Origin: an uncultured Bacilli bacterium
GTDB lineage: Bacteria > Bacillota_I > Bacilli_A > RF39 > UBA660
Assembly (NCBI GenBank): GCA_947585595.1
Contig: CANPXB010000003.1
Location: 20,301-84,300 of the forward strand
Length of the DNA stretch: 64,000 nucleotides
Direction: 5' to 3'
Part shown: positions 1-64,000 of the stretch, one piece after another
How positions within the stretch are numbered: position 1 is the first letter of the stretch
Layout of the letters: every line of letters starts with the position of its first letter
Program-made: the position numbers and the translations under genes
Notes under the pieces: generated by a model
Told to the model about the DNA's origin: nothing
The model's database searches: none
The model's input: the letters and a program-made list of their open reading frames with translations, nothing else

Positions 1-1
1 A

Positions 2-658
2 GTTTTATTTTTATTAGCTTTAGTCCTTCCTTTAATAGCCAGTCTTAATATTAATATGACTTATAAAAAATATAAGAAGGTCAAGAATGGTAAAAAATTA
101 ACTGGTTTTGATGTGGCTCGAAAAATCTTAGATGAAAATGGTCTTAATAATATGTATATTGTTGAAGTTCCTGGTAACTTAACTGATCATTATGATCCAA
201 AACAAAAAGTTGTAAGATTATCAAGTGAAATCTTTCATGGTGAAACAGTTGCTGCTGCTGCCGTTGCTGCTCATGAATGTGGTCATGCTATTCAAGATAA
301 AGAAGGTTACACTTGGATGAAAATAAGATCTGCTATATATCCTATTGTTAACTTCGGTACATCTATTGCTTATATCTTATTCTTTATAAGTGTTCTTCTT
401 CAATTCGTTGATTTATTATTAGTTGGTATTACTATAATTGTACTAGGTCTAGCTTTTCAAATAGTAACTCTACCAGTTGAATTTGATGCTAGTAAACGTG
501 CTCTAACTCTTTTAAAAAAATACAACCTTGTAACTGAAGGAGAACGTGCTGGTAGCAAGAAAGTCTTAACAGCTGCTGCTCTAACTTATGTTGCTGCTGT
601 TTTATCATCATTATTAGATTTAATTAGATTACTAAATGCTTATAATGATCGTAACTAA
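2..658 (+). CDS. yugP: YugP-family neutral zinc metallopeptidase (Zn_peptidase_2); 5' end lies outside the window
   Basis: The frame is open from nt 2 (VLFLLALVLPLIASLNIN precedes the ATG at 56 used by the ORF track). HECGH zinc motif. Collinear with B. subtilis YugP (LTDHYDP, VRLS, TLPVEFDAS, AAALTYVAA). Confidence 0.85.
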   Translation, partial: VLFLLALVLPLIASLNINMTYKKYKKVKNGKKLTGFDVARKILDENGLNNMYIVEVPGNLTDHYDPKQKVVRLSSEIFHGETVAAAAVAAHECGHAIQDKEGYTWMKIRSAIYPIVNFGTSIAYILFFISVLLQFVDLLLVGITIIVLGLAFQIVTLPVEFDASKRALTLLKKYNLVTEGERAGSKKVLTAAALTYVAAVLSSLLDLIRLLNAYNDRN

Positions 659-666
659 GATATTGT

Positions 667-700
667 AAAGATAAATATGCGTATATTTATCTTTTTTCTT
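667..700 (+). terminator. Rho-independent terminator after yugP
   Basis: Perfect 12-bp stem AAAGATAAATAT / ATATTTATCTTT, 4-nt loop, followed by a T-run. Confidence 0.8.
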
Positions 701-744
701 TAAATGCTATATTTAGATGATATAATTATTTTAGAGGTGCTAGT

Positions 745-1707
745 ATGAATATAATAGATAAAAAGAAACCAGAACAAACTCCTAACTACTTCTATGGAAT
801 TGATATTAATGATAAAGAAGCTGTTAGAGTAGAATATGAACGTTTAAGAAAAAAACATCGTAATATAACTATCTTAGTTATCATTGTCTTAGCTTGTTTA
901 AGCATTGTTATTGGCGATTTCGTTCGTGTTACTAAACTAGGAGGTAAACCAATCTTTGCTACTAGTGAAAAAGTTGAAAGAGGTACTTTATTTACCGGCT
1001 TAGGATATAAAGTATTATACTGTAATAATGGTCAAAGATATGTCGGTTCTGTTTTATATAAATCTTGTGAAGAATTTGATGAAAACACTTTTAGTAATGT
1101 TTTATATGAAAAATTAATTGAATATTCTGCTGCTAATAAAACATTAAATCGTAGTGACTTAAAAGACTTTAAAGTTAATGATGTCATATTTGATGAAGAA
1201 AATGAAGAAGAAGGTTCTGACTACTTAGCATCTATTACTTTCTCATGTAATGCTGATAACAATAAATGTTTTAAAACAACTAAAGAATATAATGATCCAT
1301 ATAATATCAAACTATATGTTAGATTTGATAAATATAATGAAATATATGATGTAATTCCTTTTAAAGCAACTGGTGCATATGCTGATCAATTAGTTGAACA
1401 ATATATTCCTAAAATAGAAGCTTATCTTAAAGAAAATAATCTATTAGTCGAAGATAATTTAGATCATTTCTATTTAAAATTAGTAGAAAATCATGGTAAA
1501 TATAAATTTAGAGGTGAAACATACGCTGATAGTTACTTAGTTCAAATAGATTATAGTTGTAAAGATGAGACTAATACTTGTATAACTCCTCCAGATAATG
1601 AAGACTTAGATGGTGATTTCGCTAACTTATCATTCTATATGTCTATGTTTGTTGATGAAGAAGATAATATCTCTTTGATGGGCTCAAGACAGTATTTTAA
1701 TCTATAA
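745..1707 (+). CDS. Hypothetical membrane-anchored protein
   Basis: RBS AGAGGTG upstream of the ATG. Single TM helix (ITILVIIVLACLSIVIGDFV) followed by a Cys-containing acidic domain. No family recognised. Confidence 0.55.
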   Translation: MNIIDKKKPEQTPNYFYGIDINDKEAVRVEYERLRKKHRNITILVIIVLACLSIVIGDFVRVTKLGGKPIFATSEKVERGTLFTGLGYKVLYCNNGQRYVGSVLYKSCEEFDENTFSNVLYEKLIEYSAANKTLNRSDLKDFKVNDVIFDEENEEEGSDYLASITFSCNADNNKCFKTTKEYNDPYNIKLYVRFDKYNEIYDVIPFKATGAYADQLVEQYIPKIEAYLKENNLLVEDNLDHFYLKLVENHGKYKFRGETYADSYLVQIDYSCKDETNTCITPPDNEDLDGDFANLSFYMSMFVDEEDNISLMGSRQYFNL

Positions 1708-1734
1708 TAAATAATCATAGAAAGGAAATATCTT

Positions 1735-2976
1735 ATGCAATTTATTGATAACTTAACTAAAAAAGAATATGTAACTTTCTTTAATTCATTCCCCTATAGT
1801 CATTTCTTACAATCTTATGCTTGGGGTGAAACTAATAAAGAAACTAGGGGTAAAACACCATGTTATGTTGGTTTAAAAGATGATAATAATAAACTAGTAG
1901 CAGCAGCTTTATTACTTAAAAAATCTATGCCTTTTAATCTATGTTATTATTATTGCCCACGTGGTTACTTAATTGATTTTAATAACCAAGAACTAGTTAA
2001 AACATTTACTGAAGAAATAAAAAAATATTTAAAACAAAATAATGCAATTTATTTAAAAATAAATCCGGAAATAATGTATCAAGAAATTGATGAAAATGGT
2101 AATCGTCTTCCAAATGGTGATAATAATATTACTATTTATAATAATTTAATTACTTTAGGATATAAACATAAAGGTTTTGTTAAACTATATGAAAATAATG
2201 AACCAAGATATACTTTTAGAAGATATTTTAAAGATTATCAAAGTATGGAAGAAATCGATCAGAGTATCTCTAAAACCTTTATGAAAACTGTTCGACGTAG
2301 TTATACTTATGGTTTAAAAGTTAATTGTGACGCTAATGTCGATAACTTTTATGAATTAAATAAATCTAATGCTGCTAAAGATAACTTTGTTCAATACTCA
2401 GATAAATTCTATAAAACTCTATATAAATATGGTCATAAAGATCATAATTTATTAGTTTTTGAAATATCAGTTAATCCTAAAAAGTTATATCAAGAAACAC
2501 TAGATAATTTAAATAAAATGAACGAAGATTTAGATAGTGGTAAAATCAATAAAAAACAAATGGCTGATGCTATTAATAAAAAGAATCGTTTAGAAAAAGA
2601 AGTTGAACTGTTTAAACCATATAAAGATGAAGAAAACTTAGTTATTTGTTCAATGATTAATGGCATAGCTAATAAAGATATGTGGACTATGTATATTGGT
2701 AATAATAAACTAGGTGAAGATTTATTTGCTGTTAATCGTGTTTATTATGAAACTATTAAGTATTGTTATGAAAATAACTATCATTTCTTAGATTTATATG
2801 GTACAGTTGGTGATCCTAATACTAAGTATAAGAATCTAGCTGGTCTTCATGATTATAAAAAGAAGTTTGGTGATAAATATATTGAATTCATTGGTGAATT
2901 TGATTTAGTCAATAAACCATTATGGTACTTAATATTACCAATTATTTTAAAAGTATATCGTACTATAAAAAGATAA
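1735..2976 (+). CDS. FemAB-family peptidoglycan interpeptide-bridge aminoacyltransferase
   Basis: N-terminus (FFNSFPYSHFLQSYAWGE) and C-terminus (YLDLYG, LHDYKKKFG) match the FemA/FemX/MurM architecture. A central coiled-coil insert is present. Confidence 0.85.
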   Translation: MQFIDNLTKKEYVTFFNSFPYSHFLQSYAWGETNKETRGKTPCYVGLKDDNNKLVAAALLLKKSMPFNLCYYYCPRGYLIDFNNQELVKTFTEEIKKYLKQNNAIYLKINPEIMYQEIDENGNRLPNGDNNITIYNNLITLGYKHKGFVKLYENNEPRYTFRRYFKDYQSMEEIDQSISKTFMKTVRRSYTYGLKVNCDANVDNFYELNKSNAAKDNFVQYSDKFYKTLYKYGHKDHNLLVFEISVNPKKLYQETLDNLNKMNEDLDSGKINKKQMADAINKKNRLEKEVELFKPYKDEENLVICSMINGIANKDMWTMYIGNNKLGEDLFAVNRVYYETIKYCYENNYHFLDLYGTVGDPNTKYKNLAGLHDYKKKFGDKYIEFIGEFDLVNKPLWYLILPIILKVYRTIKR

Positions 2977-2989
2977 AGCAGGTGATAAA

Positions 2990-4216
2990 ATGAAATTTTG
3001 TGAACTTAATGATATCGAATTTATGTCTTTTGTAAATTCTCGTCCCGAAAAAAACTTTTTTCAAACAACAATGATGAAAGAAAGAATTGAAAAAGATGGT
3101 CTTAAAGTATACCTAGTTGGTGTTAAAGAAGATAATCAAGTAGTTGCAGCTTCCCTTATAGCTGAAACTGGTCATACTTTTATGGGTAAAAAGACATATG
3201 AAGCTTATAAAGGCTTTATCTTAGATTATCATAATAATGAGTTACTTAAATATATGACAGAACAAGTAAGTGCTTTCTTAAAAGAAAAGAATGCTTTAAG
3301 ATTAATTATTGATCCATATATTCCTAATGTCTCACGTGATGCCGATGCTAATATTGTTGAAGGTGTTGATAACCGTGATGTTGTTAACTATCTATCCTCA
3401 TTAGGATACAAAGAAAATCCAAATGGTGCTCAAGTAAAATGGTGTTATTGTCTAGATATTGATGGTAAAACTCCAGATGAACTATTTAAAGAATTTAAAA
3501 GTAATACGAGAAATTACATTAATCGTACTATCTCTAAGTATAAGTTAGAACTAAAAACTTTAAAAAGAGATGAATTAAGTGAATTTAAACAAGTAACAAG
3601 TGATACTTGTGAAAGAAGAGATTTTGCTGATAAAACTCTTAAATACTATGAAGAAATGTATGATTGTTTTAAAGACGATGTAACATTCCAAATCTGTTCT
3701 TTAAACTGTGATACATATATTAGTGTCTTAGAAGAAGAAAATAAAACCTTTGAAGATAAAATAACTAATCTATCAGATGCTTCATCAAATAAAAAGAAAA
3801 AAGAAGAGATGAAGAAAAAACTAGAAGCTAATTTAAATAAAATAGCTGAAACTAAAAAACTTAAAAAAGAAAAAGGCAATATTATTCCTTTATCAGCAGC
3901 TATGTTTATGTTATATGGTGATGAAATAGTCTATTTATTTAGTGGTTCATATGCTGAATACATGAGTTTCTGCGGTCAATATCGTCTTCAATGGGAAATA
4001 ATTAAATATGCAGCAGAACATAATTATCAAAGATATAATTTCTATGGTATTAAAGATGTCTTTGATAAAAATGGTAAAGACTATGGTGTATATGAATTTA
4101 AAAAAGGTTTTGGTGGTTATGTCTTAGAATTAGTAGGATCTTTCGAACTAAGTCTAAGTTTCCCAGATAAAATCTATCATCTTTTAAGAAAAATAAAAAG
4201 GTTAGTGAAAAGATAA
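2990..4216 (+). CDS. FemAB-family peptidoglycan interpeptide-bridge aminoacyltransferase (second paralogue)
   Basis: Collinear with S. aureus FemA (MKF..L...EF..F, IDPY, Lys/Glu-rich coiled-coil arm, QWEIIKYA, RYNFYG, FKKGFGG). Confidence 0.9.
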   Translation: MKFCELNDIEFMSFVNSRPEKNFFQTTMMKERIEKDGLKVYLVGVKEDNQVVAASLIAETGHTFMGKKTYEAYKGFILDYHNNELLKYMTEQVSAFLKEKNALRLIIDPYIPNVSRDADANIVEGVDNRDVVNYLSSLGYKENPNGAQVKWCYCLDIDGKTPDELFKEFKSNTRNYINRTISKYKLELKTLKRDELSEFKQVTSDTCERRDFADKTLKYYEEMYDCFKDDVTFQICSLNCDTYISVLEEENKTFEDKITNLSDASSNKKKKEEMKKKLEANLNKIAETKKLKKEKGNIIPLSAAMFMLYGDEIVYLFSGSYAEYMSFCGQYRLQWEIIKYAAEHNYQRYNFYGIKDVFDKNGKDYGVYEFKKGFGGYVLELVGSFELSLSFPDKIYHLLRKIKRLVKR

Positions 4217-4707
4217 TGCATATAACACATCCTTTCGCTCCTATCTATAATAGTGAATCTAAAATTCTTATTTTAGGAACGATACCTTCGGTAAAATCAC
4301 GTGAAGTATCCTTCTATTATGGTCATCCCCAAAATAGATTTTGGCATCTTTTATCTATGGTATTTAATGAACCAATTGAAGATAATGAAGAAGCTAAAAT
4401 ATCATTTCTCTTAAATCATAAAATAGCTTTATTTGATGTCCTAAAAAGTTGTGATATTACTTCATCTAGTGATAGTTCTATTAAAAACCCTATCCCTAAT
4501 GATTTTACTGATATTATAAACAATTCTCATATTGATACCATTTTTACTACTGGTAAAAAAGCTTATGACTTATATAATAAATATTGTTATCCTAAAACAA
4601 ATATAAAAGCTATTCTTTTACCAAGTCCATCTCCGGCTAATTGTAAATTCAGTATTGAAGAATTATCTACATACTATAAAATAATTAAAGAAAAAATTAA
4701 TAATTAG
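4216..4707 (+). CDS. DNA-deoxyinosine (hypoxanthine) glycosylase-like protein, UDG superfamily family 6
   Basis: N-terminal signature ILILGTIPSVKS...FYYGHPQNRFW is typical of family-6 UDG/HDG. The start overlaps the femAB stop (TAATG). Confidence 0.65.
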   Translation: MHITHPFAPIYNSESKILILGTIPSVKSREVSFYYGHPQNRFWHLLSMVFNEPIEDNEEAKISFLLNHKIALFDVLKSCDITSSSDSSIKNPIPNDFTDIINNSHIDTIFTTGKKAYDLYNKYCYPKTNIKAILLPSPSPANCKFSIEELSTYYKIIKEKINN

Positions 4708-4732
4708 AAACTAGAGTAATCTAGTTTTTTTT
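4708..4732 (+). terminator. Rho-independent terminator
   Basis: Stem AAACTAG / CTAGTTT with a 6-nt loop, followed by T8. Confidence 0.7.
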
Positions 4733-4744
4733 AATTCCATTAGA

Positions 4745-4773
4745 TTGAACATAATATTAATATTTAGTATAAT
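4745..4773 (+). promoter_or_regulatory. Sigma-A-type promoter of the five-gene operon
   Basis: -35 TTGAAC (4745-4750), 17-nt spacer, consensus -10 TATAAT (4768-4773). It lies 25 nt upstream of the 4798 start. Confidence 0.65.
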
Positions 4774-4797
4774 AATTAATAGTAGGGAAGTGGCTAT

Positions 4798-5208
4798 ATG
4801 AGTCTTGAATATATCGATAATAATCAAAATAATTTACTAAAGAAAGTCCATATTTATAATGATAATTTTACTAAAGAACAATTAACTGAATATGAAAATA
4901 CTATCTTTACTATAAAACTTTCTCGTCGTAAAAGAGCTGAACTAGAACTAGCTCGTCTTAAACAAGAAATAAGTAAATTAGAAGATCCTGATCCATCTAT
5001 TTATGAAGAATATTTAGAATTAAGTAAATTACTTAAAGTAGCTGATTTCGATCCTAGTGTTATTGATGAAATATATGCTCGTATTGTTAAACTTCAATTA
5101 CTAAATGGTATCAGTATTCGTTTATATACTGCCTTTTCTTTATTACAAGAACAATTAGAGCATCAAATGAAATTAGTTAAAGATCCTGAAGAAAAGAAGG
5201 TGAAATAA
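4798..5208 (+). CDS. Hypothetical coiled-coil protein (operon gene 1 of 5)
   Basis: RBS GGGAAGTGG. Helical and charged sequence with no TM segment. No family recognised. Confidence 0.55.
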   Translation: MSLEYIDNNQNNLLKKVHIYNDNFTKEQLTEYENTIFTIKLSRRKRAELELARLKQEISKLEDPDPSIYEEYLELSKLLKVADFDPSVIDEIYARIVKLQLLNGISIRLYTAFSLLQEQLEHQMKLVKDPEEKKVK

Positions 5209-6830
5209 TGGATTCTACAAATACTGTAATGGTTAAATTTATCACTTATTTAAATGAGTATGTTGCTACTTTAGATAAACGCCTTCAAGATATGGAAACT
5301 CTTTATAATGCCCATAGTTACTTACTTAGCAATTATAAACAGAATGTTGATTTAGTTGAAGCTGTCTCTTCTATTCCTTTAGAAAAGATTTGTGAACTTC
5401 TATCTCTTTTTGAATCAACTTCTAAATATAGTCAGACGGAATTAGAAAATGCTCTTAAATTTTGTAAAATATGTGAATTAAACCCTAAGTTTAAAGGACA
5501 CGAAAGATATCAAGAAATGCATAGCATTTTAGAATATGTCAATAATGTCTTTACTCGTCATATCTTTAGTAATCAAAGTGAAATAAATTATAATCGTATT
5601 GAAGATACTAAATCTCTTGCTAAAAAATTTCATGATTTACAATCATTTATTAATGGTACATTACCTAATTATGTCTTAGAACCAGTAGAATCTTATTACT
5701 TTGAACACGCTAATCTTTCTCCTGAAGAATGGTTAGAAGTTTATTTTAACTTAACAATGATTCAAATAGAATACTATAAAAGAAGTGAAGATGAATTAAA
5801 AGCTGAAATAGCTACTAAAGAAGAACAACGAAGAATAGCCATGACTGAAGCTCTAGAAAAGAAAATCTTAAAATCTCTTCCAGCTGAAGATGCCTTAGTT
5901 TTAAAGCCCAATGGTCAAACAGCGGAAGTAGAAGAACCTGAAGTCGAAGAAGATATTCCAGAACCAGTAGTTAAAACATCAGAACCAAAAGGTAAACCAC
6001 TATCTAGTAATGAAGAAATAAGTCAAAAACTAGCTATCTTACAAGAAAAATATAAAGCTTATAAATACTTAGGTAAAATAACTCCAACTATGCGTGAAAG
6101 CTTTAAATTAAACTTTGATTTAAATGATATCCCATCATCTTTAGAATATGTCAAAATAGCTTATAATCCAACTGATTATCATAAATTCTTATTTTTCTGT
6201 TTCTATGAAAAATATTCAACTATTTTAAATGATGTTAGTGAACCTTATAATGAAGACTTTGATGAATATGTTGAATTTATTCTAGAAGACATCACTCAAG
6301 CTCTTGACTTCATAACTATTCTCGAAGATGAATTAGCATTAGCTGATAAAGAATTAGAACAAGCTACTGAAAGTGAATTACCACAACCTGAAGAAGTCGA
6401 AAAACCATATAAATTAATCTTCTATGATGTTAGTTCTTCTTCCGAAATTGAAAAGAATATGAAAAGTATGACTCCTGAAAAAATAAATGATTTAGTTTCT
6501 TTACTATTTCGTTTAGAAGATGGTCGTTTTGATGGTGTTAGATTCCTTAAGAAAAATACTAAAGTTGGTTTTAAATTATTAATTGGTCAATTAGTATTTG
6601 TTACTTTTAGAACTTTACCAAATAATCATATTCTTATCTTTACATCTGGTTCCTTAGAAGAAATGAATAATAATAGTGTAAATAATCGTTTAAATGCTTA
6701 TGATATAAATGTTGAAAAGAAAATAAATTCCATAATTAAAGATGGTACTTTAGAATATCGTAAATTACTAAAACGCAGTGAAGATATCCATTCATTAGTC
6801 TTCACTCAGTCACTAGGAAAAGGTGTGTAA
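5208..6830 (+). CDS. Hypothetical 540-aa acidic protein; the C-terminal ~120 aa resemble a RelE/HigB(Gp49)-like fold (operon gene 2)
   Basis: The start overlaps the upstream stop (TAATG). There is an acidic Pro/Glu linker. The C-terminal pattern YKLIFYDV...LVSLLFRLEDG...GFKLLIGQLVFVTFRTLPNNHILIF is similar to toxin-fold consensus patterns. This is judged by eye only. Confidence 0.5.
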   Translation: MDSTNTVMVKFITYLNEYVATLDKRLQDMETLYNAHSYLLSNYKQNVDLVEAVSSIPLEKICELLSLFESTSKYSQTELENALKFCKICELNPKFKGHERYQEMHSILEYVNNVFTRHIFSNQSEINYNRIEDTKSLAKKFHDLQSFINGTLPNYVLEPVESYYFEHANLSPEEWLEVYFNLTMIQIEYYKRSEDELKAEIATKEEQRRIAMTEALEKKILKSLPAEDALVLKPNGQTAEVEEPEVEEDIPEPVVKTSEPKGKPLSSNEEISQKLAILQEKYKAYKYLGKITPTMRESFKLNFDLNDIPSSLEYVKIAYNPTDYHKFLFFCFYEKYSTILNDVSEPYNEDFDEYVEFILEDITQALDFITILEDELALADKELEQATESELPQPEEVEKPYKLIFYDVSSSSEIEKNMKSMTPEKINDLVSLLFRLEDGRFDGVRFLKKNTKVGFKLLIGQLVFVTFRTLPNNHILIFTSGSLEEMNNNSVNNRLNAYDINVEKKINSIIKDGTLEYRKLLKRSEDIHSLVFTQSLGKGV

Positions 6831-6831
6831 T

Positions 6832-7032
6832 ATGGATAAAGTAAGAAGACAAGCTATTTCTTTAATTTATCAAATAACTAAAGAAATTAAAGAACATAAT
6901 ATTGAAGTCATACCTTTATGTGAACGTTTATGTTTAAGTCCTGAAGAATTTCTCGATTTAATGAATAAACCCCAAAATAATTTATCTTTATATATTGAAA
7001 TATTAGAGGAGGTGCGAAATGAAAGAGATTGA
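6832..7032 (+). CDS. Small XRE-like helix-turn-helix protein (operon gene 3)
   Basis: I prefer the ATG at 6832 (RBS GGAAAAGGTG) over the track start at 6823. LCERLCLSPEEFLDLMNKPQNNLSLYIEIL aligns with the HTH_XRE consensus (LAeklGvS...is..E.G..nPsl..l..l). Confidence 0.5.
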   Translation: MDKVRRQAISLIYQITKEIKEHNIEVIPLCERLCLSPEEFLDLMNKPQNNLSLYIEILEEVRNERD

Positions 7033-8896
7033 TGAACAATTCTTAAAAGAAATAGTTAGAATAGTTGCTAAAAGAATTAAAGAAATAAATGCCTCTATCG
7101 CTGATTCTAATGAAGGTCTTCATAAAATAGATGATTTTGATATCGTTATTAATCATATTCGTGAAAACAATCTTTGTTTCGCCAACTCCGACTTTAAAAA
7201 TAAAGTTCAATCTGTTTTAACTGGTCTTAAATTAGAAGATAAAACAATCTTAACTAAAGCTATTGATGACTTAGATTATCTATGTTTCTTAGCTGAATGT
7301 ATTGATAATGGTATGATTAATGAATATAAAGAATCAGAACTTGCTATTATTGAGCGTTTAATTAAGTCAATTGAACAAATAAAAAATATTTCTATTGCTG
7401 AAAATGATTCATATCGTCAAAGTGTATCTAAGAAAACTAATGAATTAGAACTATGTACTTCTTTATATGATAAATTACGTAAAGGAGATGAAGGCTTATT
7501 TCATTTCCAAGCTCAAGAAATCTCTTATTTATTAAATTTATTATCTTCTAAAGATATAACTTATCGTTATCATGTCCTTGATTTGATCAATCGTATGGAA
7601 GCTCAAATTACGGAGAATAATAAAGAATTCTTAAGAGCTGATATTGAAGAATTTGATTCTGAACCAGAACCAATTGAAGAAATTGATGAAGATTTAATTA
7701 TCTCTATCTTTAATAAATATAACTTTGATTATTCAATCTTTACTGATAAACAAAAAAATATCTTAAGAACTAGATGTGATTTAGGACGTATTGAAGAAGT
7801 CTTAGAAGTCTTATCTACTCGTCCTGAATATGAATTCGTCAGACAATACGGTAAATCTCGTAATATAAATGAAAAAATAAGAAGTATTAATATTCGTAAA
7901 TTATTCTTTGTTATTCGTTTTGCATCTAAAGAAACTTTAGAGTATTTAATCGAAGATGCTAAATCTCGTGGTGTCCGTGTTGAAGACATCTTCACTGTTA
8001 ATGGTGTTTATAAGAAAGTATCTCGTACTAAAGAAAATCCTGCTCCTGGTGGTGAAAGTCCAACTGATGATGACTACTTAAGTGGTTCATATGAATACTA
8101 TAAGATTAATGCTAACTTATTTGATCGTTTATCTAAAGAATATAATGCAACTCATCCTGATGCTAATATTGATTTATATCGTCAAATCCTTGAAACCTCA
8201 CCTGATGTTTTAGCAACTCCATCAGATGTTGTAGCAAGAAACGTTAAACAAGCCGACCTATATGGTATTAACTTAATTGGTGAAGATCATTATATTAAAG
8301 CTCCAACTGTCTTAACTTCACGTATCTTTATTCATCTAGTAGATGTTTTAATTGAAAATAGTGATAATCGCAATAACTTCTTTGGTTATTTATTACAATA
8401 TCCATCAATTCTTCGTGAAGAAAAAACTATTAGAAAAATCTTATATAAATTATATAAAGGTTATGAAACAACTATCGTCAATCCTACTACTAATCGTTTA
8501 AGATCAATCCGTACGGAAAAAGAACCATATGACTTAGATGAAGTAATTAATCGTGATAATATTGAAAGCTTAATTACTAATATACCTGATAGTTTAATAA
8601 CTTATATTGATGAAAATGAATATAGTATAGATAAATTCATTCAAGATGAATATACTACTCGTTTAGATAATGATCCTAATGTTGGGGAAGATGAACATGC
8701 TTATATAATTAATGGTGTTCGTGTTTCTAAATTAAAATTTAAACGTATATGGACTTTAATTATGAAAAGTGGTTTAGCAGATAATATTCCTAAAGATCAA
8801 TTATTAATCTTAGCTTTAACTTATAATAGTTATTATCGTGATAGTGATTTAACAGCTTTAAAAGAATATACTACTTCATTAGGATTTAAGGGGTGA
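7019..8896 (+). CDS. Hypothetical 625-aa helical-repeat protein with mTERF-like motifs (operon gene 4)
   Basis: RBS GAGGAGGTG. 14-nt overlap with the upstream gene. Repeats such as ETLEYLIEDAKSRGVRVEDIF, SPDVLATPSDVVARNVKQADLYGINL and LLQYPSIL resemble mTERF repeats. Confidence 0.5.
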   Translation: MKEIDEQFLKEIVRIVAKRIKEINASIADSNEGLHKIDDFDIVINHIRENNLCFANSDFKNKVQSVLTGLKLEDKTILTKAIDDLDYLCFLAECIDNGMINEYKESELAIIERLIKSIEQIKNISIAENDSYRQSVSKKTNELELCTSLYDKLRKGDEGLFHFQAQEISYLLNLLSSKDITYRYHVLDLINRMEAQITENNKEFLRADIEEFDSEPEPIEEIDEDLIISIFNKYNFDYSIFTDKQKNILRTRCDLGRIEEVLEVLSTRPEYEFVRQYGKSRNINEKIRSINIRKLFFVIRFASKETLEYLIEDAKSRGVRVEDIFTVNGVYKKVSRTKENPAPGGESPTDDDYLSGSYEYYKINANLFDRLSKEYNATHPDANIDLYRQILETSPDVLATPSDVVARNVKQADLYGINLIGEDHYIKAPTVLTSRIFIHLVDVLIENSDNRNNFFGYLLQYPSILREEKTIRKILYKLYKGYETTIVNPTTNRLRSIRTEKEPYDLDEVINRDNIESLITNIPDSLITYIDENEYSIDKFIQDEYTTRLDNDPNVGEDEHAYIINGVRVSKLKFKRIWTLIMKSGLADNIPKDQLLILALTYNSYYRDSDLTALKEYTTSLGFKG

Positions 8897-8900
8897 TTAG

Positions 8901-9212
8901 ATGTTTGAATTATTAGATGGCTTTGATTTATCACAAGAAACAATTAATTATTTAGAAGAAACATGTTCTCCTTCTGAAAGAAGAGAACTAGAAAACTGTA
9001 TTGATCGTTTCTATTCCTCTATAATGTATTTAAGAGAAATAGGTGTTACTAATAAGACAATCGAAGAAATTATTACCGAAGATCATCATATCCTACTAGC
9101 AGGTAAAGAAAATATTAAAAGAGCTTTATCTAAATTAGATAATTTAAATGCTTATGTTACTTTACTAAATAGTGATATCAAATATATGAATAATCTAAAG
9201 AATAAAAATTAG
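8901..9212 (+). CDS. Hypothetical 103-aa protein with an mTERF-like repeat (operon gene 5)
   Basis: RBS AAGGGG. The start lies 4 nt after the upstream stop. MYLREIGVTNKTIEEIITEDHHILLAGKENIKRAL resembles mTERF repeats. Confidence 0.5.
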   Translation: MFELLDGFDLSQETINYLEETCSPSERRELENCIDRFYSSIMYLREIGVTNKTIEEIITEDHHILLAGKENIKRALSKLDNLNAYVTLLNSDIKYMNNLKNKN

Positions 9213-9245
9213 AATTATAGATTATAAATATAAAGGAAGTGTAGT

Positions 9246-10277
9246 ATGATTAAACCTCAAAGATTACAAAAAGGCGATAAAATAGCTGTAGTTAGTTTAT
9301 CTAGTGGCATGCTTGGTGATGATAATTTTATTCATAAATATTATATTGCTAAAGAAAGATTAGAAAAAGAATTTGGTTTAGAAGTTATTGCCATGCCGAA
9401 TGCCTTAAAAGGTAGTGAATTTGTTTACAAACATCCTGAAAGTAGAGCTAAAGACTTAATGGCTGCATTTAAAGACAAATCAATAAAGGGTATCTTTTGT
9501 GCTATAGGTGGTGATGATACAGTTAGATTATTACCATATATAGATTATGCAGTAATAAAAAATAATCCTAAGATCTTTATGGGATACTCTGATACCACAG
9601 TTAATCATTTAATGATGAATAAAGCTGGTATAGTATCTTTTTATGGACCATGTATAATGTGTGAATTCGGTGAATATGTTAAAATGTTTGATTATACTAA
9701 AAATGCTGTACAAAATATTTTATTTAAAGATTGTCAAAATTACGAAATAGAATCAAGTAAAATATGGTCGAATGATTTCATCGCCTGGCAAGAAGAAAAC
9801 ATTAATGTTGAGAAAAAGACAAGACCAGAAGAACATGGCTATGAAGTATTACAAGGTTCTGGAGTAGTAACAGGTGAAGTATTAGGTGGTTGTTTAGATG
9901 TCTTCCCTATGGTTGTTGGTACTGAAATATGGCCAACTAAAGAAGAATGGCAAGATAAAATATTATTACTAGAAACAAGTGAAGATAAACCAAGCCCTGA
10001 ATATATAACTTTTTACTTAAGAAACCTAGGAGCTTTAGGTATCTTTGATGTCATTAAAGGAATTATCGTTGGTAAACCACAAGATGAACAATATTATGAA
10101 GAATATAAAGAAGTTTATCAAAAAGTCTTAAAAGAATTTAATAAAGAAGACTTACCAGTTTTATATAATGTTAATATTGGTCATTCAGATCCAATAGGTA
10201 TCTTACCTTTGGGATCTACTATCAAAGTTGATTATACTAATAAAAAAATATATTTAGTTGATTCCCCATGTTTATAA
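9246..10277 (+). CDS. S66-family LD-carboxypeptidase (LdcA/MccF-like)
   Basis: N-terminal LQKGDKIAVVSLSSG, the nucleophile motif GYSDTT, and C-terminal NVNIGHSDPIGILPLG containing the catalytic His. Confidence 0.8.
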   Translation: MIKPQRLQKGDKIAVVSLSSGMLGDDNFIHKYYIAKERLEKEFGLEVIAMPNALKGSEFVYKHPESRAKDLMAAFKDKSIKGIFCAIGGDDTVRLLPYIDYAVIKNNPKIFMGYSDTTVNHLMMNKAGIVSFYGPCIMCEFGEYVKMFDYTKNAVQNILFKDCQNYEIESSKIWSNDFIAWQEENINVEKKTRPEEHGYEVLQGSGVVTGEVLGGCLDVFPMVVGTEIWPTKEEWQDKILLLETSEDKPSPEYITFYLRNLGALGIFDVIKGIIVGKPQDEQYYEEYKEVYQKVLKEFNKEDLPVLYNVNIGHSDPIGILPLGSTIKVDYTNKKIYLVDSPCL

Positions 10278-10278
10278 A

Positions 10279-10307
10279 TTGACAATCAAGATATTTAGTC
10301 TTAAAAT
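10279..10307 (+). promoter_or_regulatory. Sigma-A promoter of the aspS T-box leader
   Basis: Consensus -35 TTGACA (10279-10284), 17-nt spacer, -10 TAAAAT (10302-10307). Confidence 0.75.
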
Positions 10308-10313
10308 AACGTT

Positions 10314-10535
10314 ATAAATGTTGATTGAGAAGAGTATTATATAAAATAATTACAGAGAATTAGTGGTTGGTGGAAACTAATATAGTTTTTATATAAGAAG
10401 ACACTCAGGAGTTGACTATATGTCCGGAAAATATTTCCGTTATCAAAAAAGCGATTATGTTTAACATAATAAATTGGGTGGTACCGCGGATTTAACAGTT
10501 ATTCGTCCCTTGTGGATGATTAACTGTTTTTTATT
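10314..10535 (+). promoter_or_regulatory. T-box riboswitch leader, Asp-specific (specifier codon GAC)
   Basis: Stem I elements are present: TGAGAAGAGTA, the AG box CAGAGA and the distal GGTGGAAAC. Specifier loop GAAGACA has GAC at 10400-10402. The T-box sequence AATTGGGTGGTACCGCG lies at 10472-10488. The terminator is AACAGTTA...TAACTGTT followed by T6 (10494-10532). Confidence 0.9.
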
Positions 10536-10552
10536 TTAGAAAGGTGATTATA

Positions 10553-12289
10553 ATGGAAAAATACAAAAATTATACAATTAAAAATGTTGGTGAGGAAGTA
10601 ACTTTAAAAGGTTGGGTATCTAAAGTAAGAAACTTAGGTGGTTTAATCTTCATTGATTTAAGAAATAGAACTGGTATTATGCAAGTTGTTGTAAGACCAG
10701 AAAATAAATGTTATGAACTAGCTAATTCTCTAAAGAATGAATATGTTATCTCCGTAACTGGTAAGATAGTTGAAAGAGAAAGTAAGAATAGCACTTTAGC
10801 TACAGGTGAAATCGAAGTAGATGTTAGTAACTTAGACCTTATTAACACCTCTAAAGAGATTCCCTTTGCTATCTCTGATGATACTAATGCTTTAGAAGAT
10901 ACGAGATTAAAATATCGTTATTTAGATTTAAGAAGAGAATCTTTAAAGAATAACTTTGTAATGCGTAATAATATTACTTTTGCTACGAGAAAATTCCTAA
11001 ATAACTTAGATTTCTTAGAAGTTGAAACTCCTATTTTATGTAAATCTACTCCTGAAGGAGCTAGAGACTACTTAGTTCCAAGTCGTGTTAATAAAGGTAA
11101 GTTCTATGCATTACCACAATCGCCCCAAATCTTTAAACAATTATTAATGGTTTCTGGTTTTGAAAGATATTTCCAAATTGCTAAATGTTTTAGAGATGAA
11201 GACTTAAGAGCTGACCGTCAACCAGAATTCACGCAAATCGATGTTGAAATGTCATTTGTTAATGAAGATGATGTTATGTGGTTAGGTGAAAACTTAGTAG
11301 CTAGTATCTTTAAAGAAGTAAGAGGTATTGATATTAAATTACCATTAATGCGTATGAAATATGATGATGCCATCGCTAACTATGGTTCAGATAAACCAGA
11401 TTTAAGATTTGGTATGGAAATAAATGATATAACTGATTGCTTTACAAATACTGAATTTACGGTTTTTAAAAATGTTATGGCTGATAATGGTGTTATTAAT
11501 GCTATTGTAGTTAAAAATGCTGCTGATAAATATTCAAGAAAAGACTTAGATAAACTAACTGATTATGTTAAAACTTATAAAGCCAGTGGTCTAGCTTATA
11601 TTAAATATCAAGAAGAAATAACTGGCTCAGTAGTTAAAGTTCTAAGTGAACAAGAAATAAATGATGTTAAAGAAAAATTAAATGTTGAAAATAACGACTT
11701 AGTCTTAATTATTAGTGGTGCTTATAATGTTGTTAAAACTTCTCTAGGTGCTTTAAGATGCAAACTAGCTCGTGATTTAGATTTAATTAAAAAAGATGAT
11801 TATAAACTATTATGGGTTGTTGATTTTCCTAGCTTTGAATGGAGTGAAGAAGAAGGAAGATATATGGCTTGCCATCACCCATTTACTGCTCCTAAAGATG
11901 AAGATGTTGATAAACTATTAACTGATAAAGCTCATTGCTACAGTAAAGCTTATGATATCGTTATAAATGGTTATGAAGCTGGTGGTGGATCAATTCGTAT
12001 TCACGATGAAAAAGTTCAAGAAATTATGTTTAAAGCTCTTGAACTAACAGATGAAGATATTAAAGAAAAATTTGGTTTCTTTGTTGACGCTTTAAAATAT
12101 GGTTGCCCTCCACATGGTGGATTTGCCTTAGGACTTGACCGTCTAACAATGTTATTAGCTGGTACGGAAAACATCCGTGATGTTATTGCTTTCCCTAAAA
12201 CAGCTTCAGCTACTGACTTAATGTGTGAAGCTCCAAGTAATGTTATTAAAGAACAATTGGATGAACTAGGTCTTAAAATAAAGGAGTAG
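10553..12289 (+). CDS. aspS: Aspartate--tRNA ligase
   Basis: Class II aaRS motifs (FRDEDLRADRQPEFTQID, GGGSIRIH, GLDRL). I prefer the ATG at 10553 (RBS AAAGGTG) over the GTG at 10544, which lies inside the RBS. Confidence 0.95.
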   Translation: MEKYKNYTIKNVGEEVTLKGWVSKVRNLGGLIFIDLRNRTGIMQVVVRPENKCYELANSLKNEYVISVTGKIVERESKNSTLATGEIEVDVSNLDLINTSKEIPFAISDDTNALEDTRLKYRYLDLRRESLKNNFVMRNNITFATRKFLNNLDFLEVETPILCKSTPEGARDYLVPSRVNKGKFYALPQSPQIFKQLLMVSGFERYFQIAKCFRDEDLRADRQPEFTQIDVEMSFVNEDDVMWLGENLVASIFKEVRGIDIKLPLMRMKYDDAIANYGSDKPDLRFGMEINDITDCFTNTEFTVFKNVMADNGVINAIVVKNAADKYSRKDLDKLTDYVKTYKASGLAYIKYQEEITGSVVKVLSEQEINDVKEKLNVENNDLVLIISGAYNVVKTSLGALRCKLARDLDLIKKDDYKLLWVVDFPSFEWSEEEGRYMACHHPFTAPKDEDVDKLLTDKAHCYSKAYDIVINGYEAGGGSIRIHDEKVQEIMFKALELTDEDIKEKFGFFVDALKYGCPPHGGFALGLDRLTMLLAGTENIRDVIAFPKTASATDLMCEAPSNVIKEQLDELGLKIKE

Positions 12290-12294
12290 ATAAT

Positions 12295-13014
12295 ATGGCT
12301 TTAGAACAATACACGCCAAGTCCTCAAGCTTATCAATATAGTACAGTCGATATGATTCATGTCTATAGATATCCTGAAGAATTTATTATTCCCGAAAACC
12401 TAGAAGCTTGTAAATTGTTATGGAGTAAAAATATCTTTACCATAATGTGTAATAACTATGATAATGAAGATTCATGGATAACTATTTCTACTTTAGATGA
12501 ACATAATCGAAAAGTATTTGATGAACTATGTCAAACTAATCCAGAAAATTTTGGTCCCACCTGGGGTGGAGTAGGTATTAGAGTTCCTATTAAACCATCA
12601 CCAGGTGTTGATGCCTCCAAAAGCTTTAAAGAATTAATTGATTTATTTTCATATCAAGATGTTCAAAAAGATGGTTATATGACTAAAGAAGAATTTTTAA
12701 ACTTTCATTGTGGTTGTTTTAAATTAATACCTAATCCAGACTATCTACCTGATTTACCTGAACCAGTATATGAAGAATATCCTGATTTTAGTTCTTACAA
12801 AAAAGACCTAGAATACTATATGGCTCATACTATGATCCCTGATAAAATTCGTATTTTTGATGAAACTAAAATGGAAAAAAGTTTTGCTGAATACTTAGCT
12901 GAAAGTATATTTGCTAAATATTATGATGAGGAGAATGGTCGTATATACTATAATGAACTATATTATAATTCCCATCTAAAATATAAAAAAGAAAGTAAAG
13001 TACCTAATCTATAG
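12295..13014 (+). CDS. Hypothetical cytoplasmic protein, co-transcribed with aspS
   Basis: RBS AAAGGAG. The start lies 5 nt after the aspS stop with no intervening terminator. No family recognised. Confidence 0.55.
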   Translation: MALEQYTPSPQAYQYSTVDMIHVYRYPEEFIIPENLEACKLLWSKNIFTIMCNNYDNEDSWITISTLDEHNRKVFDELCQTNPENFGPTWGGVGIRVPIKPSPGVDASKSFKELIDLFSYQDVQKDGYMTKEEFLNFHCGCFKLIPNPDYLPDLPEPVYEEYPDFSSYKKDLEYYMAHTMIPDKIRIFDETKMEKSFAEYLAESIFAKYYDEENGRIYYNELYYNSHLKYKKESKVPNL

Positions 13015-13034
13015 GTCTTTTCTTTTGCTTTCTA

Positions 13035-13043
13035 TGTTATAAT
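13035..13043 (+). promoter_or_regulatory. TG-extended -10 element (TGTTATAAT)
   Basis: Consensus extended -10 element ending 20 nt upstream of the 13063 start. Confidence 0.45.
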
Positions 13044-13062
13044 TTATATAGTAGGTGATAAA

Positions 13063-13869
13063 ATGAATAAAAAAGTATTACTAACATTTTTAATTTTCCT
13101 TTTATTAGTAGCATCTTGTGCTCTAGGATTCTTTTTAGGTACTGAATATGCTAATAAAGAGAATAATACTCCTAAAGTTGAAGAAAAGACCGAAAAGGAA
13201 GAAGAAAAAGAAGAAGTCGAAGAAGAACCAAAAGTTCCTCAAGTTGAAAACATTACCTTTAACAAAGAAAAAGCTAATGAAGCCTTAGATACTTTCATGC
13301 TTGCTTTCCAAATGACTGGTTTAAATGATGATGATACTATCATCGGCCCAAGTAGAAGAAATCAAACAGAACTATTAGATGCTAAAACTAAACTTAAATT
13401 AGCATGGTACTATGTCTTTAAATCAGGTAATAGTGATAAAATAAAATATGATGCTTCACCAAGTGGTGAAGAAATAACTGGTTCAGCTGGTGTTGATCTA
13501 GAACTATATAAAAGTTTTTATCAATCTATGTATGGTGAAGAATTACCAACTAATCCAGATTATACCGTTCTAGGTTATTCTAAAGATTCCGTAAAAAATA
13601 ATATCTTATATGGTACTATGGCTTCAGGAGTTGCCACAATCTATACTGCTTTCAAAGCTAATTCAATAACTAAAACTGACGATAACTATGAACTAATTGT
13701 AGATGTTATTCATGAAGATGTAAAAGAAGATGATGAAAATCCAACTATTGAAACTTACTTAGAAAATAACCAACTATCATATCCATCTAACTTAGTAATT
13801 TATCATCTTAAAATAACTTATAAAATAGAGAATAATAAATATCTTATGAAATCAATAGTAGCTTACTAA
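13063..13869 (+). CDS. Putative lipoprotein, function unknown
   Basis: Signal peptide with a lipobox-like LVASC, followed by a Glu/Lys-rich linker. Confidence 0.55.
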   Translation: MNKKVLLTFLIFLLLVASCALGFFLGTEYANKENNTPKVEEKTEKEEEKEEVEEEPKVPQVENITFNKEKANEALDTFMLAFQMTGLNDDDTIIGPSRRNQTELLDAKTKLKLAWYYVFKSGNSDKIKYDASPSGEEITGSAGVDLELYKSFYQSMYGEELPTNPDYTVLGYSKDSVKNNILYGTMASGVATIYTAFKANSITKTDDNYELIVDVIHEDVKEDDENPTIETYLENNQLSYPSNLVIYHLKITYKIENNKYLMKSIVAY

Positions 13870-13884
13870 AAGCTACTTTTTTTT
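13858..13884 (+). terminator. Rho-independent terminator
   Basis: Stem GTAGCTT / AAGCTAC followed by T8. It overlaps the stop codon. Confidence 0.7.
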
Positions 13885-13896
13885 ATAAAACGTTTA

Positions 13897-13905
13897 TGTT
13901 ATAAT
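13897..13905 (+). promoter_or_regulatory. TG-extended -10 element (TGTTATAAT)
   Basis: Lies 29 nt upstream of the ATG at 13934. Confidence 0.45.
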
Positions 13906-13933
13906 CAAGATGGAATAATAAGAGGTGTTTATT

Positions 13934-15103
13934 ATGACAGATCGTGATATTAATATAAGAAGTGTATTATTTTTAGTAATTGGTATATTACTAGTATTAT
14001 CACTTATTATTTGTATATATATTGTTGTCAATGAGAAAGACTTAGTTAAAACTGAAGCAAGTGTTATTGAAGTAAATAAAGATAATGAAGGAACAGGTAA
14101 GAATAGTATATCCGTTGTTTATATTGTTAATGGTGTTACTTATGAATATAATTTCCGTTATAAAGATGAAATAAATGTTAATGATAAAATTATCATTTAT
14201 TATCATGAAAATAGTGTTACATCTGTTCAAACATATAAAACAAGTAAGATAATCTTTGTCTGTCCATTAATAGGTTTAGTTTTATGTGGTCTAGGTATTT
14301 ATGATTTATTAAGAAAAAATAAAAAGGAAGCTAAACCAGTTGCTGCTGCTCCTAAAGTAGATCCACCTAAAGTTAAAGAAGTACCTAAAGAAGTACCAGT
14401 CGAAGAACCTACTAAAGAAATTCCAGTAGCTGATTTACCATTAGAACAAGAAATACCTGCTTTAGCTAAAACACCAGCTGAAGAACCTAAACCAGTAGTT
14501 ACTGAAGTTAAAAATCCAGAGCCAAAACCAGTTGAAGAGCCTAAAAAAGAAGAACCAGCTCCTTCTGTTGTAACTCCAGATAAATTACCAGTCAAAGAAG
14601 AAACTCCAGCTCCAGAAAAGAAAGAAGAAAAACCACTAGTTGAAGCTAGTTCAATGAAATCATTAGATGAAGTAACTGAAAAAGTTAAAAAATCAGTAGC
14701 TCAAAATATCAGTAACGATTCATCAGATGATGATATTAAAAATGTTATTAAAGAAGTCTTAAAAGAAGTAATTAAAGAAGTAAAAGAAGAAGAAAAACCA
14801 ACTACCGAAGTAGTTCAAAGAAGAATCATTCCTAACTATTTCTATATTTCTGGAACTTCATTAATCTATGAAGAAATGGGTAAAAAATCTCAAGAATTAA
14901 ACTTAAAAGATATTAAAAAAGTTGTTAGAACTATTAATAGTGCTGGTAGTGTTGTTAAACTAGTCGTATCTAATGATGCTTATAAAATAGTTTTAACTAA
15001 TATGAAAAATATTGATCTAGAACAACTAGCTAATTTATTACATAATAAAATGCGTACAATAGATGATACATTTAAAGAAATTATTGAACGTAAAGAATAC
15101 TAA
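13934..15103 (+). CDS. Membrane protein: DUF3592-like N-terminal module, Pro/Glu/Lys-rich linker, small C-terminal globular domain
   Basis: I prefer the ATG at 13934 (RBS AAGAGGTG). A TM - beta-rich segment - TM topology is followed by ~110 aa of PEK-rich low complexity. Confidence 0.5.
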   Translation: MTDRDINIRSVLFLVIGILLVLSLIICIYIVVNEKDLVKTEASVIEVNKDNEGTGKNSISVVYIVNGVTYEYNFRYKDEINVNDKIIIYYHENSVTSVQTYKTSKIIFVCPLIGLVLCGLGIYDLLRKNKKEAKPVAAAPKVDPPKVKEVPKEVPVEEPTKEIPVADLPLEQEIPALAKTPAEEPKPVVTEVKNPEPKPVEEPKKEEPAPSVVTPDKLPVKEETPAPEKKEEKPLVEASSMKSLDEVTEKVKKSVAQNISNDSSDDDIKNVIKEVLKEVIKEVKEEEKPTTEVVQRRIIPNYFYISGTSLIYEEMGKKSQELNLKDIKKVVRTINSAGSVVKLVVSNDAYKIVLTNMKNIDLEQLANLLHNKMRTIDDTFKEIIERKEY

Positions 15104-15126
15104 AAAAAAGAGAATGGAAGAGAAGT

Positions 15127-15537
15127 ATGACTAACAAAAAGAAAAAAATCAAAACATTAACTATTCTTTTTTTTATTATGGGCTTAGTACTATATTTAAG
15201 TGGTCTTCTCTTATTATTTATAGCTTCCATCTACTTTAATTTAAACTTTTTAAAAATAATTGGTGCTTCCTTATTCTTAATAGGTTTTATCATGTTTATG
15301 GTAGCTATTATCATTTTATATAAAGATAATGAAATCAAAGAAAATAATCTTAACTTAATTATTGAAGGTAAAGCCGATGTTCTAACTATAATCTTTATGA
15401 CTTATATTATGATCTTTATGTTAGTTCTATGTTTAATCTTTGATGAAATAATCGGCGCTTTACTATTTGGTATAACCATCATTATTCAAAGTGCTTTAAA
15501 TACTATCTTAATAAAATACTATAGTAAAAGAAGATAA
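15127..15537 (+). CDS. Hypothetical polytopic membrane protein
   Basis: About four hydrophobic helices. RBS GGAAGAGAAG. Confidence 0.5.
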   Translation: MTNKKKKIKTLTILFFIMGLVLYLSGLLLLFIASIYFNLNFLKIIGASLFLIGFIMFMVAIIILYKDNEIKENNLNLIIEGKADVLTIIFMTYIMIFMLVLCLIFDEIIGALLFGITIIIQSALNTILIKYYSKRR

Positions 15538-15582
15538 ATTGTATTTTAAATTAATATATAGTATTATAAATATGTGGTGATT

Positions 15583-15930
15583 CTTATGAATAAGAAAAAA
15601 GATAATAAGAATATAATCGATAAATTCTTAGAAGGATATGCTGTTGCTAATGAAGATAGTAAACAAAATCCTTATAAAAGAGTTTATCAAAGACCATCTA
15701 AATTTAAAAGTATTGTTGGTTTTATCTTTAGTGCCTTAATCATGTTTTTCTTAATAAGAATATTTCAATTTAATTTTATGTTCTTTTTGATCTTTATAAC
15801 TGATTTAATCATTCTTATCTTTTATAGTATTAATCTATTTACTAAAAAAGGTATTGCTATTCCTAAATATGTTAGAAAAGATGAATATACTGACAATGAT
15901 GATATAAATGATCGCTATAAAGTACAATAA
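15583..15930 (+). CDS. Hypothetical small membrane protein
   Basis: I prefer the ATG at 15583 (RBS TGGTGA). Two hydrophobic helices. Confidence 0.45.
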   Translation, partial: LMNKKKDNKNIIDKFLEGYAVANEDSKQNPYKRVYQRPSKFKSIVGFIFSALIMFFLIRIFQFNFMFFLIFITDLIILIFYSINLFTKKGIAIPKYVRKDEYTDNDDINDRYKVQ

Positions 15931-15965
15931 ATATTGTACTTTTAAATTTTAAAGTAGGTGATAAG

Positions 15966-16520
15966 ATGAATATAGCTATCGATATAGATGATACAATTAC
16001 TAATACATATGAAACTATGGTTCCAATGATTGCTTTATTCTATAATAAAGATTTAAATAAATTATTACATAATAAACCTTCATATAAAGAACTATATTCC
16101 TTACCTAACTTTTCTCATTTTGCTAAAACTCATTATGAAATAGTAGCTAGTATTGCTCCTTTAAAAAATGGAGTTATTGATATCTTAAGTACTTTAAAAA
16201 AAGAAGGTCATAAAATAATTATTATAACTGCTCGTAATAATGAAGAATTTCATAACCCTTACCAAGTAAGTTATAATTACTTAATTAAAAATAATATACC
16301 ATTTGATAAATTAATAGTTAATGCTTCTAATAAAGCAGAAGTATGTCTAAAAGAACATATTGATTTATTTATCGATGATAGTACTAAAAATTGTCATGCT
16401 GTTGCTAAAAAAGGTATTCCTACTATTCAATTTAATTCTGTCTTTGATACTAATAGTAAACTTAATAAAGTAACTTCATGGGAAGAAGTATATTATAAAA
16501 TTCAAAATATGTATTTATAA
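15966..16520 (+). CDS. HAD-superfamily hydrolase, 5'(3')-deoxyribonucleotidase-like
   Basis: HAD motif I IDIDDTIT at the N-terminus, motif II IIIITAR, motif IV FIDDS. Confidence 0.6.
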   Translation: MNIAIDIDDTITNTYETMVPMIALFYNKDLNKLLHNKPSYKELYSLPNFSHFAKTHYEIVASIAPLKNGVIDILSTLKKEGHKIIIITARNNEEFHNPYQVSYNYLIKNNIPFDKLIVNASNKAEVCLKEHIDLFIDDSTKNCHAVAKKGIPTIQFNSVFDTNSKLNKVTSWEEVYYKIQNMYL

Positions 16521-16540
16521 GAAGAAGTAATTCTTCTTTT
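16519..16540 (+). terminator. Rho-independent terminator
   Basis: Stem AAGAAGAA / TTCTTCTT with loop GTAA and a T-run. Confidence 0.6.
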
Positions 16541-16544
16541 AATT

Positions 16545-16553
16545 TGTTATAAT
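16545..16553 (+). promoter_or_regulatory. TG-extended -10 element (TGTTATAAT)
   Basis: Lies 19 nt upstream of the ATG at 16572, which implies a very short leader. Confidence 0.4.
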
Positions 16554-16571
16554 ATTTACGAGGTGTTTATC

Positions 16572-17543
16572 ATGCTTATTCCTAAATATTTAAAAGATAA
16601 TGATACTATTGGTATTACAGCTTGTAGTGCTGGTGTTCTAGATAAAATTGAAAAATATGAAACTAGTATTAATAATGTTAAAGAAAATAAATTTAATATT
16701 AAAGAGACTAATAATGTTCGAACCGGTGGTGTTGTAAGTAGTGACCCAGTTACTAGATCCAAAGAATTAGAAAGTTTATTCTTAGATGATTCAGTTAATA
16801 TGGTTGCTATCGCTAGTGGTGGTGATTTCCTCTATGATATGTTAGATAAAGTCGATTTTAATATCTTAAAGAATCATCCTAAATGGTTAGCTGGTAGTAG
16901 TGATCCCACAAGTTTACTATATATCTTAACTACTAATTATGATATAGCTACTATCTATTCTCCATGTAATATGTCCGGATTTAATGCTTCTCCCTTACAT
17001 GAATCATATTTAAATTACTTTAAAATCTTAAAAGGGGACTTAGTTAAACAATATAAATACCTATTTACGGAAGATGAGCATTTTAGTGATGAACTTACAA
17101 AAGAAAATACTTGGTTAAATATTAATGGTGAAGTAGATGAACAAGGTATTTTAATTGGTGGTTGTTTAGAAGTCTTAAAAGATTTAATTGGTACTAAGTT
17201 TGACAAAACTAAAGAGTTTATTAATAAATATAGTAATGAAGGAATAATCTGGTACTTTGATATCTTTAATATGAGTAGTGAAGGAGTTTATAATACTTTA
17301 TTACAATTTAAAAATGCCGGTTGGTTTAAAAATACTAAAGCTATTTTAATTGGTAAAGTGTGTTTTCCTAATACCTTTGTTGATATGAGTTATGAGGAAC
17401 TAATAGCTAAAGCTATACCCGATATCAAAGTTATCTTTAACTTTGATTTAGGTCATATAAAACCATCATTTACTTTAATAAATGGTCTTAAAGTAAGAGT
17501 AATTAGTAATCAAGAAGAAGGTAGTTTAGAATACCTAAAATGA
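16572..17543 (+). CDS. S66-family LD-carboxypeptidase (second paralogue)
   Basis: LKDNDTIGITACSAG, the nucleophile motif AGSSDPT, and C-terminal FDLGHIKP. I prefer the ATG at 16572. Confidence 0.75.
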   Translation: MLIPKYLKDNDTIGITACSAGVLDKIEKYETSINNVKENKFNIKETNNVRTGGVVSSDPVTRSKELESLFLDDSVNMVAIASGGDFLYDMLDKVDFNILKNHPKWLAGSSDPTSLLYILTTNYDIATIYSPCNMSGFNASPLHESYLNYFKILKGDLVKQYKYLFTEDEHFSDELTKENTWLNINGEVDEQGILIGGCLEVLKDLIGTKFDKTKEFINKYSNEGIIWYFDIFNMSSEGVYNTLLQFKNAGWFKNTKAILIGKVCFPNTFVDMSYEELIAKAIPDIKVIFNFDLGHIKPSFTLINGLKVRVISNQEEGSLEYLK

Positions 17544-17553
17544 AAGTTTTGTG

Positions 17554-17579
17554 AAGAGTAAAAATATTACTCTTTTTCT
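17554..17579 (+). terminator. Rho-independent terminator
   Basis: Stem AAGAGTAA / TTACTCTT followed by TTT. Confidence 0.6.
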
Positions 17580-17646
17580 ATTGCAATACTAATATAAGCG
17601 TACTATAATTAAATAGTTCGCAATAGAACTATTAGAGGTGATAATC

Positions 17647-18078
17647 TTGCACGATAATTTATTAACTTTAAAAATAAAAACATTAAATTTAAACTTACTA
17701 CGTGCTTTAGGAGCTCGTTATAAAAGATTAAATTTAGGTGTAACCCCAGTTCAAGGCCGTATTATTATGTTTATCTATGATCATCAAGATGAAGTCTGCC
17801 AAAAAGATATTGAACATATGATAGCTTGTAAAAAATCAACCTTATCAGCTATCTTAAATAGTATGGAAAAAAATAATCTTATCATTAGAAAAGGTTCCGA
17901 TACTGATTCAAGACGTAATTCTATCATCTTAACTGATTATTCTATTGAAATAGCTACTAAACTAAAAGATGATATGATCGAAATTAATAAATTATTAGGT
18001 GAAAATATTACCCAAGATGAATATATTATATTTAGTGATGTTTTAGAAAAGATTACTAAAAACTTAGAAAGGATTTAA
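17647..18078 (+). CDS. MarR-family transcriptional regulator
   Basis: Winged-HTH pattern (GVTPVQGRIIMFI, QKDIEHMIACKKSTLSAILNSMEKNNLIIR, DSRRNSIILT). The likely start is the TTG at 17647, 6 nt after RBS AGAGGTG. The track GTG at 17638 lies inside the RBS. Confidence 0.8.
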   Translation: MHDNLLTLKIKTLNLNLLRALGARYKRLNLGVTPVQGRIIMFIYDHQDEVCQKDIEHMIACKKSTLSAILNSMEKNNLIIRKGSDTDSRRNSIILTDYSIEIATKLKDDMIEINKLLGENITQDEYIIFSDVLEKITKNLERI

Positions 18079-18079
18079 T

Positions 18080-19840
18080 ATGATAAAGTTATTTAAAAAT
18101 TTTAATAAACAAGATATTTTAATTATTCTTATTTGTCTAGTTATGATTGTTTTCCAAGTCTGGATTGAATTAAAATTACCAGATTATATGAGTGAGATTA
18201 CTAGACTTATTCAAACTGATGGTAGTAAGATGAGTGAAATCTTAGAACAAGGTAGTTATATGTTACTTTGTGCTTTCGGTAGTTTAGCTTCAGCTATTGG
18301 TGTTGGTTATCTAGCTTCTAAACTATCAGCTAGTTTTTCAAGAACTCTTCGTAATAAAATCTTTAATAAAGTTGAAGACTTTGGTATGGCTGAAATTAAA
18401 AAGTTTTCTACCAGTAGTTTAATTACAAGAACAACTAATGATGTTACCCAAATTGAAATGTTAATTAGTATGGGTTTACAAATGATGATTAAAGCCCCAA
18501 TTATGGCCGTATGGGCTGTTATGAAAATAATTGATAAGAGTATCCAGTGGAGTATGTTAACCGCTGCTGGTGTTGTTATCTTATTATCAACTGTTATTGC
18601 TTTAATGATTATTGTTTTACCTCGTTTTGCTAAAGTTCAAAAATTAATCGATCGTGTTAATGGGGTAACCAGAGAAAACTTAACTGGTATTAGAGTAATT
18701 AGAGCTTTTAATGCTGAAGAGTTTCAATCAAATCGTTTTGAAGAAGTTAATAATGATTTAACTAATACCCAATTATTTAATCAAAGATGTTTTGCGATCA
18801 TGAATCCAATGATGAACTTTGTTATGCATTTCTTAACTTTAGGTATTTATTTTATTGGTGCTTTAATGATTGTTAAAGCTGGTATGGTTGAAAAAGTAAA
18901 CTTATTTAGTAATATGGTCGTATTCTCTAGTTACGGAATGCAAGTTATTATGTCATTCTTAATGTTAGCAATGATTTTCATGATGGTACCAAGAGCTCAA
19001 GTATCAGCTAATCGTATTAATGAAGTTTTAGATGAAACTATTGATATTACTGATGGTCAATTTAATGATGAACCAAAAGAAAAGGGTACAGTTGAATTTA
19101 AAAATGTCTCATTCAAATATCCTGATGCTGATGAATACTTACTTAAAGATATTTCATTTAAAGCTAATAAAGGTGAAACAATTGCTTTCATTGGTTCTAC
19201 TGGTAGTGGTAAATCTACTTTAATTAACTTAGTCCCAAGATTTTATGACGCTACTGATGGTGAAGTCTTAGTTGATGGTATCAATGTTAAAGAATATAAA
19301 CAAGAAACTCTACATAATAAAATTGGTTATGTTCCCCAAAAAGCAGTCATGTTTACTGGAACTGTTTCTGAAAATGTTAGTTATGGAGATAATGGTCGTA
19401 AGAAACCATCTTTAGATAAAATTAAAAAAGCTATTGATGTTGCTCAAGGAACTGATTTCGTTACTAAAATGGAAGATAAATATGAATCACATATCGCTCG
19501 TGGTGGTACTAATGTAAGTGGTGGTCAAAAACAAAGACTTGCTATTGCTAGAGCTATCGCCCGTGATCCTGAAATCTATATCTTTGATGATTCATTCTCA
19601 GCTTTAGATTATAAAACTGATGCTGTTCTTCGTAAAGAACTAAAAAAATATACTAAAGACGCAACTAGTTTAATTGTTGCTCAAAGAATAGGTACTATTA
19701 TGAATGCCGATAAAATAATCGTTCTAGATAAAGGTGAATGTGTGGGTATTGGTACCCATAAAGAATTACTTAAAAATTGTGAAGTGTATAAAGAAATAGC
19801 TTTATCACAACTTTCAAAGGAGGAGTTAGACAATGCCTAG
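18080..19840 (+). CDS. ABC exporter fused permease/ATPase, subunit 1 of a heterodimer
   Basis: Six-TM exporter domain. Walker A GSTGSGKST, signature VSGGQKQR, Walker B IYIFDDSFSALD. Confidence 0.9.
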   Translation: MIKLFKNFNKQDILIILICLVMIVFQVWIELKLPDYMSEITRLIQTDGSKMSEILEQGSYMLLCAFGSLASAIGVGYLASKLSASFSRTLRNKIFNKVEDFGMAEIKKFSTSSLITRTTNDVTQIEMLISMGLQMMIKAPIMAVWAVMKIIDKSIQWSMLTAAGVVILLSTVIALMIIVLPRFAKVQKLIDRVNGVTRENLTGIRVIRAFNAEEFQSNRFEEVNNDLTNTQLFNQRCFAIMNPMMNFVMHFLTLGIYFIGALMIVKAGMVEKVNLFSNMVVFSSYGMQVIMSFLMLAMIFMMVPRAQVSANRINEVLDETIDITDGQFNDEPKEKGTVEFKNVSFKYPDADEYLLKDISFKANKGETIAFIGSTGSGKSTLINLVPRFYDATDGEVLVDGINVKEYKQETLHNKIGYVPQKAVMFTGTVSENVSYGDNGRKKPSLDKIKKAIDVAQGTDFVTKMEDKYESHIARGGTNVSGGQKQRLAIARAIARDPEIYIFDDSFSALDYKTDAVLRKELKKYTKDATSLIVAQRIGTIMNADKIIVLDKGECVGIGTHKELLKNCEVYKEIALSQLSKEELDNA

Positions 19841-21941
19841 ACCAGGTGGACCTATGAATAGAGTCAATGAAAAATCAAAAGATTTCTTTGGCACTATGAA
19901 AAGATTATTCTTAAGTTTAAATAATTGGCGTTATTTACTAATTATTGCTTTAATCTTAGCTATGGCTAGTGCCATTCTAGCTATTATTGCTCCTAATAAA
20001 TTATCTGATTTTGCTGATACAATTGGTGAAGGCTTAGTACCTAATACCGAAAAACTAAAAGAAGTTAGTACGGCTATATCAACTAATGTTCAAACTACTT
20101 TAGCAACATCTAGTATGATGAATCAAGCCGAAGTACCAAACGAAAATGCTACTCCAGATATGAATGCTTTATTAAGTAGTGGACTATTAAATGATTACTT
20201 AAAAGATATTAAAGTCGATGATGTCACAATTAGTGCCGCAGACCAAATTAAATTCTTAGAACTAATGAGTAGTGTGGATCCTGAATCAACAACTGATGAA
20301 TTACTATCTAAAATGGATGAATTACCAAGTTCTATCTATGAATTAGTTAAACCTCAAATGAATATGGATGAAGTATATCATATTGCTATCGTTTTAGCTT
20401 CCTTTTATATAATTAGTGCAATTTTTAGTTATGTACAACATTATTCAATGGCTACAATCTCTAATAATTTTGCTAGAAAATTAAGAAGTAGTATTAGTAC
20501 AAAGATTAATAAATTACCACTAAAATATTTTGATCAACATGAAGCCGGTGATGTCTTATCTCGTGTTACTAATGATGTTGATATGATTGGTATGAATATG
20601 AATCAAAGTTTAGCCATGTTAGTTGCTAGTATTACTTTATTTGTTGGTTCTATCATTATGATGTTTGTTACTAACTGGACTATGGCTATAACAGCTATCT
20701 TAGCTAGTCTTATTGGTTTTGCTCTAATGTTCTTAATCTTAGGCAAATCACAAAAATACTTTAATCAAAGACAAATTGAATTAGGTAACTTAAATGGTTA
20801 TATCGAAGAAATATATTCTGGTCATAATGTTGTTAAAGCATACAATGGTGATAAAGAAGCTGTTGCTGAATTTAAAAAATTAAATAATAGATTATATGAT
20901 TGTAATCGTAAGAGTCAATTCTTATCAGGTGTTATGCAACCTATAATGGGTTTTGTTGGTAACTTAAGTTATGTTGCTGTTTGTGTCGTAGGTGCTTTAC
21001 TTACTATGAATGATGTTATCTCATTTGGTGTTATTGTCGCTTTTATGATATACGTTCGTTTATTTACTAACCCATTATCGCAAATTGCTCAAGCTATGAC
21101 GACCTTACAATCAACAGCTGCGGCTTCTGAAAGAGTCTTTGAATTCTTAGATGAAAAAGAAATGCCTTTAGAAAATGAAAAGATTACGCATTTAGATAAA
21201 TCTAAAGTTAAAGGTGAAATTGAATTTAAAAATGTTAAATTTGGTTATGATCCAGGTCGTACTATCATTAAAAACTTTAGTGCTATAGCTAAACCAGGTC
21301 AAAAGATTGCAATCGTTGGACCCACTGGTGCTGGTAAAACTACTATGGTTAACTTACTTATGAAATTCTATGATATTAATGATGGTGATATCTTAATTGA
21401 TGGTGTTTCCACTAAGAATCTAACTAGAGAAAATATTCATGATTTATTTGTTATGGTTTTACAAGATACTTGGTTATTTGATGGTACTATTCGTGAAAAT
21501 ATCAAATTTAATAAAAAAGACGTTACAGATGAAGATATCTGGTCATCTTGTCGTACAGTCGGTATTGATCACTTTGTTAAAACTTTATCCGGTGGTCTAG
21601 ATTCTGTTATTACTGATGATACTTCCGTAAGTCAAGGTCAAAAGCAATTACTAACTATTGCTCGTGGTATGATTGAAGACGCGCCATTCCTAATCTTAGA
21701 TGAAGCTACAAGTAATGTTGATACTCGTACAGAAGAATTAGTCCAAAAAGCCATGGATAAATTAACTGAAGGAAGAACTTCATTTATTATTGCTCACCGT
21801 TTATCAACTATTAAAAATGCTGATCTAATTCTTGTTATGAATGAAGGTAATATCATTGAACAAGGTACTCATGATGAACTAATGGCTCAAGGTGGCTTCT
21901 ACGAAAAACTATATAATAGTCAATTTGAAAAGACAGCTTAA
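19833..21941 (+). CDS. ABC exporter fused permease/ATPase, subunit 2, with a large insertion in the first extracytoplasmic loop
   Basis: 8-nt overlap with subunit 1. Walker A GPTGAGKTT, signature VSQGQKQL, Walker B LILDEATSNVD. About 125 aa separate TM1 and TM2. Confidence 0.9.
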   Translation: MPRPGGPMNRVNEKSKDFFGTMKRLFLSLNNWRYLLIIALILAMASAILAIIAPNKLSDFADTIGEGLVPNTEKLKEVSTAISTNVQTTLATSSMMNQAEVPNENATPDMNALLSSGLLNDYLKDIKVDDVTISAADQIKFLELMSSVDPESTTDELLSKMDELPSSIYELVKPQMNMDEVYHIAIVLASFYIISAIFSYVQHYSMATISNNFARKLRSSISTKINKLPLKYFDQHEAGDVLSRVTNDVDMIGMNMNQSLAMLVASITLFVGSIIMMFVTNWTMAITAILASLIGFALMFLILGKSQKYFNQRQIELGNLNGYIEEIYSGHNVVKAYNGDKEAVAEFKKLNNRLYDCNRKSQFLSGVMQPIMGFVGNLSYVAVCVVGALLTMNDVISFGVIVAFMIYVRLFTNPLSQIAQAMTTLQSTAAASERVFEFLDEKEMPLENEKITHLDKSKVKGEIEFKNVKFGYDPGRTIIKNFSAIAKPGQKIAIVGPTGAGKTTMVNLLMKFYDINDGDILIDGVSTKNLTRENIHDLFVMVLQDTWLFDGTIRENIKFNKKDVTDEDIWSSCRTVGIDHFVKTLSGGLDSVITDDTSVSQGQKQLLTIARGMIEDAPFLILDEATSNVDTRTEELVQKAMDKLTEGRTSFIIAHRLSTIKNADLILVMNEGNIIEQGTHDELMAQGGFYEKLYNSQFEKTA

Positions 21942-21952
21942 ACTGTCTTTTT
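21929..21952 (+). terminator. Rho-independent terminator
   Basis: Stem AAAGACAG / CTGTCTTT. The stop codon lies in the loop. Confidence 0.65.
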
Positions 21953-21967
21953 AATATTAATAAATTA

Positions 21968-21976
21968 TGTTATAAT
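21968..21976 (+). promoter_or_regulatory. TG-extended -10 element (TGTTATAAT)
   Basis: Lies 25 nt upstream of the 22001 start. Confidence 0.45.
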
Positions 21977-22000
21977 AAAACAAGAATAAGAGGGTATTTT

Positions 22001-22477
22001 ATGGCAAAGACAATCGTGAATAAACTATTTAGTAAAGATGTTATAAATGCAATGAATGATATCTTAAAAGAAATAGTATATATGAACTATGATGTTGAAC
22101 AAATCTGTAAAGAATTATCATCTTTAAATGAATCTATTAGAGTAGGTTTATATTTAATGGCTTTAGAAAATAATTATGATGAAATAGCTATTCGTATCAG
22201 TAATGCTAATAAAGCTTTAAATGAAGAAAGAAAAAATAATTTCTTAAAAGCTTATGAAGATGGTGAAGTAGATAAATTCTTAAGTTTATTAGGTCGTCAA
22301 GATAAAATATCTTTAATGAGTGATTTAGGTATTGATGGTTCATTACGTGAAAGAGCTAATATGTCTGATGAAAAGAAAAAATATTATAAAATAATTAGTG
22401 ATTCAATCTTTAAAGATCAAGAATTAGATCAAAGAGATGGAATTGATAATTTTATAACATATCATCAAGATGCTTAA
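22001..22477 (+). CDS. Hypothetical protein
   Basis: RBS AAGAGGG. Helical, no TM segment, no family recognised. Confidence 0.5.
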   Translation: MAKTIVNKLFSKDVINAMNDILKEIVYMNYDVEQICKELSSLNESIRVGLYLMALENNYDEIAIRISNANKALNEERKNNFLKAYEDGEVDKFLSLLGRQDKISLMSDLGIDGSLRERANMSDEKKKYYKIISDSIFKDQELDQRDGIDNFITYHQDA

Positions 22478-22497
22478 TTTATTAAGCATTTTTATTT
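22471..22497 (+). terminator. Rho-independent terminator
   Basis: Stem TGCTTAA / TTAAGCA followed by T5. Confidence 0.6.
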
Positions 22498-22543
22498 GCC
22501 TAACTTTATTTAAAGTGGTATTGTTTAATTAGGATGTGATTAA

Positions 22544-23467
22544 ATGAATATTCTTGCTAATATACAAACTTCTATATCTTATGTTAAAGATCATTCAAAG
22601 TATGTCAAAGTAAATTATGAAGAAATAGATAAACAAATAAATAATATTGATTTTACTAAAGTAAGTTTTTGGTTAGATAACAATCCCTATGGTATTTTAG
22701 ATTTAACCTACGAAGATTTATTTACTTTCTTACTTATTTTTCATTCAATAGGTGATTACTGTTTCTGGGGTGACCCTAAATGGGAAATTAAAGTAGATAA
22801 TAAAACTTTAGATGGTTCATATGCCATTATGTATTTAATAATTAATAAGTTTAAAGAAGATAAAACCTTTAAAATGACATATGCTGAATTTAAAGAATTC
22901 TTAAAAGGTAATATTGAAATCCCATTACTTAAAGAAAGATATGAATGTTTAAAAGAAGTATATACTTACTTAGATAATCATAATTTCTATCAAGAAATAA
23001 AAGATATGAATGATGATATAACCTTACTAAATTATCTAATAAATAATTTTACTTTCTTTAAAGATACAAGCATGTATGAAGATCATGAAATATCTTTCTA
23101 TAAAAGAGCTCAACTAATTACTTCTGATATCTTACATATTAAAAAAATATGTGGTCATGAAAAAGTTAACTATTCTCATTTACTAGGTTGTGCTGATTAT
23201 AAAATCCCTCAAGTAATGAGATGTTATGGCATGTTAGAATTTAATGAAGAATTAGCTGGCCTAGTTGATAATAAAAAAGAACTACCTAAAGATAGTGCTA
23301 TGGAAGTAGAAATTCGTGCTTTAACTATAGCTGTTATTGATTATATATATCATAAATTAGATGGTAAAGTTTCTCGTATGGATATTAATGATTTAATCTG
23401 GTTAATGGGTCAAGATAAGAGTAAGATGACTAAGAATTATCATCGTACTTTAACAATTTGTTATTAG
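22544..23467 (+). CDS. Queuosine-salvage family protein (Qng1 / DUF2419)
   Basis: DUF2419 signatures are present: GDYCFWG, FYKRAQLITSD, CADYKIPQVMRCYGML, EVEIRA, DINDLIW. Confidence 0.8.
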   Translation: MNILANIQTSISYVKDHSKYVKVNYEEIDKQINNIDFTKVSFWLDNNPYGILDLTYEDLFTFLLIFHSIGDYCFWGDPKWEIKVDNKTLDGSYAIMYLIINKFKEDKTFKMTYAEFKEFLKGNIEIPLLKERYECLKEVYTYLDNHNFYQEIKDMNDDITLLNYLINNFTFFKDTSMYEDHEISFYKRAQLITSDILHIKKICGHEKVNYSHLLGCADYKIPQVMRCYGMLEFNEELAGLVDNKKELPKDSAMEVEIRALTIAVIDYIYHKLDGKVSRMDINDLIWLMGQDKSKMTKNYHRTLTICY

Positions 23468-23476
23468 GAGGTATTA

Positions 23477-24555
23477 TGACAAAGTATTGTAAGGTAATGT
23501 TTGGTACCACATCAGGTGCTAAAAGTGATTTTAAATATAATATAAATGATATAACTATCGCTAACACTTGGAATAAAGAAGGTAAGACTCCCGAAGAAAT
23601 GGGTGGCTTTAACTATACTACGGAAGACTCACTAATAAGATGGTTACATCGTGGTGATACTATGTATGATGTTACCATTCCTGATGACGCTGAAACTGTT
23701 AAATTAGAAGGAGCAACAACCGTTTATCGTGCTAACAAAATAATTATTAGTAATCCTAGACCCGTTAATGATAACGTAGCTCTTCATCTATATCAAATAT
23801 CTAATATACCTGAAAAATCATATTATAAAGCTCTAGCAGCTGTAAGTGTTATGAATTACAAAAACACTGCTTTAGCTATCTTAAAAGATAAAGTAAATAA
23901 AGATAATATTGATACAGTCTTAGATGAATGGCATAATTTTATTTCTCATGGTGGTAACAATGATCGTCAAGATATTTCTTTAGTTGAAGAAATAGAAGAA
24001 TACTTAAATGAAATAAAATCAGATTTACTAATAACTAGATTCATTGATAAAGAACCATATCGTAAAGTAATAACTAAAGATAAAATAATTAATTTAACTG
24101 GTGAATCAGGTAGTGGTAAATCATATTATACCAAGTCTTTAGATGATAATTATTTAATAATTGATACTGATATTCTCTTTAGTGATAAGCCTTGTAATGA
24201 AACTATTGCTAACTTAAGAAACATGTTTATAACTAAGTATGGTAAACTACCAAATCTAATTGAAGAATTTGATACCTGTTATCAAGATATACTTAATTAC
24301 TTTAAAGATGTTGATAAATACATAGTTATTGACAGTGCTCAATATCGTAACATAAAAGATTTATCTTTATTAAAAGGCGAAATAATTATCATGCGTACTT
24401 CAGCTAATACCTGTTATGAAAGATGTATCTCTAGATATATGACTAAACCAAATATAAACAAAGATGAATTAGAAAAATATAAAGAACGTAAAAAAGCCAT
24501 CTTTACTTGGTATCATAGTATTAATAAATTACTAGAAAGAATAGATAATCTATAA
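23477..24555 (+). CDS. Two-domain protein: unknown N-terminal domain plus C-terminal P-loop kinase-like domain
   Basis: ATG at 23477 with RBS AGGAGG, 9 nt after the Qng1 stop. Walker A GESGSGKS followed by IIDTD. The size and shape fit small nucleoside/nucleotide kinases. Confidence 0.5.
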
Positions 24556-24578
24556 TATAGATATATCTATTTTTTTTA
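24541..24578 (+). terminator. Rho-independent terminator
   Basis: A 13-bp stem (ATAGATAATCTAT / ATAGATATATCTAT, one bulge) followed by T8. It overlaps the stop codon. Confidence 0.7.
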
Positions 24579-24606
24579 TTTATGTCACATTTAACTAAAA
24601 CAAATC

Positions 24607-24618
24607 GTTATATATACG
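24607..24618 (+). repeat. GTTATATATACG motif, copy 1 (shared with 39852-39863)
   Basis: An identical 12-mer lies upstream of both paralogous sigma-factor genes. Confidence 0.5.
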
Positions 24619-24631
24619 GAAGGAGAAAGAT

Positions 24632-25111
24632 ATGCAAAATGAATGGTTTATAAAAATATTTAATTTATATATCGATGATATTTATCGCTTATCATATAGC
24701 TATACCCATAATCGTTTTGATTCCGATGATATAACCCAACGTGTCTTTATGAAATTCTTTAAAAATATCGATAAGATAAATAAAGATGAAAAAGAAGTTC
24801 ATAAATGGTTAATTGTTACAACAGTTAATGAATGTAAAGACTTATTTAAAAACATCTGGCACCAAAGAATTAATCCTTTAGGGGATAGAGATATTGATAT
24901 CGAAGATGAACCTAAAGATGATAATGAATTTAAATATTATTTATTAAAACTTCCTAAAAAATATCGTCTTGTCTTCCATTTATATTATTACTATGGTTAT
25001 AGTACTAAGGAAGTCGCTAAAATATTAAAAATGAAAGAAACTACAATAAGACAATTATTATCAAGAGGAAGAAAAATTTTAAAATTAGAAAAGGAGAAAG
25101 AGAATGACTGA
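24632..25111 (+). CDS. ECF-like sigma-70 family RNA polymerase sigma factor
   Basis: Region 2 (DDITQRVFMKFF, KWLIVTTVNECKD) and region 4 HTH (YGYSTKEVAKILKMKETTIRQLLSRGR). Confidence 0.85.
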   Translation: MQNEWFIKIFNLYIDDIYRLSYSYTHNRFDSDDITQRVFMKFFKNIDKINKDEKEVHKWLIVTTVNECKDLFKNIWHQRINPLGDRDIDIEDEPKDDNEFKYYLLKLPKKYRLVFHLYYYYGYSTKEVAKILKMKETTIRQLLSRGRKILKLEKEKEND

Positions 25112-25904
25112 CTTTAAAAAAGAATACAATGACTTTTATTCAAATATTAAAGCAAGTAAAAAGTTAAAAAATTCGATAATGGATAATACAGTTAATAAAG
25201 TTAAAGTTAAAAGAAGTTTATTATTTAGAATTTGTTTAAGTGCTTCATGTTTCATCTTTGCTATAGCCATAATTGGTATCAGTTATGTTTCAGCTAAAAC
25301 TCTAGAAAATGTTGTTCAAAAATATTTAATCAATAAAACTTTAGAAAAGCCTGCTGAAGAATCTGAAACAGGTGAGGACGTTTATTCATGTAGTGCTGAA
25401 ATACCAATTAATTATCACGTAAATGTCGATTCACAAATCGAAAAAGACCCGATAAAAAAAATTAGTGTTGAAGATATAGAAAAAGAACTAGGTGTTCATA
25501 TATTAAGTAACGAAGATTTATATGATGGATACAGAGTTGTGAACGTCGAAAGAGAAGGCAATAAAATTTCTACGTTTACACTATTGGGAATATATAGAAC
25601 ATCGCCTGCTTCAATGCATATGCTAGTAAAAGCCCTTACACCTAATGCTTCAGAAGAATTCATTAATGAACATCCATTCTTATATAAATATGACTGTAAA
25701 GATTATAACTATGAAAAAATAACTACCAAGAATGGTATCGATGTATATTTCTATGATGATCCAAGTGTTCAAAGAATAGATAGAATACCAGGTCCCATTC
25801 AACATGTTCCAGCTTATTTCGTTTATGATGATATAGGTTATATGATAGTGTATTATATAATAGATAAAGAACAAGTCATTGAATTTGTTGAATCACTAAG
25901 CTAA
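25104..25904 (+). CDS. Putative anti-sigma factor (single TM, DUF4367-like C-terminal domain)
   Basis: 8-nt overlap with the sigma gene. Short cytoplasmic N-terminus, one TM helix, and an extracytoplasmic domain ending in YFVYDDIGYMIVYY...EQVIEFVESL. Confidence 0.6.
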   Translation: MTDFKKEYNDFYSNIKASKKLKNSIMDNTVNKVKVKRSLLFRICLSASCFIFAIAIIGISYVSAKTLENVVQKYLINKTLEKPAEESETGEDVYSCSAEIPINYHVNVDSQIEKDPIKKISVEDIEKELGVHILSNEDLYDGYRVVNVEREGNKISTFTLLGIYRTSPASMHMLVKALTPNASEEFINEHPFLYKYDCKDYNYEKITTKNGIDVYFYDDPSVQRIDRIPGPIQHVPAYFVYDDIGYMIVYYIIDKEQVIEFVESLS

Positions 25905-25910
25905 AACTAT

Positions 25911-25952
25911 AAAGATTAGTTAACAATAGGAGATATAACTAATCTTTTTTTT
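25911..25952 (+). terminator. Rho-independent terminator
   Basis: Perfect 12-bp stem AAAGATTAGTTA / TAACTAATCTTT followed by a T-run. Confidence 0.75.
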
Positions 25953-26016
25953 GGACTTAAATTTGTCATATATCAATCATAATGATAAAATAAACTAGTA
26001 CTTAGGGGTTGATAAA

Positions 26017-27771
26017 ATGAAGAAGAAAGAATCAATATTTAAAAAACTATATAAAATGTTATCTAAAAAACAAAAAATTAATTTTATATTAATTATTTTT
26101 ATCATGATTGTATCTGCTTTATTAAGTCAGTTATTACCATTAGCTATTGGTCATTTAACAGATGATATTTTATCTCAAACAGAATTATCTTTTATTGCTG
26201 TTATACCATTTTTAGGTTTCATTTTAGTTGTTACTGTCTTTAATGAAATAATTAAAATAGTCAGACGTTTAATTGTTGAAGATACTTGTACTCGTTGTGA
26301 AAAAGAAGCCCGTACTAAAGCTATCTCATCTTTATTACATGCCCCACTTGATTACTTTAAAAAGAATATGACTGGTAATATTCATGGTCGATTAAATCGT
26401 AGTTTAGAGGGAACAGTTCGTTTACTTAAATTAATGTTTATGGATTTTGCTCCCGCTATCTTTAATGGTTTAGCTGCTATCATTGTCATCTTTACTAAAT
26501 TACCTGTTTACTTAGCTCTAATTATGTTACTAGTAATGCCAATCGGTATCTTTATTGTTCTAATTCAAATTAGATCCCAAAAAGGAATTCGTGTTGAATT
26601 AATGGAAGAAAAATCTAACATGGATGGTGTTATGGTTGAATTAATAAATGGTATTGAAGTCATAAGGGTTACTGATAGTGCTGAAAGAGAAGTAAAAAGA
26701 TTTGATGATAAGTCAGAATACTTACGTAGTAAAGAAATGAAACATCATAAAGCTATGTCTTTCTATGATTGTTTAAAATTTGTTAACGAAGCTGTCTTTA
26801 CTGTCTTAGTAATTGGTATTTCTGCTTACTTAGCTGGTGAACATATTATAAGTGTTGGTACTGTATTAACTTCATATTTATGTTTTACCCAATTAACAAC
26901 CCCATTAAGAGAATTACATCGAATCTTAGATGAATTATCTGAATCTAAAGTCTTAGCTGATGATTACTTTAGAATTATTGAATTAGACAAAGACTTCTCA
27001 TATAAAAATGTTTTTAATAAAAAGAAAGTTAATATTGAACCAATTATTGATATAAAGAATTTAAACTTTAAATATGCTAATAGTAATAAATTAGTTATTA
27101 ATAATTTAAACTTAGAAATTAAACTGGGTGAATTTATTGGTATCGCTGGTCCTTCTGGTTGTGGTAAATCAACTTTAATTAAAGTTATAACTCGTCTTGA
27201 AGAAGGAACTGGTCATATCATTGTTGATAATAAAGATATTAATAGTTTATCAAGATCTGATATTTCTAACATTATGGCTTTAGTACCTCAAAGTCCATTC
27301 TTAATTGCTGGAACTATTAAAGAAAATATTTGTTATGGTAGTGATAAAGAATATACTTTAGATGAAATTAAAGCTGCTGCAAAGAAAGCTCATATTGCTG
27401 ATTATATTGAATCTTTACCAGAAGGATATGATTCTCAAATATCTGAAGGTGGAAATAACTTATCAGGTGGTCAAAGACAAAGAATTGCTATTGCTAGAAT
27501 CTTCTTACGTAAACCAAAAATACTTATCTTAGATGAAGCAACATCTGCTTTAGATAATACATCTGAAAGAAATATTCAACATGAAATCGAATTATTACAA
27601 AAAGAAAATAATACCACTATTTTATCCATTGCTCACCGTTTAAGTACTTTAGAAAACTGTGATCGTATTTTAGTCTTTGATAAAGGCGAAATAGTTCAAG
27701 TAGGTAGATATCATAACTTAATTAAAGAAAAAGGTATCTTCCAAGATATGTATAAAGGTAAATTAAAATAG
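26017..27771 (+). CDS. ABC exporter fused permease/ATPase (homodimer type)
   Basis: Six TM helices. Walker A GPSGCGKST, signature LSGGQRQR, Walker B LILDEATSALD. Confidence 0.9.
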   Translation: MKKKESIFKKLYKMLSKKQKINFILIIFIMIVSALLSQLLPLAIGHLTDDILSQTELSFIAVIPFLGFILVVTVFNEIIKIVRRLIVEDTCTRCEKEARTKAISSLLHAPLDYFKKNMTGNIHGRLNRSLEGTVRLLKLMFMDFAPAIFNGLAAIIVIFTKLPVYLALIMLLVMPIGIFIVLIQIRSQKGIRVELMEEKSNMDGVMVELINGIEVIRVTDSAEREVKRFDDKSEYLRSKEMKHHKAMSFYDCLKFVNEAVFTVLVIGISAYLAGEHIISVGTVLTSYLCFTQLTTPLRELHRILDELSESKVLADDYFRIIELDKDFSYKNVFNKKKVNIEPIIDIKNLNFKYANSNKLVINNLNLEIKLGEFIGIAGPSGCGKSTLIKVITRLEEGTGHIIVDNKDINSLSRSDISNIMALVPQSPFLIAGTIKENICYGSDKEYTLDEIKAAAKKAHIADYIESLPEGYDSQISEGGNNLSGGQRQRIAIARIFLRKPKILILDEATSALDNTSERNIQHEIELLQKENNTTILSIAHRLSTLENCDRILVFDKGEIVQVGRYHNLIKEKGIFQDMYKGKLK

Positions 27772-27800
27772 ATTAGACTTCACTCATCTAATCTATTTTT
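27769..27800 (+). terminator. Rho-independent terminator
   Basis: Stem TAGATTAGA / TCTAATCTA followed by T5. Confidence 0.75.
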
Positions 27801-27823
27801 GTATAATAAGAATTGGTGATTAT

Positions 27824-28342
27824 ATGGCTTGTTTATTTACTGATGAAGTTAATACTCCAAAAGAATTAGCAAAATATTTAAAAGAAAATAAAATCGAAAT
27901 TCCTGAATATCGTCCAGCTGTCATTGCTTTAATTGTTAATAAAGATAATGAAATTCTTTTACAAAGAAGAGGACCCAAATCTCGTGATGAACAATATAAA
28001 TTAGAAGATATTGGTGGTGCTTACGAAGAAACTGATAAAAATTTTAGAGAAGCTCTATTAAGAGAAATAAAAGAAGAAGTAGGGGATGAAGCTAAAATAA
28101 ATATCGATTACTTTGCCGGTGCTTTCTTAATTAATAAATTTGATCGTCGTACTGATTCTTATGTTAATTGGTTATTTTTATTATATAAATGTACTTATCT
28201 CGGTGGTAACTTAGCTAATAATGAAGAAGGTAAATCACTTGGTTATGAATTTTATAAATATGAAGATTTACTAAATAGCGATGCAACTGAAACAGTATTA
28301 ACTTTTTGGAACTTTTATCATAACGAATATAAAGATATTTAA
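27824..28342 (+). CDS. NUDIX hydrolase
   Basis: Nudix box GGAYEETDKNFREALLREIKEEVG (GX5EX7REUXEEXGU). Confidence 0.85.
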   Translation: MACLFTDEVNTPKELAKYLKENKIEIPEYRPAVIALIVNKDNEILLQRRGPKSRDEQYKLEDIGGAYEETDKNFREALLREIKEEVGDEAKINIDYFAGAFLINKFDRRTDSYVNWLFLLYKCTYLGGNLANNEEGKSLGYEFYKYEDLLNSDATETVLTFWNFYHNEYKDI

Positions 28343-28377
28343 AAAAAAGACTAAATTTAATTTATTTTAGTCTTTTT
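28341..28377. terminator. Bidirectional terminator between convergent genes
   Basis: 11-bp stem AAAAGACTAAA / TTTAGTCTTTT flanked by A- and T-runs. Confidence 0.7.
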
Positions 28378-29066
28378 ATATGTTCATAAAAATATTCATG
28401 ATCTGCAGCACAATCAACTTTATCTAAAGCCATATCATTTTCTATTTTTCTTCCCTCTTTATCTATTATAAAATGATCATCATCTTCTATTTCACTTCTT
28501 AATACTTTACCAGTTAAATTATTAAACATAATTGTTTGAGCTCCAATACCTATAGTACCTCCAACACTCATATAATCTTTTAAAGCACAAGGTACAACAT
28601 CCATTTCTATATCATCTTTAGTTACAATACTATCTATATCTAATAAAACGATATCTTTTTCCTCTTTTACTACTAAATTAGGTATTCTAATATCATGATA
28701 ATAAATACCTACTTCATTAAAACTTTCAATAATTCTTCTAAGTAAACTAAGTAAAAATATTTTCTCTTCAAAAGAAAACTTATCACTATTAATATGATGA
28801 CCAAATACTGGTTCCATTACATAACCTTTAATTCTTCTTCTAGAAAACCAAGAACTTACTAAATAATATATTTTAGGATAATACTTTTTTAAATGTTCAA
28901 ATTGTTCTAAGTATAGTAATTTTCTTCTTTTACCTATCCGTTCATCTTTAGATACAAAACATTTAAACTTTTTATAGTATCCATCTTTCATATCATATAC
29001 ATTAGCTTCTGAACCAGTTCCTTTTACATCACCTTTATGGATACCTATAATACTTCTTGTTTGCAT
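28362..29066 (-). CDS. Small protein-kinase-fold protein (Bud32/RIO/Kdo-like), paralogue 1
   Basis: Gly-loop GTGSEANVY, Lys in YYKKF, catalytic loop YHDIRIPNLV, metal-binding LLDIDS. 234 aa. Confidence 0.6.
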   Translation of the reverse strand: MQTRSIIGIHKGDVKGTGSEANVYDMKDGYYKKFKCFVSKDERIGKRRKLLYLEQFEHLKKYYPKIYYLVSSWFSRRRIKGYVMEPVFGHHINSDKFSFEEKIFLLSLLRRIIESFNEVGIYYHDIRIPNLVVKEEKDIVLLDIDSIVTKDDIEMDVVPCALKDYMSVGGTIGIGAQTIMFNNLTGKVLRSEIEDDDHFIIDKEGRKIENDMALDKVDCAADHEYFYEHIKRLK

Positions 29067-29083
29067 AATATCACTTCTAACTA

Positions 29084-29785
29084 TTAAATCTTTTTAATAT
29101 GTTCATATAAATACTCATGATCAAATGCTGAATCAGGTATAGCATTAATTAAACCTTTCATCAAAACCATTCCCTCTTTATCTAAGACAACTCTTTTTTG
29201 ATAATAATCATCTTGTAAAAAAGCATTAGTAAACTTATTAAACATTGCTAATTGAGCATTAAGTCCGTGTTTACCACCCTTCATCATATATATTTCTAAT
29301 TGTGAAGGAATAACATCTAAATAAGGATGTTCTGTTGTTGTAATACTATCAATATCTAAAAAGACAATATTTCTATCAGGAGTCATTTTAATATTAGGTG
29401 ATCTTAAATCATGATAAATAATATCTTCTTTATTAAACTCTTCTAATATTGCTCTAATTAGTTTTAAAACAACAATCTTCTCTTCAAAAGAAAACTCTAT
29501 TTCATTTAAATAATACCCAATTACATCTTCCATAACATAACCATCTATAATATTTCTTCTTTGAATCGAAGATATGACTAAATAATAAATATGAGGATAA
29601 TACTTCTTTAAATGTTCTAATTGTTCTAAGTATAATAATTTTCTTTTCTTACATGCTCTTTTATCATCATTAACATCTTTAATAAACTCTTTATAAACAC
29701 CTTCAGGAACTCGATATATCTTAGCCTCTGAACCCTGTCCTATAACTACATCTTTTTTAATATTTAATACATTTCTTTCTTTCAT
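29084..29785 (-). CDS. Small protein-kinase-fold protein (Bud32/RIO/Kdo-like), paralogue 2
   Basis: GQGSEAKIY, VYKEF, YHDLRSPNIK, FLDIDS. Roughly half the residues are identical to the neighbour (KRKLLYLEQLEHLKKYYP, DHEYLYEHIK). Confidence 0.6.
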   Translation of the reverse strand: MKERNVLNIKKDVVIGQGSEAKIYRVPEGVYKEFIKDVNDDKRACKKRKLLYLEQLEHLKKYYPHIYYLVISSIQRRNIIDGYVMEDVIGYYLNEIEFSFEEKIVVLKLIRAILEEFNKEDIIYHDLRSPNIKMTPDRNIVFLDIDSITTTEHPYLDVIPSQLEIYMMKGGKHGLNAQLAMFNKFTNAFLQDDYYQKRVVLDKEGMVLMKGLINAIPDSAFDHEYLYEHIKKI

Positions 29786-29842
29786 TTATATCACATGTCA
29801 TATTATATCTAAATTTTCTTTAAAAGCAAATCAATCTTAAAT

Positions 29843-29870
29843 TTGCATTTCTCTTTATTTGTGCTAAAAT
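29843..29870 (+). promoter_or_regulatory. Sigma-A promoter with TG-extended -10
   Basis: -35 TTGCAT, 16-nt spacer, TGcTAAAAT. Lies 21 nt upstream of the 29891 start. Confidence 0.55.
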
Positions 29871-29890
29871 TAAATCCGTGGTGAAATTAT

Positions 29891-30478
29891 ATGGTTGAAC
29901 CTATATATAAAAAAGATAATGAAAATCATGAAAAATGGTTTGTCGAATATTGTCAAAAAGTCAGAAATAATACTATTGAAATTCATAAAGTCTTAAGTTC
30001 TAATGATTATCTTAACTGGTTAGTTAGTTTTTCTAATCAAGTTCCATCTTTAACTGATGATAATATTGTAGTTAATTATAGAGAACAAGATCTAATTAAT
30101 ATTCAAAGATTAAGATATTTATTTGAAGCTATTAGATTATATGCTGATAAATCTTATATTGCTCCTGATGAAGTAGAAGGTAGTTATATTTATTATTTAA
30201 ATTATCAAGGCCATATCTTTCAAATTGGTGAACTTATTAGTGATATTAAAACTTATTCTTATCATCGTTTAAGTGATATTCCCTCTAATACTGTTGTAAT
30301 TGATTTCCAAGATATGCAAGAAGATAAAAAATTATTACAAAATGATTCGATTAAAGTTAGTTTAGCTGAATTAGCTAAACACATTGAACTACTATTAGAT
30401 AATGGTATACCTGAAGAAGATATTTTAAAAACTACACAAGAAACTATTAATTTAAAGTTTAAGAAGAAAGATGAATAA
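29891..30478 (+). CDS. Hypothetical protein
   Basis: RBS GTGGTGA. No TM segment and no recognised motif. Confidence 0.5.
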   Translation: MVEPIYKKDNENHEKWFVEYCQKVRNNTIEIHKVLSSNDYLNWLVSFSNQVPSLTDDNIVVNYREQDLINIQRLRYLFEAIRLYADKSYIAPDEVEGSYIYYLNYQGHIFQIGELISDIKTYSYHRLSDIPSNTVVIDFQDMQEDKKLLQNDSIKVSLAELAKHIELLLDNGIPEEDILKTTQETINLKFKKKDE

Positions 30479-30539
30479 ATCTTTCTTTTATTTGTTAATA
30501 ATTTATGATAAGATAATTGATACTTAAGGAGATTTTGGT

Positions 30540-31775
30540 ATGAGAGATAAAAAAGATGCTCGTTTTGAACAGTTAATTGCTGGAGCTTTAGTTAAATTTG
30601 AAAAAATAGATTATGTTGGTTTAACTTTATTAAGTGGAGGATTAGGTTTAAGTGGTGTTACTTTAAGTGATGGTCCAATTATTGATATAGGTCGTTACAT
30701 AACTATTGAAGATGGAAATGTATCTCTTAAAGAAGGTTTAAGTTTAGATAATACTATGTGTGGTTATTTTACTTTAAGAGAAAAATTAGATAACTATCAA
30801 GGAGATAAAATAAGAAAGTATCTAGCTTCATTAAATATTAAAAACTTTATAATGCGTAAGATAAGAGAATATCCATCTATTCCTGTTGAAAAGAAAGAAA
30901 ACTATTTTAGTGGTCTAGAAATATCTTATCTTGAAGAATTATTAAAAGATGGTTATCTTACAGTTATATGGAATGATGATTATATTCCTGAAGATTTTCA
31001 AGAATATAAATTAACTAAAAAAGGTGAAGTAGCATTATTTAAAGAAGATAACATAGATTTATTAACTGATTTCATTCTAACTTTAGAAAGTGCTTGTTAT
31101 GATCCATCATTACTAGATGATTTTTTGATGGCGCAGAATTTACATGATCAACCACAAGAATTATTAACTTTATATAATTATGAAATCTTTGGTGATTTAT
31201 ATGATCGTAATATCTTATCTGATAATGCTGATCTACCTCAATTTAAACCATTACATTATGAACCTAAAACTGGTTATGATGAAGAATCTAAAACTTTAAT
31301 AAATGACTTATTAGGTGTCTTAGAAAGTGATCATTCGGTAATGATATGTCATCCTAATCATATCTTTAAGAATAAACCAGTTACTAAAGAAACTCCTGTT
31401 ATAACCAGAATTAATTGGGATAATATTAATCCATTAAGAATGTTACAATATGCTGATTATAGTGAATTTGTTGATGTTAATAAAGCTTATCAGTTCGCCC
31501 ATCGTCGTTTAAGACATCAAATCTTACCAGCTATAAATAATGGTGATAAAGATGTTGTTAAATATCTAGCTGTTGTTGAAAAATATGTATTAGATGGTGA
31601 AGATAACTATGTTGTAAGAGGACTTATTAAAGGAGATATCTCTAGTATTAATATTGCTTTTAATCCTGAATATGCTAAAACTATTACTCATGATATATGG
31701 AGTAGAGGTCTAAGAATGGGTGATCATAATACTCCTGAATTATATTTAAAAAAACACCCTTCTAAAGAAGAATAA
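30540..31775 (+). CDS. Hypothetical protein
   Basis: RBS AAGGAG. No TM segment and no recognised motif. Confidence 0.5.
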   Translation: MRDKKDARFEQLIAGALVKFEKIDYVGLTLLSGGLGLSGVTLSDGPIIDIGRYITIEDGNVSLKEGLSLDNTMCGYFTLREKLDNYQGDKIRKYLASLNIKNFIMRKIREYPSIPVEKKENYFSGLEISYLEELLKDGYLTVIWNDDYIPEDFQEYKLTKKGEVALFKEDNIDLLTDFILTLESACYDPSLLDDFLMAQNLHDQPQELLTLYNYEIFGDLYDRNILSDNADLPQFKPLHYEPKTGYDEESKTLINDLLGVLESDHSVMICHPNHIFKNKPVTKETPVITRINWDNINPLRMLQYADYSEFVDVNKAYQFAHRRLRHQILPAINNGDKDVVKYLAVVEKYVLDGEDNYVVRGLIKGDISSINIAFNPEYAKTITHDIWSRGLRMGDHNTPELYLKKHPSKEE

Positions 31776-31781
31776 AGAATA

Positions 31782-31809
31782 TTTACATTTTATAAATTTG
31801 TGCTAATAT
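31782..31809 (+). promoter_or_regulatory. Sigma-A promoter with TG-extended -10
   Basis: -35 TTTACA, 16-nt spacer, TGcTAATAT. Confidence 0.55.
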
Positions 31810-31843
31810 ATAAATCACTAATTTATTAGGAGGATTAGTAAAA

Positions 31844-32962
31844 ATGAGTTTAAGAGAAAAAATTAAAAAAAGTTTTAAGAAAGAAGAAATAAAACCTACA
31901 TCTACTGTATCTATCGTTGATAATACTTTTGATAATGGTGAAAATCTACCAAAAATTACTTTTGATGGTCGTAATTCATTAATTGCTTTAGGTCAATGGA
32001 TGGGTATGTTAAAATCTGTTAAAGTTAAAGGTGCTTTAGGTATTGAAATTCATGAACACTTATCAGCTACTGAATTAGATCAAAATGAAGCAGTATCAGC
32101 AGATGAACTACGTGAAGCAAGTATTGAATTTGCTAAATTACTTATTCAAACTGGTATAGATCAAGATGAAACTATCGTTATTAGTGATTTTGATGAAGAA
32201 AAAGGTATCTTTAAATGTCACTTACAAAATGCTAATAAAGATCTAGATATAGTTTATCGTTATGGTAGTTTCTTAGATGAAGGACCAACATTTACTATTA
32301 CTGAAGGTGAAAATATCACTAAGTATGACTACATCTATGCTTGGGATGAATATCCTCGTTTTTTAAAAATGTCTAACTATACTAGAGTAAATCCTGAAAC
32401 TAAAGTTAAATATTGGTTTTATGATAGTATATACTTCTTATCTTGTAATTTAGTTGATGGTGATTATGAATTATCTATTCATATTGATTATCCTAAAAAC
32501 AATACTGATGATGATTCTAAAAAAGAATATTTTGATTTAGTTAAACTACGTACTTTATTAATGAATACTAGATTACCTCATCAAACTGATTCGATGTTTA
32601 GTATGATTCAAAGTTGCATGTTATGTGATGTAAGTTCTTTCAAAGAACTAACTATTACAGAAGTTAAAAAACAAGATGAAGAAGAAATAGTAACAAATAA
32701 AATAGCTTTAACTAATGGTAAATTATCTCAATTTGTTATTACTAAAGATCATCATACTATTACTTTAAATGGTGATAAGAGTTGGACTCGTCAAGATCTA
32801 AGTACAACAATTGCTGAAGATAGTCAAGGTTATGTCTCATACCATGCTGAAAGTATCTTAAAAGATAATCTATGTTTAATAGATGTTCCAGCTGAGTACT
32901 TATTAGCTAAAGAAGAAGTTAAAGAAGTATCTGATTTATCTTTAAAACTATTAAATAAATAA
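31844..32962 (+). CDS. Hypothetical protein
   Basis: RBS AGGAGG. No TM segment and no recognised motif. Confidence 0.5.
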   Translation: MSLREKIKKSFKKEEIKPTSTVSIVDNTFDNGENLPKITFDGRNSLIALGQWMGMLKSVKVKGALGIEIHEHLSATELDQNEAVSADELREASIEFAKLLIQTGIDQDETIVISDFDEEKGIFKCHLQNANKDLDIVYRYGSFLDEGPTFTITEGENITKYDYIYAWDEYPRFLKMSNYTRVNPETKVKYWFYDSIYFLSCNLVDGDYELSIHIDYPKNNTDDDSKKEYFDLVKLRTLLMNTRLPHQTDSMFSMIQSCMLCDVSSFKELTITEVKKQDEEEIVTNKIALTNGKLSQFVITKDHHTITLNGDKSWTRQDLSTTIAEDSQGYVSYHAESILKDNLCLIDVPAEYLLAKEEVKEVSDLSLKLLNK

Positions 32963-32963
32963 T

Positions 32964-32993
32964 AAAACTACTTACCCAAACGTAAGTAGTTTT
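32964..32993. terminator. Bidirectional terminator between convergent genes
   Basis: Perfect 12-bp stem AAAACTACTTAC / GTAAGTAGTTTT. Confidence 0.75.
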
Positions 32994-32997
32994 ACTA

Positions 32998-34113
32998 TTA
33001 ATTAAAAAATTCATATAACCAAATAGAAGGATAACCTAAATATTTTACTTTAAACTTATATATACCTACTACTTTATAACTAGGTATCTTACTATCACTA
33101 TCTATATTATTATCACCCTTCGTTTCATAATATGTTATATTATTAATTATCTTTTTAGAAGTAATTCTATGTATTAATAATCTATTATTATCATCAAAGA
33201 CAATAATTGAATTTAAAGGAAGATTGTTTATATCATTTTTATTTAGTTGTTTATAAATAATTACATCTCCTCTATCTATACTAGGAGACATACTATTAGA
33301 AAGAATAGTTATTGGTTTATATTTAAATAACCCTAACATAAAACAAACTAACAAAGTAGCAAAAATAAATGTTAATGCATAACTTATTAGTACAAAAGAA
33401 TTTTTCCTGTCTTTTTCTTTTGTTTTCTTAAATAAATAATATATCATAAATAATTCTATTATCTTTAACATACAATTAGTTAACCAATTAACATTCGGAT
33501 ACATTGGAAATATTAAATAAAGACTATTAACTATAATAAAGATTAAAACACTTATAAAAGAACTCTTTATTTCTATATAACTAATTAATATATTTTTAAA
33601 TATAATAGGTATTATATAAGATAATAAGTATATAAATAATAATTTCTTACTATCTAATATTATCATTAAATAACTAAAATTAATTTCCCATAATATAAAT
33701 ATAATAATTATTAAAATATTAATAATCTTTTTCTTTTCATTAATTAAAATATATTTACTTAATTCTAAAATAATTATAAAGATTATATATGTAACATAAT
33801 CTATCTTTAAAGGATTTACTAAAAAACCAAATTTAATTCCTAAAACATAATTAATAAAAATATAAACAATAACTACTAATAAAATCATTACACTATCTTT
33901 ATAATTAATTTTCTTAAACCTATTTCTTTTAAATAATAAAATATATAAAAGGGTTAATAATGAGATATAAATATTAATTTTATTAAAATAAATAGTTGTT
34001 AATATATTTAATAATAGTATTATGAATAAAAGATTATCTTTAATTATAAAAAATATATTAGATATCTTTCCAATATATGGCTTTAATATATTTTTAACTT
34101 TGAACATATTCAA
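32998..34113 (-). CDS. ER/SipW-type (S26B) signal peptidase I fused to a ~255-aa N-terminal polytopic membrane domain
   Basis: The C-terminal ~115 aa carry SNSMSPSIDRGD (Ser box), LLIHRI (His box) and TKGDNNIDSD. They are preceded by at least 7 hydrophobic segments. Confidence 0.7.
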   Translation of the reverse strand: MNMFKVKNILKPYIGKISNIFFIIKDNLLFIILLLNILTTIYFNKINIYISLLTLLYILLFKRNRFKKINYKDSVMILLVVIVYIFINYVLGIKFGFLVNPLKIDYVTYIIFIIILELSKYILINEKKKIINILIIIIFILWEINFSYLMIILDSKKLLFIYLLSYIIPIIFKNILISYIEIKSSFISVLIFIIVNSLYLIFPMYPNVNWLTNCMLKIIELFMIYYLFKKTKEKDRKNSFVLISYALTFIFATLLVCFMLGLFKYKPITILSNSMSPSIDRGDVIIYKQLNKNDINNLPLNSIIVFDDNNRLLIHRITSKKIINNITYYETKGDNNIDSDSKIPSYKVVGIYKFKVKYLGYPSIWLYEFFN

Positions 34114-34588
34114 TAAATCCTGTTAATTTATTTGTTGTTATTTGTGGATTATCTATTATTTTATCATCATATTTAATTGTAATAATAAATGTCGTTTCTT
34201 CGCCAACATCTAAGTATTTAGCAATCTCACTTGTTTCAAATATTATTGGACATTCTTCATCATTTACTTCACTTTTAAATAAAACATTATTTAATTGAGC
34301 TTTTATATTTCCTTGATTAGCTATTGTTACTTGATATTTAATTTCATCTCCTGGTTTAGTTAACTCAGTATTAAAATTAATATAAGTATTATTATAAGTT
34401 GGTAAACTTGTTTTAAGATTATTACTCGTACTTAATATTTTAACATTAGTAATTCTTATATCCCAAATTCCTTCAATATTAGCTGTTCCAACAATATATA
34501 TCTTAGTTGTTAACATTGCATAACCAAAACTCATTATTGATATAGCTAATAACAAGATAAATATTATAAAATATTTTTTATTTTTCAT
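34094..34588 (-). CDS. Small secreted protein, candidate cognate substrate of the adjacent SipW-type peptidase
   Basis: Strong RBS AAAGGAG. Signal-anchor followed by GYAMLTTKIYIVGTANIEG. The rest is beta-rich. 20-nt overlap with the peptidase gene. Confidence 0.5.
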   Translation of the reverse strand: MKNKKYFIIFILLLAISIMSFGYAMLTTKIYIVGTANIEGIWDIRITNVKILSTSNNLKTSLPTYNNTYINFNTELTKPGDEIKYQVTIANQGNIKAQLNNVLFKSEVNDEECPIIFETSEIAKYLDVGEETTFIITIKYDDKIIDNPQITTNKLTGFIEYVQS

Positions 34589-34704
34589 TTTATTCTCCTT
34601 TCAAAAAAGCATTAACACTATTTGAAAGATTAAAATGAATAAATAGTTTATTTTATTTAAATAACTATTCTTAATATATTATATGTTCTTAAATAATAAT
34701 GGTT

Positions 34705-34732
34705 ACAAAAAATACCAAGTAATCTTGGTATT
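34705..34732 (-). terminator. Rho-independent terminator (minus strand)
   Basis: Stem AATACCAAG / CTTGGTATT followed by T6 on the minus strand. Confidence 0.65.
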
Positions 34733-35015
34733 ATATTTTCTTAAGTTCAATTAAATCAAATCCATTATCTTTAATATATTTATTAATATCATTTATTTGT
34801 TTTTTAGATAATTCATTTATAAAAGGATGTTCCTTTAATTTATCATAATGTTTTATTTCTACTACTTTTAATAAACCAAAAGGTGAATTATATATGTTAT
34901 TAACTATATACTTATTAACTTCTAAAGATACTCTAGTTGTATAAATATTTAACTTATTATTAAGTCTTTCTATGTAACTAGAATATTCTTCTTTTGGAAA
35001 ATCTATATAATTCAT
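34731..35015 (-). CDS. Hypothetical small protein
   Basis: RBS AAGAGGA. 94 aa. No confident family assignment. Confidence 0.45.
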   Translation of the reverse strand: MNYIDFPKEEYSSYIERLNNKLNIYTTRVSLEVNKYIVNNIYNSPFGLLKVVEIKHYDKLKEHPFINELSKKQINDINKYIKDNGFDLIELKKI

Positions 35016-35023
35016 AATTCCTC

Positions 35024-35872
35024 TTATGACATTCTTTTTAAAACATATTTATTATCTTCAAAACATTCTTGATAACTTGCTTCATTATCTCCTCGTTTAA
35101 CTTGAATTCTTAAAAAAGGATCATCTCTATCTTCATTAATTTTAACTACCATATTTTGTCTTTCACGACGATCTAATAATTTACCATTAAGATAAGCATA
35201 TAATAAAGCTCTTTCAAAAGGGCCTTTAACATTTCCAATGTTAATTAACTTATCATTATAAAATTGTAACTTTCTTTGTGTTAAATTAAAAGTACTATTT
35301 CTATCTAAGCCAAAAAAGTCATAAGCAGAATTTCTTGAAGCTAACTTTGTATGTAAATGATTCATTAAACCATGTAAGGCATCATATAAAGTCTGTAATC
35401 CTAATGCACTATCTATTGTATCAATATAAGCATGTTCTAAATTAACTAAATTGGGATGACTACTATTTATTGTTTTATATCTAGGTATCTTCCCAAAATA
35501 ATTAGGTCTTAAACCATATTGATTACGGAATAAATCACCTAATGGATCTAAGAAATATAATCCTTTATCGCCTTCTACTACTATAGCAAATAAAGGTATC
35601 TTAGCACTATTAGCTTTAACTCTTTCGGCTTTAATCCCAAACTTTTTAAATATTTCTACATAAAAATCAGAAATAGTAGCACAAACTATATAAGGTGCTT
35701 TATTAATAAATCCTTGATTAAATTGTCTTAATTTTTCTTCATCACTAGCTAAAAAGTAATCTAAATCTCTTTGAAATAGGGGAGCTAATTTAACATACAA
35801 AAAACGAATGATATAGTCTTTCGGCCAATCAAATTGTACTTGTCTTAATATTTCTGCTATTTGTTCATTCAT
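35024..35872 (-). CDS. Hypothetical protein (faint transglutaminase-like core pattern, catalytic His not evident)
   Basis: RBS GGGGG. The VCATISDFYVEIFKKFGIKA ... LYFLDP pattern is present. Confidence 0.4.
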   Translation of the reverse strand: MNEQIAEILRQVQFDWPKDYIIRFLYVKLAPLFQRDLDYFLASDEEKLRQFNQGFINKAPYIVCATISDFYVEIFKKFGIKAERVKANSAKIPLFAIVVEGDKGLYFLDPLGDLFRNQYGLRPNYFGKIPRYKTINSSHPNLVNLEHAYIDTIDSALGLQTLYDALHGLMNHLHTKLASRNSAYDFFGLDRNSTFNLTQRKLQFYNDKLINIGNVKGPFERALLYAYLNGKLLDRRERQNMVVKINEDRDDPFLRIQVKRGDNEASYQECFEDNKYVLKRMS

Positions 35873-35975
35873 ATATTAACCCCCTTCAAGCCCAAACTTG
35901 CAATAGGATACCATAAATATGAGAAAAAGTCTAATTATTTGGGATAGTATGATAAAATAAAAATGGTGAAAATAT

Positions 35976-36632
35976 ATGCAGTTAGAAGAACTTAATAAAG
36001 AATATGATAAATTACAAAGAAAATATGGTGCTAAAGAATTAGATTCTATTTATAATGGTGGATGTTCTAATAACCCTAATATCTGTTTTGTTTTCATGAA
36101 TCCCACTGGTCGTAATATCGCCTCTAGTAAAGATTGGCATGGTCGCAAATCTCCTTGGATAGGTACTAAAAATATTTGGGATTTATTTTGTCCCTTAAAT
36201 CTTATTACTAAAGAAACCTATACTAAAATAAAAGAGTTAAAGAGTAGTGAATGGACTCCAGAGTTCGCTGATAAAGTATATAAAGATATTACTAATCATC
36301 ATATCTTTATTACTAACTTAGGTAAATGTACACAAATAGATGCTAGGGAACTACCAGATGAAGTCTATAAAAAATATCTTCATTTATTAGAAAAAGAAAT
36401 ATCTATAATAAATCCTAAAGTTATCGTTCTTTTTGGTAATCAAGTAAGTTCTATTGTTCTAAATAATAAAATATCTGTTTCTAAATCCCGTAAACAATTA
36501 TTTACTAAAGAAATAAACAATAAAACGTATGATTGTTATTCTATCTATTACCCTATAGGTAATGGTCGATTTAATATCGATAAATCTATTGAAGATATTA
36601 AATGGATTATAGATAAATATCATTTTATGTAA
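35976..36632 (+). CDS. Uracil-DNA glycosylase superfamily protein
   Basis: CFVFMNPTG in the motif-A position, NLGKCTQ, and VIVLFGNQV in the motif-B region. Confidence 0.55.
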   Translation: MQLEELNKEYDKLQRKYGAKELDSIYNGGCSNNPNICFVFMNPTGRNIASSKDWHGRKSPWIGTKNIWDLFCPLNLITKETYTKIKELKSSEWTPEFADKVYKDITNHHIFITNLGKCTQIDARELPDEVYKKYLHLLEKEISIINPKVIVLFGNQVSSIVLNNKISVSKSRKQLFTKEINNKTYDCYSIYYPIGNGRFNIDKSIEDIKWIIDKYHFM

Positions 36633-36697
36633 GTTAAAAAAATATACTAAAAAAAATTATTAGTGAGAACTAATACTAAAGAAAGTAGGTTAAAACT

Positions 36698-37330
36698 ATG
36701 ATAATATTTGATTTAGATGGAACATTATGGGATACAATAGATGCTACATATCAAGCTACAATTAATATTACATCTAATATAAATGATATAAATAAAATAA
36801 GTAAGGAAACAGTAAAAACAGGTATGGGCTTATCACTAAGTGAAAATGCTTACCATTATATGCCCAATATCGAAAAAGAAAAAAGAGAAGCAATCTTAAA
36901 GCAAATAAATAACGAAACAATAAAACTATTAGGTGAAGGCCAAACTAAATTTTATTTAGGGATGAAGAGTACTATCAAAAAACTAAGTCAAAAATATCCT
37001 TTAGGTATTGTTACTAATAACAATGATGAATATGCTAAAATATTTCTTGAAACATCCAATTTAAAACAGTATTTTAAAGATTTTATTGGTGCTGCAAGTT
37101 ATAATATTACCAAAAGTGAAGCTATAAAACTATTACTTAAAAGAAATAATCAAAAGAATGGTTATTATGTTGGAGATACTAAAAAAGATTTAGAAGCATC
37201 AAATGAAGCAAATGTAACTTTTATTCATGCCAGATATGGAATCGAAAAAAATATATCTACTACATATAATATTAAAAGTATTATCTTTTTACCGTCTTTA
37301 ATAAATAAAATAGAAACTAAAAAATTATAA
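36698..37330 (+). CDS. HAD-superfamily phosphatase (phosphoglycolate phosphatase/PpaX-like)
   Basis: Motif I IIFDLDGTLWDT, motif II GIVTNN, motif IV YVGDTKKD. Confidence 0.7.
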   Translation: MIIFDLDGTLWDTIDATYQATINITSNINDINKISKETVKTGMGLSLSENAYHYMPNIEKEKREAILKQINNETIKLLGEGQTKFYLGMKSTIKKLSQKYPLGIVTNNNDEYAKIFLETSNLKQYFKDFIGAASYNITKSEAIKLLLKRNNQKNGYYVGDTKKDLEASNEANVTFIHARYGIEKNISTTYNIKSIIFLPSLINKIETKKL

Positions 37331-37336
37331 ACAACT

Positions 37337-37368
37337 AAAAGGTTACATTAATTTGTAACCTTCTTTTA
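37337..37368. terminator. Bidirectional terminator between convergent genes
   Basis: Stem AAGGTTACA / TGTAACCTT. Confidence 0.7.
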
Positions 37369-39321
37369 TTCGCTCTTCATTTCAAATAAGATATCTCTTA
37401 ATTCCATAGCTCTTTCAAAATCTAATTGTTTAGCTGCCTCTTTCATTTCTTCTTCAATCTTAATTAGTAATGCTTCTTTATCTTTCTTACTCATCTTAGG
37501 TTTATCTTTCGTACCCTTAGTATCTTCAACCACATTACTAACAACTTCTCTTATTTCTTTAATAATTGTCTTTGGTACAATACCATGTTCTTTATTATAT
37601 TCTTCTTGTATCTTACGACGACGAGCAGTTTCGGTAATGGCTTCTTCCATCGCTTCACTTATAATATCACCATACATAATTACATGGCCATTTTCATTTC
37701 TCGCACATCTACCAATTGTTTGAATTAAACTACGACTACTTCTTAAGAAACCTTGTTTATCAGCGTCCATAATACATATTAAACTAACTTCTGGTATATC
37801 AATACCTTCTCTAAGTAAGTTAATACCTACTACAACATCATATTTACCCATTCTTAACTCTTGAATAATCTTAAGTCTTTCTAAAGTCTTAACTTCATTA
37901 TGTAGATAAGCTACCTTTATACCAACATCTTTTAAGTAATTAGTTAATTCTTCAGCCATTCTAATTGTTAATGTTGTAATTAAGACTCTTTCATTCTTTT
38001 CTTTTCTAATATTAATTTGTTCAATAATATCATCTATTTGTCCTTCAGTCGGTTTAACTTCTATTGTTGGATCAAGTAAACCTGTTGGTCTTATTATCTG
38101 TTCAACATATTGTTGATTAGTCTTCTCTAACTCATAATCACCTGGTGTTGCTGAAATATATATTGCTTGATTTATCTTACTTTCAAACTCATCATACTTT
38201 AAAGGACGATTATCTAAAGCACTAGGTAATCTAAAGCCATAATCAACCAAAGTTTGTTTACGCATCCTGTCTCCATTATACATCCCTCTAACCTGTGGTA
38301 ATGTAACATGTGATTCATCAACAACTAATAAAAAGTCATCAGGAAAGAAATCAATTAAACAAGATGGTGTTTCACCTTCACCTCTTAAAGCTAAATGTCT
38401 TGAATAATTTTCAACACCACTACAAAAACCTGTTTCTTTAAGCATCTCTAAATCATAATTAGTTCTTTCTTTTAATCTCTGTTCTTCAATTAACTTATTA
38501 TTGTTATGTAATACTTCTAATCTATCTTTAAGTTCAGCTTCAATACGTCTTATTGCTTCTTGTAACTTATCTGGACCAGTTACAAAGTGAGAAGCAGGGA
38601 AGATACTAATTGTTTTCTTATTAGCTATAACAACCCCTGTTAAGGGATCAAATGTTGTAATACGATCAACTTCATCTCCAAATAATTCTATCTTTATCCC
38701 ATGTGATTTCTCATTAACTGGTATTATATCAATTGAATCTCCACGTACTCTAAAAGTTCCACGATGAAAATCCAAATCACTTCTTTCATAAGTCATATCA
38801 ATTAATTTATTAATAATATCATTTCTTTTTATCGTATCGCCTACATTTAAAGTAAGCATCATCTTTTCATATTCTTCTTTTTCGCCAATACCATATATAC
38901 AAGATACTGACGCAACAACTATAACATCACGGTTATTAATTAAAGCACTAGTAGCTCCATGTCTAAGTTCATCTATTTCATCATTAATAGAGGCATCTTT
39001 TTCAATATAAGTATCACTTTGTGGTACATAAGCTTCTGGTTGATAATAATCATAATAAGATACAAAGTACTCAACATGATTCTCAGGAAACAATTCTTTA
39101 AACTCTGCATAAAGTTGACCAGCTAAGGTCTTATTATGAGCCAAAACTAAAGTAGGTTTATTAACTTTTGCAATAACATTAGCGATTGTAAAAGTTTTAC
39201 CAGTACCAGTTGCACCCAGTAAAACCTGCTCTTTCTTGCCTTCGTTAATACCTTTAACTAACTCATCGATAGCTTTCGGTTGATCACCACTTGGTTTATA
39301 TTTTGATACTAATTTAAACAT
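37366..39321 (-). CDS. uvrB: Excinuclease ABC subunit B
   Basis: [10 protein letters not shown], Walker A GATGTGKT, the DESH box (VVDESHVT), helicase motifs and the C-terminal UVR domain. Confidence 0.97.
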
Positions 39322-39448
39322 CTACTTCACCTCCATTACTTAAATATCATGCGTCTTTTCCTCAAATGTATTCTAACACTGAATAACATACAAAACAATA
39401 AAACTTATATAAATATTTTTTATAATTTTATTAAATAAAAAAAGATAA

Positions 39449-39685
39449 TCATTCTTCACTCATATCTTCCACATTTATAATAATCTTTTTACATTTCTTA
39501 CAATAATCAGCATTAACTGTACTTTGTAAAAGTAACCAATTCCATTTGGCAATTTTTTTACTATTCTTAGTTTTTGACCAAGTTGACACAGCTATTCTAT
39601 TTTCTTCCATTGGTGTCCAATATAAACTATCATTTACTTGAATTTTCCCTTTTTCCATTGCTGTATTACAATAAGGACAAATCAT
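39449..39685 (-). CDS. Small zinc-ribbon protein
   Basis: CPYC ... CKKC pairs. I prefer the ATG at 39685 (RBS AAAGGAAGTG) over the track GTG. Confidence 0.45.
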   Translation of the reverse strand: MICPYCNTAMEKGKIQVNDSLYWTPMEENRIAVSTWSKTKNSKKIAKWNWLLLQSTVNADYCKKCKKIIINVEDMSEE

Positions 39686-39755
39686 ATAAAACACTTCCTT
39701 TAAATTATATTTTTAAATATTTATCTCTTTGTAGCTAATTATATGTTATATTGAT

Positions 39756-39792
39756 ATTCCGAAAAAAGCAAATTTTTTTGACTTTTCGGAAT
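39756..39792. repeat. Inverted repeat ATTCCGAAAA-N17-TTTTCGGAAT
   Basis: Perfect 10-bp arms in the divergent intergenic region upstream of the second sigma gene. No adjacent T-run, so it is not a typical terminator. Confidence 0.7.
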
Positions 39793-39851
39793 AAAGTTTT
39801 GATAATTAAAATAAATACATCAAAAATTGTAACTTTTTAAACTTTTAAATT

Positions 39852-39863
39852 GTTATATATACG
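39852..39863 (+). repeat. GTTATATATACG motif, copy 2 (here part of an extended -10, TGTTATATA)
   Basis: Identical to 24607-24618. Lies 24 nt upstream of the ATG at 39888. Confidence 0.5.
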
Positions 39864-39887
39864 AAAGTACTTTTAAGAGGTGATTTG

Positions 39888-40382
39888 ATGGAGGAGATAA
39901 ATAAGAAGTTCCTTGAACTATATAATTCATATTCCAACGATGTCTTAAAACTAGCTTTCAACTTTACTAAAAATATCTATGAAGCTGAAGATATAGTTCA
40001 ATCAGTTTATATCAAGTTATTTCAAGAACTAAAAAAGGATTCTACAAAAGAATTTAATAAGAAATGGTTACTTAAAGTAACAGCTAATGAAAGCAAAAAT
40101 ATCTTTAAGAATATATGGCATAAAAGAGTTATCTTAAATGATGAAATACTTCAAAATGAACTTGATATAACTACTTCCCTTAAAGATGATGAACTAACCA
40201 CAGCTTTATTAAAATTACCATTAAAACATCGTAATGTTATTTATTTATATTACTATGATGGTTACAAGATTGACGAAATAGCTGAAATCCTAAAATTAAG
40301 CACTTCAAATGTAAAATCAATACTTTCTAGAGGTAGAGAAAAAATAAAAAATATATTGGAGGATGACAATAATGAAAAGTAA
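39888..40382 (+). CDS. ECF-like sigma-70 family sigma factor (paralogue of 24632-25111)
   Basis: KWLLKVTANESKNIFKNIWHKR and the region-4 HTH DGYKIDEIAEILKLSTSNVKSILSRGR. ATG at 39888 after RBS AAGAGGTGA. Confidence 0.85.
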   Translation: MEEINKKFLELYNSYSNDVLKLAFNFTKNIYEAEDIVQSVYIKLFQELKKDSTKEFNKKWLLKVTANESKNIFKNIWHKRVILNDEILQNELDITTSLKDDELTTALLKLPLKHRNVIYLYYYDGYKIDEIAEILKLSTSNVKSILSRGREKIKNILEDDNNEK

Positions 40383-41175
40383 TAAAACATTTACTTTCTA
40401 TGACAATTTAAAAACATCAGATAATTTAAAACAAAGAATTTTAAATAAGACAATTAACAAAAAAGAAACAAAGTTTAGAAGAATACCTAAATTAGCTTAT
40501 ACTATATCTCTTATTTTATTAGTATCATTTATTAGTTGTTCAATAGTATTTGCAGCTATCTACATGAGTACTACTACATTTAATAAAAGCATTGATGAAT
40601 ATGGCGATTATCATCAAGGAGTAGTTTTAAAAGATCCAGTCGAAATAAAAGATGATGGTACTTATGAAATTAGTCAAGGCATGACATTAGCAGATATTGA
40701 AAACGCCTTAGATATTCAATTTGCTGATAATATTGATAAAAGTAGTGTAGTGAATGAATGTGATATTAAAAGAAATGCTGATGGAAAAATAGAATCAGTT
40801 GAAATATTAATAGACGATTATGTTGATTATTCAGCAGAGAATAGCAAAAGAGAAGGATTTGATAGTAATAAAGATAATTATGAAGGATGGCTTAAAGGAA
40901 AACATCTAAGTTTATATATATCTTTTATGACTCCATATGCATCATCTGAAGTAAAAGAGAAATTCGGTAATTTGTATGATCATTATGCCACTTGTGTAGA
41001 AACAAAACCAATCGAAATAAAACTTAATAAAGTAAATGCTATAGCTTATTACTATAACCCATTTAATTCAAGACATAGTCTGCTTAATTATGCTTCTTTT
41101 ACCTACAATAATATTGCTTATTTTTACGATGGATATTTAGTAAGTAAAGAAGAGGTAATTGATGCTATCGAATAA
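40363..41175 (+). CDS. Putative anti-sigma factor (single TM, DUF4367-like C-terminal domain)
   Basis: 20-nt overlap with the sigma gene. One TM helix. The C-terminus ends in FTYNNIAYFYDGYLVSKEEVIDAIE. Confidence 0.6.
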   Translation: MTIMKSNKTFTFYDNLKTSDNLKQRILNKTINKKETKFRRIPKLAYTISLILLVSFISCSIVFAAIYMSTTTFNKSIDEYGDYHQGVVLKDPVEIKDDGTYEISQGMTLADIENALDIQFADNIDKSSVVNECDIKRNADGKIESVEILIDDYVDYSAENSKREGFDSNKDNYEGWLKGKHLSLYISFMTPYASSEVKEKFGNLYDHYATCVETKPIEIKLNKVNAIAYYYNPFNSRHSLLNYASFTYNNIAYFYDGYLVSKEEVIDAIE

Positions 41176-41243
41176 ATAAGCTTGTATAAATATTATTGTT
41201 GAAACATCTCAATAAACATTTACAACTACCATAAAAAACTTGA

Positions 41244-41267
41244 ATGGGGTAATAAATGGGGTTATAA
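41244..41267 (+). repeat. Tandem 12-bp repeat ATGGGGT(A/T)ATAA x2
   Basis: Read directly from the sequence. The G4 tract is conspicuous in an AT-rich intergenic region. Confidence 0.8.
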
Positions 41268-41345
41268 ATGTAATTAGAATTATAGTCTTGATTATAGGTA
41301 ATTCCTAGCTTCTTCTTATTTTTTGAAAACAAAGGATTTTAAAAA

Positions 41346-41369
41346 GTGGGGTTATAAGTGGGGTTATAA
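41346..41369 (+). repeat. Tandem 12-bp repeat GTGGGGTTATAA x2
   Basis: Read directly from the sequence. Same GGGGTTATAA core as 41244-41267, about 100 bp downstream. Confidence 0.8.
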
Positions 41370-41372
41370 AAG

Positions 41373-41441
41373 TCACGGAATGAATTTGTTAAATTTCACG
41401 GAATGAAAATGTCAAAACTCACGGAATAGAATTCAAAATTA
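41373..41441 (+). repeat. Three 23-bp-spaced direct repeats with core TCACGGAAT(G/A)(A/G)A
   Basis: Cores lie at 41373, 41396 and 41419, an exact 23-bp period. They abut the -35 element of the next promoter. Confidence 0.85.
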
Positions 41442-41460
41442 TGGGAAATTATGCTAAACT
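41432..41460 (+). promoter_or_regulatory. Sigma-A promoter with TG-extended -10
   Basis: -35 TTCAAA, 17-nt spacer, TGcTAAACT. Lies 31 nt upstream of the ATG at 41492. Confidence 0.5.
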
Positions 41461-41491
41461 TAAATTAGCAAGATATCAAAGAGGTGTTTAT

Positions 41492-42214
41492 ATGACATTT
41501 AATGGATATACTGAATTATATTTAGCTATTTCTTTCTGGTTATTTGGAATGGGTTTTTCTGTTTTTTGTATAATGTTAATTGCTATTACAATAGCTAATA
41601 GTTTTAAAAGAATAGAGATAAAAAATTATTTTAAAAATAATGTTATTAAATCTTCTAGTGATACCATAGATGGTAAAAAGAATATTTATATTGATGTAAC
41701 TAAAGGCGAATTAAAAGACTTTAATACTGATGATATTAATGCTTTAAAAAATTATTTCTATGACATCTTTTATAAGTTTGAAACCGCCTATAATAATTTA
41801 GATTATAATACAATGAAAATGCTTAGTACTAGTCAGATATATAATAACTATCATACTGGTATTAGTTTAGATTTAAAAGTAGGTAAGAAAAGAGTAATTA
41901 ATAATATTCAAAGAGTAAATGTTATATTATATGAAATAGATAGTACTATTTCTAAACAAGTAGCATCTCTTATGATTGAAGTATCTTATATTAACTATAC
42001 TTTAGATAAAAATGGTTATGTAATTAGTGGTAATAAAGAAACCCAAGTTAATGAAAAATTTGATATTACTTTTAGAAAAGACTTTGAAAGAAAACCAATT
42101 ACTAAATGTCCAAACTGTGGCGCTAATTTAGAAGGTAGTAAATGTTCTTATTGTGATAGTGTTATAAAAGATGTTGAATTTAAAATAAGTTCAATTAAAA
42201 GAATAATTGATTAG
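41492..42214 (+). CDS. Tim44-like domain membrane protein with a C-terminal zinc ribbon
   Basis: I prefer the ATG at 41492 (RBS AAAGAGGTG). N-terminal TM helix. Tim44/SnoaL-like pattern (FYKFETAYNNLDYNTMKMLST ... EKFDITFRKD). CPNCGA...CSYCDS. Confidence 0.55.
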   Translation: MTFNGYTELYLAISFWLFGMGFSVFCIMLIAITIANSFKRIEIKNYFKNNVIKSSSDTIDGKKNIYIDVTKGELKDFNTDDINALKNYFYDIFYKFETAYNNLDYNTMKMLSTSQIYNNYHTGISLDLKVGKKRVINNIQRVNVILYEIDSTISKQVASLMIEVSYINYTLDKNGYVISGNKETQVNEKFDITFRKDFERKPITKCPNCGANLEGSKCSYCDSVIKDVEFKISSIKRIID

Positions 42215-42236
42215 GTGATAAGTATCACCTTTTTTA
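42213..42236 (+). terminator. Rho-independent terminator
   Basis: Stem AGGTGATA / TATCACCT followed by T5. Confidence 0.75.
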
Positions 42237-42294
42237 TTAAATTTGTATAAAAAATATTCTTTCTTCCCACAATAAAGATAAAGGAGAAAAGAAT

Positions 42295-42729
42295 ATGAAA
42301 GACAAAGAAGAAAAAGATGTTTTAGATGAACTCAATAAAGGCGCTTGTATGGGGCGAGATGCTATCTACTTCATTTTAGAAAAAGTAACGGATAAAAAAT
42401 TAAGAGAAGTATTAGAAAAACAAGGTCAAAAATATAAAGAAATCTTAAGTAAAATAAGTAAGTTATATCCTGAGTATGCTAATAAAGAACCACATGAAAC
42501 TAGTACTATGAATAAAGTAATGACTTGGTATGGTATTGAAATGCGTACTATGATGGATGATAGTACCTCTAAAATAGCTGAACTACTATTACAAGGAACT
42601 AATATGGGTATTATTGAAGGAAGAAGATTACTAAATAACAATAATACTGAAAAAGATGTTCATAACTTATTAAAAGAATATGTTGATATGCAAGAAGATG
42701 CCGTTGAAAAACTAAAACAATTCTTATAA
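42295..42729 (+). CDS. Hypothetical helical-bundle protein
   Basis: RBS AAAGGAG. All-helical. Possibly a ferritin-like or DUF2383-like four-helix bundle, but this is not secure. Confidence 0.45.
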   Translation: MKDKEEKDVLDELNKGACMGRDAIYFILEKVTDKKLREVLEKQGQKYKEILSKISKLYPEYANKEPHETSTMNKVMTWYGIEMRTMMDDSTSKIAELLLQGTNMGIIEGRRLLNNNNTEKDVHNLLKEYVDMQEDAVEKLKQFL

Positions 42730-42754
42730 AAAGCTCACTCTATAGTGAGTTTTT
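42726..42754. repeat. 29-bp direct repeat, copy 1 (ATAAAAAGCTCACTCTATAGTGAGTTTTT); works as a hairpin terminator
   Basis: Identical to 43950-43978. Stem GCTCACT / AGTGAGT with flanking A5/T5 gives a bidirectional terminator. Confidence 0.9.
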
Positions 42755-42790
42755 ATTCTATTTCATATCCAGTAATTTATAAATTAAAAA

Positions 42791-43852
42791 TTATTTATTA
42801 ACACAAATCTTCTCGTTTATTGATTCATTACTTAACTCATTACTTTCTTTCATATCTATTAAAGTAGAATTATTAAAAATGTTTTCTATGTTATCATCAA
42901 AGCTTTTATATGTACTAAATTTAAATTTATATATCAAACCAGCCTTTAGATCATTAGAATTATTTATTCTTACAGTAGCAACTTCTCCTTTATTAGATTT
43001 TAAAGTAACATTAACAAAATCTTTATCATCAGTTTCTGCTATATTAGTAATATGATATGTTCTAGTAAAATAACATATATTGCTTTCTTCTTTACCACAG
43101 TAATTATTATTTAATAATTCAACCATATCTTTTTTTCCAAAATATACATCATAATTATCATCAATAGTATTACATACTATAACTTCATATTTGTTAGATT
43201 TATATATTTTTGTTCCACCATCCGACAATATATATCTTTCAATATTTCCATTCTTATATTGTAATTCTAAATAACTTTTCACATCATTCAGTTTTAATTG
43301 ATTGTATAGTAAAGCACTTTTTAAATCAAAATAATTATTATTTTCATCCATGATTTGTAATGAATCTATTCCATAAAACCATACTTTATATTTATCAGTA
43401 CTCAAAATTACATTACTTTTTGTTTCGGTAGAATCACTTTTAACTATGTTAAGATCAAAAATATTAATTTTAGGGAATTTTTGTTTATAATAAATAATTA
43501 ATAGAAATAATATAACGATTATAATAGTTATAAAAATCAATAAAATACTAATTATTTTATTCATCTTATGTTTTTCTTTTTCTTTAGTATTCATTGTATT
43601 TATAATAGCTTTTTCTACACTATCATTTTTTCTTTTAAGATCTGTTTTTTCACCATTAATTAGTTCTTCTATTGAAATATTTAAGATTTCACATAATGGT
43701 TTAAAAAAAGAAATATCAGGTAGTGTTTTACCATTTTCCCATCTACTAATTGATTTATTTGTTACACCTAATCTTTCAGCTAGTTCTTGTTGAGTTAGTT
43801 TTTGTTTCTTACGTGAACTTGCAATGAATTTTCCAATACGTTCTTGATCCAT
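42791..43852 (-). CDS. Membrane-tethered XRE-family transcriptional regulator
   Basis: N-terminal HTH (KLTQQELAERLGVTNKSISRWENGKTLPD), one TM helix (IISILLIFITIIIVILFLLIIY) and a ~230-aa extracytoplasmic domain. I prefer the ATG at 43852 (RBS AGGAG). Confidence 0.75.
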   Translation of the reverse strand: MDQERIGKFIASSRKKQKLTQQELAERLGVTNKSISRWENGKTLPDISFFKPLCEILNISIEELINGEKTDLKRKNDSVEKAIINTMNTKEKEKHKMNKIISILLIFITIIIVILFLLIIYYKQKFPKINIFDLNIVKSDSTETKSNVILSTDKYKVWFYGIDSLQIMDENNNYFDLKSALLYNQLKLNDVKSYLELQYKNGNIERYILSDGGTKIYKSNKYEVIVCNTIDDNYDVYFGKKDMVELLNNNYCGKEESNICYFTRTYHITNIAETDDKDFVNVTLKSNKGEVATVRINNSNDLKAGLIYKFKFSTYKSFDDNIENIFNNSTLIDMKESNELSNESINEKICVNK

Positions 43853-43949
43853 ATTTTGACTCCTCATAAACAAAATATATCATAAACAATTTAAAACTTA
43901 CAGGACAGAAACTGAGAATTATATAATTTATTTAATTTTAATATTTCAA

Positions 43950-43978
43950 ATAAAAAGCTCACTCTATAGTGAGTTTTT
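43950..43978. repeat. 29-bp direct repeat, copy 2
   Basis: Identical to 42726-42754. It lies in a divergent promoter region where a terminator has no obvious role. Confidence 0.9.
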
Positions 43979-44017
43979 GTGTTATTATAAGAAACATATT
44001 TTAAGTAGGGGATTATT

Positions 44018-44386
44018 ATGGATGAGATTAATAAAGAATATTGGCAAAATGAATTAAAGTGTGCCTTAGAAAGAGAAGGTATTACTGATCCTAATTTTTT
44101 TGCTTTCTTAAAAGGTAAAGTAAGAAGTTACAATGTTAAAGTTGAAGATTTTAATTGGGCTGTCTTTCCCAGAATAGATGCCAATGGTGTTTTAACCGAT
44201 ATTAGTATGGTTGTTCCAACTGTTTATGATATGAAATCCCTTTGTGTTAATATTCATGAATATACTCATGCTTACGAATTATATTTCTGTTTAGGTGAAG
44301 TTTATGTTTGGCACGTTGAAGAAAGTGAAGCTAAAGCTCGTGAAGCTGAACATCGCCTTTTATTACACTATGAAACTAATAAATAA
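44018..44386 (+). CDS. Small protein with an HExxH motif (putative mini metallopeptidase)
   Basis: HEYTHAYE motif. 122 aa. RBS AGGGGA. Confidence 0.35.
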   Translation: MDEINKEYWQNELKCALEREGITDPNFFAFLKGKVRSYNVKVEDFNWAVFPRIDANGVLTDISMVVPTVYDMKSLCVNIHEYTHAYELYFCLGEVYVWHVEESEAKAREAEHRLLLHYETNK

Positions 44387-44409
44387 AATTTGCTCTACTC
44401 CCTATCCAA

Positions 44410-44418
44410 TGTTATAAT
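44410..44418 (+). promoter_or_regulatory. TG-extended -10 element (TGTTATAAT)
   Basis: Lies 29 nt upstream of the 44447 start. Confidence 0.4.
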
Positions 44419-44446
44419 ACATCTCTTAAGAAAAAGGGTGATTTAG

Positions 44447-45856
44447 ATGCCAAAAGATGAAGTAATTATAACTGACTTATTAGATGGTAACATCAAAATC
44501 TTTAGTGAACTTGATAATTACTTTAAAGAAGTAGTTTGTGATAATATTCGTTCCCATCCTAATCGTTTAAATATTTTAAAATCTTGTTTTTCCAAAATCC
44601 AACCCGAATATCCATATCATGCTTTTTTAATGGCCTTTGATTTACCTGAATATGCTTCAATCTGTGAATATATTCTTCTTAAAAACCCATCTATCTTAAC
44701 TAACAATCGATTATTCTATGAATTACTATCTTGTAATCATTGGATAATTGATTATGTTGATACTCATCTTGATCAAGTAGTTGAATCTAACTTTGATAAT
44801 ATCTTCTGTTTACTTAGATATTCTTTTCAGTACCATAAAGATACATGGTTAAATCATTTAATTAATCATCCAGACTTATTAATTAGAATTCATACTATGT
44901 ATACAATGATTTGCGATTTCCCTCATCTTTTTAAAAAGTACTATCCTAATCCAATATCATTACTAAAGGTAACCCATGAAGATGGTAAAGTAGATATCGT
45001 TGATGAATCATACTTATCTAAAATAGCTGTTTTAATTATTCTTAACTTAAATGATTTAACTTTATATCAAGAACTTAAAAACTTTATTTTTACTAACTAT
45101 CCATCTAATACTTTAGCTAGTATTATTGATACTTATATTATTGTTGAAGATGAAGAAATCTTAAAGAAACTTTTATTAGCTGATATCGATGAATTATTTA
45201 AAACTTCTAAAAACTATAAATGGCAATTATATCATTACTATCAAAAACATTTATCACCAGAACTAGTCTCTGATTTTGCCAACCAAATAAGACCATTTGC
45301 TAATTTATTCCCTGATGAAGTAATTGAAGGTATGTCGACACGTGGCTTACTTACTAAATTTATCGAACTAATGCATAAATATTTAGAACTAAGTACTAGA
45401 GCTAAATGTATTAGTAATGTTGGTGAAGGAACTTGTTCTTACGTTTATCGTGTTGGAGATTATATAATTAAATATTCTGATAAAAAATATTCATATGAAG
45501 AAAGTATATGCCCTAATCTATATTTAATAGCTAAAAACTATGAAGAAATAATTAATCGTGATTATTATGGTCATGTAACTGGTGCTTTAGAAGTTCAAAA
45601 GTATTTATCTAAAGTTGTCCTACCAGCAGAGACTGAATTATTAGCTAAATGGCAGAATGCCTTAAAAGAAGAAGGCTACTATCTAGTTGATGACTTAGTT
45701 GGTCAGAAGGTTGGTAGTAATTGCCTTCGCCTTGATGATTATCATGATGCAGATACTAAAGATCCAGAAAACCTACCAGAATGGTTTAAAAAAGATCCTG
45801 TAGTTTTAGTTGATCGTGACTTAATCTATACTTATAAGCCTAGTTCTCATAACTAG
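44447..45856 (+). CDS. Hypothetical 469-aa protein; the C-terminus has a degenerate kinase-like Gly-loop
   Basis: A helical N-terminal ~320 aa is followed by VGEGTCSYVYRVGDYIIKY, LVDDLVGQKVGSN and VLVDRD. Confidence 0.45.
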   Translation: MPKDEVIITDLLDGNIKIFSELDNYFKEVVCDNIRSHPNRLNILKSCFSKIQPEYPYHAFLMAFDLPEYASICEYILLKNPSILTNNRLFYELLSCNHWIIDYVDTHLDQVVESNFDNIFCLLRYSFQYHKDTWLNHLINHPDLLIRIHTMYTMICDFPHLFKKYYPNPISLLKVTHEDGKVDIVDESYLSKIAVLIILNLNDLTLYQELKNFIFTNYPSNTLASIIDTYIIVEDEEILKKLLLADIDELFKTSKNYKWQLYHYYQKHLSPELVSDFANQIRPFANLFPDEVIEGMSTRGLLTKFIELMHKYLELSTRAKCISNVGEGTCSYVYRVGDYIIKYSDKKYSYEESICPNLYLIAKNYEEIINRDYYGHVTGALEVQKYLSKVVLPAETELLAKWQNALKEEGYYLVDDLVGQKVGSNCLRLDDYHDADTKDPENLPEWFKKDPVVLVDRDLIYTYKPSSHN

Positions 45857-45869
45857 ACTTTTTAATTTG

Positions 45870-45878
45870 TGGTATAAT
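45870..45878 (+). promoter_or_regulatory. TG-extended -10 element (TGgTATAAT)
   Basis: Lies 57 nt upstream of the 45935 start. Confidence 0.45.
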
Positions 45879-45934
45879 AAGGTGGTTCGAAGAAAAAAAT
45901 CTTGATTATGATTTAAGTAGTTAAGAGGTGCAGT

Positions 45935-48900
45935 ATGAATAAGAAGTATAAAATTGGTGTTGATATTGGTTCAACTACCGTTAAATTAGTCATAATGGAT
46001 CATCAAAATAAAATAATCCATAAAGCATATAAAAGACATTTATCTGATTCTAAAAAAACCATTATTGGTTTATTTAAAAATGCCTTAAAAAAGTTTGATA
46101 GTGATAGTAAATTTTCTTTAATTTTTACTGGTAGTGGTGCTATCTCTTTAGCCAAATATTTAAAAGTTCCTTTTATTCAAGAAGTTATTGCTTGTAAAAA
46201 TGCTATCACTACTTATGCTCCTTCAACTAATGTTGCTATTGAACTAGGTGGTGAAGATGCTAAAATCATTTATTTTGATCAAACTATTGAACAAAGAATG
46301 AATGGTTCTTGTGCTGGTGGTACTGGGGCTTTCTTAGACCAAATGGCTATCTTACTTAATACCACTACTTCTGGACTTAATGATTTAGCTAAAAAAGGTG
46401 ATACTATTTATCCAATCGCTTCTCGTTGTGGCGTATTTGCTAAAACGGATATTCAACCTTTATTAAATGAAGGATGTAAAAAAGAAGATGTCGCTTTATC
46501 TATCATGCAAGCTGTTGTTAATCAAACTATTAGTGGCTTAGCTTGTGGTAAACCAATTAAAGGTAATGTTATCTTCTTAGGTGGTCCATTAAACTATCTA
46601 TCGGTTTTAAAAGAACGCTTTATTAAAACATTAAACCTAACTAAAAATGAAGTAATCGCCCCTAAAGATGCTAATCTTTTCGTTTGTATGGGTGCTTGCT
46701 TAGATAATAGTAAAAGAAAATATTATTCTAAAGAAGATATCTTATCTTTACTTAAAGACTTAAAAGCTTTTAAAGAAGAAACATCTAGTAGCTTAGAACC
46801 TCTATTTAAAAATGATAAAGATTATCACTCTTTCTTAGAAAGACATAGTAAATATAAAGTAAAAAGAAAAGATATAACTAAATATAAAGGTGATGCCTTC
46901 CTAGGTATTGATGCTGGTTCAACTACTGCTAAATTAGTTTTGATTGATAAAGATGGTAACTTATTATATGAAGATTATCAAAGTAATAAAGGAACACCAG
47001 TTGATACTTTAAAAGATATGTTATGTAAATTATATCAAGTATTAAATAAAGATATTATTATCCGTAATGCTGGTTCTACTGGTTATGGTGAAATGTTAAT
47101 TAAAACCGCTTTTAACTTAGATATATCTGAAGTTGAAACTATCTCCCACTTTGAAGCGGCTAATTACTTCTTACCAGGTGTTGAAAGTATTATCGATATT
47201 GGTGGTCAAGATATGAAATATATCAAGATTAAAGATAACTCCGTAAATAGTATCATGCTTAATGAAGCCTGTTCATCTGGTTGTGGTTCATTTATTGAAA
47301 CTCTAGCTAAATCATTAGGTATGGATGTTAATGACTTTGTTCATCTAGCTATAACTTCTAAAAGTCCCATTGACTTAGGTTCTCGTTGTACCGTATTCAT
47401 GAATTCTAAAATTAAACAAACCCAAAAAGAAGGTCGACCTTTAGCCGATATCTTTGCTGGTTTAGCCTATTCTGTAATTAAAAATGCTATTACTAAAGTT
47501 ATGAAAATAAGAGATATTAGTACTTTAGGTAATAAAATAGTTGTTCAAGGTGGTACTTTCTTAAATGATGCCGTCTTAAGAGCTTTTGAAATCATAACTG
47601 GTAAAGAAGTTATAAGACCTGATATATCTGGTTTAATGGGTGCTTATGGTATTGCTTTAATTGCTTTAAATAATTACAAAGCTTATGAAGATAAAGATGT
47701 TGTTAGTTCTATTCTTACTTTAGATCAAATCAATAACTTAAAAATAAGAACTAATCATACTAGATGCCAAGGTTGTGAAAACCATTGTGCTTTAACTATC
47801 AATATGTTTGATAAAAAAGTCTTTATCTCTGGTAATCGTTGTGAAAAAGGTTCCGGTAATAATGGTAGTACTAATATGTTACCTAATATGTATGCTTGGA
47901 AATATGATCGTTTATTTAACTATGAACCATTAGAAAATCCAAAAAGAGGATTAATTGGTATTCCTCGTGTCTTAAATATGTATGAAGATTATCCACTATG
48001 GTTTACTATCTTTACTAACTTAGGTTTTAAAGTTGTTCTTTCCGATAACTCAAGTCGTAGTTTATATGAATCAGGTATTGAATCAATGCCAAGTGAATCA
48101 GTATGTTACCCCGCTAAATTAGTTCATGGCCATATTCTTAATTTAATTAAAAAAGGTGTTAAAACTATTTTCTATCCATGTATAATGTATGAACAAGATG
48201 AATTTGCTTCTTCTGATAATCACTATAATTGTCCTATTGTTCAAAGTTATTCAGAATCTATTAAATTAAACGTCGAAGACTTAGAAAAAAATAAAATAAA
48301 ATATTTAAATCCTTTCTTACCTTTAGAAGAAGATAAACTGGTTAAAAGATTTATGGAATTACCTGAGTTTAAAGAATATCATTTTACTTTAAAAGAAGTA
48401 AAAAATGCTATTCATGAAGGATTCTTAGAACTAAGTAATTATAAAAATGAAGTAAGAGCTAAAGGTGAAGAATTTATTAAATTCGTTAATGATCATAATG
48501 AAAAAGCTATTGTCTTAGCTGGTCGTCCATATCATTTAGATAAAGAAGTTAACCATGGTATAGATACGATGATAAATAGTTTAGGTTTAGCTGTTCTTAC
48601 TGAAGATTCTATCTGTCATTTAAGTCGTATTAAATCTAAATTAAGAGTTGTTGACCAATGGTCATATCATTCACGTGTTTATAATGCTGCTGATGTAGTT
48701 AGTCAGTATCCTAATCTAGAATTAGTCGAACTTAATTCCTTTGGCTGTGGTTTAGATGCCATTGTTACCGATCAAACTGAAGAAATCTTAAAAGCTAATA
48801 ATCGTTTATATACCACAATTAAAATAGATGAAATAAATAATTTAGGTGCTGTTAAAATCCGTATTAGATCATTAATAGCCTCGATGAATAAACGTCTTAA

Positions 48901-50155
48901 TGATAACAATTATCATCCTTACTCATATACCAAAAACTATTTTAAAAAAGAACAAAAAAATAATACAATTTTATTCCCTGATATGTCACCTAATCACATG
49001 CCTATCTTTGAAAGTTTATTAAGAAGTGAAGGCTATAATGCGGTATATCTAAGTAAGACAACTGATAAAACTGTTGAAACTGGTTTAAAATATGTTAATA
49101 ATGATGCTTGTTATCCCGCTATTATTGTTATTGGTGAACTAATATCAGCATTACAAAGTGGTAAATATGATTTAGATAAAACAACAGTTATGATTACTCA
49201 AACTGGTGGTGGATGTCGTGCTACTAATTATATTGGTTTAATTAGAAAAGCTTTAAAAGACGCCGGTTTAGAAAAAGTATCAATTATCTCTTTAAATGCT
49301 TCTGGTCTCGAAAAAGAACAAGCCTTTAAATTTAATTTATCTTTTATTAACAAAGCTGCTCAAGCTGTTGTCTATGGTGATTTACTAGCTAAAATGTTAT
49401 ATGCCTCTCGTCCATATGAAGTTAAAAAAGGTAGTAGTGAAAAACTATATCATAAATGGTTAAAAATCGTTTGTAAATCTATTCAAAATGGTAATATTAT
49501 TGAATATAAACGTAATATTAAAAATATAATTAATGATTTTAAAAACTTAGAAGTCAAAGTAACTAATAAACCTAAAGTAGGTATAGTTGGAGAAATCTTA
49601 GTTAAATATCATAACTTTGCTAATGATAATTTAGTCTTAAAGTTAGAAAATGAAGGTGCTGAAGTCTTTGCTCCTGACTTAATGGGCTTTGTTAAATACT
49701 GTGTCTATAATGGTATTGTTAAAGAAAAATTATTAAAACTAAGTAAGTTTGGTTCTTTCGTTCGTAAGAAATTATTACAAATAATTGATTTATATGAAAA
49801 ACCAGTTAAAAAAGAATTAAAAGATACGCGATATCGTTCTACTACTGATATTTATAAATTAGCTAGTAATGTCGAAGGTATCATATCTACTGGTAATCAA
49901 ACTGGTGAAGGTTGGTTCCTAACCGCTGAAATGGTTGAATTAATTAAAGATGGTATTCCAAATATCGTTTGTGTCCAACCATTCGCCTGTCTGCCTAATC
50001 ATATAGTTGGTAAAAGTGTTATTAAGAAAATTAGATCATTATACAAAGATTCTAATATCGTTGCTATCGATTATGATCCCGGAGCTAGTCATACTAACCA
50101 AGTTAATCGTCTTAAATTAATGCTTACGGTTGCTAAAGAAAATATTAAGAAATAA
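45935..50155 (+). CDS. Acyl-CoA dehydratase activase-related fusion protein (two BadF/BadG/BcrA/BcrD ATPase domains plus DUF2229-type domains)
   Basis: Two actin-fold ATPase starts (GVDIGSTTVKLV, GIDAGSTTAKLV). Cys cluster CQGCENHC...GNRCEKG. A long C-terminal region is typical of the ~1400-aa CoA-enzyme-activase fusions of Clostridia. Confidence 0.8.
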   Translation: MNKKYKIGVDIGSTTVKLVIMDHQNKIIHKAYKRHLSDSKKTIIGLFKNALKKFDSDSKFSLIFTGSGAISLAKYLKVPFIQEVIACKNAITTYAPSTNVAIELGGEDAKIIYFDQTIEQRMNGSCAGGTGAFLDQMAILLNTTTSGLNDLAKKGDTIYPIASRCGVFAKTDIQPLLNEGCKKEDVALSIMQAVVNQTISGLACGKPIKGNVIFLGGPLNYLSVLKERFIKTLNLTKNEVIAPKDANLFVCMGACLDNSKRKYYSKEDILSLLKDLKAFKEETSSSLEPLFKNDKDYHSFLERHSKYKVKRKDITKYKGDAFLGIDAGSTTAKLVLIDKDGNLLYEDYQSNKGTPVDTLKDMLCKLYQVLNKDIIIRNAGSTGYGEMLIKTAFNLDISEVETISHFEAANYFLPGVESIIDIGGQDMKYIKIKDNSVNSIMLNEACSSGCGSFIETLAKSLGMDVNDFVHLAITSKSPIDLGSRCTVFMNSKIKQTQKEGRPLADIFAGLAYSVIKNAITKVMKIRDISTLGNKIVVQGGTFLNDAVLRAFEIITGKEVIRPDISGLMGAYGIALIALNNYKAYEDKDVVSSILTLDQINNLKIRTNHTRCQGCENHCALTINMFDKKVFISGNRCEKGSGNNGSTNMLPNMYAWKYDRLFNYEPLENPKRGLIGIPRVLNMYEDYPLWFTIFTNLGFKVVLSDNSSRSLYESGIESMPSESVCYPAKLVHGHILNLIKKGVKTIFYPCIMYEQDEFASSDNHYNCPIVQSYSESIKLNVEDLEKNKIKYLNPFLPLEEDKLVKRFMELPEFKEYHFTLKEVKNAIHEGFLELSNYKNEVRAKGEEFIKFVNDHNEKAIVLAGRPYHLDKEVNHGIDTMINSLGLAVLTEDSICHLSRIKSKLRVVDQWSYHSRVYNAADVVSQYPNLELVELNSFGCGLDAIVTDQTEEILKANNRLYTTIKIDEINNLGAVKIRIRSLIASMNKRLNDNNYHPYSYTKNYFKKEQKNNTILFPDMSPNHMPIFESLLRSEGYNAVYLSKTTDKTVETGLKYVNNDACYPAIIVIGELISALQSGKYDLDKTTVMITQTGGGCRATNYIGLIRKALKDAGLEKVSIISLNASGLEKEQAFKFNLSFINKAAQAVVYGDLLAKMLYASRPYEVKKGSSEKLYHKWLKIVCKSIQNGNIIEYKRNIKNIINDFKNLEVKVTNKPKVGIVGEILVKYHNFANDNLVLKLENEGAEVFAPDLMGFVKYCVYNGIVKEKLLKLSKFGSFVRKKLLQIIDLYEKPVKKELKDTRYRSTTDIYKLASNVEGIISTGNQTGEGWFLTAEMVELIKDGIPNIVCVQPFACLPNHIVGKSVIKKIRSLYKDSNIVAIDYDPGASHTNQVNRLKLMLTVAKENIKK

Positions 50156-50173
50156 CTCTTAATATTTTTTCTT
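50139..50173. repeat. 35-bp direct repeat, copy 1 (AAAATATTAAGAAATAACTCTTAATATTTTTTCTT); putative attL
   Basis: Contains the last codons and stop of the activase gene plus its terminator hairpin AATATTAAGA / TCTTAATATT. Identical to 56771-56805. Confidence 0.9.
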
Positions 50174-50210
50174 GTATAAAAATAAAGGCAAATCATATCA
50201 TTTTGAATCA

Positions 50211-50227
50211 TTCACAAAATTTGTGAA
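50211..50227. repeat. Perfect palindrome TTCACAAA-A-TTTGTGAA
   Basis: 8-1-8 inverted repeat about 40 bp inside the left island boundary. Confidence 0.8.
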
Positions 50228-50290
50228 CCATAAAGTAAATATTATATTCCCAATTTTTGAGAGTGACATTATATTAGAGTTAATCTAAAA

Positions 50291-50328
50291 TTGAACTAGA
50301 AATTATAAATTGAACTAGAAATTATAAA
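50291..50328 (+). repeat. Perfect tandem duplication of the 19-mer TTGAACTAGAAATTATAAA
   Basis: Copies lie at 50291-50309 and 50310-50328, ending 5 nt before RBS GAAAGGAGG of the 50346 gene. Confidence 0.9.
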
Positions 50329-50345
50329 AAGAAAGGAGGTTTATC

Positions 50346-50795
50346 ATGAAAAAAAGTAAAAAAATAATGTTTGCTCTAATATCCATAGTTGCATCATTAT
50401 CTATCGTGTATGCTTCTGTTAATGCAACATATTTGATAAATAGAACAGGAACACTATCTAATGTAGTTAACGGAAATACGACAAGTAGAAACAAAATTGA
50501 AGGTGAAGCAACATTCAAAACTCCAGTGATGGCACAAATGAGAGATGTCAACAGTGTTACTGGGAAAAACTCTGAGGGTGGAATAAGAGTAAAAACAATT
50601 GCTAAAAAAACCAATCTAGGAATTGTGACAAGCACAAAGGAAATGTATATACCAGTGCACCAAACAACAACCAATTCTATAACTGCAACATTTACTTATA
50701 ATACAAGTAGTAACAAATTAAAAATTACATGGGAAGATTGGACAGGAAACACAAGCTTTAATGCAAAGTTCGTAGCTTATAACATGAATGATTAA
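50346..50795 (+). CDS. Small secreted Thr/Asn-rich protein, function unknown
   Basis: Strong RBS GAAAGGAGG. Signal peptide ending SIVYA-SV. Beta-rich mature part. Confidence 0.6.
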   Translation: MKKSKKIMFALISIVASLSIVYASVNATYLINRTGTLSNVVNGNTTSRNKIEGEATFKTPVMAQMRDVNSVTGKNSEGGIRVKTIAKKTNLGIVTSTKEMYIPVHQTTTNSITATFTYNTSSNKLKITWEDWTGNTSFNAKFVAYNMND

Positions 50796-50833
50796 TTAAG
50801 AACAGTGCTTTTAAGTAAGCATTGTTCTTAATT
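50794..50833 (+). terminator. Long-stem hairpin terminator
   Basis: 17-bp stem AATTAAGAACAGTGCTT / AAGCATTGTTCTTAATT with one G-U pair. The downstream U-tract is weak. Confidence 0.6.
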
Positions 50834-50874
50834 ATTATTATGTAAATAAACAATAGAATACGAGGTAATAAAAA

Positions 50875-51726
50875 TTGAAAAAATTTTTAATAATATTAAG
50901 TTATTTTATAATACTAATTTTAACCAACTTTTTAGTTAGGAATGAATATGATAAAATTCAAAACGATACTTCAGCTTTAATTATATATGGGGAAGAAAAT
51001 CATCAAGATTTATTAGAAAACACAAAAGGTATATCATCTTTTCGTCGTTCTCTATCTTTTTCTTCAGGACAAGATAATGATATTATATATACTCCAGAAC
51101 TTGTAAATAATTCAGACGGGAGTACGTCCTATAAAGAAAACCATGATGATGAAAAATTAAATTGGAATTATTTTTATGATAATGATAATAAAAAAATAAT
51201 TCTTACTTATAAAGCATCAACTTGTAACATGGATTTAGCTAAAGATGAAGTAGCAATTTTATTATATGAACAAAATTATAATAAAGAGAAATTACCTAAT
51301 TTTTTAAATAAAGAAATAACATTTAAGTATAATGAAAAATTAATACCTTTAAAAATTAAACAAATAACAAATTTAACAATTTATCCACATATTTGCATAT
51401 CAGATGAATTATATGATGAATTAATAAAAACCGAAAAAAGTTTTATATATGATATAGAATGTGATAACTATAACGCTTATAAAAAAATAAAATATAACTG
51501 GCAAGATTTAGAAAATAATAGTTATTATGAAATTTCAAATCCCGCAGTCAATTTAACAGTCGAAATATCAAATAAAATAAGCTTTTTAGGAGATTTGATA
51601 GAATATATTCAAATCTTAAACATAGTGTCAGTAATTATTATTTTTGTTTTATTTGTAAACATGATTATAAAATCATTACAAAGGCGCCTAAATAAAGAAA
51701 TAGGAGATACAACATGGGAAAAATAA
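50875..51726 (+). CDS. Truncated FtsX/MacB-type permease paralogue (TM1, periplasmic-type domain and TM2 only)
   Basis: TTG start after RBS CGAGGTA. Collinear with the first ~285 aa of 53640-54758 (KLNWN, FKYN, ICISD, FIYDIE, W..LENN). It ends at RRLNKEIG, where FtsX proteins carry the REIGxLKxxG helix. Confidence 0.5.
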   Translation: MKKFLIILSYFIILILTNFLVRNEYDKIQNDTSALIIYGEENHQDLLENTKGISSFRRSLSFSSGQDNDIIYTPELVNNSDGSTSYKENHDDEKLNWNYFYDNDNKKIILTYKASTCNMDLAKDEVAILLYEQNYNKEKLPNFLNKEITFKYNEKLIPLKIKQITNLTIYPHICISDELYDELIKTEKSFIYDIECDNYNAYKKIKYNWQDLENNSYYEISNPAVNLTVEISNKISFLGDLIEYIQILNIVSVIIIFVLFVNMIIKSLQRRLNKEIGDTTWEK

Positions 51727-52400
51727 TAGAATTAAAAAATATTAAGAAAGAATATAAAACTAATAAGGAAAAAATAGAGGTTTTAAAAGGTATAAATTAT
51801 ACATTTGAAAAGGGAAAACTTTATGCAATAAAAGGACATAGTGGTAGCGGTAAAACCACATTAGTTCAAATATTAGGCTTAATGACTAACGCAACAACAG
51901 GAGAATATTTAATATATAATAAAAATACAAATAAATTAACAGATAAAGAAGCATCCTTTTATCGAATGAAATATATTGGTTTTGTTTTTCAGGACTATAA
52001 TTTAAATCCCTACCTAAAAGCATTTGAAAATGTAACACTACCAATGTTAATAAATAAAGAAATACCCGCATCAGAAAGAAAAAATCACGCTTATGAATTA
52101 TTAGAACTCGTAGATTTGTTTGAACGTAAAGAACACTTCCCTAAAGAACTATCCGGCGGTGAACAACAGCGTATTGCTATAGCAAGATCATTAGCCAATA
52201 ATCCTGATATTATAATTGCCGATGAACCAACTGGTAATTTAGATAAAAAAAACGAAAAGATAATTTTTAGTTTATTGAAAACACTATCTCAAAACGATAA
52301 ATGTGTTATAGTTGTTAGTCATAGTGATGAAATTACTTCATATGCAGATGTTAATCTATTACTAGAAGACGGTTTATTAAAAGAGGTAAAAAAATGCTAA
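51714..52400 (+). CDS. ABC transporter ATP-binding protein (MacB/LolD/FtsE type)
   Basis: Walker A GHSGSGKTT, Q-loop, signature LSGGEQQR, Walker B IIIADEPTGNLD. 13-nt overlap with the upstream gene. Confidence 0.9.
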   Translation: MGKIIELKNIKKEYKTNKEKIEVLKGINYTFEKGKLYAIKGHSGSGKTTLVQILGLMTNATTGEYLIYNKNTNKLTDKEASFYRMKYIGFVFQDYNLNPYLKAFENVTLPMLINKEIPASERKNHAYELLELVDLFERKEHFPKELSGGEQQRIAIARSLANNPDIIIADEPTGNLDKKNEKIIFSLLKTLSQNDKCVIVVSHSDEITSYADVNLLLEDGLLKEVKKC

Positions 52401-53638
52401 AAGAATTTATCAAATACTCTCTTAAAGAAATAAAGAGAAATAAAAAAAATAAAATATTAATTATTATTTTCTCTTTATTATTTTTTCTATTATTTATTGA
52501 TATCATTATTATTAAAAATTTTTACGATTATTATGATTACGCTATTAATACAAATATTGGTTTTAGAACCTTAAATGTGTATTATAATTCTAATACTAAA
52601 AAAGAAGCTATAGCAGAATTAGAAAGTATTGAACATGTTAGTGAAGTCTATGAAGGTATATACAAAGAAACTGCCGTTCAAACAGATATAACAGACAATG
52701 GTTCAAATGGTTGGATAGGATTTATTTACGGAAGTAAAAATACTGCTCCAATCTCCATTAAAGGGAAAAATATAGATGAATTATTACCAGGAGAAATTAT
52801 ATGCCCATACGAATTTTATCCTGATTCTAACTACGACAATCCACTAAATATTGATGAAAGCAAATTTTTATCTGAAAAAGAAACTTTAAATAGGAATATA
52901 ATTGTAAAATATAATTCATACAAGTCCAACATTGTAAATGGTGAACTTATTGAAGATCAAGAAGAGCAAGTTAAAAACATGAAAATAGTTGGATTGTATG
53001 ATGAAAGTATTTTTAAAAATGGTATAAATGTATGTTATGCTACTTTTACTGATATAAAAGATATAGTCGACGCTTATAATCCTCCGATAGAAGACAGTAG
53101 CTATTACCCACTTCACATTGTTGTTGATGAAGAAAAAAATGTTAAAGAAGTTTATAAAAATATTCAACGCCTAAAGAAATATGAAATTAACGAAGAAACT
53201 ATCGCCTGTTTAGATAAAGGGTTTGTAAGTGTATTATTTTCAGTAACCCTTATCTTTGCTATGACAATAATAATTTCCTTTTTAATTATATTGAAAAATT
53301 ATATAACTAAAAAAATAAAAAGTGAATCCAAAAACTTAGGAATATTGAGAGCATGTGGTTATACAGAAAACCAGGTAATCATAAAAGAAGTTTTAGAAAA
53401 TAGTATTGTTCAATTGATTAGTTTCATAATAAGTGCTTCTTTATTTTCGACATTATTTTTACTTTTAGAAGAAAGGATATTTAAATACTTTAAATATATA
53501 GGATTTAACATTAATAATAATTTGGCTACTTTAATTATAACTTTTGTATTCATTCTAATTATTTCAGAAATAATAAATTATTATTCAGTTAGAAAAAAAA
53601 TAAATAATCTGATATCTAATATATTAAAGGAAGATTAA
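52394..53638 (+). CDS. FtsX-family ABC permease
   Basis: TM1, then a ~250-aa extracytoplasmic domain, then three TM helices with KNLGILRACGY. 7-nt overlap with the ATPase gene. Confidence 0.75.
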   Translation: MLKEFIKYSLKEIKRNKKNKILIIIFSLLFFLLFIDIIIIKNFYDYYDYAINTNIGFRTLNVYYNSNTKKEAIAELESIEHVSEVYEGIYKETAVQTDITDNGSNGWIGFIYGSKNTAPISIKGKNIDELLPGEIICPYEFYPDSNYDNPLNIDESKFLSEKETLNRNIIVKYNSYKSNIVNGELIEDQEEQVKNMKIVGLYDESIFKNGINVCYATFTDIKDIVDAYNPPIEDSSYYPLHIVVDEEKNVKEVYKNIQRLKKYEINEETIACLDKGFVSVLFSVTLIFAMTIIISFLIILKNYITKKIKSESKNLGILRACGYTENQVIIKEVLENSIVQLISFIISASLFSTLFLLLEERIFKYFKYIGFNINNNLATLIITFVFILIISEIINYYSVRKKINNLISNILKED

Positions 53639-53639
53639 A

Positions 53640-54758
53640 ATGATTTTATTAAAAAGCTTTCTTAGAAAGAAAAAAACAAATATTTATCTTAAAATATTTA
53701 CTACAATAACTATTATTATATTATTGTTAAATAGTATAAGTAGTTATATTACTTATGAACAAGATAAATTAAATCATGATACAACATCTTTAGTATTATT
53801 CGCTAAAGAAAATCATGATGATATGTTGGAAAAAGAAGATAAAATAAAATCTTATAGAAATGCTTTAGGCTTTGAAATAGGTATAGATAATGACATAATC
53901 TATAATCCAAATATTATAATGAATGGTACTTCTGTAGAATACGAAGACATAATAGATGAAACAAAACTCAATTGGAATTCTTTATTATATAATAATGTCA
54001 TATTGACTTTTTCATCAAAATCTTGTGGAACATCTTTGAATGATAATGAAACTATACTATATCTTTCCAAAGAAAATTATAATGAAAATTATCTAAATAA
54101 ATATTTAAATCAGAAAATAAATTTTAAATATAATAATCAAGAAATATCACTAATTATAAAAAATATTTTAGAGCCAAAAACATTTAATTATATATGTATT
54201 TCTGATAAATTATTTAATAATCTTGTTAAGGAAAATCAAAAATTTATTTATGATATAGAAACAAAAGACTATAAAGCTTTAGAAAATCTTAAGAAAAAAT
54301 GGGCAAATTTAGAAAATAATGACTTTTTCAATATCGAAACTCAAACTTTTTATAAAACAACAGAATCTAATGATAGAATTAATATATTAAACAAAATGGC
54401 TAATATACTTATCATCGCTAATTTTATTTCTTTATTTATCTATTTTTTAATATTAATATTTGTTTCAACAGACTTAATATCTGATGAAGAAAATAATATG
54501 ATATTACTTAAACAAATTGGTTATAACAAATTACAGAATATGTTTAACTTATTAAAGAATGTATTTGTTTTAAATATTATTTCATTATCACTTTCTTTAA
54601 TAATTTATAAATTTATTATATTTATCTTAAATATAATGTTTAAGATAAATTTAAACGTGCTAAATTATAAATTCATATTTTTATATTTGAGTTTTGTTAT
54701 TATAGTCGAATATATAGTTTTAATAATATACACTAAAAATATTGATGATTTAAATTAA
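53640..54758 (+). CDS. FtsX-family ABC permease, second type (full-length paralogue of 50875-51726)
   Basis: TM1, extracytoplasmic domain, three TM helices with LLKQIGYNKLQ. The start lies 1 nt after the upstream stop. Confidence 0.7.
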   Translation: MILLKSFLRKKKTNIYLKIFTTITIIILLLNSISSYITYEQDKLNHDTTSLVLFAKENHDDMLEKEDKIKSYRNALGFEIGIDNDIIYNPNIIMNGTSVEYEDIIDETKLNWNSLLYNNVILTFSSKSCGTSLNDNETILYLSKENYNENYLNKYLNQKINFKYNNQEISLIIKNILEPKTFNYICISDKLFNNLVKENQKFIYDIETKDYKALENLKKKWANLENNDFFNIETQTFYKTTESNDRINILNKMANILIIANFISLFIYFLILIFVSTDLISDEENNMILLKQIGYNKLQNMFNLLKNVFVLNIISLSLSLIIYKFIIFILNIMFKINLNVLNYKFIFLYLSFVIIVEYIVLIIYTKNIDDLN

Positions 54759-54875
54759 ACATATTTAATAAATAATTTTACTTTTTCTCTGTTTATTTGT
54801 TACAACTACAAAAGTTAAAAGCGATAATCTTTAATAATATTTATTTGTGTGATAGACTATACTTGGTGGTAGTTT

Positions 54876-55970
54876 ATGAGTGATGAAAAAAGAGGAAAAT
54901 TTTTACAAGAATTAAGATTAGAAAAAAAACTAACTCAAAAGCAACTAAGTGAGATATTACATTACTCTGATAACGCTGTCTCAAATTGGGAAAAAGGGAA
55001 AACCTTGCCAAACAATCCAGAGACTTTAATGAAATTATGTGGACTATATGATGTAAGTATCGAAGAATTGTTGTATGGAGAGAAAAAAAACAAAAATAAT
55101 TCCAAAAATATTTCTGATAATATGGAAAACATTTATAAAAAGAACTATAAAAAAATAAAAAAAGCTTTAAGTCTTTCTGCAATACTATTTTTAATAATAA
55201 TAATTATTTCTTTACTTTCTATATATTTCATATTTATTAAAGGAAAAATTTTATCATATACGATCCAAGGAGATAGTGAGCATTTTATAATTGATAAGTC
55301 TACAATATTATTTACTGAAAATATTGATATACTAAATTTTAATAAGATTATTTCAAAAAATGGCGAAGAAATAAACTATATAAAACTATATTATAAAATT
55401 GATGATAAAGAATATCTAATATTTCAAGGCCCAAATGATAACTACTATATCGAGGAACCAAAAGGCTATAATGAATATAATTTAGATTCTCTTAAAAACA
55501 ACGAAATCTTTATAGAGATTAGCTATAATGAATCTTCACAAGAAACAATAAACTTGACTTTATCTCAAAGATATATAAATGATGATATTTTTATTCATAA
55601 AAAAGAAGAAATTTATGACGATAGTATTTCAAAAAATAAAAGAACTACAAATAATGACTTTATAGAATTTTTATTAAATGAAGGCTTTACTTTGAAAGAT
55701 GGAGAATATGAAAAACAGTCTGAAAAAGTAAGAATTGTATTTGATTCACAAAGCAATATAATATATTTGTTTAATCAATCAAAAAGTATTTATGAGAAAT
55801 TAGAATTAGATATAAGTAGAAATAATATCTTTTATGAATTTCTTGATGAAAACAACGATAATTATATTTCAGAAATATATCCATTAGATGGCAAGGAACT
55901 AAAAATCTGCAAAATTGAATTTATTACAGAAAATATAGAATATTTATTGTATTTAAAATCTAAGTTTTAA
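54876..55970 (+). CDS. Membrane-tethered XRE-family transcriptional regulator
   Basis: HTH (KLTQKQLSEILHYSDNAVSNWEKGKTLPN), one TM helix (LSLSAILFLIIIIISLLSIYFIFI) and a ~230-aa extracytoplasmic domain. Confidence 0.75.
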   Translation: MSDEKRGKFLQELRLEKKLTQKQLSEILHYSDNAVSNWEKGKTLPNNPETLMKLCGLYDVSIEELLYGEKKNKNNSKNISDNMENIYKKNYKKIKKALSLSAILFLIIIIISLLSIYFIFIKGKILSYTIQGDSEHFIIDKSTILFTENIDILNFNKIISKNGEEINYIKLYYKIDDKEYLIFQGPNDNYYIEEPKGYNEYNLDSLKNNEIFIEISYNESSQETINLTLSQRYINDDIFIHKKEEIYDDSISKNKRTTNNDFIEFLLNEGFTLKDGEYEKQSEKVRIVFDSQSNIIYLFNQSKSIYEKLELDISRNNIFYEFLDENNDNYISEIYPLDGKELKICKIEFITENIEYLLYLKSKF

Positions 55971-56039
55971 TCATTCTCATTTTTTGAGAGTGATTTTTTC
56001 GACTTTTCCTGTTATCCTTTTTTCTAAGAAAGGAGAATT

Positions 56040-56750
56040 ATGATGAAAAAATTATTATTGTTATTCTTATTAATGTTTTTTAGTATCAGTCATGTCTTTG
56101 CAAAGAATATTCAAACATATTCTGGCATAGAAATAGAAGAAAATAAATACTACAGTCTAGTAGAAATATATGGAGACAATTATATCAATTTTATAACTGA
56201 AGATGAATATAAATTAATAAATAATGATTTATCAACAGTTACTAAAGTTGAATATGACGAAGAATCACTTGACGCCATTAGACCTCTTACGTCTTTTAGT
56301 ACTAGTTATAAAACTATTTCCTTAATCAGTAATAATAATGTTATAACAGCTCGATTAAAATGGAAACAAAATCCTAAAATAAGAAGCTATGACGTTTTTG
56401 GCATAAGACTGCATGGATTAACTTTAGGAAGAATAATATCTTTTAAGCAATTCTATACAGAAAACGGAGAAACTAAATATAGTACAAGTACAACACAGAA
56501 GACATTTAATAATGGATTTGGTGAATCATTTTTATTATCGAATAAATCGGATTTAGAAACCGTTGTAACATTTACTGTTAATGGTTCTGGGAAAGTATTT
56601 GCTTCATATCAACATGCAACAACCAATGTATCTTTAAGTGATAGTACTAACTATTCTTTATCAGAACTAGGATTAGGGAATGTAATACAATTTAATAATG
56701 GAATTGCTGAGAAATATGATAGAATGCCTGGTATAAATATCAGTATATAA
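56040..56750 (+). CDS. Secreted protein, function unknown
   Basis: RBS AAAGGAG. Signal peptide ending HVFA-KN. Beta-rich. Confidence 0.55.
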   Translation: MMKKLLLLFLLMFFSISHVFAKNIQTYSGIEIEENKYYSLVEIYGDNYINFITEDEYKLINNDLSTVTKVEYDEESLDAIRPLTSFSTSYKTISLISNNNVITARLKWKQNPKIRSYDVFGIRLHGLTLGRIISFKQFYTENGETKYSTSTTQKTFNNGFGESFLLSNKSDLETVVTFTVNGSGKVFASYQHATTNVSLSDSTNYSLSELGLGNVIQFNNGIAEKYDRMPGINISI

Positions 56751-56770
56751 TTAAATTTTGAACTTTCAAT

Positions 56771-56805
56771 AAAATATTAAGAAATAACTCTTAATATTTT
56801 TTCTT
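56771..56805. repeat. 35-bp direct repeat, copy 2; putative attR and terminator of the last island gene
   Basis: Identical to 50139-50173. Non-coding at this location. Confidence 0.9.
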
Positions 56806-56816
56806 ACCAAAAATTA

Positions 56817-56825
56817 TGTTATACT
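56817..56825 (+). promoter_or_regulatory. TG-extended -10 element (TGTTATACT)
   Basis: Lies 28 nt upstream of the ppaC start. Confidence 0.4.
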
Positions 56826-56852
56826 TATCTTGTAATAGGGGCGAGTGATATT

Positions 56853-58475
56853 ATGCAAACAATATATATCTTTGGTCATAAAATGCCTGATACTGATACC
56901 GTCTGTGCTAGTATTAGTTTATCTTATTTAAAAAATAAACAAGGTTTAACTACTGAACCTCGTGTTTTAGGTACGCTTAATAAAGAAACTAAATTTGTTT
57001 TAGATTATTTTCATATTCCAGAACCAGAATTCTTAAATGATGTTAAAGTTCAAGTAAGAAATATGCATTATAATAAGGAAGCGATGATAGAAGAACATCT
57101 ATCTGTTTATGAAGCTTATAAAGAAATGGTTGAATATGAAGTAACTGGTTTTCCTTTAGTTAATAAGCATAAAAAACTAACTGGTTATGTTAATGTTAAA
57201 GAAATATCTAAATTCTTAATTGATGGTGATATAACTTATTTAAATACTTCATATGATAATATTTTAAAAACTTTAAATGGTACAGCTATTACTCGTTTTG
57301 ATGATGAAATCGAAGGTCATATCTTAGCTGCCGCTTATAAAAGTGAAACATTCATAAATCGTGTTCAATTAAATAAAGATAGTATTTTAATCGTTGGTGA
57401 TCGTTATAAAATCTTAGAATATGCTATTAATTCTGGTATAAAATTATTAATCTGTGTTAATGGTAGTAATATTCCAAGTGACCTAGTTAATCTAGCTAAC
57501 CAAAATAAAGTTAATGTTATTAGTGTTCCTTTAGGTACTTATAAATGTGCTAATATGTTAAAACTATGTAACTATGTTAAACTACTTAATATTAATCCTC
57601 ATCCAATTACTTTTAGTCCAATCGATTATCGTGATGACTTTATTGATATTAGTAGTAAATTAGGTCATACTAACTACCCAGTAGTTAATAAAAAAGGTAT
57701 TTGTGTCGGTATGATGCGTTTAGTAGATGCTAATAACTTTGAACGTAAACAAGTTATCTTAGTTGATCATAATCAACAATCTCAAAGTGTTGATGGTATT
57801 GAAGAAGCTTCTATCTTAGAAGTAATAGATCATCATAACTTAGGTACTATTGGTACATCTATCCCTATTAATTTTCGTAGTATGCCAGTAGGTTGTACTT
57901 GTACAATAATTTATCAATTATATAAAGAAGCTAATATCCCAATACCTCCAAATATTGCTGGTATTATGTTATCAGCTATTTTATCAGATACTTTATTATT
58001 TAAATCACCAACTACTACAGATATTGATATCGAAGTAGGTAATAAATTAGCTGAAATAGCTCATTTAGATATAAATGAATATGGTATGCAAATGTTTAAA
58101 GCAGCTTCAACAGTTAGTGAACTTAGTGTATATGATATTATTCATACTGATATGAAAACATTCAAATATGATGATTCTAATATAGCTATCAGTCAAGTAA
58201 TGACTTTAGATTTTGATGATATTCATGAAAGAGCTGAAGATGTTATTACTGAACTTAATAATATGTGTGAATATGGTGGTTTAAAAATAGCTTTATTATT
58301 TGTAACTGATGTTATTCGTAATGGTTCATACTTATTCTATAATGAAAAGAGTAAAGACTTACTAGAAGATGCTTATGGTATAGATGAATTATATCAAGGA
58401 TTATATTTTGATGGTGTCGTCTCTCGTAAGAAACAGATGTTACCTCCATTATTAGAAAGTGAAGATAGAAGATAA
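56853..58475 (+). CDS. ppaC: Family II (Mn-dependent) inorganic pyrophosphatase with a CBS/DRTGG regulatory insert
   Basis: DHH domain motifs GHKMPDTDT, VDHN and IDHHN. DHHA2 motif SDTLLFKSPTTT. A ~240-aa insert after residue ~60 and the 540-aa length are typical of CBS-PPases. Confidence 0.9.
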   Translation: MQTIYIFGHKMPDTDTVCASISLSYLKNKQGLTTEPRVLGTLNKETKFVLDYFHIPEPEFLNDVKVQVRNMHYNKEAMIEEHLSVYEAYKEMVEYEVTGFPLVNKHKKLTGYVNVKEISKFLIDGDITYLNTSYDNILKTLNGTAITRFDDEIEGHILAAAYKSETFINRVQLNKDSILIVGDRYKILEYAINSGIKLLICVNGSNIPSDLVNLANQNKVNVISVPLGTYKCANMLKLCNYVKLLNINPHPITFSPIDYRDDFIDISSKLGHTNYPVVNKKGICVGMMRLVDANNFERKQVILVDHNQQSQSVDGIEEASILEVIDHHNLGTIGTSIPINFRSMPVGCTCTIIYQLYKEANIPIPPNIAGIMLSAILSDTLLFKSPTTTDIDIEVGNKLAEIAHLDINEYGMQMFKAASTVSELSVYDIIHTDMKTFKYDDSNIAISQVMTLDFDDIHERAEDVITELNNMCEYGGLKIALLFVTDVIRNGSYLFYNEKSKDLLEDAYGIDELYQGLYFDGVVSRKKQMLPPLLESEDRR

Positions 58476-58489
58476 TCTATCTTCTTTTA
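58467..58489 (+). terminator. Rho-independent terminator
   Basis: Stem AGAAGATA / TATCTTCT followed by TTT. Confidence 0.6.
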
Positions 58490-58517
58490 AATTATAATTT
58501 ATTAATTTTATGTATTT

Positions 58518-58526
58518 TGGTAAAAT
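58518..58526 (+). promoter_or_regulatory. TG-extended -10 element (TGgTAAAAT)
   Basis: Lies 17 nt upstream of the 58543 start. Confidence 0.4.
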
Positions 58527-58542
58527 ATAAATAGGTGATCAT

Positions 58543-59304
58543 ATGAAAGCATTAGTAACTGGTGCTAGTTCTGGTATTGGTAAAGATATGGCTATATACT
58601 TAGGTACTTTAGGTTATGACTTAATCTTAGTCAGTCGTGATGAAAATCGTTTAAAAGAAACAGCTCGTCAAATAAAAACTAAAGTAATTATCTATCCTAC
58701 TGATTTATGTGGTACTGATAACTGTTATAAACTATATGAAAAATTTAAAAATGAAGATATTGATTTACTAGTTAATGGTGCTGGATTTGGTTTATTTGGT
58801 AATACATGGGAAACAGATTTAAATAAAGAACTTAAAATGATCGATTTAAATATCAAAGGTCTTCATATCTTAACTAAACTCTTTTTACAAGATATGGTTA
58901 AAAAAGATAAAGGTCGCATACTAAATATAGCTTCTTCAGCAGGTTTTCTATCAGGACCTATCTTAAATACTTATTATGCGACTAAAAACTACGTTACTAA
59001 ATGGACTTTAGGTATTTATGAAGAACTAAGAAAAGTAAAAAGTCATGTTCATATAAGTTGCTTATGTCCTGGTCCAGTTAATACTAACTTTAATAAAGTA
59101 GCAGGTGGATCATTTAATATTAAAGGCTTAAGTAGTGAATATGTTGCTAAATATGGTATAGATAAATGTTTAAAAAATAAATTAATTATAATCCCTGGTT
59201 TAACTGTTAAACTTGGTGTCTTTATGAATCGCTTCTTACCATATAAATTATCTTTAAGAATTGTTTATCATATTCAAAATAAAAAATGTCAAAGGAATGG
59301 TTAA
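58543..59304 (+). CDS. SDR-family oxidoreductase
   Basis: TGASSGIG cofactor motif, NGAG, and the catalytic YxxxK (YYATK). Confidence 0.85.
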   Translation: MKALVTGASSGIGKDMAIYLGTLGYDLILVSRDENRLKETARQIKTKVIIYPTDLCGTDNCYKLYEKFKNEDIDLLVNGAGFGLFGNTWETDLNKELKMIDLNIKGLHILTKLFLQDMVKKDKGRILNIASSAGFLSGPILNTYYATKNYVTKWTLGIYEELRKVKSHVHISCLCPGPVNTNFNKVAGGSFNIKGLSSEYVAKYGIDKCLKNKLIIIPGLTVKLGVFMNRFLPYKLSLRIVYHIQNKKCQRNG

Positions 59305-59305
59305 T

Positions 59306-59962
59306 ATGTTTGGTTATATGCTAAAAAACTTACCAGCTAAATATGTCTTTGCTGGTTACAGTGTCCGTAAAAGTTATACTATCTTAACAAGTGTTATTGA
59401 TGGTCGTGTTGTATATGATTCCTTCTTATATACTTATATTGATAATTACTTATCATTCTATCTTTTAATGGATAATGGTAAATATAAAAATGTTGAAACT
59501 AACGAAGAAGTACCTTTATGTACTGCTGAAGACTTAATAAGTCGTCATATATCTCGTGGTAAACCAGAAGATGATGAAGATTATGAAGGTGTTGATAAAA
59601 ATAAAATAGTTGGTGTCTTTGGTGTTCGTGATATGGAAACTCTAATGAAAATCGTTGATGCAAAAGCTCAAGAAAGTGATTCAATGGATATCAAACTAGA
59701 AGCTATGTTAGATATTAAAGATGCTTATATGGGTATGGAAATAACTGGTACTATCAATCGTTTTAATACCTTACTAGGATATCCTAAAGATACTATAACT
59801 ATTCCCGCTATTAAAAATGGTGTTGATGATCCTTTCGAATCAGTTATAGGGGATGAAATGGATTTCTTCGATTTAGTAAGTAATAAAACTGCTGATGAAA
59901 TAGTAGCTGATTTTAAAAAGCTATCAGAACAACTAGATGGTATTGGAAACAGAAAAAAATAA
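59306..59962 (+). CDS. Hypothetical protein
   Basis: I prefer the ATG at 59306 (RBS AAAGGAATGG, 1 nt after the SDR stop) over the track start at 59261, which lies inside the SDR gene. Confidence 0.5.
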   Translation: MFGYMLKNLPAKYVFAGYSVRKSYTILTSVIDGRVVYDSFLYTYIDNYLSFYLLMDNGKYKNVETNEEVPLCTAEDLISRHISRGKPEDDEDYEGVDKNKIVGVFGVRDMETLMKIVDAKAQESDSMDIKLEAMLDIKDAYMGMEITGTINRFNTLLGYPKDTITIPAIKNGVDDPFESVIGDEMDFFDLVSNKTADEIVADFKKLSEQLDGIGNRKK

Positions 59963-59987
59963 AGATCTACTTCAGATCTTTATTTTC
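59961..59987. terminator. Hairpin terminator shared by convergent genes
   Basis: Stem AAAGATCT / AGATCTTT. It overlaps the 3' end of the minus-strand XRE gene. Confidence 0.55.
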
Positions 59988-60302
59988 AATTGCATTACTA
60001 TACCAAATTAAATCTTGTCTTTGTAATTTATTTAATCTTGCATAATTATTAAGTAATTCATTTAATTGTTTATCTACTAAATTATTCATTACATCATTTA
60101 AAGGTGCATCATTATTTGTTCTACCTAATAAATAATCCGTAGTTGTATTTAAAAAGTCAGCTATTTTAACTAATTTTTCCATTTTAGGTTCTGCTTTATT
60201 AGATTCATAAGCACTAATAGTTTCTTGTGATACTTCGGCAGCTATACTAAGTCTTATCTGTGTAACATTTCTTTTCTTTCTTAATTCTTTAATCCTGTTC
60301 AT
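59967..60302 (-). CDS. XRE-family transcriptional regulator (cytoplasmic)
   Basis: HTH VTQIRLSIAAEVSQETISAYESNKAEPKMEKLVKIADFL. The second ATG (60302) has better RBS spacing than the track start at 60311. Confidence 0.75.
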   Translation of the reverse strand: MNRIKELRKKRNVTQIRLSIAAEVSQETISAYESNKAEPKMEKLVKIADFLNTTTDYLLGRTNNDAPLNDVMNNLVDKQLNELLNNYARLNKLQRQDLIWYSNAIENKDLK

Positions 60303-60435
60303 ATAATTCATTTCCTTTATTAATTTTATTTTATAGAAATTGTCTATATATTTTAGAAATAAAATTAATATTAAAATATGTATAACGGTTGTATATAATA
60401 AACTAGATTATTATCTTTTATTACAAACAATTATT

Positions 60436-60444
60436 TGGTATAAT
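60436..60444 (+). promoter_or_regulatory. TG-extended -10 element (TGgTATAAT)
   Basis: Consensus extended -10 element 17 nt upstream of the ATG at 60461, which implies a very short leader. Confidence 0.4.
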
Positions 60445-60460
60445 ATTAAAGGTGTTTAAA

Positions 60461-61261
60461 ATGTTTAAAAAGATTTATGTTGAAATAACCAATAATTGTA
60501 ATTTAGATTGTTCTTTCTGTCTTAAAAATAATCGTTCTAAAGAGTATTTAAGTCTTAATAAATTTGAAACATTATTATCTAAATTAGATGGTTATACTAA
60601 ATACTTATATTTTCATGTAATGGGTGAACCTTTATTACATCCTAATATCAATGAATTAATTAATATGGCTTCAACTAAATATTTTATAAACATTACTACT
60701 AATGGTTACTTAATTGATAGAATAAAAGACAATAAAAATATTAGACAAATAAATATTTCTCTTCATAGTTATCATCCCAAGTATCATAAATCATTAGATG
60801 AATACTTAGATAATATATTTAATATTGTTGATAACTTAGTTCTTAATAACACCTTTATAAGTTATAGATTATGGGTTAATAGTGAATATAAAGAAAAAAT
60901 AATTAAGAAATTAAACAATAAATACCAAGTAACTATCAATCAAGATCAAATGACTTTAAGTAAGAATATCTACTTTGAAACTGAACAAGAATTCATCTGG
61001 CCATCTTATACTAATAACTATTATAATGAAACTGGTAGTTGTCGTGGACTTAGAGACCATATCGGTATCTTAGTCGATGGAACAGTCATTCCTTGTTGCT
61101 TAGATAGTAATGGAATAATAAACTTAGGCAATATTTACAATGAAGAATTAAGTGATATAATAAATAGCAGTCTTTTTAGGGAAATGAAACAAGGATTCTT
61201 AAATAATAAAAAAATCCATGAACTATGTAAAAAATGTAATTTTTATAACTTAAGGAGGTAA
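60461..61261 (+). CDS. Radical SAM protein with a C-terminal SPASM/twitch-like Cys cluster
   Basis: CNLDCSFC (CX3CX2C) at residues ~13-20. C-terminal GSCRGL...VIPCC...CKKC. ATG at 60461 after RBS AAAGGTG. Confidence 0.75.
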   Translation: MFKKIYVEITNNCNLDCSFCLKNNRSKEYLSLNKFETLLSKLDGYTKYLYFHVMGEPLLHPNINELINMASTKYFINITTNGYLIDRIKDNKNIRQINISLHSYHPKYHKSLDEYLDNIFNIVDNLVLNNTFISYRLWVNSEYKEKIIKKLNNKYQVTINQDQMTLSKNIYFETEQEFIWPSYTNNYYNETGSCRGLRDHIGILVDGTVIPCCLDSNGIINLGNIYNEELSDIINSSLFREMKQGFLNNKKIHELCKKCNFYNLRR

Positions 61262-61263
61262 GT

Positions 61264-61815
61264 ATGGAAGTCAAAGGGTATAAAGCATTTAATAACGATA
61301 AAACTAATAGATATGGCATACCCTTTGAAGAAGGGAAGACTTACACAGTTAATGAGCAAGTTTCATTTGGTAATAATGGACATGGTTTTCATATGTGTGC
61401 TAATCTAGCTGATGTTTTTCGTTATTTTCATTATGAAGATGATGAAGTATGTGTTGCTGAAGTAACAGGTAAAGGAACAATAGTTAAATATGATGATGAA
61501 TACTATGGTTACTATGATATGTATGCTGTATCTAGTATAACTATTGATCGATTTTTATCTCGTAAAGAAATAATTGCTCGTATGTTAAAAGATCAAGAAT
61601 TTAATAATCAAAAATTTCTTATGACATTTAATTTAACTGAACAAGAAAAAACTCGTTTCTTAAAAAAATATCGTCATAATGAATATATGTTAAAATGGAT
61701 ATTATATTATCAATTTGATTGTAAAAATTTATATTCAATACCTTGTGAAGAAAGAGCAGAACAAATAAGGATGGTGTTAAATAATGGACAAGATAATAAT
61801 AAAAGGAGCTCGTGA
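61264..61815 (+). CDS. Hypothetical protein with a KGYKAF...GFH.C N-terminal domain
   Basis: RBS AGGAGG lies inside the end of the rSAM gene, and the start is 2 nt after its stop. The 3' end overlaps uvrA by 32 nt. Confidence 0.5.
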   Translation: MEVKGYKAFNNDKTNRYGIPFEEGKTYTVNEQVSFGNNGHGFHMCANLADVFRYFHYEDDEVCVAEVTGKGTIVKYDDEYYGYYDMYAVSSITIDRFLSRKEIIARMLKDQEFNNQKFLMTFNLTEQEKTRFLKKYRHNEYMLKWILYYQFDCKNLYSIPCEERAEQIRMVLNNGQDNNKRSS

Positions 61816-64000
61816 GAATAACTTACAAAATATTGATTTAGAGCTTCCTAAAAATTCATTAATTGTTATGACTGGTGTCTCTGGTAGTGGTAAAAGTAGT
61901 TTAGCTTTTGATACTATTTATGCTGAAGGTCAAAGAAGATACGTTGAAAGTCTATCAGCTTATGCTAGACAATTTTTAGGTGGTACTAGTAAACCAGATG
62001 TTGATAGTATAGAAGGTTTAAGTCCAAGTATTAGTATTGATCAAAAAAGTACTAATAATAACCCTCGTAGTACAGTTGGTACAGTTACGGAAATATATGA
62101 CTATTTAAGATTATTATTTGCCCGTATTGGCGTTCCTTATTGTCCTAATCACCATGAACCAATTAAAAGCCAAAGTATTGAAGAAATGACTAATAAAATA
62201 ATGGATTTCCCAGAAGGTACTAAGATTGAAATAATGGCTCCTGTTGTTAGAGAAGAAAAAGGTGCTCATGCCTCTATCTTAGAAGATCTTCGTCAAAAAG
62301 GATATACTAGAGTAAGAGTCAATGGTGAAGTTCGTGATTTAGCTGAAGATATTAAATTAGAAAAAAATAAAAAAGATACTATTGAAGTAATCGTTGATCG
62401 TATCGTTGTTAGAGCCGAAGATCGTTCTCGTATCTTTGAATCAATTGAAGCAAGTACCAAGTTAGCTAATGGCTTAGTTTTATTTAATGTTATTGGTGGC
62501 GAAGAACTATTAATGAGTGAAAACTATGCTTGTATTCATTGTAATTACTCAATGCCTACTTTAGAAACTAGAATGTTCTCTTTTAACTCTCCATTTGGTG
62601 CTTGTCCAGAATGTAATGGTCTAGGTATGAAAATGAAAGTATCAGAAGAACTACTCATTCCTGATTCAAGTAAAAGTATTAGAAAAGGTGGTATTGCTAC
62701 TTTATCAGAAGATCAAAATACCATGTTTACTGAAGTTGAAACTGTTGCTAATTACTATGATATTGATTTAGATGCGCCAATTAATACAATTCCTCGTGCT
62801 AAATTAGATAAAATATTATATGGTTCAACTGAACCACTAGAATTTAAATATATTTCTAAAAATGGTAATGTTCGTACTAAAACTGACTTCTTTGAAGGTA
62901 TAATAAATAACTTAGAAAGAAGACAAATTGAAACAACAGCTGGTTGGATTAGAGAATGGATAGAAGGTTACATGGTTGAACAAGAATGTCCTGTCTGCCA
63001 TGGTACTAGACTTAAACACGATATTTTAAATGTTTATATTAATAAAAAGAATATTTATGATATGACTGCCCTAAGTATCGAAGAACTATATAAATTCATG
63101 CAAAACTTAAAACTTAATAAAGAACAAGCTAAGATAAGTGAATTACTAGTCAAAGAAATATGTAATCGATTAGAATTCTTAAATAATGTAGGTTTAGGTT
63201 ATATAACTTTAAATCGTGCTGCTGGTACTCTATCTGGTGGTGAAGCTCAAAGAATTCGTCTAGCTACCCAAATTGGTAGTAAATTATCTGGAGTCTTATA
63301 TGTTTTAGATGAACCAAGTATCGGTCTTCACCAACGTGATAATGAAAAACTAATTGCTTCCATGAAAGAAATGCGTGATTTAGGTAATACCTTAATTGTT
63401 GTTGAACATGATACTGATACCATGAAAGCAGCTGATTATCTAGTTGATATTGGTCCCGGAGCTGGTGTCTTAGGTGGACATATTATGGCCGCTGGAACCC
63501 CAGAAGAAGTAATGAAAAATCCTAACTCTTTAACAGGTAAATATCTAACTGGTGAAGAAAAAATAGAAGTCCCTAAAAAAAGACGAAAAGGTAATGGTCT
63601 TTACTTAGAAGTAAAAGGAGCTAAAGAACATAACTTAAAAAATATTAATGTTAAATTCCCTTTAGGTAAATTTATATGTATAACTGGTGTTTCTGGTAGT
63701 GGCAAATCAACATTAGTAAATGATATTTTATATAATGCCTTAGCTAAAAAAGTCTATAAATCAAAAACCATTGTAGGTAAATGCAAAGAAATAAAAGGTA
63801 TGGAAAATATCGATAAAGTCGTTCATATTACCCAAGATCCTATTGGTCGTACACCTCGTAGTAATCCCGCTACTTATGTAGGTGTCTTTGATGATATAAG
63901 AGATGTCTTTGCTAATATGAAAGAATCTAAAATGCGTGGTTATGGTAAAAATAGATTCTCCTTTAATGTTAAAGGTGGACGTTGTGAAGCTTGTTGGGGT
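61784..64000 (+). CDS. uvrA: Excinuclease ABC subunit A; 3' end lies outside the window
   Basis: Absent from the ORF track because there is no stop in the window. Translation from the ATG at 61784 gives MDKIIIKGARENNLQNIDLELPKNSLIVMTGVSGSGKSSLAFDTIYAEGQRRYVESLSAYARQFLG. The frame stays open to nt 64000 (...GGRCEACWG). Confidence 0.95.
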   Translation, partial: MDKIIIKGARENNLQNIDLELPKNSLIVMTGVSGSGKSSLAFDTIYAEGQRRYVESLSAYARQFLGGTSKPDVDSIEGLSPSISIDQKSTNNNPRSTVGTVTEIYDYLRLLFARIGVPYCPNHHEPIKSQSIEEMTNKIMDFPEGTKIEIMAPVVREEKGAHASILEDLRQKGYTRVRVNGEVRDLAEDIKLEKNKKDTIEVIVDRIVVRAEDRSRIFESIEASTKLANGLVLFNVIGGEELLMSENYACIHCNYSMPTLETRMFSFNSPFGACPECNGLGMKMKVSEELLIPDSSKSIRKGGIATLSEDQNTMFTEVETVANYYDIDLDAPINTIPRAKLDKILYGSTEPLEFKYISKNGNVRTKTDFFEGIINNLERRQIETTAGWIREWIEGYMVEQECPVCHGTRLKHDILNVYINKKNIYDMTALSIEELYKFMQNLKLNKEQAKISELLVKEICNRLEFLNNVGLGYITLNRAAGTLSGGEAQRIRLATQIGSKLSGVLYVLDEPSIGLHQRDNEKLIASMKEMRDLGNTLIVVEHDTDTMKAADYLVDIGPGAGVLGGHIMAAGTPEEVMKNPNSLTGKYLTGEEKIEVPKKRRKGNGLYLEVKGAKEHNLKNINVKFPLGKFICITGVSGSGKSTLVNDILYNALAKKVYKSKTIVGKCKEIKGMENIDKVVHITQDPIGRTPRSNPATYVGVFDDIRDVFANMKESKMRGYGKNRFSFNVKGGRCEACWG

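Follow-up and report, generated by a model that had tools for sequence, protein, structure and literature searches.

A tightly coupled five-gene operon of uncultured gut Bacilli whose products fall outside known families

The operon and its boundaries

In the window analysed here, the whole 64,000-nucleotide stretch of DNA from an uncultured Bacilli bacterium, five open reading frames on the plus strand span positions 4798-9212, downstream of a hairpin terminator and a promoter. The first, gp1 (4798..5208), is preceded by the SD sequence GGGAAGTGG and encodes a small acidic protein of 136 aa. It is followed by gp2 (5208..6830), encoding a large protein of 540 aa that was also modelled with AF2, by gp3 (6832..7032), encoding a small acidic protein of 66 aa, by gp4 (7019..8896), whose 625-aa product, characterised by alignments and an AF2 model, is the larger putative core subunit, and by gp5 (8901..9212), whose 103-aa product is the smaller one and carries a possible mTERF-like motif at residues ~33-78 according to profile searches. 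When re-read from the sequence, four of the five sizes given in an earlier, sequence-only reading of this DNA were as claimed; the exception was gp3, previously given as 67 aa because the stop codon had been counted.

The junctions described in that reading were all recovered, namely a TAATG overlap, a 1-nt gap, a 14-nt overlap, and a 4-nt gap. A strong SD sequence lies ahead of each downstream start, inside the preceding ORF (GAAGGTGA, AAAGGTGTG, GAGGAGGTG, and AAGGGGTGA at the four junctions). A GTG at 6823 lies inside the SD and is an unlikely start for gp3, and the conserved C-terminus of gp3 doubles as coding sequence for the SD of gp4. The five-gene operon is real, and its genes are tightly coupled.

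Upstream, an intrinsic-terminator-like hairpin followed by a T-run occupies 4706..4732 on the plus strand (hairpin 4706-4729; RNA fold -9.4 kcal/mol, z = -2.9 relative to shuffles) and is kept in the related locus L005. It was missed by a consensus scan because its stem is AT-rich; it terminates the preceding UDG-family gene and shields the operon from it. The sigma-A-type promoter reported earlier, TTGAAC-17-TATAAT, is present on the plus strand at 4745..4773, matches the consensus at 10/12 positions, and ends 24 nt 5' of the gp1 start. Promoter-like matches number 45 against 46 expected from shuffled sequence, so that such a match by itself proves nothing. The -35 box, extended -10 box, and SD are kept in relatives, with the -35 and -10 boxes found in L005 and L006, and an equivalent promoter matching at 10-12 of 12 positions lies 22-38 nt 5' of the first cassette gene in 11/14 loci. 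In L012 and L013 this promoter is a perfect consensus situated between spoIIP and the cassette. Downstream, no terminator was found between gp5 and the LD-carboxypeptidase gene, as had been stated. That gene was considered as a cassette member and rejected, being a neighbor specific to the window and missing at the corresponding position in the closest relatives.

The claim that the proteins are free of TM segments holds for all five, the highest 19-residue Kyte-Doolittle mean being only 1.32, and no signal peptides were found in any of them. Their description as acidic and helical stands in its first part for all five (whole-protein pI 4.9-5.5) and in its second for gp2 and gp4, which are predicted by their models to be mostly helical, each with a small beta element.

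Conservation and distribution

A group of uncultured gut Bacilli, together with spore-formers related to them, carries the cassette as one conserved block. Within it, gene order and gene sizes are kept in more than 15 contigs (L001-L017) with differing flanks, gp4 identity drops to about 16-20% across the co-conserved loci, and an exhaustive profile search yields 215 cluster representatives of the gp4 family. Both gp4 and gp5 are always present, with the gp5 homologue closing the cassette at every locus; gp1-like and gp2-sized genes are almost always present; and gp3 is optional. HMM comparisons uphold the homology of gp1, gp3, gp4, and gp5 across loci, and none is detectable between gp2 and the gp2-sized proteins of distant loci. 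Orthologues of gp1 were found in 10 loci and additionally in L015 (E 1e-15), with a weak match to a 153-aa protein of L013 (E 1e-3), and gp3 is present in L015 (E 7e-17) and L016 (E 2e-6) and missing from L009, L012-L014, and L017. The gene-neighborhood check proposed in the sequence-only reading thus found the five genes strongly co-conserved in distant genomes. The cell-wall and DNA-repair context mentioned in the same reading is unconserved and uninformative on function. Synteny is stable within clades, with the cassette adjoining core genes, and in two proteins of other lineages, P0067 and P0080, a gp2-N-like domain is fused to a gp4-like body.

Between the window and L001 the five proteins share 36-43% identity, as compared with 84% for the neighboring AspRS in the same genome pair; they diverge in parallel and much faster than AspRS. 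Divergence this fast is also compatible with a conflict-related role. The dN/dS ratios across the five genes are 0.17-0.52 (0.38-0.52 for gp1 and 0.23-0.28 for gp2), indicating purifying selection. The cassette family was not found in phage, plasmid, or viral collections, including IMG/VR, and a tblastn search with gp4 against 50,697 phage records gave no match.

Searches, domain architecture, and the mTERF-like signal

None of the five proteins matched a family in Pfam, NCBIfam, PHROGs, PADLOC, or among PDB sequences. The best PHROGs E-value for a cassette protein was 0.04 or worse, and the HMMs of PADLOC-DB v2 gave zero matches for all five at E <= 1. Foldseek searches with the AF2 models of gp2 and gp4 returned no match, and the gp4 model found none in the PDB or in BFVD, where the best E of 0.035 fell on tape-measure helices. 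For gp3, Pfam returned sub-threshold HTH-like matches only. Profile and fold comparison had been another proposed check, and no search places any of the five proteins in a characterized complex. No enzymatic domain was found in them by Pfam and fold searches. So far as these searches reach, no curated family library and no region of known fold space includes the five proteins; the apparent newness of the cassette comes from the absence of matches, not from a demonstrated function. The earlier statement that they have no recognizable family stands in that no match rises above threshold, and requires qualification on two points, the weak mTERF-like signal in gp5 and mid-gp4 and the local basicity of two domains.

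Judging from their models, the two large proteins appear alike in architecture, each with a long-helix N-terminal bundle, then an acidic disordered linker, and then globular domains. In gp2 (AF2 pLDDT 69) the confidently modelled parts are a helical bundle at 1-223 and a helical domain at 267-388, separated by the acidic disordered linker (224-266), and a basic alpha/beta C-terminal domain follows at ~401-540, a region of low model confidence with a pI of about 9 in the clade of the window. This domain was considered as a toxin of the RelE/ParE/HigB/Gp49 kind and rejected: a Pfam search with eight isolated domains at E <= 5 returned no toxin family. The gp4 model (pLDDT 83; mostly helical with a small beta element) comprises a long-helix bundle at 1-203, an acidic linker at 204-222, a helical-repeat region at 223-520 interrupted by a disordered loop at 335-355, and, at the C-terminus, a conserved domain that includes a small sheet (555-570); across the gp4 superfamily, conservation peaks in the C-terminal region. 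The segment 223-334 is basic in the window clade (pI about 9), whereas the equivalent region has a median pI of 5.9 in the wider family, so that this basic character is not kept.

The mTERF-like signal is confined to gp5 and gp4. With a broad gp5 profile, the top match in the PDB was MTERF3 (3m66; E = 0.001, the next being 0.23), and gp5 residues ~33-78 align to an mTERF motif of this human protein (MTERF3/MTERFD1). Against Pfam mTERF (PF02536), gp5 scores 14.4 bits, below the cutoff of 23.1, and 3/10 gp5 orthologues give sub-threshold matches; this family is the only recurrent weak match among the gp5 orthologues and likewise in the central region of gp4 (3/26 members, best E 8.5e-4). Every gp5 and gp4 score lies under the curated PF02536 threshold. 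Internal repeats of short helices are detectable within gp4 223-485 (hhalign, 65% and 76% probability), and the top 50 Foldseek matches contain no mTERF structure. The repeats measure ~40-45 residues and bear a faint likeness to the motif of gp5; in mTERF proteins, three-helix motifs of ~30-35 residues are arrayed as a solenoid. Prokaryotic pTERF proteins have recently been described, occur in MAGs of Bacillota from the guts of animals, and are single proteins of 3-11 tandem units (PMC11417379). By description only, the cassette resembles them in occurring in gut-associated Bacillota; it differs in being spread over the subunits of a five-gene operon, where gp5 could hold no more than 2-3 units. 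Further, mTERF and pTERF proteins bind nucleic acids, whereas the cassette proteins are acidic overall.

A putative soluble assembly and its alternatives

Given that the cassette is conserved as a unit and matches no known family or fold, it probably encodes a soluble multi-protein assembly of an undescribed kind. The reading that we favor, at a probability of about 40%, is that of one soluble, non-enzymatic, cytoplasmic assembly produced constitutively from a self-contained, sigma-A-driven operon, a chromosomal and lineage-specific "housekeeping" feature of one clade of Bacillota. We infer, as did the sequence-only reading from the tight coupling, that the five proteins form a physical complex, and this is strengthened by their parallel divergence, by the SD-in-ORF coupling, and by the fusions of gp2-N-like and gp4-like parts; co-transcription and co-conservation fall short of proof of a complex. 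The gp4/gp5 pair would be the invariant core, accompanied almost everywhere by a gp2-type large and a gp1-type small subunit, with gp3 as a probable clade-specific accessory. On the evidence of the models, the N-terminal long-helix bundles of gp2 and gp4 are likely platforms for oligomerization or partner binding and, with gp1 and gp3, may assemble the subunits in fixed stoichiometry. A helical-repeat array would make up the center of gp4, and gp5 would be a similar motif occurring on its own, each with a faint resemblance to mTERF; these repeat modules, together with the basic domains (gp4 223-334 and the gp2 C-terminus), would hold nucleic acid or possibly a partner protein, and the acidic linkers might act as intramolecular competitors. 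Nucleic-acid binding by the assembly is thus a possibility suggested by sequence features, although whole-protein acidity argues against it.

An unlikely but more specific version would have gp4 and gp5 build a hitherto unrecognized multi-subunit nucleic-acid machine on mTERF-like repeats with gp1, gp2, and gp3 as dedicated partners, for instance a complex acting in ribosome biogenesis or one that associates with the chromosome or with transcripts as a roadblock or terminator. Such a machine would be restricted to Erysipelotrichales-like Bacilli and would bear on how organellar mTERF proteins arose. If the signal is true, the cassette would join a very small number of bacterial systems that use this repeat, and would contain the first such repeat protein within a multi-subunit operon. 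More broadly, a cassette that selection has preserved through deep divergence in common gut Bacillota, outside known families and under a strong constitutive promoter, usually represents an unrecognized cellular machine and not junk, and even a mundane function, once defined, would allow several families to be annotated together in poorly understood, little-cultured organisms.

Its neighbors might instead suggest a cytoplasmic scaffold for the cell envelope or sporulation, for example one organizing peptidoglycan remodelling or engulfment. Two FemAB genes and the LD-carboxypeptidase gene lie in the window, gpr-spoIIP is directly upstream of the cassette in L012-L014 and L017, CHAP hydrolases are downstream in L013 and L014, and a PASTA protein, glycosyltransferases, and BacA occur near the cassettes of L002, L015, and L016, respectively. 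However, no single envelope gene recurs as a conserved neighbor, LdcA is missing in the nearest relatives, and neither TM segments nor signal peptides occur in the five proteins; the perfect sigma-A promoter between spoIIP and the cassette implies vegetative, independent expression, and the cassette is retained in lineages with no sporulation gene seen nearby. We therefore regard such a scaffold as quite unlikely. A new type of anti-phage defense or other conflict system, which would account for the fast joint divergence relative to housekeeping genes, for the lack of known-family matches typical of newly found defense genes, and for the NERD, Schlafen-like helicase, or AAA_14 genes lying no more than a few kb away in some loci, is very improbable. 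The defense idea behind the PADLOC check proposed earlier is unsupported, given zero matches, and no nuclease, ATPase, NTPase, TIR, Sir2, or further effector-type domain is present. Likewise, the distribution is not patchy or island-like but a single chromosomal position by core genes with synteny stable within clades, the promoter is strong and constitutive, dN/dS is well under 1, and plasmid, phage, and IMG/VR relatives are absent.

The T7SS LXG/Lap chaperone/immunity operons of Firmicutes offer a formal likeness in their tight coupling, in small helical genes alternating with large proteins that have long-helix N-termini, and in a ~100-aa last gene; in such a module the small helical chaperones would be gp1 and gp3, the secreted effectors with helical N-termini gp2 and gp4, and the immunity protein gp5. 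A weak Imm3 match in gp5 (E = 0.021), a weak match of the gp4 N-terminus to the ESAT-6-like HP0062 (E = 0.04), and WXG100 genes a few kb downstream in L013 and L014 point the same way. Yet the WXG100 neighbors are confined to one lineage, no member has an LXG or WXG100 Pfam match, structure searches reveal no toxin fold, and the window genes that were inspected include no T7SS genes; conservation in gp4 is highest toward the C-terminus, which is not polymorphic as a variable toxin domain would be, and the cassette is a core chromosomal feature whose products are acidic cytoplasmic proteins lacking any known secretion signal. Such a module is extremely unlikely. That the operon merely collects five unrelated lineage-specific orphans on one transcript, or a degenerate mobile-element remnant, also deserves very little credence. 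All five genes are unannotated, small ORFs with no assigned function are common in low-GC genomes, and the promoter-like motif alone is no better than chance; against this, order, sizes, and coupling are kept down to 16-20% gp4 identity in differing chromosomal contexts, all five genes are under purifying selection, fusions join gp2-like and gp4-like parts, and phage or plasmid relatives are lacking.

The soluble, non-enzymatic assembly that we favor can be set beside the non-enzymatic helical scaffolds of Bacillota, such as RicA/RicF/RicT and coiled-coil organizers of the EzrA/GpsB/DivIVA type, which are soluble, acidic, and mostly helical proteins from compact operons, with no catalytic motifs and with long helices suited to oligomerization. 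The cassette resembles none of them in sequence or fold, and neither Fe-S cysteine motifs nor membrane anchors were seen in it; by analogy, it would resemble such scaffolds in being likewise soluble, acidic, long-helix, and non-catalytic.

Anatomy and boundaries of the operon

Within the window, whose G+C content is about 27%, five plus-strand genes form a translationally coupled operon with its own promoter: gp1 (4798-5208, 136 aa), gp2 (5208-6830, 540 aa), gp3 (6832-7032, 66 aa), gp4 (7019-8896, 625 aa) and gp5 (8901-9212, 103 aa). The sequence-only reading had proposed such a unit, and both its ORFs and its junctions (a TAATG overlap, a 1-nt gap, a 14-nt overlap and a 4-nt gap) are exact in the sequence; only its length of 67 aa for gp3 needed correction, the stop codon having been counted. 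A strong Shine-Dalgarno sequence precedes each start codon and lies inside the preceding ORF, at its 3' end. That of gp4, GAGGAGGTG, is encoded by the invariant gp3 C-terminus (...EILEEVRNERD), and all eight loci that were checked for this layout have it. As had been claimed, the five proteins are all acidic (pI 4.9-5.5, net charge -3 to -30), and none contains a hydrophobic stretch compatible with a transmembrane segment.

A hairpin with a T-run (4706-4732; -9.4 kcal/mol, z = -2.9) ends the upstream UDG-family gene and is followed, upstream of gp1, by the near-consensus promoter that had been predicted there (TTGAAC-17-TATAAT, 4745-4773). Given that promoter-like hexamers are not commoner in the window than in shuffled sequence, this match alone is no evidence. 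The case for the putative promoter is its conservation among relatives: the -35 box, extended -10 box and Shine-Dalgarno sequence are invariant in the two closest relatives, and a sigma-A-type promoter matching at 10-12/12 positions ends 22-38 nt 5' of the first cassette gene in 11 of 14 loci.

The flanking genes vary by lineage (UDG/FemAB, MscS, a cation-efflux gene, ruvAB-queA-tgt or gpr-spoIIP), and the cell-wall and DNA-repair setting first noted is incidental. In spore-formers, where gpr-spoIIP precedes the cassette, a perfect TTGACA-17-TATAAT occupies the short gap before the gp1-like gene, so that the cassette there is its own vegetative transcription unit; a sporulation link by way of membership in the gpr-spoIIP operon is rejected because of this intervening sigma-A promoter. 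A literature search on the gpr-spoIIP neighbourhood found nothing relevant. In the window, tandem FemAB-family paralogues (1735-2976 and 2990-4216, plus strand) lie directly 5' of the UDG-superfamily gene; the start of that gene and the stop of the second FemAB gene overlap (4216), making another tightly packed unit.

At the 3' side, an LD-carboxypeptidase gene (Peptidase_S66, 9246-10277, plus strand), from which the sequence-only reading saw no terminator dividing the operon, lies between gp5 and aspS in the window only. Its candidacy as a sixth cassette member is ruled out: in locus L005 the aspS leader comes straight after gp5 (compare L005 7011-7280), and in L006 a convergent uvrB does (compare L006 12193-14300). 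This difference at the 3' edge of the cassette is a recent local event, whether gain or loss of a gene or a rearrangement. The next transcription unit after the LD-carboxypeptidase gene starts with a T-box leader (10312-10513, plus strand; Rfam RF00230, 123 bits, E 8e-27) upstream of aspS (10544-12289), with an 11/12 promoter match 5' of the leader at 10279-10307. Directly 3' of the cassette in the spore-former lineage of L013 (10237-17257) and L014 (9325-16351) are genes for two CHAP-domain, three WXG100 and one phage-lysozyme-2 protein, a cluster that looks like a type VII secretion (T7SS) substrate locus and is not conserved beside the cassette elsewhere.

Distribution and divergence of the cassette

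Word-indexed searching of 5.8 billion proteins returned 12 relatives of gp4 and four of gp2, even with a profile, and badly under-counts the family; an exhaustive HMM search was needed for that reason. With the gp4 profile, hmmsearch recovered 215 cluster representatives at E <= 1e-3 and 80 at E <= 1e-10, most of them about 600 aa long and matching end to end, and none with a name or Pfam domain. No gp4 relative was found in 50,697 phage records, 72,556 plasmids or IMG/VR. The same cassette recurs across the genomic contexts, its products measuring 122-137 / 529-552 / 63-80 / 616-650 / 98-103 aa in L001-L011 and L015, 512 / 67 / 675 / 95 aa in L016 and 152-164 / 512-644 / 603-622 / 95 aa in L012-L014 and L017; in L017 a further gene, of 200 aa, separates the 164-aa gene from the 512-aa one. 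Homology was traced more finely with local HMM searches and hhalign: every locus ends its cassette with a gp5 homologue (E 3e-7 to 8e-15; hhalign 96.5%); gp3 occurs in L015 and L016 and is lacking in L009, L012-L014 and L017; gp1 can be recognised in L015 and, weakly, in L013; and gp2 is recognisable out to L015 only, with a 510-640-aa gene always in its slot. The cassette is conserved as a unit over deep divergence, chromosomal and non-mobile, and the expected co-conservation in related genomes is borne out across L001-L017 despite the differing flanks.

Purifying selection acts on all five genes (dN/dS 0.17-0.52), which diverge in parallel and much faster than neighbouring enzymes. Against L005 the five proteins are 59-76% identical where AspRS is 92% identical, and against L001 they are all 36-43% identical where AspRS is 84% identical. 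Among gp4-family representatives, P0067 begins with a segment similar to the gp2 N-domain (hhalign 83%) and continues with one that, in the exhaustive search, matches the C-terminal part of the gp4 profile; P0080 has a weaker gp2-N-like segment (55%) before a gp4-like body (hhalign 98.7%). These apparent fusions hint that the two large subunits, gp2 and gp4, act together.

Several irregular members were also seen. P0054 (225 aa) joins a gp2-profile match at 90-225 (E 3e-11) directly to gp4 528-617 (E 6e-16); either an internal deletion has linked gp2 to the gp4 end, or the assembly is chimeric. In L010 (573-2260) the gp2 orthologue is split into ORFs of 469 and 94 aa with the rest of the cassette intact; a frameshift or pseudogene would explain this, as would an assembly error. 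P0042, P0044 and P0047 (761-785 aa), also of the gp4 family, are extended at the N-terminus by about 197 residues, in which neither a Pfam match nor any similarity to gp1, gp2, gp3 or gp5 was detected.

Predicted folds and the mTERF-like signal

In hmmscan searches of Pfam-A, NCBIfam, PHROGs and PADLOC, the best match for any of the five proteins had E of about 0.02, and orthologue-alignment profiles of gp4 and gp2 found nothing significant among PDB sequences. The gp4 AlphaFold2 model is confident (mean pLDDT 83 from a 12-sequence alignment). It opens with a bundle of very long helices (1-203), which an acidic disordered linker (204-222) joins to a stretch of short helices (223-520); a disordered loop with conserved flanks (335-355) breaks this stretch, and the C-terminal domain includes a sheet of three strands (555-570). 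With the full-length model as query, Foldseek found no match either in PDB, where E was 0.38 at best, or in BFVD, where the best E of 0.035 was to tape-measure-like helices; the hits were generic long-helix proteins only. The gp2 model (pLDDT 69) is confident in helical domains 1-223 and 267-388, which an acidic disordered linker separates, and poor in the C-terminal alpha/beta region; full-length Foldseek against PDB gave only generic helical bundles. Several candidates fell away. A RelE/ParE-like toxin domain at the gp2 C-terminus, suggested by a 'YKLIFY...VFVTFR...NHILV' pattern, has no Pfam support and lies where the model is poor. Likewise, hhalign gave no support to gp2 and gp4 as paralogues (alignment A1 against A2, probability <1%) or to gp5 as a gp4 fragment (alignment A5 against A1 and A2, <1%); weak signals came from sub-domain comparisons only. 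For its part, gp3 is a weak candidate for an HTH regulator, with sub-threshold matches to HTH_20, HTH_35 and DUF7724 in one or two members.

The claim of no recognisable family therefore holds as regards assignment, although the proteins are not wholly featureless, for a faint mTERF-like repeat signal is present. For gp5 the Pfam mTERF match (E 0.018) recurs in 3 of 10 orthologues, and adding distant orthologues to the profile moves human MTERF3 (PDB 3m66) from E 0.14 to 0.001, the clear top PDB match, with the next at 0.23. Independently of this, in the central region of gp4, mTERF is the sole recurrent Pfam family (3 of 26 relatives, best E 8.5e-4). Further, this region contains internal repeats by hhalign (223-334 against 358-425, 65%; 358-425 against 421-485, 76%), and 358-425 weakly resembles the gp5 motif (18%, E 1.4e-3). 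All these mTERF scores lie below curated thresholds, and no mTERF structure appears in the gp4-model Foldseek list; faint as it is, this putative repeat is the only homology clue for the cassette. The so far sole report of prokaryotic mTERF-like proteins describes pTERFs, DNA-binding tandem-repeat proteins from Bacillota MAGs (PMC11417379). The likeness is by description, and pTERFs are single proteins whereas the cassette has five genes. Two segments of these overall acidic proteins, gp4 223-334 and gp2 401-540, have a basic pI of about 9 in the window clade, a trait that is weaker across the wide family, and each directly follows a strongly acidic disordered linker.

Interpretation and competing explanations

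The cassette proteins are soluble and without a catalytic or known domain, and the libraries searched here offer no known kind of system to which the cassette could be assigned, which is a matter of missing matches and not of a demonstrated new function. The five products would form one hetero-oligomeric, non-enzymatic assembly, with gp4 and gp5 as core, gp2-type and gp1-type proteins as partners and gp3 as a clade-specific accessory. Long-helix bundles may drive assembly, while the helical-repeat modules and basic domains might hold nucleic acid or, alternatively, a protein partner, their binding tuned by the acidic linkers. We give this whole reading a probability of about 0.4, its complex part being more likely than its nucleic-acid part. 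The earlier overall view, of a coupled five-gene operon without recognisable family that probably forms a complex, is supported.

Other explanations fare less well. An envelope or sporulation scaffold is the least improbable of them, though still unlikely given that the neighbouring genes are not conserved and that a sigma-A promoter intervenes between spoIIP and the cassette. Fast divergence would suit a new defence or conflict system, but the proteins carry no effector domain, the PADLOC check proposed earlier returned no match for any of the five, synteny is core-like and mobile elements lack the cassette, all of which makes this improbable. Equally improbable are unrelated orphan genes or a mobile-element remnant, contradicted by both co-conservation and purifying selection. 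The gene-size pattern fits an LXG-like toxin module of the T7SS, yet the proteins lack LXG and WXG100 domains and keep a conserved C-terminus, so that this is the most remote of the four. It is not unusual to find conserved 'dark-matter' operons in uncultured Bacillota; what sets this one apart is that the cassette is strictly conserved, that its promoter is strong and constitutive, that confident models show no known fold at all, and that it may be tied to bacterial mTERF-like proteins.

Elsewhere in the window, seven ORFs of 239-469 aa are likewise without Pfam match (745-1707, 12295-13014, 13063-13869, 13925-15103, 30540-31775, 44447-45856 and 53640-54758). L005 has orthologues of 12295-13014 and 13063-13869 on the downstream side of aspS, just 63% and 47% identical, where AspRS is 92% identical; fast-evolving lineage-specific proteins are therefore common in this genome. 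The 'tRNA-Stop (tta)' that ARAGORN calls at 47630-47727 (plus strand) falls inside a 1406-aa ORF (45935-50155) encoding a BcrAD/BadFG-type CoA-enzyme activase with DUF2229, and is almost certainly a false positive.

Follow-up and report, generated by a model that had tools for sequence, protein, structure and literature searches.

We analysed a window of 64 kb of contiguous DNA, in which seven ORFs (i1-i7) lie between two copies of the 35-bp sequence AAAATATTAAGAAATAACTCTTAATATTTTTTCTT (Table 1). The species is one uncultured rabbit-gut bacterium. The sequence is present exactly twice in the window; no third copy was found there with up to three mismatches allowed, and none in 100 shuffles. 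The final 17 nt of the activase ORF (..ENIKK, stop) fall within copy 1, which goes on into an intrinsic terminator with the stem AAAATATTAAGA / TCTTAATATTTT, the loop AATAAC and then a T run. The 35-mer folds as a 12-bp stem with a 6-nt loop (12-6-12) and the T run, at -9.5 to -12.5 kcal/mol (z about -4.4). Copy 2 is located 20 nt past the stop codon of i7, the last ORF of the island, and 47 nt ahead of the ppaC start codon. The exact-match search, the ORF overlap and the fold agree with the initial annotation, which had described a perfect 35-bp direct repeat with the last activase codons, stop and hairpin terminator in copy 1 and a non-coding copy 2 just upstream of ppaC.

Table 1. Features of the activase-ppaC locus and of the second insert (positions in the window).
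Feature	Position	Strand	Description or evidence
Second insert of the same architecture, 1.2 kb	42726..43978	.	Perfect 29-bp direct repeat ATAAAAAGCTCACTCTATAGTGAGTTTTT at 42726-42754 and 43950-43978
XRE360	42791-43873	-	Single gene of the 1.2-kb insert; 360-aa membrane XRE protein
Target gene, CoA-enzyme activase family protein, 1406 aa	45935..50155	+	ORF list; Pfam: 2x BcrAD_BadFG ATPase and DUF2229
Repeat copy 1 (R)	50139..50173	+	Activase end (..NIKK, stop) and intrinsic terminator
Island-specific DNA, 6,597 bp (6,632 bp including one repeat)	50174..56770	+	Missing from L001, L002, L199-L202
Perfect tandem duplication (2x) of the 19-nt unit ATTGAACTAGAAATTATAA	50290..50327	+	Just 5' of the i1 ribosome-binding site; read from sequence
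i1, 149 aa	50346..50795	+	N-terminal signal-like hydrophobic segment; no family match
Hairpin behind i1	50793..50834	+	18-bp stem
i2, 283-aa membrane protein	50875..51726	+	Two hydrophobic segments flanking a large loop
i3, ABC ATPase, LolD/MacB/FtsE type	51714..52400	+	Pfam ABC_tran 7e-31
i4, FtsX/MacB-type permease	52394..53638	+	Pfam FtsX 1.2e-8; predicted topology: four hydrophobic segments, large loop behind the first
i5, 372-aa second permease-like protein	53640..54758	+	Four-segment topology as i4; no family match
i6, 364-aa XRE-family HTH protein	54876..55970	+	Pfam HTH_3 1e-11
i7, 236-aa secreted protein	56040..56750	+	
Repeat copy 2 (R), non-coding	56771..56805	+	Terminator-like hairpin behind i7; adjoins the ppaC promoter region
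ppaC (right flank)	56853..58475	+	CBS/DRTGG-type DHH-DHHA2 inorganic pyrophosphatase; Pfam

A dispersed repeat is ruled out. The 24-nt core of the 35-mer is confined to the activase-ppaC locus among 198 loci compared, and exact matches were found neither for the full 35-mer in the GTDB species representatives nor for its 30-nt core in IMG/VR and the JGI metagenomes.

Judging from family matches and topology, i2 to i5 would form a MacB/FtsX-type ABC exporter, in which i3 is the ATPase, i4 and i5 are the permeases and i2 is their partner. The NCBIfam LolD-like model matches i3 at 3.6e-64, under the equivalog cut-off, and i2 is paralogous to i5 over the N-terminal two thirds of the latter (repeat families D1 and D4). 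The remaining cargo probably comprises the secreted proteins i1 and i7 and the membrane-anchored XRE regulator i6, for which a single membrane segment is predicted at residues 92-128, with about 235 aa forming a C-terminal domain. A homologue of i1 (61%) is the first gene of a cassette in L090. The AlphaFold model of i7 (pLDDT 78) is mainly a beta-sandwich and weakly resembles adhesin ligand-binding domains (best 2okm, E 3e-4, TM 0.32/0.47). The 19-nt tandem duplication before i1 is possibly an operator, and the hairpin behind i1 looks like an internal terminator, in which case i1 would be its own transcription unit. The seven genes had been regarded as accessory in character, comprising secreted proteins, a MacB-like ABC system and a membrane XRE regulator, and without integrase, relaxase or transposase; both points are borne out, as Pfam and NCBIfam gave no match to these three mobility families among the seven island ORFs. 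A search for an IS remnant in the island and for terminal inverted repeats at its ends found none.

The two nearest sister species, including independent assemblies of one of them, have the predicted unoccupied site, in which the activase gene is followed by one 35-mer and then by ppaC (L001, L002, L199, L200, L201, L202). In blastn comparisons with relatives, the alignment ends at window position 50173 and restarts at 56772, and the relatives' coordinates overlap by 35 bp. Because the relatives keep this single-35-mer site, the segment is a true insertion of 6,632 bp that duplicated the activase 3' end and terminator. The activase and ppaC proteins share 97.5% and 95% amino-acid identity, respectively, with those of L001.

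The kinship derived from DNA identities is ((window species, L001), L002/L199), (L009/L203), on which a gain in the window lineage would be the most parsimonious history. The variable loop base of the 35-mer is C in both window copies, T in L001 and L002, and A in L203. The window copies are identical at 35/35 positions and share this C despite 9% divergence of the flanks from L001, which indicates that the duplication is younger than the split from L001. The outgroup species (L009/L203) holds a cassette of the same family at the activase-ppaC site; its DNA is about 70% identical, compared with about 87% in the flanks, and its junctions are different, so it is not the same insertion. The interval from the upstream genes to ppaC occurs in at least four alleles (empty, window type, L009 type and L203 remnant), and the activase gene is wholly missing in more distant relatives. 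This interval is a replacement hot spot.

The island had been thought AT-richer than the flanking genes, and this holds weakly for total GC, which is 23.3% in the island and 26.9% in the rest of the window, placing the island among the lowest 0.5% of 6.6-kb windows. However, GC3 is not lower in the island genes (0.13-0.23) than in the core genes (0.08-0.17). The deficit is confined to codon positions 1 and 2, so the low GC mirrors the amino-acid make-up of membrane proteins. The composition of the island, with GC3 matching the host, gives no hint of a foreign origin. Homologous clusters with 40-77% amino-acid identity are scattered at other loci across the same clade of uncultured Bacilli, and the cargo is a member of a cassette family native to this clade.

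Other insertions in these genomes are also bounded by repeats. The 29-bp repeat around XRE360 is made up of the stop codon and terminator that end the upstream 144-aa gene, and L001 has one copy of it without the insert. In L009, a 24-bp repeat (the last 7 ppaC codons and half a hairpin) bounds a 3.6-kb ABC cassette; in L005, diverged terminator copies of about 33 bp bound a 441-bp insert; and in L090, a repeat of about 160 bp stands ahead of tandem paralogous cassettes. Two of the repeat-bounded inserts contain a single gene (0.44 and 1.2 kb). The repeats of these separate insertions (29, 24, about 33 and about 160 bp) are mutually unrelated in sequence. Considering that the inserts are bounded by differing duplicated gene ends or terminators, one att-specific integrase cannot account for all of them. 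A long repeat is lacking at a 1.4-kb insert in L001 and at window positions 24.6-26.0 kb and 31.8-33.0 kb. In L207, an IS30-family element (NF033563, 105.7 bits) lies within the right arm and T run of the activase terminator hairpin, with a duplication of 14 bp, or of 17 bp with one mismatch, and the clade does have a hairpin-targeting, target-duplicating transposase.

We consider, with moderate confidence and reading the mechanism from its end products only, that the best fit is an insertion with long target duplication aimed at the terminator hairpin, which brought in a non-autonomous accessory gene cluster. The lineage of the species would have gained the cluster when it was inserted precisely at the activase intrinsic terminator, and 35 bp of target would have been doubled in the process: the final codons with the stop, the complete hairpin and some of the T run. 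The joining would have been a target-duplicating event aimed at the hairpin, not the action of an att-specific integrase, and the putative activity may belong to the host or act in trans. On the one hand, staggered breaks flanking the inverted repeat may have been followed by fill-in, as with IS30/IS1630-type transposases. On the other hand, the hairpin may have stalled replication, and microhomology would then have mediated a template switch out and back. In the strain behind contig L100, TAAAG is common to the island end and the activase sequence directly before the repeat, the residue expected of microhomology-mediated joining; the duplication of one strain reaches 40 bp. The hairpin-aimed insertion has points against it: a duplication of 35-40 bp exceeds both the 16-26 bp reported for IS1630 (PMC2853133, PMC3317919) and the 14-17 bp of the L207 element, and some inserts in these genomes lack a long repeat, including the L009-type cassette at the same site.

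The island, itself devoid of a mobility gene, is a real case of an already known kind of insertion. Nobusato et al. reportedly described insertion with long target duplication in 2000. Precedents without a mobility gene include Haemophilus influenzae, where in two cases a 46-bp repeat reaches 15 bp and 2 bp, respectively, into the 3' end of the gene upstream (PMC2853133); here the overlap is 17 nt. As in the events of Furuta et al. 2010 (PMC2853133), a close relative lacks the gene block, which is <20 kb, and a unique target of >30 bp is directly duplicated without transposase or integrase. The published cases, however, were screened for and carry restriction-modification genes, and their authors linked breakage by those enzymes to the event, whereas the island encodes secreted proteins, a regulator and an ABC exporter, and the target duplicated here is, specifically, a hairpin of a terminator. 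According to the statements quoted from Calcutt et al. [quoted passage not shown] The L207 element of a sister species, assigned at family level, occupies the same hairpin as the island. In contrast to IS1630, the island has no transposase, IS ends or terminal inverted repeats.

CIMEs, pseudo-SCC cassettes and Xer-dependent IMEX are integrase-less att-flanked elements that need a known sequence-specific recombinase and have a recurrent att site common to many elements. The initial annotation had taken the two repeat copies for attL and attR and leaned toward a decayed or CIME-like element, with a terminator-targeting insertion as a fallback. In this explanation, an attP with the 35-mer would have recombined with the activase 3' end, and the integrase would be lost or located elsewhere. 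The duplicated gene 3' end and the single-copy empty site stand, and like a CIME the island has direct repeats that rebuild a gene 3' end, encodes no recombinase and could be mobilised in trans. Tyrosine-recombinase core sites likewise have the layout of a 12-6-12 inverted repeat, which leaves room for a trans-acting recombinase given that 64 kb were read. Contig L100, from a k=31 assembly, links i7 to i1 via a single repeat copy, as an excised circle would; a circle, a tandem copy and an assembly artefact are all possible sources of this junction. Clusters homologous to i6-i7 adjoin a TraG/VirD4 fragment or phage-like genes in more distant relatives. We nevertheless consider this explanation unlikely. 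Nothing indicates a site-specific recombinase, the island contains no integrase, and its repeat is unique to the locus, being absent beside all the homologous islands retrieved and without a match in the genome, viral and metagenome collections. Nearby, at least three or four inserts have differing duplicated terminators, two of them with a single gene, and would require several integrases in very small genomes. The different cassette of the sister lineage at the same site has no right-end repeat, and GC3 is that of the host. Compared with a decayed att-flanked (CIME-like) island, the fallback idea is in better agreement with the data.

It is also rather unlikely, in our view, that homologous recombination was the only process in this genome, the repeat-bounded arrangement having arisen once and arrived either through transformation with a double crossover in the conserved flanks or through a Campbell-type single crossover of a one-repeat circle. 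If so, the repeats would be uninformative on how this genome gained the island. In several samples of the species, the island is fixed and its junctions are identical, and the site is the hot spot described above. The PeSL of T4-type phages, as presented by Arbiol et al. 2010 (PMC2839356), are promoter/stem-loop cassettes in which short terminator-bearing repeats flank accessory genes, and recombination between repeats, which needs no dedicated recombinase, reshuffles genes by yielding insertions, deletions and small circles. However, PeSL are described there as dispersed similar sequences recombining by homology, whereas here each pair is a local copy of a unique target. This explanation leaves the source of the duplication unexplained, so that a target-duplicating event is still required; no donor lineage with the island was found outside the species; and the even flank identity to L001 (91.1% and 90.3% on either side) reveals no imported tract.

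An ancestral island, precisely deleted between the repeats in L001 and L002, is already disfavoured, and we regard it as improbable. Deletion between 35-bp direct repeats would leave one copy, as at the empty sites; the single copy of L001, with 11 bp tandemly duplicated inside it, shows that slippage occurs at this hairpin; and the outgroup has its same-family cassette at the site. Against this, the tree would need two independent losses instead of one gain, and the identical copies with their lineage-specific loop base, together with the divergence and junctions of the outgroup cassette, do not fit an old island. It is scarcely credible that the chromosome path of the assembly took in a separate circular element with the same 35-mer, as the circularly permuted L100 might suggest, since four independent SPAdes assemblies from different samples cross both repeat copies with identical junctions (L099, L107, L108) and three further k=31 contigs end inside the repeat, which is what an integrated copy predicts. 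The final SPAdes graph uses k-mers longer than the repeat, and a fifth assembly (L204) has the island adjoining ppaC. The integrated structure is real.

With insertion at the terminator hairpin as the preferred reading, copy 1 would go on terminating the activase gene, and copy 2 would terminate i7 and insulate ppaC, making the insertion nearly neutral for the neighbouring genes. The two copies may also permit loss, amplification or circularisation of the island through recombination.

The target of the 6.6-kb island is clearly the terminator hairpin of the activase-family gene, and the best-supported interpretation is an insertion with long target duplication. The perfect 35-bp direct repeat (AAAATATTAAGAAATAACTCTTAATATTTTTTCTT) described in the initial annotation was confirmed as having only two copies in the window; a third copy was absent from the window with 3 mismatches allowed, and shuffled sequences gave no match. 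The placement of copy 1 over the activase end with its hairpin terminator, and of copy 2 in non-coding DNA before the pyrophosphatase gene ppaC, was also correct. Seven ORFs lie between the copies, and integrases, relaxases and transposases were absent as had been claimed (0 of the 7 ORFs had a Pfam or NCBIfam hit to any recombinase, relaxase or transposase family).

A search for an unoccupied site had been proposed as a check, and such a site was found in the two closest sister species, L001 (amino-acid identity to the window 97.5% for the activase and 95% for ppaC) and L002 (92% and 90%), as well as in L199-L202, which are independent assemblies of the L002 species. The relatives compared were rabbit-gut ("Lapin") MAGs and other gut MAGs, and the host itself belongs to the Bacilli, is uncultured and has a GC content of about 27%. 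In L001 and L002, the activase stop codon is followed by a single repeat copy and then by the ppaC promoter. The blastn alignments to the window end at 50173 and restart at 56772, with the coordinates of the relatives overlapping by exactly 35 bp. A search with the activase C-terminus returned mostly distant Clostridia, and L010-L012 carry other downstream genes, making the site not comparable there. A look-up of the ppaC protein of the window itself gave no database entry. In L001, 11 bp within the hairpin of the single repeat are tandemly duplicated (TTAAGAAATAA twice), which could be slippage or a footprint. Neither a tRNA nor an Rfam element was found at the island borders, and an Rfam scan of 40-60 kb gave no match; a tRNA-Stop (tta) called by ARAGORN inside the AT-rich activase CDS is almost certainly spurious.

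Features of the window and of related contigs discussed in the text
Feature	Sequence	Position	Strand	Content	Basis
Activase-family gene	window	45935-50155		1406 aa, ends in ENIKK and stop
35-mer copy 1	window	50139-50173		final 17 nt of activase ORF; beyond the stop, hairpin (stem 12 bp, loop 6 nt), then T run
19-nt tandem duplication	window	50290-50327		perfect; directly 5' of i1 ribosome-binding site
i1	window			signal-peptide-like N-terminus
i2	window			two-segment paralogue of N-terminal part of i5
i3	window			LolD/MacB-type ABC ATPase	ABC_tran 7e-31
i4	window			FtsX-domain permease, four membrane segments and large loop	FtsX 1.2e-8, hydrophobic segments
i5	window			no family match; topology as i4	hydrophobic segments
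i6	window			XRE HTH, one membrane segment, C-terminal domain
i7	window			signal-peptide-like N-terminus
35-mer copy 2	window	56771-56805		non-coding, between last island ORF and ppaC
XRE360 insert	window	42726-43978	- (gene)	1.2 kb, single gene, 360-aa membrane XRE protein
ECF sigma segment 1	window	24600-25980		ECF-type sigma factor gene, then ~270-aa gene with no assigned function
ECF sigma segment 2	window	39400-41600		ECF-type sigma factor gene, then ~270-aa gene with no assigned function
Low-GC stretch	window	32998-34588	- (both ORFs)	371-aa ORF, 15.9% GC, and 164-aa ORF	weak signal-peptidase S26 and weak DUF7507 match, respectively
ARAGORN tRNA call	window	47630-47727		inside activase CDS
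Empty-site repeat	L001	9905-9953		11-bp internal duplication
Joined repeat	L100	3551-3590		40 bp = TAAAG + 35-mer
Second-site cassette	L009	5698-9341		3.6 kb between ppaC and SDR gene: ABC ATPase, FtsX permease, i5-like protein, 148-aa secreted protein
Fusion ORF	L203	9490-9960		156 aa; N-terminal part of i2-like gene fused with parts of i5-like gene
IS30-family element	L207	about 825-2331		390-aa transposase, between hairpin and cassette	NCBIfam NF033563, 105.7 bits (cut-off 80)
Insert between i6 and i7 homologues	L091	13724-15367	opposite	1.6 kb, 438-aa ORF	no Pfam match
Insert 1	L131	2295-4803		~2.4-2.5 kb
Insert 2	L131	13358-15749		~2.4-2.5 kb

Insertions with long target duplication were originally reported for restriction-modification (RM) genes, as a class in which a gene block with no mobility genes is bordered by a duplication of more than 30 bp of unique target; in two H. 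influenzae cases the repeats extend over the 3' end of the preceding gene (PMC2853133). When compared with the features screened for in that study, the island is an indel relative to a close genome, is shorter than 20 kb (6.6 kb), has a duplication longer than 30 bp whose repeats align with a single target copy, and involves no other mobile element. The remaining feature, R and M genes within the insert, is specific to an RM screen, and restriction or methyltransferase domains were not found in the island ORFs with Pfam or NCBIfam. The rearrangement class is the same and the cargo is different. The underlying event would be a target-duplicating one aimed at the hairpin, proceeding either by staggered cuts on both sides of the hairpin with fill-in, or by stalling and template switching. 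Since the terminator is present twice, the activase gene and the last island gene would each keep one and ppaC would stay insulated. The insertion mechanism has been an open question since the RM-gene description, and the island is a clean natural example with non-RM cargo: its empty sites are exact, several alleles occupy the one site, and sister events have taken place at terminators nearby.

The strongest competing explanation is a trans-acting, site-specific recombinase moving a CIME-like element. On the one hand, the direct repeats rebuild the target and the empty site has one copy, as such an element would require. On the other hand, the island encodes no integrase or recombinase, none of the 29 ORFs scanned in and around the island, within the 64-kb window, matched a recombinase family, and the att core is not shared with related elements elsewhere, either in the homologous islands or in public collections. 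The repeat core was seen at this locus alone among 198 fetched loci, including the homologous islands L090-L097, L101-L106 and L193-L198. Exact searches with the 35-mer or a 30-nt degenerate core gave no match in GTDB representatives, IMG/VR or JGI metagenomes, and the suspicion that the 35-mer might be a common dispersed repeat was thus not borne out.

Other inserts in these genomes bear on the same question. The XRE360 insert, whose protein shares 44% identity with i6 in the HTH, is bordered by a perfect 29-bp repeat consisting of the upstream gene's stop codon and terminator, and L001 has one 29-bp copy at this site and no insert. The duplicated hairpin is preceded by an A run and followed by a T run, so it could also terminate the oppositely transcribed XRE360 gene. 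In L009, the cassette between ppaC and the SDR gene, a position empty in all other relatives, is flanked by a 24-bp repeat that comprises the final seven codons and the stop of ppaC together with the native hairpin's left arm and loop; the left ppaC copy has a new hairpin provided by the insert. L005 carries a 441-bp insert flanked by diverged duplicates of a terminator present once in L004. An imperfect repeat of ~160 bp (terminator and regulatory region) stands in front of each of the two paralogous cassettes of L090. The L091 insert is bordered by a 25-bp direct repeat containing the palindrome TTTTTTGCAAAAAA and was considered with no empty site for comparison. The duplications of 35, 29, 24 and ~33 bp each hold all or part of a terminator hairpin; inserts with no long repeats are also present in these genomes and are counter-examples. 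Considering that the local sequence differs from one repeat pair to the next, a single att-specific integrase cannot explain the set. The insertion, the target duplication and the lack of a mobility gene stand from the earlier interpretation, its site-specific integration and foreign origin are not supported, and the insertion mechanism targeting terminators that it had named as an alternative is favoured. Another idea, that a terminator was first duplicated in tandem and that DNA then inserted at random between the duplicates, was rejected: it would rarely produce clean junctions at the copy boundary, and four cases would be needed.

Another competing explanation is that the arrangement formed elsewhere and spread by homologous recombination alone. 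As for the origin of the cargo, homologous clusters with conserved gene order and 40-77% amino-acid identity occur at other loci of MAGs from the same clade: i2 to i7 in L091, i1 to i4 plus a second cassette in L090, and further clusters in L092 and L094-L097. In L101-L106 and L193-L198, the i6-i7 pair also lies with a different ABC pair and has a TraG fragment or phage-like genes as neighbours. These clusters indicate that the cargo is a clade-native, fast-evolving cassette family. A direct repeat of its own was looked for around the homologous island in L091 and was absent. In L102 and L196, an island homologue with a different ABC pair and i6-i7 is 87.7% identical between the two genomes, whereas identity is only 73.5% in the flanking LysM block, whose orientation to the island is also inverted; this suggests horizontal exchange or inversion of that island. 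The initial annotation had also described the island as AT-richer. Its GC is 3.6 points below the rest of the window, but its GC3 is not below that of core genes; the low GC therefore reflects protein make-up rather than a foreign donor, and the idea of a foreign composition was rejected on the host-like GC3.

Judging from the predicted products, i3-i4-i5 have the ATPase and the four-segment permease with a large extracytoplasmic loop by which a MacB/FtsX-type ABC exporter is recognised. The AlphaFold model of i7 (pLDDT 78) is a beta-sandwich with weak adhesin-like matches; neither i5 nor i7 had a match in PDB by sequence, and the i7 family has no relative in IMG/VR. Membership of both XRE proteins in the VC1465 Xer-activation-factor family was dismissed, as they scored 18 and 25 bits against a cut-off of 70 (NCBIfam), which is generic HTH similarity. 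The 19-nt duplication before i1 may be a candidate operator for the island XRE regulator.

An ancestral island followed by repeat-mediated deletion would also leave single-copy sites, and the two repeat copies do make the island deletable or amplifiable. The tree drawn from DNA identities in ppaC and at the 3' end of the activase gene is ((window species, L001), L002/L199), (L009/L203), L003, and on it a single gain in the window lineage is more parsimonious than two losses. The window copies are identical over 35 bp and share C as the last loop base, which is T in L001 and L002 and A in L203, and the flanks are ~9% diverged from L001; barring gene conversion, the duplication is thus younger than the split from L001. 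Finally, an assembly artefact can be dismissed for the integrated structure because the SPAdes final graph uses k-mers longer than the repeat and the assemblies cross the junctions: the island is present in four SPAdes assemblies of the same species from other samples (99.1-99.7% identity), of which L099, L107 and L108 run through both junctions, identical to those of the window, and L204 begins within the island and continues into ppaC. The species is contained in the rabbit-gut runs ERR10663716, ERR10663742, ERR10663743 and ERR10663745 and in those underlying ERZ27249088, ERZ27249097, ERZ27249309 and ERZ27249317.

A different arrangement was found in L100, a 5.7-kb contig that was assembled at k=31 (Logan) from run ERR10663716 and is 99.4-99.6% identical to the island. 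It has the order i4'-i5-i6-i7, a single repeat, and i1-i2-i3'. Its flank on the i7 side is TTTTCATAAAG, compared with TTTCAAT in every integrated copy, and this difference together with the 40-bp repeat indicates that L100 comes from a distinct strain. The k=31 contigs L109, L110 and L209 end inside the repeat, as an integrated copy predicts. The junction may be a circle, a tandem copy or a chimeric path; since a repeat of 35-40 bp exceeds k, a chimeric path can form when chromosomal branches are missing at low coverage, and the evidence for a circle is suggestive only. The motif TAAAG is common to the island end and to the activase sequence directly before the repeat, and this sharing would look like a microhomology-mediated junction.

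The activase-ppaC site is a hot spot and is occupied by a different cassette of the same family in the sister species L009/L203, with ~70% DNA identity to the window island and ~87% in the flanks. This cassette is joined directly after the hairpin T run, and a second repeat copy is absent. The L203 fusion ORF is a deletion remnant of an L009-type cassette, probably formed by recombination between paralogous genes. In L207, a contig of the same species, the IS30-family element has, by comparison with L203, duplicated TTAATATTTTTTTA, which corresponds to the right arm plus T run of the activase hairpin (a perfect 14 bp, or 17 bp when one mismatch is allowed); its presence in the same hairpin adds to the value of the locus. 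The clade thus has a transposase that seeks out hairpins. L206 has this element with a different left flank (SpoIIP side), so that it is multi-copy or the region is rearranged. An excerpt of one source describes IS1630 as an IS30-type element of Mycoplasma fermentans (PMC2853133), and an excerpt of another gives its duplication as 16-26 bp (PMC3317919). IS30/IS1630-type transposition is the closest known enzymology for the terminator duplication: a target inverted repeat is duplicated, and length and sequence vary. Unlike such elements, the island has no DDE transposase and no terminal inverted repeats. A DDE transposase of the IS30 family is absent from both island and window, IS remnants and terminal inverted repeats were found neither in the island nor in the other inserts, and the best end-to-end alignment is at shuffle level (island p ~0.7). 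An 11-nt match (GCAAATCATAT) between the left island end and the L207 element is at chance level.

We consider it rather unlikely, as a broader reading, that small-genome gut Bacilli share a pathway in which transposase-less cassettes enter intrinsic terminators, copy the hairpin and last codons to both sides, leave as circles and insert again. The catalyst might be a transposase of IS30/IS1630-like type that works in trans on DNA with no IS ends, or replication template switching at the hairpin, and the duplicated terminators would let the cassette exit as a circle, as at the L100 junction, and move on. If so, this would be an integron-like cassette economy with ordinary terminators as landing pads. 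Integron cassettes depend on IntI, attI and attC with conserved R and L boxes, whereas the island repeats are whole duplicated targets and not a cassette-specific attC; no integrase family was found in the ORFs scanned, and nothing at the locus was integron-like. If one activity explains all the inserts, this would show how very small genomes with no obvious integrases continue to exchange accessory operons while neighbouring transcription is left undisturbed. If not, the annotation is still corrected to a clade-native cassette at a terminator rather than a foreign integrase-borne element.

Additional variable segments were observed. Both ECF sigma segments of the window differ from the closest relatives and are variable regulatory pairs with no long flanking repeats. 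The low-GC stretch is the lowest in the window (16-19%), and the region is present in L114 too. In L131, from a more distant genus, the two inserts are absent from L124 and L125, and both end in ATTCTATACAAAAG, so that they are probably copies of one mobile element.
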